In this document: positions 1 through 24,823 of the stretch, piece after piece
Position numbering within the stretch: position 1 is the stretch's first letter
How the letters are laid out: every line of letters begins with the position of its first letter
Source of the DNA: Candidatus Woesebacteria bacterium
GTDB lineage: Bacteria > Patescibacteriota > Microgenomatia > UBA1406 > GWC2-37-13
Reading direction: 5' to 3'
Assembly: GCA_017993865.1 (NCBI GenBank)
Contig: JAGOLU010000001.1
Span: 1 to 24,823, forward strand
Length of the DNA: 24,823 nucleotides
The notes under the pieces: model-generated
What the model was told of the DNA's origin: nothing
Databases searched by the model: none
Seen by the model: the letters and a program-made list of their open reading frames with translations, nothing else
Program-made: the position numbers and the translations under genes

Positions 1-1779
1 CAGTCTCAGAAAACCACCGAAGCCATTCAGAGTGTGATCAACAAACTTCATATAGATCTCTCCAAAACCCCTCCCTTTACTCCTCACGCTGCGCAGCATC
101 TTCTTGCGAGCATGGAGAGTGTGCTCGACGTTGCCCTGCTTACGCACAAAGACCAAACGCTCACGCTCGCAACTACCGGGTCTGGAATCATTTTCCTGAA
201 ACGAGAAGGGGCTATTGTGCAGCTAGTAGAGAACGGTAGCGCCGCACAGGGACCTCCTCAAAGAGGTGATGAATACATACTTACGACCAACGAGTTTCTG
301 GAGCTCATTGGAGGAGTAGAGGGTTTGAACTACTACTTCTTGCACTACACGAGCGCAGAGGTTGTTGAAATGATGAAAACATATGAAGATCAAACAGCGA
401 CCTGCGGTTTTATCGCGATCAGTTATGGGACAAGAGAGGCTCCGAGCACCACCTCCCTCCCGGTGTCCACCGATATTGGCGTGAGCGAAGATAGCGAACC
501 ACTACCCGACAGTACTGAAGTCGTGACAACGAGTACCTACCCGGAAGACCAAGAGACCTTGGTGATCGATAGCATCACCCCAGACAAAACTCCCAAACAG
601 CGTAGGGTACCAGATCTGATAGGTATGGTACTCACTACGATGACATCGATAAGATCGCGCTTTCTGTCTTTACGGATAAGGGTTCCATCTCGCAAGAAGT
701 TACCCCTCATTCTTCTCATCTTGGTGCCTTCTGTATTTCTTATCTATCTCGCCTTTTCGAACATTGGTGGATCTGCAAGAAATACGAGTGTCAAAGTCGA
801 TTATATTGAATCAATCAAAAGCCAGGTCGAAGCAAAGTTGTCCGAAGCTGATACCGAGGCATTTGTAAACATCGCTGGTGTGGAGCTTACTATTGATGCG
901 GCACGGAAAATCCTCCAAGATATACCCGAGAAGGAGCACAAGAAATACGCAGACGACATAGCCAAGCTAACAATGCTTATTGATATTAAGGAAAAAGAAG
1001 TCATGCGCATATCCGATGTAGCGCCTTCAGAATATTACGATTTAGCTTTGCTATCGAAAGAAGCGACTGCGTCCGACGTTGATTTTAGCAACTCATCGTT
1101 TTATATACTTGATAGCGCACAGGGCAAAATCTATATCGTCGACACTACCACACGGTCTCACGATGTCTTATCATCAGATAAATATAAGGGTGCGACACAA
1201 GTGACTAATACGGGCACATACACATATGTGCTCACTGCCAAAGATGGCATCTTTCTGGCCGAAGAAGATCGATCGACGCAGGTCATCAAACCCGATCCAG
1301 CATGGGGCGAGATTACTGATATGAAGGCCTACACGGGCAACCTTTATCTTCTTGATGCCAAGCGGCACGATATTTTCAAATACTCCGGCGTAGATGAGCA
1401 GACGTTTGGAGATGTAGGACCATACCTTGTGCCCGAGCTGCAAGGCAATCTCTCCACAGATCAACGTTTTACGATTGACGGATCAATTTATGTATCAAAC
1501 GAAACGTCAATCTTAAAACTAACTGCAGGGCGCAAAGCAGACTTCAAGCTTATTGTTCCTCATCGCGAAGTCAAGATCTCTGCCCTATATACCGATCCAG
1601 ATCTTGAACAGTTATATGTGTACGATTCAATGCACACGGCGCTCTATGCAACCAATAAGGAGGGAACATTTGACAAGCAGTGGATTGTCGATCAGCCAGT
1701 CATTTCAGTAGCTGCATCAGAAGAAGGGAAGAGTGTTTTTATAGTAACCGCACAACACATCTACGAGATAGTGCAATAA
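1..1779 (+). CDS. 5'-truncated single-pass membrane protein: degenerate PP2C/PPM-like N-domain, acidic Ser/Thr/Pro linker, TM helix, helical stalk, C-terminal beta-propeller (NHL/YncE-like)
   Basis: Frame is open from base 1 (no stop before the GTG at 34), so the true start lies upstream. TM segment KKLPLILLILVPSVFLIYLAF at about 697-760. Repeated blade-like motifs (FYILDSAQGKIYIVD, LYLLDAKRHDIFKY, IYVSNETSILKL, LYVYDSMHTALYA). Confidence 0.75.
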   Translation, partial: QSQKTTEAIQSVINKLHIDLSKTPPFTPHAAQHLLASMESVLDVALLTHKDQTLTLATTGSGIIFLKREGAIVQLVENGSAAQGPPQRGDEYILTTNEFLELIGGVEGLNYYFLHYTSAEVVEMMKTYEDQTATCGFIAISYGTREAPSTTSLPVSTDIGVSEDSEPLPDSTEVVTTSTYPEDQETLVIDSITPDKTPKQRRVPDLIGMVLTTMTSIRSRFLSLRIRVPSRKKLPLILLILVPSVFLIYLAFSNIGGSARNTSVKVDYIESIKSQVEAKLSEADTEAFVNIAGVELTIDAARKILQDIPEKEHKKYADDIAKLTMLIDIKEKEVMRISDVAPSEYYDLALLSKEATASDVDFSNSSFYILDSAQGKIYIVDTTTRSHDVLSSDKYKGATQVTNTGTYTYVLTAKDGIFLAEEDRSTQVIKPDPAWGEITDMKAYTGNLYLLDAKRHDIFKYSGVDEQTFGDVGPYLVPELQGNLSTDQRFTIDGSIYVSNETSILKLTAGRKADFKLIVPHREVKISALYTDPDLEQLYVYDSMHTALYATNKEGTFDKQWIVDQPVISVAASEEGKSVFIVTAQHIYEIVQ

Positions 1780-1816
1780 GGGTACTCTGACAATTAACCG
1801 AAAAGATTGTTGATTC

Positions 1817-2227
1817 TTATGGGCACATACCTGCGTTAAGCGGAACAGCCTGATTGCAACATTCACTAATGTTGGCGGCAGGAGCACCCGCCCTCTTACA
1901 CATATTTTGTATGGTGGGGACAATGATGAGGCCATTCTTGAAAATACCCAATATGGGGCCCACGAGCATTGTCCAGAGAGTGAAAAGCACAATAGCCATG
2001 ATAAGTCCAATCGCTGCCGATGTTATTCTTTTTCGCGCGTCTCCTAGTTTCTTCTCTTCACCACCTGAGGTCACCCAATTAAGTGCGCCCTGCAGAAGCA
2101 TGACAAACGCTGCAAATCCGACCACAAAAAAGAAGAGCGAGACACCCCACGAAGCAATACCCGAAAAGTTAAGATCCCCAAATGGTCCGGGGGCTATGGT
2201 GCCCATAACATCGTTGACTGTTTGCAT
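1817..2227 (-). CDS. VirB2/TrbC-like (CPR T4SS-type) pilin, 136 aa, with 4-Cys C-terminal tail
   Basis: Two hydrophobic helices separated by the charged loop WVTSGGEEKKLGDARKRITSAAIG, typical of CPR pilin-like proteins. Starts 3 nt after the stop of the upstream pilin gene. Confidence 0.75.
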   Translation of the reverse strand: MQTVNDVMGTIAPGPFGDLNFSGIASWGVSLFFFVVGFAAFVMLLQGALNWVTSGGEEKKLGDARKRITSAAIGLIMAIVLFTLWTMLVGPILGIFKNGLIIVPTIQNMCKRAGAPAANISECCNQAVPLNAGMCP

Positions 2228-2230
2228 AGG

Positions 2231-2773
2231 TTAGAAACCGAAAGTATTAATCTTAGTAACAAACAGTATAGTGCGCACAATGGCATATCCAAGCACAATC
2301 ACTACAAGCCCCAGCCCTGCATAGGTCATGGTGTGCATGGAGTCTGTGATCTTTTTTTCTTCTCCTCCCGACATGATATAGGTAAATGCGCCAAAAAGCA
2401 TGAAGACCAAGCAGACTACTCCGCCAATCGCAATGACGAGTGGCACGCCGAGGCTAAGGAGCTTTCCCACACTCCAGAAATTGAGTGCGGCAAAATTGCG
2501 CATAACCCACCGAGGGTCATCGACACAAGGATTTGTTCCTGGAGGAATATTAAGCACCTCTGGTTGTAGGAAGTCATCTTCACCTCTTAAACATCCCCTT
2601 AGTGTTTTGAACTGGGTCGCGGTGTCAGACTCTACGCATCTCGGTTGTGAGGGAGGGCCAGCAAAGCCATTAGGGTCGCAGTCCCACATAGCATAGGCAT
2701 CGTGTGGTGCCCGAAGCACGACTATTGAAGAAAGGAGAAATGTTATGACCAATAAAACGAATGACTTGCGCAT
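2231..2773 (-). CDS. VirB2/TrbC-like pilin, 180 aa, with signal peptide and 4-Cys N-terminal domain
   Basis: Start moved from 2929 (which would overlap fic) to ATG 2773 (MRKSFVLLVITFLLSS...AYA, signal-peptide-like). C-terminal pilin hairpin with YIMSGGEEKKITDSMHTMTYAGLG. Confidence 0.75.
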   Translation of the reverse strand: MRKSFVLLVITFLLSSIVVLRAPHDAYAMWDCDPNGFAGPPSQPRCVESDTATQFKTLRGCLRGEDDFLQPEVLNIPPGTNPCVDDPRWVMRNFAALNFWSVGKLLSLGVPLVIAIGGVVCLVFMLFGAFTYIMSGGEEKKITDSMHTMTYAGLGLVVIVLGYAIVRTILFVTKINTFGF

Positions 2774-2852
2774 GCCCTCATTGTACTCAATTTTTACCAA
2801 AGTCAAAAGGGCTTGTTTGTGGAGTGCGGTAAAAGTACAATAAATAGCGCAC
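2774..2852. promoter_or_regulatory. Divergent promoter region between the pilin pair and fic-lig
   Basis: Plus strand: TTGTTT (2813-2818), 17 nt, TACAAT (2836-2841), 11 nt before the fic ATG. Minus strand: TACAAT (2785-2780) 6 nt before ATG 2773; TTGACT lies only 15 nt upstream of it. Confidence 0.55.
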
Positions 2853-3896
2853 ATGTTTAGCCCCAAATTCACCATAACCAACACCATACTCAACAAGATA
2901 TCGCGCATTGAGGCAGCAGTTGAGGTCATCCATCAGGCTCCTGTTGTCCCCTTGTGGGAAAAGGAGTTTCGGCAAGACGCCATTGTTCGTCAGGTACACC
3001 ACGGCACACATATCGAAGGAAACCAGCTTGGGCTACAAGATGCCAAAGACATTTTGCTCGGCAAAGATGTAGTTGGTCGACCGCGAGACATCCAAGAAGT
3101 CATAAACTACCGCAAGATTATTGAGATCATTGATGACGATCAGGACCGAAAAGTAGAGAAGATTACCGAAATGTTAGTTCTCAAGCTACACAGGACACTC
3201 ATGGATAAGATCCTGACCCCCGATTTATGTGGCACCTATCGCAAGAAGCAGGTCATCATCCGCAACTCTCACACCGGGGAAATTACGTTCCGCCCCCCCG
3301 AGCCACTCAAAGTGCCCTTTTATATGAATGAGTTCATTTACTGGCTTAATAGCACAACGAGAGATGATATCCACCCTATCCTCAAGGCAGGTATCGCACA
3401 TCATGAGATGGCACGAATCCACCCGTTTGTAGATGGTAATGGCCGAGTCTCTCGTATATTAGCCACCCTCATTTTGGTCTTGGGTGGATACGATATGCGC
3501 AGATTTTTCTCGCTCGAAGAGTTTTATGATAAGGATGCAGAAAGCTATTACAAGGCCCTCCAAGCAGCATCTGCCGGAGATCTAACCACGTGGCTCGAGT
3601 ACTTTGTGTTCGGTGCGGCAGTTGAGTTCGATAGAGTGCGTGAGAAAATACTCAAGCTCTCTCAAGATGTAAAACTCAAAAGTAAAATGGGCGGGAAGCA
3701 GGTATATCTAACCGAGCGCCAAATAAAACTGGTTGAATATATTACCGATGTAGGATATGTGCAAAACAAAATGTTCTCTATGTTGTTTCCTGATGTTTCA
3801 GACGACACCGTGCTTCGGGAAGTAAACGAGCTCATCGAAAAGGGTTTGATTCGCAAAGTAGGGAGTACAAAAGGCGCACGATACGAAATTAATTGA
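2853..3896 (+). CDS. fic: Fic-domain protein (class II-like) with C-terminal winged helix-turn-helix
   Basis: Canonical HPFVDGNGRVSR motif (3420-3455). N-terminal inhibitory-helix-like GTHIEGN. C-terminal DeoR-like wHTH (VSDDTVLREVNELIEKGLIRKVGSTKGARYE). Confidence 0.93.
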   Translation: MFSPKFTITNTILNKISRIEAAVEVIHQAPVVPLWEKEFRQDAIVRQVHHGTHIEGNQLGLQDAKDILLGKDVVGRPRDIQEVINYRKIIEIIDDDQDRKVEKITEMLVLKLHRTLMDKILTPDLCGTYRKKQVIIRNSHTGEITFRPPEPLKVPFYMNEFIYWLNSTTRDDIHPILKAGIAHHEMARIHPFVDGNGRVSRILATLILVLGGYDMRRFFSLEEFYDKDAESYYKALQAASAGDLTTWLEYFVFGAAVEFDRVREKILKLSQDVKLKSKMGGKQVYLTERQIKLVEYITDVGYVQNKMFSMLFPDVSDDTVLREVNELIEKGLIRKVGSTKGARYEIN

Positions 3897-3909
3897 GAAC
3901 AATCTCATT

Positions 3910-5667
3910 ATGCTCTTCAAACAGTTTGCACACTATTTATATGAGATGGAGCTTGTTTCATCTCGACTCGCAATCACCGAGAAATTAGCAGGTCTTTTCA
4001 CGGAGCTCATTGCCGATGAGATGGCGGTGGTTCCCTATTTACTCCAGGGCAGAGTCGCACCAGCGTTTAGTGGAATTGAGTTTGGTATGGCCGAAAAAAG
4101 TGTAGTGAAGGCCGTCTCCTTCGCCCTCCAGATGAATCACAAAGATTTTGTTCGTGAAGTTTTGAAAGTGGGTGATGTTGGTCAAGCTGTAGAAAAAGCG
4201 CGCAGCGAATTTACGTCATTTGAGCAAGAAGACTTGTCAATCTTGCACGTTTTTAACGAATTATCACGGATTACCGAAGAGTCGGGGAGTGGGAGTCAGG
4301 ATACGAAAGCTAAAATTCTTGCACTGCTTTTTACCAAGTTAGATCCACTTTCTTGTCGATATGTGAGCCGAATCCCCGTGGGAAGGCTCAGGCTTGGCGC
4401 TTCAGACGTCACCATTCTTGATGCATTGTCGTGGATGCTCACTGGCGATAAATCATTACGACCGCGGCTCGAAAAGGCGTACCAGGTGAGGCCAGACCTT
4501 GGGTATATCTGTGGACAAGTAAAATTGCATGGTCTTACAGGTGTTGAACAAGTTAAACCTGAAGTAGGCACTCCCATTTTGATGATGAAAGCAGAGAGGT
4601 TATCATCGGGCGCAGAAATAATTGAGAAGATAGGTCCATGTATTATTGAACCAAAATATGACGGGCTCAGACTACAAGTGCACATTCAAAAACACAAAGG
4701 ACACGCTGTTGATCGCGAAAAATACGCAGTGAAAATATTCACCAGAGGTCTCGAAATTGTTACGCACATGTACCCAGATATCGTCCAGGCAATACAAACT
4801 GATATTCAGTGCGATGACTGTATCATTGAAGGCGAAGCGTTGGGGTATGATAGTGATAACGACAAGTTTCTCCCGTTTCAAGAAACAATGCAGCGTAAGC
4901 GCAAACACGATATTGCCGATGCTGCGCTTCGTATACCCCTCCGCCTTATGACGTTTGAACTTTTGTATGTAGATGGCGAAAGTTATCTTTCGCAACCTTT
5001 ATCACAGCGTAAGAAAAAACTTGCGACAGTGATATCAGAAAGCTCAACAACCCTCAAGCTTTCCCCGATGTCAGTGGAGAGCGAGTCTGCAAAGATAGAG
5101 AGCTTTTTCGACACCTATATTGCTGATGGTCTTGAGGGAATAATGGCCAAGAAGCCCGACAGCATTTATAAGCCAGGCGCGCGGGAATACTCCTGGGTCA
5201 AGCTCAAACGGAGCTACTCAAGCAAGGTAAACGACACCATAGATTGTGTGGTCATGGGCTATGATGCGGGTAAGGGTAAGCGAGCGGCATTTGGGATAGG
5301 AGCAGTACTTGTAGGCGTATATGATCAGATAGAAGAGAAATATGTCACCATCGCAAAAATCGGAACAGGAATGACTGATGAAGAGTGGAAGGAGTTGAAG
5401 ACACAGAGCACTAAGTACAGAGTACAAAATAAACCAGAAGAATATATGGTGGCGAAGGAAATGGGGTGTGATGTGTGGGTAGCGCCTCACATCGTCCTTG
5501 AAATCAGATCAGACGAAATCACTCAATCAAAACTGCACACCAGTGGATGGAGCTTGCGGTTCCCTCGGCTGGAGCGTTTCCGTACAGATAAAAAACCAGA
5601 AGACGCAACAACAAAAACAGAGTTAGAAGGGATGATACAAAAACGAGCTGACTCTCTCAATATCTAG
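3910..5667 (+). CDS. lig: ATP-dependent DNA ligase with N-terminal DNA-binding domain, adenylation domain and OB fold
   Basis: Motif I EPKYDGLR, III IIEGE, IIIa FELL, IV EGIMAK, V WVKLK, VI LRFPR. About 200-aa helical N-domain. 13 nt downstream of fic. Confidence 0.95.
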   Translation: MLFKQFAHYLYEMELVSSRLAITEKLAGLFTELIADEMAVVPYLLQGRVAPAFSGIEFGMAEKSVVKAVSFALQMNHKDFVREVLKVGDVGQAVEKARSEFTSFEQEDLSILHVFNELSRITEESGSGSQDTKAKILALLFTKLDPLSCRYVSRIPVGRLRLGASDVTILDALSWMLTGDKSLRPRLEKAYQVRPDLGYICGQVKLHGLTGVEQVKPEVGTPILMMKAERLSSGAEIIEKIGPCIIEPKYDGLRLQVHIQKHKGHAVDREKYAVKIFTRGLEIVTHMYPDIVQAIQTDIQCDDCIIEGEALGYDSDNDKFLPFQETMQRKRKHDIADAALRIPLRLMTFELLYVDGESYLSQPLSQRKKKLATVISESSTTLKLSPMSVESESAKIESFFDTYIADGLEGIMAKKPDSIYKPGAREYSWVKLKRSYSSKVNDTIDCVVMGYDAGKGKRAAFGIGAVLVGVYDQIEEKYVTIAKIGTGMTDEEWKELKTQSTKYRVQNKPEEYMVAKEMGCDVWVAPHIVLEIRSDEITQSKLHTSGWSLRFPRLERFRTDKKPEDATTKTELEGMIQKRADSLNI

Positions 5668-5692
5668 CTCTACCAAATCAATCTAGTTTATT

Positions 5693-6451
5693 CTAAAGAA
5701 GCTTCTCATCGTAGAGGTGCCCACCCATCTCATAACTCGTTTCAATAAACTCGCGTCCCAGCAGTTGTTCGACTCCGCTGAGTATATATTTTGGCACTAT
5801 TTTCAGCAAACCCTCTTGTTTAAACCGTCGTAATGAATACAGAAAGTGTGCATCGTGTATAACGCATCCACTCACACCCATTTTTTTTGCCCGCATAAGA
5901 ATCTCGTAGTCCTCTGAGAAAAGTTTATTTCCATCTTGCCTTCGCGAAGATGCATAGCCGTGCAGATGGTGGAAAAATGCCCTCTCAAAAATCATCAGTC
6001 CCATACTAGGGATTGGCCCGGGTGAATATCGAGAAGCCTCAACAGCCTTATTGAATACGAAGAAAGTTGCCTGCAGGACCCTATCCTGATCAGCGATGCG
6101 TACTATTGGCATGTAGATCAGATACATTGATTTCCTCGTTTCTTCTGCGATTGTGGTAAGAAAATGAGGGTCTGATATCCTGGTGTCTGCATCGACGAAG
6201 ACTAGGTATTTCCCTTCTGCTTTTTCAGCCCCGAGGTTCTTCTGATGCGAGACGTTCCGCTTGGGGCAGCTAATTGGGGTAATATGCAACTTAGTTGAAT
6301 AGGAGTGCACCACATCACAGGTTCTATCTTCAGATTTCCCATCCACATGCACAACTTCAAAATCTCTAAAGTCTTGTTTGGCGAGATCGTCCAGAATGCC
6401 CCCCACAAATTTTTCCTCGTTGAGGGTAGGGATTATGATAGAAAATTGCAT
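5693..6451 (-). CDS. Glycosyltransferase family 2 (paralogue A), 252 aa
   Basis: MQFSIIIPTLNEE start, VVHVDGKSED, FVDAD DxD motif, SEDYE, SLRRF. Start ATG 6451 is supported by an extended -10 box. Confidence 0.9.
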   Translation of the reverse strand: MQFSIIIPTLNEEKFVGGILDDLAKQDFRDFEVVHVDGKSEDRTCDVVHSYSTKLHITPISCPKRNVSHQKNLGAEKAEGKYLVFVDADTRISDPHFLTTIAEETRKSMYLIYMPIVRIADQDRVLQATFFVFNKAVEASRYSPGPIPSMGLMIFERAFFHHLHGYASSRRQDGNKLFSEDYEILMRAKKMGVSGCVIHDAHFLYSLRRFKQEGLLKIVPKYILSGVEQLLGREFIETSYEMGGHLYDEKLL

Positions 6452-6458
6452 GAGCTCT

Positions 6459-6467
6459 ATTATAACA
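6459..6467 (-). promoter_or_regulatory. Extended -10 promoter (TG-t-TATAAT), likely leaderless
   Basis: TATAAT ends 7 nt before ATG 6451; no Shine-Dalgarno. Confidence 0.65.
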
Positions 6468-6508
6468 ATAATACCCCATGCAACCTTACATTTCTGCAAT
6501 CAAGATGT

Positions 6509-7258
6509 TTATGTATTGTACAAATGTCCACCCATCTCATACTCGCTTTCAATAAATGATCTCCCCACAGATTGTTCGATCGTAGATAATAATAACTTCG
6601 GAAATACGCCTAACCATCCTTCCCTTTTGTATCTTCGAAGCGACATAATGTAATATATATTAGGTAAAGCTCTACCCGTAACTCCCACGCCGCGCGCTCT
6701 TTTGAGAAGTTCTTGATCCTCAGCAAAAAGCACTTTTTTTTCATGTCTTTCAGATACTTTGTATCCGCTGAGATGATAGAAAAAATTCCGTTCAAATATT
6801 GCCAATCCCTGCGTAGGTAGGGGCGAACTAAACAGTTGGGATACACCAATAGCGTCGTTATACAATGAGAATGCAAGACGTAAAGCAGGATCTTTTTCTG
6901 CTACCCTTACTTTAGCAAAATATATGAGATTCCGAGACTGTTTAGATTCGGTTGAAAGTTTGGAAAGAAAAGATAATTGAGACAAGCGCGTATCGGCATC
7001 AATGAAAATGAGATATTTTCCCTTCGCATGTTCGGCTCCAATATTCCTTTGATACGAGAGATTTCTCCGGTCGGAGTAAATGGTGGTTATAGTTAGTTTA
7101 GAGCTAAAGCTCTTAACTATCTCGCATGTGTCATCTTCAGATTTGCCATCCACATGAATAATTTCGAAATCGGAAGAATCTTGCTGCTTCAAATCCTGAA
7201 GTAGGTTTTCAATATACTTTGCCTCATTTAGCGTAGGGATTATGATAGAAAATTGCAC
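6509..7258 (-). CDS. Glycosyltransferase family 2 (paralogue B), 249 aa
   Basis: GTG 7258 aligns with the ATG of paralogue A (VQFSIIIPTLNEA). FIDAD, AEDQE, SLRRY, shared C-terminal YEMGGHLY. Confidence 0.88.
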   Translation of the reverse strand: MQFSIIIPTLNEAKYIENLLQDLKQQDSSDFEIIHVDGKSEDDTCEIVKSFSSKLTITTIYSDRRNLSYQRNIGAEHAKGKYLIFIDADTRLSQLSFLSKLSTESKQSRNLIYFAKVRVAEKDPALRLAFSLYNDAIGVSQLFSSPLPTQGLAIFERNFFYHLSGYKVSERHEKKVLFAEDQELLKRARGVGVTGRALPNIYYIMSLRRYKREGWLGVFPKLLLSTIEQSVGRSFIESEYEMGGHLYNT

Positions 7259-7264
7259 ACTGAT

Positions 7265-7273
7265 AGTATACCA
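7265..7273 (-). promoter_or_regulatory. Extended -10 promoter (TG-g-TATACT), likely leaderless
   Basis: TATACT ends 6 nt before GTG 7258. Confidence 0.6.
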
Positions 7274-7342
7274 ATACCCCGCATGTACTGTGTAGCAAAC
7301 TTTCTCCACATCGCACGAAACCATATGATTCTGTAGTTGTGC

Positions 7343-9037
7343 CTATCTCACCTGATACACCGTGAACCGTGCATTTTGATAGGCGATAGGCAGGTCATGC
7401 ACATGAGGTTTTTCAATAACAATATACGAAGCATGGTATTTTTTAGCGATTGCAATGAGCTTCTCCGTGGTCAGACTATAATACGCATGTTTAGTAATCG
7501 AGAGATTGTCATAAAAGTTGCTTTTAAACTGTTTTAAGGCTCCGGGAGCAACATCTTCAAAACGGGATTTCCAATAGGTAATATACCCGGGGTCGAACGC
7601 GCCTTCCAAAAGTTCCGAAAGGGTAGAGATAGTAGATCTTTCAGACAACACACGCCATTCAGTGTCGTACATCCAGAATTGTTCTGGTGGTGTTATAAAG
7701 AGGGCATTTTTTTGCGTATTTGCTTTTGCCCACAGTTGTACATCAGTAAACGCATTTTGATGTGGGAAAATATGTATGCCCGGGCGCCATAAGGTAAAGG
7801 AAAGAGCTAAAAGCAAACTTACGCCGTACAACAAACTGGTAAGTAAGATAAACACTCTTGATACATGTACGTTGCCAATCTTTTTACGTAGCGCATAAAA
7901 CAGAAGCAATGTCATGGGTGTGAACGACAGCAACAACCCTAGGAACCATGTTATAAATATGTGCGGTTTACGTTCATCTAGTAACTTCGCGACATACTGA
8001 GATCCGTACAGATAGCAAAAGAGCACCATAAAAACCCCCACTCGGGTGATCTGGGCCGCAATAATGATTCCCGATGGCGCCATATAGGATGCCACGAGCT
8101 GTACTAACAATATAAAAATCCCCGCATACATAAAATTAGTAACAGACACATCAGCATCGCTTTGCGCATTCTTCCTGCTGTGTTTAAATACAAAAAACAG
8201 AATGAGCGTAGACACTCCTCCAAGAGTGATGAGGTTTATATACGGCACGTCAAAACTTATGAAATGGAACAAGTGTGCAAACACTGCGCGATCTAAAATA
8301 GTAAACCACTCCTTATTTGCGGCCAGACCTACTCCCGATTCAGAGAGTTTCCAGATGATGACAGGTGACGCACTGATCAGAAATAAGGAAAGGTGTTTTA
8401 GGAGATTGCCCACACCAAACTTTTTTATCCTCAGCAAGATGTCGAACAGTATCATGCCTATAAGGAAGTTTACCGATATCACATGAAAGTTAAACATAAT
8501 ACCGAGGAGTAGAACAGCTCGGAGCGTTTTTTTCTCGAGATACCAACTGAGGGCAAGGAGCTCAAACGGGAGTACAAACGTTCTGTTTAGGATGCTAAAT
8601 TCAAAAAAGGGGAATCCCGAAAATCCGAAATGCGGGAATATCATCACCGTCACCGCGATAAGCGAACTTAGCGTGTTACGGAAAAGTGTCTGGCTCAATC
8701 GCCATATAGCCCATATCGTGGCGTATACCGTTGCAACATGTGCAACAAACATAGAAATTTCCAATACGCCAAGTTTGTAGAAAGGAATAAATAAAAACCA
8801 GAAAAACGAATAGTGAGTGAACCGGAGATCAAAAAAATGATCGCCAGGAAAAAGAGTATGGTCAACGGTCTTTTTCAAAAATGGAATATGACTCGACTGA
8901 TCAAACGTACCAAAATAGTATCCATACAAGGACACAACAATGAGGGTGAGAACAAAGAATAAAATGTGCCTGCCAACCGCATTCTTTTCCGACCGTGTAC
9001 TGAACGATCGAAGTCTTTTAACCACTGAGGTGAGCAT
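7343..9037 (-). CDS. Polytopic membrane protein, GT-C-like glycosyltransferase architecture with C-terminal soluble domain, 564 aa
   Basis: About a dozen hydrophobic segments. First loop GTFDQSSHIP carries an Asp. C-terminal WAKANTQKNALFITPP...RVLSERS domain is typical of ArnT/PMT-like membrane GTs. ATG 9037 preferred over GTG 9064 on promoter spacing. Confidence 0.65.
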   Translation of the reverse strand: MLTSVVKRLRSFSTRSEKNAVGRHILFFVLTLIVVSLYGYYFGTFDQSSHIPFLKKTVDHTLFPGDHFFDLRFTHYSFFWFLFIPFYKLGVLEISMFVAHVATVYATIWAIWRLSQTLFRNTLSSLIAVTVMIFPHFGFSGFPFFEFSILNRTFVLPFELLALSWYLEKKTLRAVLLLGIMFNFHVISVNFLIGMILFDILLRIKKFGVGNLLKHLSLFLISASPVIIWKLSESGVGLAANKEWFTILDRAVFAHLFHFISFDVPYINLITLGGVSTLILFFVFKHSRKNAQSDADVSVTNFMYAGIFILLVQLVASYMAPSGIIIAAQITRVGVFMVLFCYLYGSQYVAKLLDERKPHIFITWFLGLLLSFTPMTLLLFYALRKKIGNVHVSRVFILLTSLLYGVSLLLALSFTLWRPGIHIFPHQNAFTDVQLWAKANTQKNALFITPPEQFWMYDTEWRVLSERSTISTLSELLEGAFDPGYITYWKSRFEDVAPGALKQFKSNFYDNLSITKHAYYSLTTEKLIAIAKKYHASYIVIEKPHVHDLPIAYQNARFTVYQVR

Positions 9038-9045
9038 AGGGAAAT

Positions 9046-9054
9046 ATTGTACCA
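9046..9054 (-). promoter_or_regulatory. Extended -10 promoter (TG-g-TACAAT)
   Basis: TACAAT ends 8 nt before ATG 9037. Confidence 0.55.
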
Positions 9055-9221
9055 GGGAAGACACACTTCATTCTGGTCTAGCAATCAAAACATAGCAGAA
9101 AAGCCTTCTCCCCAAACTATCCACAAAAAATTCCATGAAAATATTAGACTGTCAGGAAGAGCTAAAGTATTATTAAAATAATATAGGTTATCCTATAACA
9201 AGATGGAAATTAAATATAGGC

Positions 9222-9250
9222 TTGACAAACAAAAAAGAGAGTACTACTAT
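9222..9250 (+). promoter_or_regulatory. Near-consensus sigma70 promoter P1
   Basis: TTGACA (9222-9227), 17 nt, TACTAT (9245-9250). Points into the intergenic region with no large ORF downstream; predicted TSS about 9255-9257. Confidence 0.75.
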
Positions 9251-9264
9251 TGAAGTATTCAATT

Positions 9265-9396
9265 CCGCTCAATTGGGGACGAGTAAGGAATCAGAAGTCA
9301 TGCAGAAGCTTTGGCATGATTATTTGAAGAAAGAACGTTAGCTAATACAAGAAAAAAGAGCATCATTACCGCTCGTAAATTGGGGACGACGAGTAA
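9265..9396 (+). repeat. Imperfect direct repeat CCGCTC-(GTA)-AATTGGGGAC-(GAC)-GAGTAA, two copies
   Basis: Copy 1 at 9265-9286, copy 2 at 9369-9396. Copy 2 has symmetric 3-nt insertions either side of the identical 10-nt loop. Confidence 0.9.
9300..9341 (+). CDS. Candidate 13-aa peptide MQKLWHDYLKKER
   Basis: ATG 9300 to TAG 9341. SD-like TAAGGA (9284-9289) 10 nt upstream, partly paired in hairpin 1. Translation unproven. Confidence 0.3.
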   Translation: MQKLWHDYLKKER

Positions 9397-9412
9397 TAAT
9401 GCTCTTCCTTCT
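9352..9412. terminator. Probable bidirectional intrinsic terminator
   Basis: Stem AAGAGCATCATTA...CTCGT / ACGAG-TAATAATGCTCTT. Six U follow the stem on the minus strand (A6 at 9352-9357); TTCCTTCT follows on the plus strand. Confidence 0.7.
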
Positions 9413-9436
9413 ATCGATATCTTTCTATATCGATAC
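9352..9436 (-). ncRNA. Candidate antisense sRNA (about 85 nt) from P2
   Basis: Begins at the predicted P2 TSS with a perfect 9-bp hairpin (TATCGATAT/ATATCGATA, 9412-9435). Ends in the terminator with loop CGUCCCCAAUUU plus U6. Confidence 0.5.
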
Positions 9437-9441
9437 CGAAC

Positions 9442-9470
9442 ATCCTATCAGTAGATATAACTCCTGTCAA
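9442..9470 (-). promoter_or_regulatory. Sigma70 promoter P2, convergent with P1
   Basis: Minus strand: TTGACA (9470-9465), 17 nt, TAGGAT (9447-9442), with extended TG-n; predicted TSS about 9434-9437. Confidence 0.7.
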
Positions 9471-9505
9471 TCACCATGGGTAGTGTAGTGATTTTTTTAG
9501 AGACA

Positions 9506-10975
9506 CTAATGAGTGCCTGCACCCTTCGCTGCATCCCCAATCATTGTGGTCATCATTTGAAAGAGTGCAAATATGCCCATCATGGCAATGTCAGAGCCAT
9601 GATCTTTAAAGAATTTAGAGAGCCAGGCAACTTTTTCTTTCATCTGCTCATCAGTCAGTCCCCGTGATTCTCCAAAATGTTTTAGGATAATGCTTGCAAG
9701 TGAGTTCTTGTCTTTAAGGTCATCTGCCTTCAATTCGAAAAATGCAGCTGGATCAGTAATATTTTCTAGCTTATCTCCCAATAGTTTTGCGAGATCTGCG
9801 CTCCCTCTCCCATCTTGCACATCTTGCAGAAGTTCAAAGACAGTGTTGCCCTGTTTCTTTCCGGCAAGTATATTTTTTACCAGGAGCTTTTCTTTTTGCA
9901 ACTGGTCTTTGTCAGCAGTAAGTTCCTTCTCTCTATCTGGTGTGATAGTCGGAGCCCGTAATGCGCTCTCGATTTGTGCGATATCTTTATCGATATCAGT
10001 AAGTCTCTCCTGTAATTTTGGCCTACCTGCGACTTTAATTATCTCCAAAATAGCTTCTGTGCTGGGGTCTTCGCCTCCTTCCATTGCGTCAATATATTTT
10101 TGTATAGTAGCAGAGTCGCCTGTCCTCGCTGTGTCTGCATCAACAAAGGTTTTCATTCTTACTGCTAGCCCCTTAACTTGATCTCTGGAAGGGCGAAGTT
10201 TGTCACCGGCTTCTGAATCGAGCAGTGTTGAATCAACTCCTTTTGCTGGTTCAAGCACATGGTTAGGGTCTGACGTATTGGCATGTTCTGCATAGGCAAT
10301 AGTCATAGGCCTCAGCACAGCCTTCACTCCTTGTTCTACTAGTCGTGGATTCACGGTAGCTGGTTTATCCAGACCAGACTGGATTTGGGAGTGTTGCGCG
10401 AGGATATAACTATCAACGAACGTTTGCTCATCGATAATGTGGGGACCCTTATTACCATCTGAATCCTGCAGGATACAACAGTACTGTATTGTGCCCTCGG
10501 CAGTACGGAGACGTGCATGTACAGTATGAATCTCGTATTCGCCCTTTTTGATAGCACTTGGTTGTTCACTTGACACGCCACCTGCGCGAACGTCATACGA
10601 AGGAATAGCTCTGCCGTTTACTACTCTAAACCTTGGTCTAGGCTCATTTGGTGCAAATCTACGATGCTCGTCGTCTGTCGCAGTAAAGTCAACCGTGGGA
10701 TCAGCAACGTTGATCTCATCTAAACTATTAAATATTTCTGCGCTCATGGCCTCACCCAATACCCCAAAAGCCGTTTCTGCAGAATTAGCGTTTTGCTTTT
10801 GTTCTGCGGTTGCGGTTTGTGTCTTTCTATGTGAGTCTACTGCCAACGATGTTATTAATCTTTTGGCTTTATCACTTTCAGATTCCTGAATCATGCCCTT
10901 TTCTGCACTAGGAGGCTTTACGACAGTCTCGATTGCATTGTGTGTAGGGGCATTCGCCCACGACTCAGTTGACAT
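9506..10975 (-). CDS. Hypothetical tail-anchored protein, 489 aa (disordered N-terminus, small beta domain, coiled-coil hairpin, C-terminal hydrophobic helix)
   Basis: Long ORF; ATG 10975 sits 6 nt after a -10 box. Heptads ERLTDIDKDIAQIESAL...DKDQLQKEKLLVKNIL. C-terminus IAMMGIFALFQMMTTMIGDAAKGAGTH. Confidence 0.8.
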   Translation of the reverse strand: MSTESWANAPTHNAIETVVKPPSAEKGMIQESESDKAKRLITSLAVDSHRKTQTATAEQKQNANSAETAFGVLGEAMSAEIFNSLDEINVADPTVDFTATDDEHRRFAPNEPRPRFRVVNGRAIPSYDVRAGGVSSEQPSAIKKGEYEIHTVHARLRTAEGTIQYCCILQDSDGNKGPHIIDEQTFVDSYILAQHSQIQSGLDKPATVNPRLVEQGVKAVLRPMTIAYAEHANTSDPNHVLEPAKGVDSTLLDSEAGDKLRPSRDQVKGLAVRMKTFVDADTARTGDSATIQKYIDAMEGGEDPSTEAILEIIKVAGRPKLQERLTDIDKDIAQIESALRAPTITPDREKELTADKDQLQKEKLLVKNILAGKKQGNTVFELLQDVQDGRGSADLAKLLGDKLENITDPAAFFELKADDLKDKNSLASIILKHFGESRGLTDEQMKEKVAWLSKFFKDHGSDIAMMGIFALFQMMTTMIGDAAKGAGTH

Positions 10976-11025
10976 AAGAAAAATATACTTGATTACTGCG
11001 TTCAATACAACTATATTTGTACTAT
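10976..11025. promoter_or_regulatory. Overlapping divergent sigma70 promoters in a 50-bp gap
   Basis: Plus: TTGATT (10989-10994), 17 nt, TATATT (11012-11017), 8 nt, ATG 11026. Minus: TTGTAT (11010-11005), 17 nt, TATATT (10987-10982), 6 nt, ATG 10975. Confidence 0.7.
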
Positions 11026-14000
11026 ATGGCGGAATTTGGCAATTCTTCGGGTGGCAACAAAAAGAAAGATGGTTTTACTCCTGGTTTCAGAGACAGAGGT
11101 GGTATGTGGGGTTTGATAAAAAGAACACCAGGGAGCGCAGGTGGAGCGGTGAAAGAAATCTTGGTTGGTCGAAAAAGGAACAATGATCCGGCTCCTCCAG
11201 ACAATCAGATCCGCAGAGATCAATTTGTGTATGACGTCGACAATAAACAAGGTGTTGTTGATGAGCATGGCAGACGCAAAGATTATGACAAGAGAGAGGA
11301 TATGAACCCCAAACTCGAGAAAGTGTACCCTTCCATGGAGGCATTCTGGCGCACTCACGCAGAAAATTTATGTAATTTGCGCCGCTCACATCCTGATTTA
11401 TTTAATGATAAGTCAAGCTATTTGTATCATCAATGGCTCCAGGTGCGGACATTTCTGACTGATGCAGGGCCTAATGCAGTAGGGCAGATTGATGAAAACA
11501 AAATTAAAGAGTACTTCCAGACTGCTGATGGCTACAACGAAACCATGCGCTACATGGAAGAAGAGGCCTTCCGGATAGAGTGCGCTAATAATATCGTTGA
11601 AATAACAAAAAATGGGTATAAACCAGGAGGTCTTGATGCAGTAAATTTGGGCTTGATAACACCCGCAGACAGGTTGGCAGGCATAGCACGCCTGGGCACA
11701 GGAGTAGTTTCCTCAGTAGAGGCACTTCTGCTTACTGTCTACTTTATGAAGACGTGGGGGGCGTTGGTGCCAAGCATGCTTGCTGCGGTCCCTGCTGCAC
11801 TTCTGACGACCATGGGCCCATGGCTTGTAGGTGGCGCAGTTGCTGCGATACCGTTCGCAGTGATGATCAATAGATTAGATCAGCTTTTTAAGACAGGTAC
11901 CCCTGAACAACTCATGCTACAGTGCAACAGCATGATTCAAACCATACAACGCTCTTCAAATTATGCGGGAGAAAGAGCGTATTTGCGTGGTATGTACGGG
12001 ATTGACCCAGGCGAGCTGCGTGTTCCACAACCAATACCTAATGCTCCACTTGGCACCCCTGTTCCACCTACGACTTTTGCCCTGGGAGGAATAACAACAG
12101 GAGGATGGGAAGGTAGTAAGAAGCAGCTATTAAAAATAAAGGAAGCGAGAAGAATATTCTACGACCAGGTGATGGACATTCCCGAACAAAGTATGTTCGG
12201 GTTGCCCGAAGAAGCATTTATTGATAATCAAGGAAACTACCGATCACAGGTGACTCCTGAAGGAGAAGGGGTTAAATATCAGCAGGAAGTCTGGAGTAGA
12301 TTTGAAGAGTTGGGAGGACATTTTATAAGAGAGCAGAATTCAGCTGGAGCTGAAGTATTCCGCAGGCTTACTGCGGTCGAATCGCTCAGCAGGTTTCAGC
12401 AAGCACGCAGAGAGGTAATTATGGGGCAGGTGCAAGTAAAGGCTGAGCTAATTATCAACAGCGATCGTCAAATTACTCTTAACGAACAAGAAAAAGTTTT
12501 GGGGGCTAGAAAGGCGCTCATAGACAAACAGAATGGGCAAGTGCGTACCAAAGAAAAAGAGCAACAAAAGAAAAACATTGCTCTTGCCACAGATATAAAT
12601 GAAGGTAAAGATGGCAAGCCCGGCTTAAATCAGTATGCAGAAGAGTGGAAGGGCACGACGACGGGGAGTGCAGAAAGTAGATTGAAGGGAGTGATGGACG
12701 TGCGACAAGAGGTATATGACAAAGTTTCACTCATTATTCCCTTTACCCGACCAGTTGGAGAGATATCAGTTGCTGAGATTGCGGCAGCAATTAAAGAACT
12801 GAAAGACAAGAAAATTGGAATCCCAAGTAAAAAGGGAACGTTGGAGAATAAAAAGAAGGAGTTGGTTGACGAAATTAAACTTACACCACCTAAGGTGAAA
12901 GTGGGAGTAGACGCTAAGAAAGGGGATATCATGGCAGATAATCCCGAACTTGAAAGACTTAGAAACGAGCATCAAAGAATTATCGACGAAATAGACAAAG
13001 TAAGAGCGCAAATAACCGAATTGCAGTCTCTCAGCATTAAGTTGCAAAATGAACGAGCAAAGTACGACCCTTCGAATGAACATGGCAAAGCATTTGTAGA
13101 AACATTCAAAAAAATGAGCGAGGCATACGCGAAACTAGTGGATGCTGGTGGGAGAAGAGACGCAGTGGTGTTTGGACCAGCAATAACGGCAGCTGATGTG
13201 TCGACATATTTAGGCGGTTATCCTGGGTCATTTAGTGTGCTTGATGCTGGAGGTGCTGTATCCCTGAGGAGTGGCATGTCCGGATTGATGACCACGCTTG
13301 CAAACGAGGCAAAGCCTCCATTGTGGAACGAAGATGAGAACGAATTTCATGAGCATAGAATGACTGTTATTTACGCTGTGGCTTATGCACGCGCTATTCC
13401 TAAACTAGATGCACTCGCAGCAGCTCCGACCAGCGGAGCTAAAGAATACATTGCTGGAGGAGCCACAATTGCTGCTCTTTTTCAAACCGGATTGGCAGAC
13501 GGCAAATTTAACGAGCTTACTTTGCTGGCGAGCAATCCTACGGAGCTTGCAGGTTTGGGGGTTGTTGGAGGGGTAGATATGTTAGCGGGAGATAATGTTG
13601 GATTGCGCGCATACGCACAAGCTCGAAATGACATACTAACCAAAACCATCGAAGAGTTGGTGCTCGAACATGACCGTAGTAAGCAAGTTGCTGTTAAACA
13701 AGAAGAAGATATCGATAAGAAATACGATGCGCAAGAAAGCAGGTATCAAGTGCTGATTGACCTTATCAAAGCGGAAAAAGGTGCTGATCAATCGGCCAAA
13801 GTGAGCTCTCAAGTCTTTATGCGCGGGCTGACAGGAATTGCTTCTGTTACCCATCTTACTGATAGGAGGGTTCTTGCTTTTCGAAGTCAGCTCGAACAAG
13901 ATATATACTTAGATTATGAAAAAGAGTTCATGTTACAACATCCAGATTTCCCTCCAGCTATGTTAGAGTTTTTGGATGTTGTGTTTCAGTTCAGAAAGAA

Positions 14001-14403
14001 CACAGAAGGTAAGGAAGAATTGAAAATAATTTATGACTTACTTATAAAGATGAGTGCGATAGGCAATATCGTGGAAAGGAGTCCTCAAATCATGTTGGCG
14101 GACATAATATATCAATCGACTCCTGGCATTCAGGAAATGCTCAATATTACGCGCAACGAGGGGATTAGTGGGCAAGTACAAGGTGGGCCCCCCATAGGGC
14201 CAACGTGGGATCAGATCGTGCTGCAAGCGTTCCAGAATCGACAAATCGGGTATAGGCTTCCCGTTCCGCCAGTGGTGCCACAATTATATCGACCATGTCA
14301 ACCACACCCATATTCAACAACCGAAATGAATAACATCTTTTTGTCAATACAACACATGATTATCGAGAAAGCCGCCAACAATGGGGTAGTTGCGACGCTG
14401 TAG
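11026..14403 (+). CDS. Large hypothetical protein, 1125 aa, with internal Gly/Ala-rich hydrophobic region and long coiled coils
   Basis: Long ORF, first gene of a three-gene operon (gaps 23 and 3 nt). No Sec signal. Hydrophobic stretch 11674-11868; heptad regions about 12480-13070 and 13600-13780. Confidence 0.85.
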   Translation: MAEFGNSSGGNKKKDGFTPGFRDRGGMWGLIKRTPGSAGGAVKEILVGRKRNNDPAPPDNQIRRDQFVYDVDNKQGVVDEHGRRKDYDKREDMNPKLEKVYPSMEAFWRTHAENLCNLRRSHPDLFNDKSSYLYHQWLQVRTFLTDAGPNAVGQIDENKIKEYFQTADGYNETMRYMEEEAFRIECANNIVEITKNGYKPGGLDAVNLGLITPADRLAGIARLGTGVVSSVEALLLTVYFMKTWGALVPSMLAAVPAALLTTMGPWLVGGAVAAIPFAVMINRLDQLFKTGTPEQLMLQCNSMIQTIQRSSNYAGERAYLRGMYGIDPGELRVPQPIPNAPLGTPVPPTTFALGGITTGGWEGSKKQLLKIKEARRIFYDQVMDIPEQSMFGLPEEAFIDNQGNYRSQVTPEGEGVKYQQEVWSRFEELGGHFIREQNSAGAEVFRRLTAVESLSRFQQARREVIMGQVQVKAELIINSDRQITLNEQEKVLGARKALIDKQNGQVRTKEKEQQKKNIALATDINEGKDGKPGLNQYAEEWKGTTTGSAESRLKGVMDVRQEVYDKVSLIIPFTRPVGEISVAEIAAAIKELKDKKIGIPSKKGTLENKKKELVDEIKLTPPKVKVGVDAKKGDIMADNPELERLRNEHQRIIDEIDKVRAQITELQSLSIKLQNERAKYDPSNEHGKAFVETFKKMSEAYAKLVDAGGRRDAVVFGPAITAADVSTYLGGYPGSFSVLDAGGAVSLRSGMSGLMTTLANEAKPPLWNEDENEFHEHRMTVIYAVAYARAIPKLDALAAAPTSGAKEYIAGGATIAALFQTGLADGKFNELTLLASNPTELAGLGVVGGVDMLAGDNVGLRAYAQARNDILTKTIEELVLEHDRSKQVAVKQEEDIDKKYDAQESRYQVLIDLIKAEKGADQSAKVSSQVFMRGLTGIASVTHLTDRRVLAFRSQLEQDIYLDYEKEFMLQHPDFPPAMLEFLDVVFQFRKNTEGKEELKIIYDLLIKMSAIGNIVERSPQIMLADIIYQSTPGIQEMLNITRNEGISGQVQGGPPIGPTWDQIVLQAFQNRQIGYRLPVPPVVPQLYRPCQPHPYSTTEMNNIFLSIQHMIIEKAANNGVVATL

Positions 14404-14426
14404 TATTATCAAGTATTTGAACCACT

Positions 14427-14771
14427 ATGCCAAAATCATTGGAAATACACGACATTATTCGGATTTTACCCTTTGCGGAAGTCTTCCGGACAAAGTTGCT
14501 TGAACTCTACCCTAACAAACTAGACGAGGATCGCAGACTCGCTTTGGAGCGATATCTCTGGAAAGCGTTTTATTTGTATTTTGACGCACTGTATGAAGAA
14601 AACTTACAATTGATGATCAATGACACTAAAAACAACCTTCCTCCAGATTACCATGACCAACTATTAGCAAAGACACATGAACAAATAAACCAGGGTGTGG
14701 TTACCACTAAAGCAGATGCACAAATACATGTCCTGAGAGGCGAGCTACAAAAGTTAATAACTCCTTCATAA
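14427..14771 (+). CDS. Small all-alpha hypothetical protein, 114 aa
   Basis: Fills the gap between two giant genes; amphipathic helical pattern, no TM segment. Confidence 0.8.
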   Translation: MPKSLEIHDIIRILPFAEVFRTKLLELYPNKLDEDRRLALERYLWKAFYLYFDALYEENLQLMINDTKNNLPPDYHDQLLAKTHEQINQGVVTTKADAQIHVLRGELQKLITPS

Positions 14772-14774
14772 CGC

Positions 14775-17700
14775 ATGAGTATATTCGAGACTATCTCCGA
14801 CGGAGCACATTCAGCATTTGATAAAGCAAGATCTTTGTCTAGTAAGTTTCCGATACAGGCTGCCTTAGATCAAGCTAAATGTCTAACAGAGTACCTCCCT
14901 TGGAGGAAGGGGGCAGATCAAGATGGTGCCCCCGCCGAACCATCGTATGAAAACCCTCTCTTTGTGGAGTCAGGGACAGTATCTCTTGACGCAGCAGCTG
15001 CTGATGTGGAGGTGGTAGGGTACAGAAGATATGCAGATGATTTGCAAGAACAGCAAGAGACAGGCTTGAGAGATGATGGTGCGGCAATGGTGGAAACTGT
15101 CGCGCAGTGTAATAGCGGCCAAACCTTAGGAAGATCTTTCATTACAAGAGCCAGTGCTGAAGAGCGGGTGAATGTACACGCACAAGGGTTTATCGATGGA
15201 ATACGTACAGATCAAACATTAATTCCTCTCATTGAAACAGCCGCGAGAGTAGGAGACTTGCGACAACTAGAGGCGCAAGTGCAGGCACAACTTGATCCTG
15301 AGCTAAGCATGGAGTACCGGGCTCAAATGGTTAACGCAGTAACCGCGACACTGGATCAGGAATATATCGGACGGTTTAGAGGTGCTCTTGATCAGGGCAA
15401 TCCCCATCCTTCTGCACGAATCACCAATGTTACTTTGTCCGCTCGAGATTTTGTTAATGAACTATTGAAAGAGTTGGAGAGAATATCAAGTGCTCCAGAG
15501 AGAGAACTCGATGTAGAGATAGCGTCATCACCGACTGAGATACCCCCCGTGGGAGGTGACTCAGCAATGGAGGATGCCCTAGAAGATGAGGATGTAGATG
15601 CGGTCGTGGAGCAAAGTAAGCCCTCAACACCTCCAGAAGCTCCAGACTTGCGTACATGGATAAAAGGTAAATTAGCAGTTACGGGTTTGTCGGAGGAAAC
15701 TGCCCAAGATTTATGTACTCATCTACTCCACACTCTCGAGCAATGGGGTGTTGCTCAAAGATATCAGGAACAAGAATATGGAGCCGGTAGACATACGTCT
15801 ATAGCAAACCTGGTGGTCGCACGAGTGAGAGAACAATATACCGATATCCCCAATTTGCCTGATGTCTTGGGAGTGCATGCGCGCTTGATGGAGGTTGTTT
15901 CGATATTGCAAAGAGTGCAAGACACGGATCCTGAAGCTCGAGCTCAAATCGGCCACATATTTACAGAAAGGATTCATGCTCTCCTGGATGCACTTCCCGC
16001 AACAGACGGAGAATCCGATGTAGATACTGCTACCGCAGCAGAGAGAACGATGCTCGATGCAATTGAAGCACAAATTGCGATTTACGCTGATCCTGACGCC
16101 GACATAGATGTGGTACACGGCGCGATTGAGGAAGTCAGACGTTTGGTTGAACCTGATCAAACCGAGGATGAAGCAGAGCCAACACCTATGGAAACACCAG
16201 GAGCCACACCACTACCCACACGTATTATTGAGGCAGAATCAACACCAGAAAGAACTCAGACCTACTCAATGGATATGAACGTTACCGTTCCTATGGATCA
16301 TGAGCCAGAGCGCCAGGTCTTCGTTTTCAATGGATCTCCGTTGGTCGTTGATGGTTGTCAAGCATCTGTGCAAATATACGGTCAAAATACAGAACCTAGA
16401 GTAGATTTTAGATTCCAAGGTGGAAGTGATTGGACTCAATCACTCACTCCTTTGATAGAATTTGATTCAGCAACTCAGCCCAACGCGGTCCCGATACCTA
16501 TCGGCACAAGTGGGACACATGCATATAAGATGCACCTTGAGAGGGTTGGTCCAATAATGAGTTCGTCAAGTGGCGTAAGAGAACTAGGTTTTCGCGCTGT
16601 GTGTGAAGTAATACAAGTAGGTGGGGGTTTAGTGGAAGAGCCAGAAAGGACAACTGGTTCATTACCACCAGATCAATTCGCGCGTGTTGAGGCGGAAATA
16701 GCCTCTCTTGGCGCAACCGGAGAAACACTGCGAGGACCGCTCATGACAATTGCTAAGCTTGGGTGGCGTGGAACTTCAGAAGAGTTAGAGCTCATTCGAA
16801 GAGTCCAAGCTCTCGCGCAAAAGTCAAACATACCAATTGTGGGGCCGGGTGTAGCAGGGTTTGCGAGTATTTTAGAAGGAACGTTAAATATGCGAGAGGG
16901 GGAAACTTTTCGTGACAGATTAGCGATAATGAAACCACACGTAGCTGCGTGGCTTAAACATTATATCGAGGGCACAGTAGATCTAGCCACTCTTATTGCA
17001 GGAGCAGAGACAGGTGGGGCAATAGGAGAGCTGAGAGACATCGCTGCTAGGGGAGCTCTCTCTACAGAAGCAGCACGAGAACTACCAAGTCTAGTTATGA
17101 GAGCAATTGCAGAAAAACTATTGTCAGGAATTCCGGAAGAGGACTACAGTAGAGAAGCGGTGGCGCTTCATGCAGTGGCGCGCATATTGGTCGAAGCAAC
17201 AAAACCCGGAGCACCATTGGCAGATTTGAGTGAAGGGTTGACCATATCAAATGACAGTATCCTAACTCGACTCAGGAGCGACACAACTGCCCCAGCTCCA
17301 GTCTCCCCGGCTGCCCCTGTGCAACCACCTCAGACGCCCATTGCAGTACTACCCTCCACACCCATTCAAGAGACAGCTGCCCCACAAATAAGAGAACACG
17401 CGTTCCGAGTGAGGAGCGGTAGAGATCTTGTGGGTGAAATACAGCAAGGATTGAAGGAAGCCAAGGCAAATGAGGCACGTATCATCATCAGTCCGGATGT
17501 GTTTAAAGATTTTCTATTAAGTCTTCCCTTGCCAAGCGGGGCAAAAATAAATGAGGCTACGAATGTCTCGTTAACACTGGAAGGAGACAGACCCGTGCTC
17601 AGGCTTGAGGGGTCTTTTGCAGCACCGGGTGGCACCTCCAAGTTTGATATTGCGGTAGGTTCCGATGCTCAAGGAAGACTAGTTGTCCTGAGAGATCCAG

Positions 17701-17873
17701 AATTCAATTTCGCATTATTACATAAAGCGTTTAGCAAACTAATAAGAGAGAAGCTATCTAACCTATCTACCTTGTTGGAGCAAAACGTTGGCGAAAAGGT
17801 TGGTAATGGTTGGTCACTTTCGCGTACGGACGTTGAAAGCAGTCAGTTATCTCTTTCCTTGAAGCGAAATTAG
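14775..17873 (+). CDS. Large acidic multidomain hypothetical protein, 1032 aa (helical blocks, Pro/Glu linkers, central beta domain, C-terminal alpha/beta domain)
   Basis: Long ORF; no signal peptide or TM segment. Pro-rich linker about 17281-17395 precedes a 158-aa terminal domain. Confidence 0.85.
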   Translation: MSIFETISDGAHSAFDKARSLSSKFPIQAALDQAKCLTEYLPWRKGADQDGAPAEPSYENPLFVESGTVSLDAAAADVEVVGYRRYADDLQEQQETGLRDDGAAMVETVAQCNSGQTLGRSFITRASAEERVNVHAQGFIDGIRTDQTLIPLIETAARVGDLRQLEAQVQAQLDPELSMEYRAQMVNAVTATLDQEYIGRFRGALDQGNPHPSARITNVTLSARDFVNELLKELERISSAPERELDVEIASSPTEIPPVGGDSAMEDALEDEDVDAVVEQSKPSTPPEAPDLRTWIKGKLAVTGLSEETAQDLCTHLLHTLEQWGVAQRYQEQEYGAGRHTSIANLVVARVREQYTDIPNLPDVLGVHARLMEVVSILQRVQDTDPEARAQIGHIFTERIHALLDALPATDGESDVDTATAAERTMLDAIEAQIAIYADPDADIDVVHGAIEEVRRLVEPDQTEDEAEPTPMETPGATPLPTRIIEAESTPERTQTYSMDMNVTVPMDHEPERQVFVFNGSPLVVDGCQASVQIYGQNTEPRVDFRFQGGSDWTQSLTPLIEFDSATQPNAVPIPIGTSGTHAYKMHLERVGPIMSSSSGVRELGFRAVCEVIQVGGGLVEEPERTTGSLPPDQFARVEAEIASLGATGETLRGPLMTIAKLGWRGTSEELELIRRVQALAQKSNIPIVGPGVAGFASILEGTLNMREGETFRDRLAIMKPHVAAWLKHYIEGTVDLATLIAGAETGGAIGELRDIAARGALSTEAARELPSLVMRAIAEKLLSGIPEEDYSREAVALHAVARILVEATKPGAPLADLSEGLTISNDSILTRLRSDTTAPAPVSPAAPVQPPQTPIAVLPSTPIQETAAPQIREHAFRVRSGRDLVGEIQQGLKEAKANEARIIISPDVFKDFLLSLPLPSGAKINEATNVSLTLEGDRPVLRLEGSFAAPGGTSKFDIAVGSDAQGRLVVLRDPEFNFALLHKAFSKLIREKLSNLSTLLEQNVGEKVGNGWSLSRTDVESSQLSLSLKRN

Positions 17874-17882
17874 TCACCCCCA

Positions 17883-17911
17883 TTGACTTACTCTTCATAA
17901 TTCAGTAGCAT
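17883..17911 (+). promoter_or_regulatory. Sigma70 promoter, likely leaderless
   Basis: TTGACT (17883-17888), 17 nt, TAGCAT (17906-17911), 5 nt, ATG 17917. Confidence 0.6.
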
Positions 17912-17916
17912 AAGGT

Positions 17917-19674
17917 ATGCCACTTCAACTGGTCTGGATTGGACTCAAACGGTATCTCGACACTGGACGAAAAATCTTCTTTGTTGGCGTAACATTCCTT
18001 GCAATATTTTATCTCTTCTTTGCGCTCGTTAATGTCGATAATAAACGGAACTCTACGGGGCCTACTGCAGCCCAAATCGAGGAAGCGCGCCGGCTCAAAT
18101 TGTATGACACATACGATGTTAAAAATGATCCAAAAGATGATGAAGAAGGCGTGCTTGTTCGTGAGTTAACACGTGGATTTTTATGCTCCACCACCGGCGA
18201 GCTTTGCACAGGAAACCCTGCAGAAGCATATAAATATAAAGAGCAGTCTTTGGCATACAAAGCATCAGGGATAATCGCGGAACCACTCAGACATCCCCCC
18301 TCCTCATTTTACTACTGGGCACGAGGGACTCTGGAGAACGCAGGATTTGTACCCAAAACCTATGCACAAGGCATTGGATTTGCAGCGCTCACCAGCTTTC
18401 AACCCATTTGGAAAGTATTCCGTAATCTTGCGTATCTTGTGATCGTTGTGGTGATTATGGTTGTGGGGTTTATGGTGATGTTTAAGGTGGGCGGCGGCGG
18501 CAAAAATGCCGTCACTCTTGAGTCGGCGCTTCCCAAACTAGTCATTGCACTCCTTGCGATATCAATGTCGTATGCACTTGCGGGGTTTTTGATAGATGTG
18601 ATGTATATGGTTATTGCATTGGTGATCAACATGCTCGGGCCTATATCAGGCATGGATCCTGCTACCCAAACCAAGATGATGGGAAGTGTGATGACTGGTT
18701 CCCCAACAGACTTGTTCTTTATGCTTATGGGCAACATTGGTCAATCAGATGGAAATTATTACAATCTTGCCGGCTCACTTTACAGTCTTGTGCCGGGGTA
18801 TATGCAAACAGTTATTAACGCAGTTGTGAATAATCTTGTAATCGGAGGGCTTGGGGAATGGAAAACTCAGAAAACTCCAGACATCAGCACTACACCAGGA
18901 AGTAATGTGAAAAATGTAGCTACATTCATGGGACGAGCATTCACATTAGTATCGAGAAAAATTTGGGGCCTCAGATCTCTGACTGATAGACTCGGCGATT
19001 CGGGTAGTGGTCCTGTTCCTGTAAGCACCATCGCAAACATAATTTATATTATTTTTGGATATATTGTAGGAGCACTTATCGGAACAGTAATGGTTAAAGT
19101 TGCCATCATGTTCATTCTTATACTAGGTATGATTGTGATATTTTTCCGCTTATTCTTTATGCTTATCATGAACTATGTAGACATAATTTTATCGATACTC
19201 ATCGCGCCATTGTCGTTGATGCTTGAAGCTATTCCAGGGCAAAATGCGTTTGTCAACTGGATACGAGGGCTTGCGGTTAACCTTGGAGTGTATCCGATTG
19301 TTTTGGTAGTAATTCTGATAGCGCGTGCAATTATGGATACCGGAGGCACGATATCACCTATGTGGTCTCCTCCGTTTGTGTCTACCATCACCGATCAGAC
19401 AAGCTTGCAAACTCTCATTAGTGCAGTTCTGGTCTTCTCTTTGCCCAGTATCATAAAAACATATAAACAAAAGCTCAAGCCGGCGTCGATCACAGACTCT
19501 ATGGGAATAGGGCTCGGGTCGCTCTTTGTGGGTGCCTCGCCGATACTTCGTGGTTCTTCGACAGTAATGGGTGCTTCTGGAATTACAACAGCTATGGCGA
19601 AACGAGTGACCGCGCCTCTGCAGACACTCTTTAAAGACCAAATGCAACAGACAGTAAAAATAGCGAACCCATGA
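17917..19674 (+). CDS. Polytopic membrane protein, VirB6/TrbL-like (CPR type), 585 aa
   Basis: Motif IWKVFRNLAYLVIVVVIMVVGFMVMF...ALPKLVIALLAISMSYALAGFLID and a second TM block (FFRLFFMLIMNYVDIILSILIAPL...AFVNWIRGLAVNLGVYP) resemble VirB6-like proteins. Recognised by eye only. Confidence 0.6.
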   Translation: MPLQLVWIGLKRYLDTGRKIFFVGVTFLAIFYLFFALVNVDNKRNSTGPTAAQIEEARRLKLYDTYDVKNDPKDDEEGVLVRELTRGFLCSTTGELCTGNPAEAYKYKEQSLAYKASGIIAEPLRHPPSSFYYWARGTLENAGFVPKTYAQGIGFAALTSFQPIWKVFRNLAYLVIVVVIMVVGFMVMFKVGGGGKNAVTLESALPKLVIALLAISMSYALAGFLIDVMYMVIALVINMLGPISGMDPATQTKMMGSVMTGSPTDLFFMLMGNIGQSDGNYYNLAGSLYSLVPGYMQTVINAVVNNLVIGGLGEWKTQKTPDISTTPGSNVKNVATFMGRAFTLVSRKIWGLRSLTDRLGDSGSGPVPVSTIANIIYIIFGYIVGALIGTVMVKVAIMFILILGMIVIFFRLFFMLIMNYVDIILSILIAPLSLMLEAIPGQNAFVNWIRGLAVNLGVYPIVLVVILIARAIMDTGGTISPMWSPPFVSTITDQTSLQTLISAVLVFSLPSIIKTYKQKLKPASITDSMGIGLGSLFVGASPILRGSSTVMGASGITTAMAKRVTAPLQTLFKDQMQQTVKIANP

Positions 19675-19681
19675 GTGCGAG

Positions 19682-19747
19682 CTTCCTAGGAAGTAGGAGA
19701 TTGATAGAGCAGTTGTCTATCATAATGCGTCAGCATCACAGATGTTG
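19682..19747. terminator. Three short hairpins between convergent genes (possible weak bidirectional terminator)
   Basis: CTTCC-TA-GGAAG (19682-19693); TGATAGA/TCTATCA (19702-19722); CAGCATC/GATGTTG (19731-19747). No U-tract. Confidence 0.3.
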
Positions 19748-19772
19748 CAGTAATAACATATAGGCATGCGTC

Positions 19773-21542
19773 TTATCCCAACCCATATATCCGTAGTAGG
19801 TTTACTCCCACAAACCTGAGGAGGAAGATAGAGAAGAGGATGATGAGCAAACCAACAACACACTGTGTGATAAGTTTCTGTGCCTTTTGGACTTTAGCGG
19901 ACTCGCCAGCGCTCAGCTGGAATTGGATTGCCCCATAGATAATACAAAGGATCGAGAATGCCCCAGCGAAAGTGATACCCCACCCAAGCACTCCCTCCGC
20001 AAGGAACCGCTCGACCTTATCCATAGGCATACAGCCAAGGGCAGATGGATACCCACCGTACAACGCACACGATAAACATCCGATGTATTGGCGCACAAAA
20101 GGATTCTTTTTAAACGTATCTAGTTCGGCATTTGTGATGGGTGGGGGATTCAAAGGTATGGAATGAACACCAAAGAACCTGACCATAAATATCTCAGGTA
20201 TGTATACATTCGAGGAAATCCGTTTGAGGTTATCTGCCCAATACCGTACCTCATCTGAGTTAAAGAAGCCATCTATTTCTGACTTTATTCCTTGTTGAAA
20301 TTGATCAATAGTATCTGTATCAGTAATACCTCCGAAAAGGAGTTTAGCAAATCTTTGCGAGCCATTTCCATTCTCATCTGGGGCTGGTAACAGAGCTCGC
20401 CATTGGGCTCCGCCCGTATTCCCATCTTCAATCCCCGCGATGAATCGGGTACACAACAATACTGCTGCGGTGCCGGGTCCTGAATTTACATCAACACATT
20501 TACATTTGGTTGGATCAAGCCCAGAGATAGATCCATCGGCATTAAACGTAAGTGCTCCGGGGTCGAGGAATTGAGGAGTCCCATCATTACAAAGTAGGGT
20601 TACATCAGGGAGATTATTTTGGTTTGTTACGAGCCTATTTAATGAAGCTATACCATTATAGAGTGGGGTTAAGAATGCATTTCCAATTTTGCAGCCTAAA
20701 TTTTTAAGCGGACCATTTCCGGCCGCAGTGCCTTCGCCTTTGCGAGGATCTACAGGCTTTCTACTACCCATATCAAAACCGTTGATATGGTAGTGTAATA
20801 AGCCAAAATTTCCTGCAACATTTGAGTTGATGAAATATCTGCGAGTAAGGTAGGTTGGTAGGGCAGGATCATCATCTACGGTAAAGTACCATGTGATATT
20901 TAGTTTTATTTCATTTAAGACTGGTGGATCAACGGTCACTTGAAATGTTTCCTCAATTATGGGCATTCCTCCCACTGATCCATTAGAATCATCTGTGGGC
21001 AAAACGCCGTTTCTATCAAGATACTCGACTAGAGTTTGTTCTTCTGGTGGGTCTCCAGGTACCAAAGCCGGCACTGGAGGAACGATTAAGACCCTTTCTC
21101 CACTGGGAGAAAGAACGTCTTCATCGACGTTACAGTTTTTTGGCTTAAAATTAAGGACGGTATTAGGAATTCCACTATCGGTGCCAAGTTTGCTGCGTGA
21201 TATTGCCCCAGGATCTTTACAATCACCTCCGTATGAACCAGGGTTAGGTATCACACAACAACGCCTCGTATTTTTTCCGTTTACATCGGGATCACATTGG
21301 ATGCCATCTGCACACTTCATATATTCTGTTCCAGGTATTATTTGCCCAGTGGCCGGGTCTGCAAATGCCTGACATGCTGTTCTTAGCCCTTCGATCAGGT
21401 TTGGTGCACAGTCTGCATCACTCGCCTGGACAACATGAGTGGTTGGGAATGTCACAAGAGACAGCAGAAATACTACCGTGAGAGCAAATCGTAGAAAATA
21501 AACAAGCCTGGCTCGAGTAGATTTCTGAACATCTATCATCAT
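19773..21542 (-). CDS. Exported Cys-rich protein with C-terminal VirB2/TrbC-like pilin domain, 589 aa
   Basis: Signal peptide ending VVQA; 16 Cys before the terminal hairpin. C-terminus ALGCMP...QFQLSAGESAKVQKAQKLITQCVVGLLIILFS matches the pattern of the two small pilins. Confidence 0.75.
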   Translation of the reverse strand: MMIDVQKSTRARLVYFLRFALTVVFLLSLVTFPTTHVVQASDADCAPNLIEGLRTACQAFADPATGQIIPGTEYMKCADGIQCDPDVNGKNTRRCCVIPNPGSYGGDCKDPGAISRSKLGTDSGIPNTVLNFKPKNCNVDEDVLSPSGERVLIVPPVPALVPGDPPEEQTLVEYLDRNGVLPTDDSNGSVGGMPIIEETFQVTVDPPVLNEIKLNITWYFTVDDDPALPTYLTRRYFINSNVAGNFGLLHYHINGFDMGSRKPVDPRKGEGTAAGNGPLKNLGCKIGNAFLTPLYNGIASLNRLVTNQNNLPDVTLLCNDGTPQFLDPGALTFNADGSISGLDPTKCKCVDVNSGPGTAAVLLCTRFIAGIEDGNTGGAQWRALLPAPDENGNGSQRFAKLLFGGITDTDTIDQFQQGIKSEIDGFFNSDEVRYWADNLKRISSNVYIPEIFMVRFFGVHSIPLNPPPITNAELDTFKKNPFVRQYIGCLSCALYGGYPSALGCMPMDKVERFLAEGVLGWGITFAGAFSILCIIYGAIQFQLSAGESAKVQKAQKLITQCVVGLLIILFSIFLLRFVGVNLLRIYGLG

Positions 21543-21548
21543 CCGTTC

Positions 21549-21557
21549 ATAATATCA
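21549..21557 (-). promoter_or_regulatory. Extended -10 promoter (TG-a-TATTAT), likely leaderless
   Basis: TATTAT ends 6 nt before ATG 21542. Confidence 0.5.
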
Positions 21558-21581
21558 GAATACCGTATATTTGTATAGACA

Positions 21582-24500
21582 TCACTTTTTACTTGTCGCC
21601 TTTTTGGCTGCGTCGGTGACATACGACACAAGTGCGAAAGCAAGAATATATGTTAGGTATTCAGGGATAAGTTCTTGTGCCACATGGAACCAACTGGCCT
21701 GGAAAAAGCTCGCAAACCCTTCAAGCTGTGCGGGGTTAATGCCGCCTGTTTTGGATATTTGCAGCAGGAACTGTCGTATTGTCACTGCATCCATACCTTT
21801 GTGCTCAAAGTTTGTCCACGCTTTTGAGAACAACGATTGTCCTTCTTTGTCAAACATCGTCTTCCACCGACCAAGCGCATTGCGTACTTCTTGTTTGTTC
21901 GCGAGTCCACTGAGTTGCATTTTGGTTAGGCCGAGCACGACAGGCATAAATATTTCGGGATTCCCGATTTCATCACTGGATATTTTTCGGAAATTCGTGC
22001 CGAGCGACTTGAGCTTACCCCATGTTTCGGGTGTACCTTTGCGTGCTGCGGCTTTGAGCATGAGGAGCATGTTGCTATCTGCTCCCTCTGGTGCGCGGGC
22101 GTCCAATATAAGCTTGTATTGCTCCGCAACACTACACTCTCCGGTAGAGCGGTAGACCATCGTGTCATCTCCGTTCAAGAATATTTTATGTACTTCACTA
22201 TTGTCTGCCATGAAGGGGATAGCTCCCAAAAACCCTTCATCCCACATGCGTCGTAGCCAACGCGCACGATTGATGCGTTTTTCATAATTTGCAAGATAGC
22301 GTTCTGCAGCTACTCTTTCTTCTCCCGAAAGCCCTGACTTTATTGTGCCATCTTGGTTTAGATACTTTCTTCTCAGCAAATGTTCTGTTTCTTTTTTCTT
22401 ATCTCCTTCTTCTCCGGTGGTATTTATGTCAGGTGCCGCCCCCATCTCGGCGATGATGTCTTTGCGCAGCAGTACTGCACGTTGTATCCGCAGCCCCAAC
22501 ATCTTTTTACTCTCACTTCCCGGTCCTGATGCACTGAGCAGATCGTGCAACACTTGTTGTGCAGGCACCTTACCCTCCAAAATCTGCTGTGCGGTTTCGG
22601 GTTGATATTTTTTGACCATGACTCGGATGAGTGTTTCGTCGTCCATGACATACCCACGTCCACCATTCACGCTACTTCTGGTCTGATCCCAATTGTCTCC
22701 ATAGATATTGAGCCCATCGGTGCTTTTTTCCCACAATTTACGTTTCTGGAGGATTTCTTCATCAATTTCTCCTCGGAGTTCTCCTTGGACATACGCCAAA
22801 TCATCGGTAACCTGGTCCCAAATCTCATCTTTTGCCGCTTGACGTTCGTCTGATCTAGTAGAGCCGAGTTTATTGCTTAATTTTGCATCAAGGCTTGCTT
22901 GAATACGGAGTGTTTCTGCAAACGATCCCGTGCGCTTATTCGAGTCGCTGGCCTCATCAAAATATTTGTTTTTTATCTGTGTGCTCAATCGGAGTCCGTT
23001 CTGTTCATCTTGGTTACGCAACCGATACAAAAACTCGACAGGGGAGCGCTCTGCAATAACCACAAGCATGGCGTCGTACATCATTGGTTTGAGAAGCTGT
23101 CTCTTGAGGTTTGTAACTGCGATACCACCCACCTTTCGATCTTTAGCATTTTTACCAGATTCTTGTTTAACTGCACCCTGATAAATTTCGGCGGCGCGCG
23201 CATGGAAAAGCCGAATAAATTCTTCTTTCGATTGTGCTCGTCCAGTTTCGGAACCAAACATATTGCTGTTGTGCATTTTCTCGGTAAACTTAAACGGATC
23301 TAAGTTGGTAGGACCTTTGTTAAGATTGCCAAACAGATAATTGTGCGGGAGAAATTTGCCAAACTCATGCTGATCATTCAGATACCGCGTGTAGAGATAG
23401 TCAATGAAGTTGTTTACTGACTCTTTGTTATTTAGATTACCTTCTTTGTCGTAGTCGATCATTTCAGCTATATTCTCATCTGCGAATGCATTAATTTCAT
23501 TGACTCCCACATTTTCTACTGACTTCCAAATACGAGTGAGACCATCAACCTTTTTGGTAGACTGACCAGTTTCGTCAATCACCGTATATTCAGCATGAAA
23601 TTGAGGTTGGCCGCCCCCCATGAGCCTGGTATAAAGCTGCTTGTCAATAACGCCCATATTCGCCATGCGTCGCCACCCACGCAGCGTATCGTAACCACCT
23701 GCTTTAAGCCTATTGATAGGAGCAAACATTTCGGGCAAATCTCCACGGAAATGCTCAGTCATATCCCACGCAAGACGACCCTGTGACTCGTGTTTTTGGT
23801 CATCAAAGACTTTATATCCTTCTTTTCCTGCGGCAAAGGGGTCCCACTTACCTTGTTGGTTGAAACCTGGCATGTTATACATAGGCTGCCAGTACGCGCC
23901 TTTCAAAAACAAATCATGATCCCATGTTGAGGGGAAACGCATCGCTCTTTGGAACGGCGCAAAAACGTTGTTAAACATTTGTTTATCATCCGCTTGTCCT
24001 TGGTAGCCGCGGGTTGGGTTCGCGTATGAAAATATCTGTTGAAATCTAAATCTTCCGGCAAAGACGATGGTGAACGCATGTTGCAAGACTCTTCGGCGTT
24101 GCCAGTCGGGGAGATGAGGGTAATTTTCCTCCAAAAACTCTTGTACCTGGAGAACAAGAGTTCTGCCTCCTGCACCTCGATTTAGGAAGATTTCATTAAA
24201 GAATTTTCCCTCGTCTTCGTTTATCCATCCTTTTTCACCCATGCGCTTTTTCAAAATAGTTTCGATAAAGGACGCTGCGCGGGTAATATAGGTGTTATCT
24301 TCCATCGAATAAATGCGATCCATGTTACGTGAGGTCATGGCAGTTTTGAGATGTTCACCAATGCTTTGGAAGAACTTCTTTTGTGCATCAGGAGAACCCA
24401 TGTGTGAGAGGTAGCGGTATTGATGGCCTGCCTCAAAAAATCCGTCATCTGCGTTGATTTCTTCTTTCAACTCGTTCAGGAAATCATACATAGATTTCCC

Positions 24501-24823
24501 GCGTTGTTGTGTGCGCAGTGAGCTGAATGTACTAATGTCTTTACCGAGAGAAGGGTCATACAACGCCTGAATACCACCCAAACTTGTCACCGTAAAATCC
24601 AGATGACCACCCTCGATGTTTGTTGATTGGTGGGCCAAGTTACCAAGCATGGAATTGAGCTGGCGGAACATCTCGGCAGGGTTTGATGTCTGATCTCCGC
24701 CGTGTTGAAGTGCTTGCTGATAGGCTTCCTTCGGTTCATCTCGCATGTTGAGATAGTTTCGGTATACATTGCTCACCATGAAAATTACCGACTCACGAAC
24801 GTGTGTTGCGGTTTCAGATGCAA
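21582..24823 (-). CDS. 5'-truncated very large helical hypothetical protein (>1079 aa) with C-terminal hydrophobic anchor
   Basis: Frame stays open from ATG 24779 to the window edge, so the start lies outside. C-terminus YLTYILAFALVSYVTDAAKKATSKK. Confidence 0.85.
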   Translation of the reverse strand, partial: ASETATHVRESVIFMVSNVYRNYLNMRDEPKEAYQQALQHGGDQTSNPAEMFRQLNSMLGNLAHQSTNIEGGHLDFTVTSLGGIQALYDPSLGKDISTFSSLRTQQRGKSMYDFLNELKEEINADDGFFEAGHQYRYLSHMGSPDAQKKFFQSIGEHLKTAMTSRNMDRIYSMEDNTYITRAASFIETILKKRMGEKGWINEDEGKFFNEIFLNRGAGGRTLVLQVQEFLEENYPHLPDWQRRRVLQHAFTIVFAGRFRFQQIFSYANPTRGYQGQADDKQMFNNVFAPFQRAMRFPSTWDHDLFLKGAYWQPMYNMPGFNQQGKWDPFAAGKEGYKVFDDQKHESQGRLAWDMTEHFRGDLPEMFAPINRLKAGGYDTLRGWRRMANMGVIDKQLYTRLMGGGQPQFHAEYTVIDETGQSTKKVDGLTRIWKSVENVGVNEINAFADENIAEMIDYDKEGNLNNKESVNNFIDYLYTRYLNDQHEFGKFLPHNYLFGNLNKGPTNLDPFKFTEKMHNSNMFGSETGRAQSKEEFIRLFHARAAEIYQGAVKQESGKNAKDRKVGGIAVTNLKRQLLKPMMYDAMLVVIAERSPVEFLYRLRNQDEQNGLRLSTQIKNKYFDEASDSNKRTGSFAETLRIQASLDAKLSNKLGSTRSDERQAAKDEIWDQVTDDLAYVQGELRGEIDEEILQKRKLWEKSTDGLNIYGDNWDQTRSSVNGGRGYVMDDETLIRVMVKKYQPETAQQILEGKVPAQQVLHDLLSASGPGSESKKMLGLRIQRAVLLRKDIIAEMGAAPDINTTGEEGDKKKETEHLLRRKYLNQDGTIKSGLSGEERVAAERYLANYEKRINRARWLRRMWDEGFLGAIPFMADNSEVHKIFLNGDDTMVYRSTGECSVAEQYKLILDARAPEGADSNMLLMLKAAARKGTPETWGKLKSLGTNFRKISSDEIGNPEIFMPVVLGLTKMQLSGLANKQEVRNALGRWKTMFDKEGQSLFSKAWTNFEHKGMDAVTIRQFLLQISKTGGINPAQLEGFASFFQASWFHVAQELIPEYLTYILAFALVSYVTDAAKKATSKK

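Follow-up and report, generated by a model that had tools for sequence, protein, structure and literature searches.

The hairpin located at 9348-9412 of the analyzed DNA, previously regarded as a terminator shared by two convergent transcripts, belongs to a predicted independent small RNA (sRNA) gene of about 87 nt, which has no Rfam match and was detected as one locus in 113 of 151 sampled genomes of the class Microgenomatia. The convergent promoter facing it, P1, is also conserved class-wide, with a DnaA box and two CTATAGG sites at fixed spacing, and usually drives a basic microprotein of roughly 50 aa, but this gene is missing from all 11 genomes of the genus analyzed here, in which the predicted P1 RNA begins instead with a co-varying copy of the hairpin apex. 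Most likely, the locus encodes an antisense RNA pair with a par-like layout, which is not a Fst-type toxin-antitoxin locus. The window, i.e., the whole stretch of DNA analyzed here, comprises 24,823 nucleotides of a Roizmanbacteria MAG (GCA_017993865.1, deposited as Candidatus Woesebacteria bacterium); L and G numbers denote loci and genomes of relatives, respectively.

Results

Organization of the locus

The region 9065-9505 is a gap between two minus-strand genes and holds no ORF longer than 51 aa. One of these genes encodes a 499-aa protein with no Pfam match (9506-11005), and the other a 573-aa DUF6798 membrane protein (7343-9064), followed by a family 2 glycosyltransferase. The sequence features described in the first-pass annotation were all confirmed. 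Promoter P1 (plus strand, 9222-9250, TTGACA-17-TACTAT; -35 at 9222-9227, -10 at 9245-9250, predicted start near 9257) and promoter P2 (minus strand, 9470-9442, TTGACA-17-TAGGAT; -35 at 9470-9465, extended -10 TGATAGGAT with TG at 9450-9442, predicted start near 9436-9434) each match 10 of 12 consensus positions. The motif AATTGGGGAC occurs at 9271 and 9378 and only three times in the 0.87-Mb genome, the third copy lying inside an ORF. Copy 2 equals copy 1 with GTA inserted between CCGCTC and AATTGGGGAC, and GAC inserted between AATTGGGGAC and GAGTAA. In addition, ATCCTATAACAAGAT (9190-9204, in the P1 operator-like palindrome) and ATCCTATCAGTAGAT (9442-9456, overlapping the P2 -10 region) form an 80% direct repeat, which is probably due to chance, since the P2 -10 does not resemble the operator in other genomes.

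The minus-strand RNA (9436-9345) folds into two hairpins far better than expected by chance (-38.8 kcal/mol, z = -7.0), whereas the plus-strand RNA (9257-9412) is less exceptional (z = -3.0). Hairpin 1 of the plus-strand RNA (9263-9290; CCGCTC 9265-9270, AATTGGGGAC 9271-9280, GAGTAA 9281-9286) is only weakly folded and is followed by a middle hairpin (9291-9341) containing a 13-codon ORF (9300-9341). The 6+10+6 bp pairing of the sRNA apex with hairpin 1, formed by the repeats at 9265-9286 and 9369-9396, is real (-31.4 kcal/mol). The duplex of the whole RNAs reaches -40.0 kcal/mol as compared with -26.8 +/- 4.2 for shuffled sequences, 0.4% of which pair as well; however, in the joint minimum-energy fold both RNAs keep their own hairpins, leaving only about 10 loop bases free to start pairing. 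What lifts the locus above chance is its conservation in other genomes rather than the statistics within the window.

The hairpin is conserved across Microgenomatia

In a BLAST comparison, the 55 nt of hairpin 2 (9348-9412) were 80-96% identical in 47 of 61 related genomes across three families. A pattern scan of one genome per species returned at least 119 species, all titled Roizmanbacteria, Microgenomates, or Patescibacteria, apart from some obviously mislabelled MAGs. A covariance model built from 78 of these sequences found one locus in 113 of 151 genomes and 101 of 127 genera sampled across the class (one of the 113 being the unpublished genome G127, on which no claim rests) and none in about 115 genomes of other Patescibacteria classes, which also served as a specificity control. 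Two families lack the sRNA (f26, 0 of 7; f30, 0 of 6). G009 (same genus) holds several copies of the hairpin (C75:840-894, C75:2314-2652, C59:22408-22462, C59:20790-20959 (L002)), one of which directly follows a 241-aa ORF as if it were the terminator of that gene; this could reflect local spread or an assembly or binning artefact (81% complete, 150 contigs).

A match to a known RNA or mobile element had been set beforehand as a finding that would refute a new module. No Rfam 15 family matched the window at the gathering score. The best sub-threshold hit, RF02844 RefA9 (an Enterococcus antisense sRNA, likewise a hairpin plus terminator of similar length), scored 24.9 bits against a gathering score of 49 (E = 0.16) and lay on the plus strand, and four relatives gave no hit at E <= 1, so that the element is not a member of this family. 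No match was found in viral contigs, and we found no paper describing the RNA. A MITE or REP-type repeat was rejected, since the 10-mer occurs three times in the genome, the longer CCGCTC...AATTGGGG word occurs only at this locus, and the model finds one locus per genome.

Structure and strand of the predicted sRNA

The consensus comprises a 10-bp lower stem (GCAUUACUAC / GUAGUGAUGC), a 1-nt bulge, two C-G/G-C pairs, a 1-nt bulge on the other strand, four more pairs, and an apical loop that is C-rich in most lineages and ranges from 9 to about 60 nt. In the window, the core stem has 16 bp with two 1-nt bulges and a U·G wobble (about 20 bp counting the basal A-U pairs), a C-rich loop GUCCCCAAUU, and a U6 tail at 9357-9352. 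Variable pairs change in a compensatory manner, including 25-78 (CG 27, AU 18, GC 3), 20-83 (CG, UG, UA, AU), 17-86 (CG, UA, AU), 27-76 (UA, CG, UG, GC), and 9-94. The variation of the loop length by 1-5 nt and more ruled out a coding hairpin.

Several features assign the RNA to the minus strand. The U·G wobble, which would be a C·A mismatch on the other strand, is kept in 43 of 49 sequences. The covariance model scores 76.4 bits on the minus strand against 38 bits on the plus strand. The stem is followed by at least 5 U in 8 nt in 99% of relatives on this strand, as compared with 48% on the opposite one. In the window, too, the promoters and the hairpin are in place and the minus-strand hairpin is followed by U6, but as a plus-strand terminator the hairpin is weak, with the tail UUCCUUCU, and no transcript ends have been mapped. 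P2 carries an exact TTGACA in 114 of 127 unique relatives and a 17-nt spacer in 120 of 127, and lies either directly against the stem or 30-70 nt upstream. A 5' extension is present in 75 of 127 relatives; the 70 that were folded are unrelated in sequence but form a hairpin (mean z = -4), like the 5' accessory hairpin in the window (9412-9435, minus strand, 9-bp stem), and are thus conserved in structure only.

P1 and the microprotein of relatives

A DnaA-box-like 9-mer, CTATCCACA (9117-9125, plus strand; one mismatch to TTATCCACA), lies 105 nt upstream of the P1 -35 hexamer, a palindromic operator-like site, TATAGGTTATCCTATA (9182-9197), unique in the genome, lies 40 nt upstream of it, and a third ATAGG half-site abuts P1 (9216-9250 together). 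P1 with this half-site was found in 37 of 41 Roizmanbacteria loci and 19 of 24 loci from other orders, where it is convergent on the sRNA. In Roizmanbacteria, the DnaA-box-like 9-mer sits at -105/-106 in 31 of 37 loci and the palindrome TATAGG-N4-CCTATA at -40/-41 in 29 of 37; in L045 both half-sites changed together (TATCGG...CCGATA). In other orders, the second half-site lies exactly 27 nt from the first in 18 of the 19 loci, and an exact TTATCCACA lies at a fixed offset in 13 of 19. DnaA boxes are not enriched in the window, and the locus lies at varied positions in single-contig genomes, which ruled out an origin of replication.

In Roizmanbacteria outside the window's genus, a plus-strand ORF of 41-55 codons ends 3-53 nt before the hairpin, with mostly third-position codon variation and a conserved C-terminus (QFxxLxKKNLxVPxKLYHL). 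The P1 -10 hexamer ends 6 nt before its ATG, giving a predicted leaderless mRNA. The same microprotein, with the C-terminus ...EQFxxLKxKGLSIPVxTL, faces the sRNA in 16 of 23 loci from other orders. It is mostly basic and hydrophilic, has no Pfam match, and its homologs are annotated only as hypothetical, although some non-Roizmanbacteria forms have a short hydrophobic N-terminus. AlphaFold2 predicted a single helix (pLDDT 72), and the ESM Atlas returned nothing. A profile search found the microprotein in 37 of 151 genomes, although the profile misses divergent forms such as those in L194 and L197; 36 of the 37 lie in genomes that also have the sRNA, and the coordinates compared put them beside it. 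In G030, a second, weaker copy of the microprotein gene (C2:11516-11620, E = 3.6e-6) lies away from the sRNA locus.

In Roizmanbacteria outside this genus (L009-L047), the sRNA promoter sits within or just after the last codons of a gene encoding a DUF2298 membrane protein of roughly 750 aa with a conserved C-terminus, followed by a class I aminoacyl-tRNA synthetase gene, but this synteny does not hold in other orders.

Loss of the ORF and gain of an apex copy in the window's genus

The microprotein profile found nothing in any of the 11 genomes of the genus, six of which are at least 90% complete, whereas it scored 60-68 bits in five of five control genomes. P1, its DnaA box, and its operator-like site are retained. 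In the genus relatives examined, the partial copy of the hairpin apex lies within about 10 nt of the predicted P1 start and tracks each genome's own sRNA loop (AATTGGGG type against TTTAAAGGGG type), with CTCAATTGGGGAC in the window's sublineage and CTCGTTTAAAGGGGAC in the other; in L033 it is split by an inserted structured segment. The spacer between copy and hairpin varies from about 80 to 350 nt, and neither its sequence nor the 13-codon ORF is conserved in sister genomes. We treat it as non-coding spacer, since the idea that it is a decayed remnant of the microprotein gene gained no support (no profile hit). About 45 nt after its hairpin 1 copy, L004 (G006, same genus) carries a second, diverged hairpin resembling the sRNA, with a U-tract, on the plus strand (1190-1250), so that its P1 transcript may be a short sRNA of about 110 nt. 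Loss of the ORF is not unique to this genus: in L185, L195, and L204, P1 lies only 17-57 nt from the hairpin.

Extra apex copies also occur in other lineages, directly after the stop codon in L009, L015, L026, and L183, or next to the start codon in L176 (14 nt, -43 kcal/mol) and L187 (12 nt, 5 nt upstream of the AUG). In contrast, in most microprotein-bearing Roizmanbacteria there is no complementarity beyond the shared hairpin and no further copy elsewhere in the genome, and the repeat is absent from most other genera. Pairing of the sRNA 5' hairpin or apex with the body of the microprotein mRNA in Roizmanbacteria was no better than in cross-genome controls. A genome-wide duplex scan for further targets in the genome studied found nothing above background, with hairpin 1 ranking only fifth including the self match.

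Metatranscriptome contigs and the SRP pathway

Short contigs from three wastewater metatranscriptomes cover 9177-9486 and are deepest over 9264-9407, but they come from relatives, carry no direction, and could include DNA. A contig start at 9259 coincides with a 30-nt overlap to the neighboring contig and is therefore a graph break, not a mapped 5' end.

The possibility that the hairpin is a bacterial SRP (4.5S) RNA was rejected, since there was no match to RF00169 or RF01854, the hairpin has no GNRA-capped domain IV motif, and no Ffh was found in the genomes tested. In G015, G017, G030, G059, and G000, together with 61 genomes sampled from the class and 61 from the phylum, no SRP54-type GTPase domain (Ffh, FtsY) scored above the cut-off apart from two borderline P-loop-only hits, and no Ffh M domain, TIGR00959 match, or SRP RNA was found. 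SecY scored 330-360 bits in all five genomes tested, the 14 control organisms all matched, and the DTAGR motif is missing from the six-frame translation of the genome studied. Either Patescibacteria lack the SRP pathway or the first-pass filter of the search fails for them; we found no paper on this. Type A RNase P RNA (RF00010) was not found in three near-complete Roizmanbacteria genomes (G015, G017, G059) but was found in two genomes of other Patescibacteria classes (G228, G229), and it may be too divergent or of another type in the former.

Discussion

We consider it more likely than not that 9348-9436 (minus strand) is a stand-alone sRNA gene, ancestral to the class Microgenomatia, which is started by P2, continues with a lineage-variable 5' hairpin, and ends in a conserved bulged hairpin plus U-tract that also serves as its terminator. 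Its constant partner would be the transcript of P1, which is probably conditionally expressed given its DnaA box and repeated CTATAGG sites at fixed spacing, and which, by running into the same hairpin, would carry the exact complement of the sRNA. In the window's genus, the C-rich sRNA loop could start pairing with an unstructured 5' target (10 bp, extendable to 6+10+6) as well as with the complementary terminator loop. The inferred mechanism is loop-initiated antisense pairing, by which each RNA lowers the free amount, stability, or translation of the other, whereas the invariant lower stem, with its bulges and U·G wobble, probably also serves as a recognition surface for a protein or RNase. 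The sequence features, their conservation, the covariation, and the strand assignment are established by the analysis, whereas transcription, pairing in the cell, binding of DnaA and of a factor to the operator-like site, the direction of control, and the output are inferred. The recurrent apex copies, co-varying with the genome's own loop in the window's genus, indicate selection on RNA-RNA pairing. On the other hand, simple antisense action does not explain why the stem rather than the loop is the most conserved part, and the sRNA was found far more widely than the microprotein and persists where P1 abuts the hairpin with no ORF, so that it must have an output, which our analyses did not identify.

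The interpretation offered in the first-pass annotation, a kissing-loop RNA switch or type I toxin-antitoxin-like module, is partly supported. Convergent promoters, a direct repeat that makes the two RNAs complementary away from the overlap, and an RNA element absent from Rfam all held, and P1, P2, and the repeat are conserved in relatives. However, no toxin is present, and hairpin 2, which had been taken as an elongated version of hairpin 1, is the ancient element, of which hairpin 1 is a lineage-specific partial copy.

The main rival reading, possible but less likely, is that the sRNA is mainly protein-bound, as a housekeeping or regulatory RNP, with the bulged stem as its functional part and the convergent P1 transcript serving only to titrate or destroy it, or overlapping it incidentally. 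In line with this, the sequence invariance of the stem exceeds what pairing needs while the loop varies in length, the sRNA is single-copy, class-wide, and kept after repeated loss of the microprotein, and no trans target was found in the genome studied. However, no candidate protein partner was identified, and the co-varying apex copies argue for pairing. Part of the stem invariance in the Roizmanbacteria set was imposed by our search pattern, although it also holds in the model-based class set.

A type I toxin-antitoxin locus of the par/Fst kind is very unlikely. In the par locus of Enterococcus faecalis pAD1 (RNA I encoding Fst, RNA II antitoxin), two convergent small RNAs share a bidirectional terminator, direct repeats become complementary RNA segments away from the overlap, and pairing is thought to start at a loop. 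The predicted layout of our locus is similar, although the U-tract that would end the plus-strand RNA is poor in the window and good in only 48% of relatives, and in L176 and L187 the sRNA loop covers the ribosome-binding region of the microprotein. In contrast to par, however, there is no Fst-like hydrophobic toxin (no conserved ORF in the window's genus and a mostly basic, hydrophilic microprotein elsewhere), the locus is chromosomal, single-copy, syntenic in Roizmanbacteria, and vertically inherited across a class rather than plasmid-borne and patchy, the extra repeat is present only in some lineages, and the RNA is more conserved than the peptide and survives its loss. In the Bacillus subtilis type I pairs txpA/RatA and bsrG/SR4 and in Staphylococcus aureus SprA1/SprA1AS, the mRNA of a small protein and an sRNA overlap only at their 3' ends, and a part of SprA1AS outside the overlap pairs with the start region, as the sRNA loop could in L176 and L187 and with hairpin 1 here. 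Those systems encode membrane toxins, often in prophage remnants, with demonstrated RNase III dependence and toxicity, which for the present pair could be proposed by analogy only. DnaA-box-controlled small genes such as B. subtilis sda likewise combine a strongly promoted gene for a protein of roughly 50 aa with a conserved upstream DnaA box, but they show no sequence similarity, sda has no antisense sRNA, and DnaA binding here is inferred from a 9-mer at a fixed position.

Two further readings fit poorly. The hairpin plus U6 has terminator form and lies about 100 nt after the stop of the 499-aa gene, but a mere bidirectional terminator with chance promoter hexamers is very improbable, since terminators are not conserved at 80-96% identity across an order or as a covariance-model family across a class, and P2 lies between the upstream stop codon and the hairpin in about 90% of relatives; the alternative proposed in the first-pass annotation, an attenuated P2 leader for the downstream glycosylation genes, is rejected, since the sRNA keeps its strong terminator whatever gene lies downstream and in whichever orientation, and no antiterminator fold, including in the 5' hairpin, is conserved. 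An element acting as DNA (a palindrome bound by a dimeric protein or extruded as a cruciform, such as a recombination or partition site) is equally improbable despite the single-copy inverted repeat, since the U·G/C·A asymmetry, compensatory changes, strand-specific U-tracts, dedicated promoter, and variable central spacer point to RNA-level selection, and it does not resemble dif or parS.

A more far-reaching possibility, which remains tentative, is that the hairpin RNA is a class-specific core riboregulator or RNP component of Microgenomatia, whose free level is set by a convergent antisense promoter that reads DnaA and a dedicated CTATAGG-binding repressor. This would be a replication- or cell-cycle-coupled RNA switch, of which the microprotein would be an optional second output, lost several times.

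Almost nothing is known about RNA-based regulation in CPR/Patescibacteria, which cannot be grown alone. The RNA gene described here is more conserved than most proteins of the class, is single-copy in about three quarters of the sampled genomes, and is paired with a promoter whose DnaA box and operator-like sites keep exact spacing across the class. It offers a concrete marker for annotating these genomes, a testable regulatory circuit, since both promoters are sigma-70-like and could be assayed in E. coli, and a natural experiment, in which repeated loss of the microprotein while the RNA pair is retained separates the role of the RNA from that of the peptide.

Follow-up and report, generated by a model that had tools for sequence, protein, structure and literature searches.

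A divergent VirB6-like protein encoded with a pilin and a giant protein beside a genus-restricted gene cassette in a Woesebacteria genome

Seven genes in two adjoining units

The window analyzed here is 24,823 nucleotides long and represents an entire contig (JAGOLU010000001.1) of a Candidatus Woesebacteria metagenome-assembled genome that is 69.8% complete. ORF calls between positions 9506 and 24823 give six large ORFs and one small one, all of them conserved as proteins in relatives, so we regard all seven as real genes, and the count given in a preliminary description of this DNA holds. P0001 (9506–11005, minus strand) encodes 499 aa, with a true start perhaps at the ATG at 10975. On the plus strand follow P0002 (11017–14403; 1128 aa, with an ATG at 11026), P0003 (14427–14771), which encodes a soluble, helical protein of 114 aa without a family, and P0004 (14775–17873), which encodes 1032 aa, also without a family; the earlier characterization of P0004 as acidic is borne out by its pI of 4.7, and the protein has no TM helix. 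The last plus-strand gene, P0005 (17917–19674), encodes a polytopic membrane protein of 585 aa. Two genes lie on the minus strand beyond it: P0006 (19773–21542; 589 aa), with a signal/anchor, a Cys-rich domain and a pilin hairpin, and P0007 (21582–24823), hereafter also BIG. The P0007 ORF is cut by the contig end and comprises the C-terminal 1079 codons of a protein of ~1519 aa in all. The final 127 nt of the window match the first 127 nt of another contig, C34, at full identity, and the ORF continues there (L043:3–1442, minus strand), so the gene is incomplete in the window. On C34 its start and the stop of a small CxxC membrane ORF overlap; beyond that ORF lie jag/khpB, yidC, and leuS.

Searches of all seven proteins against Pfam and NCBIfam returned chance-level matches only, apart from a weak match of P0006 to PF18895. 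The same searches found no ATPase, relaxase, or integrase domain in 9506–24823, in agreement with the preliminary description, and no relaxase domain lies within the window as a whole. Promoter and terminator counts were the same as in shuffled sequence and give no operon support.

The seven genes form two adjoining units rather than one. DNA similarity to five relatives ends at 9486–9628 and restarts at 17871–17881; the right edge of the dissimilar block is the P0004 stop codon, and only the last ~40 codons of P0001 (9506–9628) fall within DNA that relatives conserve. Unit A (17917–24823) holds P0005–P0007, and unit B (~9629–17873) holds P0001–P0004. The preliminary description had proposed one contact or secretion apparatus, to be checked by synteny and co-occurrence and to be dropped if its genes were not co-conserved. 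P0005, P0006, and P0007, which keep a fixed chromosomal place, retain that reading, but P0001–P0004 are confined to one genus, hypervariable, and not co-conserved with the rest, and for these genes the proposal lacks support in its original form.

The P0005–P0007 module and its link to type IV secretion

P0005 has at least six to seven TM helices, with Kyte-Doolittle peaks at 20–38, 171–189, 208–240, 391–409, 451–469, and 495–513. Pfam searches do not place it: P0005 and 39 relatives have no Pfam TrbL-family match, even at E ≤ 1, and in a six-frame scan PF04610 scores 14–22 bits on the P0005 orthologues of eight genomes, under the cut-off of 25.9. Profile comparisons do. A profile of 40 P0005 sequences (A2) aligns over 88 columns, at residues 140–235, with a profile of nine Microgenomatia proteins hit by TrbL (A3; the first member scores 29.4 bits, above cut-off) (hhalign 96.7%, E 4.3e-10), and the A2 HMM also matches TrbL-passing proteins (E 5.5e-9 to 3.6e-6). 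The language-model neighbours of P0005 include a cluster named TrbL/VirB6 (0.94) and also TrbL_3/4; none of 201 phylum genomes yielded PF19590 (TrbL_3), with controls equally silent. The AF2 model is all-helical and poor (pLDDT 64). The top VIA match to residues 148–239 is TrwI/VirB6 (7o3v_F; Z 7.4, rmsd 4.2, 89 residues), tied with unrelated helical hairpins, while Foldseek against the PDB returned nothing and an atlas shape search only the protein's own cluster (TM 0.45) and noise. The family is large, with 6632 clusters at 50% identity, and of 41 genomes of the order 39 have P0005, at about one copy each. Judged from these profile relationships, P0005 belongs to the TrbL/VirB6 superfamily as a strongly diverged member and forms the conserved core of this envelope module.

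P0006 consists, from N- to C-terminus, of a signal/anchor, a variable Cys-rich domain of ~450 aa, and a conserved 115-aa hairpin of PF18895 type at residues 475–589. The protein has 18 Cys residues and TM peaks by hydropathy at 13–31, 517–535, and 557–575, and the short, charged hairpin loop SAGESAKVQKAQK corresponds to the SGGEEKK motif of its paralogues. PF18895 scores 14.6 bits on P0006 alone and 19.2 bits in a genome scan, below the cut-off of 26.6. A profile of the hairpin module (A5, 37 sequences) aligns over 62 columns with one built from the PF18895 matches of this genome (A6, five above cut-off) (hhalign 98.3%, E 1.8e-14), and BLASTP against paralogues on contigs C47, C11, and C100 gives values of 1.8e-8 to 9e-4. 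At least nine PF18895-like pilin paralogues are encoded in this genome. The N-terminal domain is variable at the DNA level. We classify P0006 from these sequence relationships as a VirB2-type pilin (PF18895) with an additional Cys-rich N-terminal domain, predicted to be extracellular; the pilin fusion recognized at the outset thus stands. In most of 80 loci, a pilin gene of this type converges on that of P0005. A complex prediction of P0005 with the pilin module scored 0.00, which is no answer and weighs neither way.

P0007 lacks a signal peptide, and its C-terminal end consists of a hydrophobic helix (KD19 1.34 at 1033–1051) followed by a basic tail (...KKATSKK). Nearly all of ~60 BIG homologues share a C-terminal hydrophobic helix with a basic tail (...GKKK) and a hydrophilic N-terminus. 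Together with P0001, which also lacks an N-terminal signal and carries a single helix near its C-terminus, P0007 plausibly fits the tail-anchored pattern by sequence; the two proteins had been called tail-anchored beforehand, a label that suits their C-terminal helices but is unproven at such moderate hydropathy (KD19 1.41 in P0001 and 1.34 in P0007). The AF2 model of P0007 has a pLDDT of 80.7 and a pTM of 0.86. Matches to it reach TM ≤ 0.1 in the PDB (Foldseek) and TM ≤ 0.18 in the atlas, and the best VIA match (Z 6.4) covers only the helical bundle at 883–1036. The predicted fold is thus modeled with confidence, yet matches no solved structure. A language-model atlas search with a full-length BIG homologue gave no usable match, and BIG has no Walker motif, domain, or fold match; the idea that it is a hidden ATPase was discarded because the giant proteins have no conserved Walker A motif. 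In nearly all loci BIG has an orthologue by position, and it is a constant neighbour of P0005 and the pilin. An HMM of 60 Roizmanbacteria BIG proteins misses the positional counterparts in other orders, and BLAST likewise gives no link to them.

In Roizmanbacteria/Woesebacteria-type Microgenomatia, the chromosomal position of the trio of P0005, pilin, and BIG is fixed. The arrangement [C39-like peptidase][150 aa][P0005] <- [pilin][BIG][small][jag][yidC][leuS] is seen repeatedly in sets of 20 and 80 loci, and rpmH adjoins yidC in a relative with a 1.24-Mb genome. The pilin and BIG genes lie directly downstream of yidC-jag, on the same strand and near the replication origin, and co-transcription of P0006 and P0007 with yidC-jag is likely. 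This setting bears on whether the 15-kb stretch might be a mobile element, an ICE or prophage remnant with conjugation-like genes. Parts resembling a T4SS are indeed present, and some relatives carry a second, distinct VirB4 (730 aa, ~33% identity) along with a TrbL-positive neighbour, which may be mobile. However, the trio sits at the same site by jag, yidC, and leuS across the order, P0005 occurs about once per genome, no gene for an integrase, a relaxase, or a phage protein is in view, and GC content is even along the whole window. We reject a mobile element, which we consider extremely improbable, on the grounds of the fixed site and near-universal single copy.

Sister lineages connect the trio to a secretion motor. 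In the sister family f3, P0005 lies 1–4 kb from PrgI (PF12666, 36.9 bits), a 228-aa protein, and VirB4 (PF19044, 1.5e-34). Eight other Microgenomatia families have P0005 beside arrays of two to seven PF18895-like pilins, seven of the eight with a large neighbour of 880–1280 aa; at two of these further loci (L155, L159) P0005 is clustered with PrgI, a TrsD-like protein, and VirB4, and at two others (L157, L154) PrgI alone is near P0005 within the stretch fetched. Twelve loci in relatives encode PrgI (PF12666, 33–37 bits), then a protein of 215–228 aa, then VirB4. VirB4 occurs once per genome in 40 of 40 relatives, at 62–84% identity, and in families f1 and f2 it belongs to its own PrgI/215-aa/VirB4 operon, 80–180 kb from P0005 in complete genomes. 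The suggestion that the motor would be encoded elsewhere is therefore confirmed in complete genomes of the same family. The accompanying suggestion to locate virB4 in the genome succeeded in the relatives but not in the source genome, where searches including tblastn found no VirB4, PrgI, or 228-aa protein at 69.8% completeness. AAA_10 matches in the source genome proved to be FtsK rather than VirB4; weak T4CP-like matches lie on contigs C86 and C92.

With P0005 and pilins beside PrgI and VirB4 in sister lineages, P0005–P0007 are probably the envelope half of the known Patescibacteria T4SS, which is chromosomal, non-conjugative, and here split from its motor. The VirB6-like character first proposed for P0005 is upheld both by its profile-profile relation to TrbL-hit proteins and by these neighbours (PrgI/VirB3, VirB4, and pilin arrays). 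One could instead suppose that the trio has become an independent envelope or pilus-like system, derived from a T4SS but no longer working with VirB4 and tied to YidC-dependent membrane biogenesis. Its position in f1 and f2, 80–180 kb from the VirB4 operon and directly downstream of yidC-jag, would suit such a history, as would the much faster divergence of P0005 (25–35% identity between families, vs 62–68% for VirB4). Yet the clustering with PrgI and VirB4 recurs in f3 and several other Microgenomatia families, practically all the genomes searched have VirB4, P0005, and pilins together, and no other ATPase is associated with the trio. We consider an independent system unlikely.

As the envelope half of a T4SS, the module may operate as follows. 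The pilin would first be inserted into the membrane, and the VirB6-like P0005 would then take it up and build a pilus or channel, by analogy with the assembly-platform model for the VirB6 of R388. Energy would come from the PrgI(VirB3)/TrsD-like/VirB4 operon, which is at a separate locus in this family. The C-terminal helix of BIG would keep this protein at the cytoplasmic face, and BIG may be a scaffold or docking part specific to Microgenomatia, a role that we infer from its position alone.

P0001–P0004 as a probable replaceable cassette

The second unit behaves differently from its flanks. Between this genome and one close relative, P0001–P0004 are 21–34% identical, whereas P0005 is 80%, P0006 74%, P0007 86%, jag 91%, and yidC 81% identical. 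The sharp DNA edges, combined with 21–34% identity against 74–91% in the flanks, produce the pattern of a replaceable cassette, and by sequence the 8.2-kb stretch ~9629–17873 fits a genus-restricted, sharply bounded unit of this kind. Its members vary to different degrees. P0001 is 25–29% identical to same-position orthologues of close relatives and has no known domain; its C-terminal helix is moderately hydrophobic (KD19 1.41 at 472–490). P0002, described beforehand as a hydrophobic-hairpin protein, does have a 60-aa hydrophobic stretch at 223–284 by hydropathy, along with long helical regions. It is 21% identical to its counterpart in the closest relative and 42% in a more distant one, and falls into only five clusters in a collection of 5.8 billion proteins. 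P0003 is the most constant member, with 113–125 aa at the same position in the genus and 32–51% identity. The P0004 slot is the most variable: relatives carry proteins of 628 + 803, 939, 1223, or 1396 aa there, or other genes. The identities of P0002 (42%) and P0003 (51%) peak in the relative whose P0005 is the most distant (63%), which suggests exchange rather than steady divergence.

The arrangement persists while the sequences are replaced. At least five genomes of the genus retain the order -P0001, +P0002, +P0003, +P0004, +P0005, and P0002–P0005 are co-directional with gaps of 3–43 nt. P0001–P0004 are confined to this genus; in most Roizmanbacteria the slot is filled by a C39-like peptidase and a 150-aa protein, or by ClpB. 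We also considered whether P0002–P0004 correspond to those two neighbours (U1, ~150 aa, and U2, the C39-like peptidase), but their HMMs do not match, and the U1/U2 orthologues of this genome are on C34. No family, PDB relative, or paralogue was found for P0001–P0004: sequence searches of the PDB, using P0001, P0002, P0004, P0006, and profiles A1 and A4, gave nothing meaningful, and a language-model atlas search with P0002 gave no usable match.

These observations leave room for P0001–P0004 being fast-evolving, lineage-specific genes unrelated to the T4SS, in a strain-variable surface, defence, or polymorphic-toxin-like island. Their absence outside the genus, the other genes in the slot in most Roizmanbacteria, the lack of any family, PDB relative, or paralogue, and boundaries as sharp as those of a variable island are what such an island would look like. 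The retained order P0001–P0005, the co-directional and closely spaced P0002–P0005, and the absence of toxin, immunity, integrase, and transposase domains from the cassette argue the other way, and we regard an unrelated island as a genuine possibility but not the probable one. Most likely, in our judgment, the cassette codes for accessory proteins of the T4SS that can be swapped, whether substrates or factors of host specificity, although what ties P0001–P0004 to that machine is solely their adjacency and gene spacing. Taken as a whole, a reading in which unit A is the T4SS envelope half and unit B a replaceable cassette, most likely of accessory proteins, seems to us probable.

A more specific version of the accessory-protein reading would make the cassette a swappable set of T4SS substrates or host-specificity proteins directed at the host envelope, exchanged at the conserved edges as hosts change, with BIG as their cytoplasmic docking platform in place of a coupling protein. 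In that case, large proteins that lack a signal and carry hydrophobic hairpins or C-terminal helices would be delivered to, or inserted in, the envelope of the host bacterium. We consider this version doubtful, but if it is true, a secretion system essential to CPR epibiotic life would gain its first candidates for cargo and recruitment parts. The Patescibacteria T4SS is essential for epibiotic growth in the single species tested. The new point here is the sharply bounded cassette that abuts P0005 and is replaced between close relatives in this genus. Its proteins are concrete candidates for cargo or specificity functions, and BIG is a candidate new part of the machine.

Comparison with known secretion systems

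The secretion system itself is already known as the Patescibacteria T4SS, described at the Southlakia epibionticum ML1 locus (Wang et al., 2023) and surveyed more broadly (Quinonero-Coronel et al., 2025; PMC12102498). It is chromosomal, origin-proximal, and relaxase-less, with VirB2 arrays (PMC12102498; PMC12857230). The genes examined here share the chromosomal, origin-proximal position, with no relaxase in view in the window, a monoderm-type motor (PrgI/VirB3, TrsD-like, VirB4; seen in relatives only), PF18895 pilins of VirB2 type in many paralogues, and a VirB6-like membrane protein. They differ in that the VirB6-like protein, pilin, and giant protein are split from the motor operon, that the VirB6-like protein escapes TrbL/VirB6 HMMs, and that the pilin bears a 450-aa N-terminal domain. 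VirB6 has been called ‘scarce’ in Microgenomatia, ‘suggesting extreme sequence divergence’ (PMC12102498; PMC12857230). The ‘missing’ VirB6 of this group would be the large P0005 family, too diverged for current HMMs and always accompanied by a pilin and a protein of ~1200–1500 aa with a confident, unmatched fold. In the literature on this system we did not find a C-terminally anchored partner of ~1500 aa or an adjoining hypervariable four-gene cassette described.

P0005 may also be set beside the VirB6 of a conjugative system. Mace and colleagues reportedly described in 2022 the R388 conjugative T4SS with VirB6/TrwI and VirB2/TrwL (PDB 7o3v). TrwI, like P0005, is a polytopic inner-membrane protein with a two-helix pilin adjacent, and the P0005 residues matched to it (148–239) also align to TrbL-hit proteins. 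In contrast, there is no detectable sequence identity between the two, the structural match is not above the helical-hairpin background, and P0005 has about twice the length, its TM bundles being separated by a 130-aa insert; the organism here is also a monoderm, without VirB5 or VirB7–10. P0007 resembles TssL/DotU (IcmH), tail-anchored components of T6SS and T4bSS membrane complexes, in its predicted plan of a helical bundle in the cytoplasm and one membrane helix at the C-terminus. The VIA matches include TssL chains, which align to P0007 residues 887–1016 at Z 5.4 and 4.4, the level of the helical-bundle background, and P0007 is about eight times larger, so we treat the likeness as an analogy rather than a demonstrated relationship.

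For the cassette, a likeness exists with variable effector or accessory regions beside conserved secretion cores, as in Firmicutes T7SS loci, which have such a region downstream of essC. The cassette described here differs in carrying no toxin/immunity domains, LXG/WXG motifs, or known effector signature, and its proteins are candidates for secretion only. What the two share is their layout, in which a conserved machine gene is flanked by a sharply bounded block that is replaced between close relatives.

Gene order and the limits of the locus

The locus at 9506–24823 had been described as a single candidate host-contact or delivery apparatus of seven genes. Comparison with relatives upholds this in part: the trio of P0005 (17917–19674, plus strand, 585 aa), P0006 (19773–21542, minus, 589 aa) and P0007 (21582–24823, minus, running off the contig end) is conserved across the order, whereas homologs of P0001 (9506–11005, minus, 499 aa), P0002 (11017–14403, plus, 1128 aa), P0003 (14427–14771, plus, 114 aa) and P0004 (14775–17873, plus, 1032 aa) are restricted to genomes of the same genus. 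Homologs of P0005, mostly single-copy, occur in 39 of the 41 genomes of the order, and the family comprises 6632 clusters at 50% identity. A Pfam and NCBIfam scan of the seven proteins returned no match beyond a weak one to PF18895 (T4SS_pilin) at the C-terminus of P0006. Most of the features first read from the sequence are confirmed by hydropathy and composition: the polytopic membrane character of P0005, the signal/anchor, 18 Cys and terminal two-helix hairpin of P0006, the 60-aa hydrophobic stretch of P0002, the acidity of P0004, and one moderately hydrophobic terminal helix each in P0001 and P0007.

Across 20 loci of relatives and 80 of GTDB genomes, gene order is near-invariant. On the plus strand, a protein of ~370 aa (TM plus Peptidase_C39_2) and one of ~150 aa lead into P0005; on the minus strand, a pilin of ~250 aa, a giant protein of 1120–1550 aa, a small ORF, jag, yidC and leuS converge on it. 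HMMs of the peptidase and ~150-aa genes, which occupy the slot elsewhere, do not match P0001–P0004; orthologs of the pair in this genome lie on contig C34 at 8280–11220 (minus; locus L043). There the pair is duplicated, with membrane-anchored Peptidase_C39_2-like proteins (398 and 285 aa) and a partner of ~147 aa. Because one pair stands directly upstream of the VirB6-like gene in other genera (here it has moved beyond yidC-leuS), a VirB1-like wall-cutting role is suggested. In other genera the module usually has, as its upstream neighbor, a ClpB/ClpC-type double AAA+ protein of 1250–1370 aa with a ~250-aa N-terminal extension (L032:6647–10405, minus; likewise placed in L027, L033, L037 and a large number of L054–L133); this protein is absent from the window. 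Upstream in the window are ordinary genes (3910–5667 and 5693–9064) for an ATP-dependent DNA ligase, two GT2 glycosyltransferases and a DUF6798 membrane protein, with no evident link to the locus.

The window is one entire contig (C74, 24,823 bp) of a 0.87-Mb, 70% complete MAG. Its last 127 nt (24697–24823) overlap exactly the first 127 nt of C34 (L043 1–127), so the two are neighboring contigs and the assembly is broken within the giant gene. Searches by tblastn with full-length homologs located the ~440 missing N-terminal residues of P0007 on C34, and the full gene therefore encodes ~1519 aa (homologs, 1483–1530 aa). Preceding it on C34, on the same strand, are a small CxxC membrane ORF (L043:1439–1711, minus), whose stop overlaps the P0007 start by 4 nt in this genus, and then jag/khpB, yidC and leuS; in a close relative, rpmH adjoins yidC on a 1.24-Mb contig. 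The block thus lies in the classical origin-proximal rpmH-yidC-jag neighborhood. Counterparts of the small ORF (61–111 aa, same place in ~20 loci) share, across the order, the motif TR(P/S)xC(L/A)xC(G/A)N..EF...SSL; it belongs to no Pfam family, is not YidD-like, and might also belong to the module.

Remote homologs of VirB6 and VirB2

The preliminary description called P0005 VirB6-like, and profile comparison agrees. While P0005 has no direct match to any TrbL HMM, when PF04610 was run against 251 genomes of the class, eight of the sub-threshold matches fell on P0005 orthologs, one of them in the same genus; a profile of 40 P0005-family members, aligned to one of TrbL-hit Microgenomatia proteins, reached 96.7% probability (E 4.3e-10) over P0005 residues 140–235; and its language-model neighbors include a cluster named TrbL/VirB6. 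On these grounds we place P0005 in the TrbL/VirB6 superfamily as a very divergent member, outside the Pfam family as defined. Its AF2 model is mediocre (pLDDT 64) and has no Foldseek match; in an exhaustive VIA search TrwI/VirB6 of R388 ranks first (Z 7.4, residues 148–239), tied with unrelated helical hairpins, and so is simply consistent with VirB6.

The description of P0006 as a pilin fusion likewise holds. Its C-terminal 115 residues are strongly conserved (column identity averages 51% over 37 sequences) and align by profile with the PF18895 pilins of this genome (98.3%, E 1.8e-14), behind a variable, genus-specific N-terminal domain of ~450 aa; the C-terminal module is a remote homolog of VirB2-type pilins. 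This genome has at least nine PF18895-type pilins, four in tandem on C47. Two lie back to back in the window (1817–2227, minus, 136 aa, 22.4 bits; 2231–2929, minus, 232 aa, 23.1 bits by hmmscan), 15 kb from the VirB6-like gene and adjoining a Fic-domain gene (2853–3896).

The giant proteins are connected by BLAST only transitively, and all but a few begin with a hydrophilic, signal-less N-terminus and finish, at the C-terminus, with a hydrophobic helix and then a basic ...GKKK tail. The P0007 AF2 model is confident (pLDDT 80.7, pTM 0.86) and has no fold match in the PDB or ESM Atlas; the best structural scores (Z 5–6.4, TssL chains among them) cover the helical bundle 883–1036 only, at background level for helical proteins. 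P0007 has no Walker motif.

A hypervariable four-gene cassette

Against a close relative, the flanks are well conserved (jag 91%, yidC 81%, P0005 80%, P0006 74%, P0007 86% identity) and P0001–P0004 are 21–34% identical over partial lengths only. DNA similarity to five relatives stops at 9486–9628, within the final ~40 codons of P0001, whose C-terminal helix is thereby retained, and restarts at 17871–17881, directly past the P0004 stop. The intergenic 9104–9628, at the left edge, is the sole DNA left of P0005 conserved (80%) with the close relative. Identity of P0002 (42%) and P0003 (51%) peaks in the relative farthest by P0005 (63%) and is lowest (21%) in the closest relatives; P0002 has five clusters only in a large protein collection. 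Despite this divergence the order −P0001, +P0002, +P0003, +P0004, +P0005 is kept, with spacings of 3–43 nt from P0002 to P0005. The pattern is the signature of a replaceable block between two conserved edges, which either exchange or extreme diversifying selection could have produced. In L165 and L163, two samples with identical P0005 proteins, the P0002 slot is not the same (277+815 aa versus 1118 aa), probably through a frameshift or assembly split, though this could be real strain variation.

The motor and comparison with known systems

The trio is encoded on the chromosome as a conserved module and, in several lineages, is physically linked with PrgI, VirB4 and pilin arrays. In sister family f3, the P0005 ortholog lies 1–4 kb from a PrgI/VirB3-like gene (PF12666, 36.9 bits), a 228-aa gene and VirB4 (PF19044 1.5e-34, PF12846, weak PF03135). 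The P0005-family gene adjoins arrays of 2–7 PF18895-like pilins in eight further Microgenomatia families, and a large protein of 880–1280 aa in seven of the eight. It clusters with PrgI, a TrsD-like protein and VirB4 in L155 and L159; in L157 and L154, PrgI is the only motor gene within the stretch fetched. In this bacterium's own family (f1) and in family f2, a PrgI/215-aa/VirB4 operon is separate, 80–180 kb off in near-complete genomes, as the preliminary description expected in placing the motors elsewhere. All 40 of the 40 relatives carry VirB4 (62–84% identity). In this 70%-complete MAG, VirB4, PrgI and the 228-aa protein were not found, and coupling-protein-like matches, on C86 and C92, are weak. 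Some relatives carry a second, distant VirB4 (~33% identity, 730 aa; G025:C2:21500–25868, also G031, G015 and G036) adjoining a 587-aa protein above the Pfam TrbL cut-off; the two probably belong to a separate, possibly mobile T4SS.

A possible mode of action can be drawn from the R388 model, which makes VirB6 the platform for extracting VirB2 from the membrane and polymerizing it, together with published reviews on the Patescibacteria system (PMC12857230). Driven by VirB4, P0005 would build one or more pilins into a pilus or conduit; the Cys-rich N-domain of P0006 would decorate the pilus surface; and the giant protein would be a membrane-tethered cytoplasmic scaffold or docking part. We consider this envelope-module reading, as a whole, likely. 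The cassette proteins might be accessory factors or substrates; any functional tie to the machine is rather less likely than not, and the specific model of cargo or specificity factors seems improbable. The Patescibacteria T4SS itself is already published (PMC12102498; Wang et al. 2023). Particular to this window are the enlarged pilin of 589 aa, the displacement of the peptidase pair and, chiefly, the four hypervariable genes that form a cassette with sharp boundaries, fused to the VirB6-like gene.
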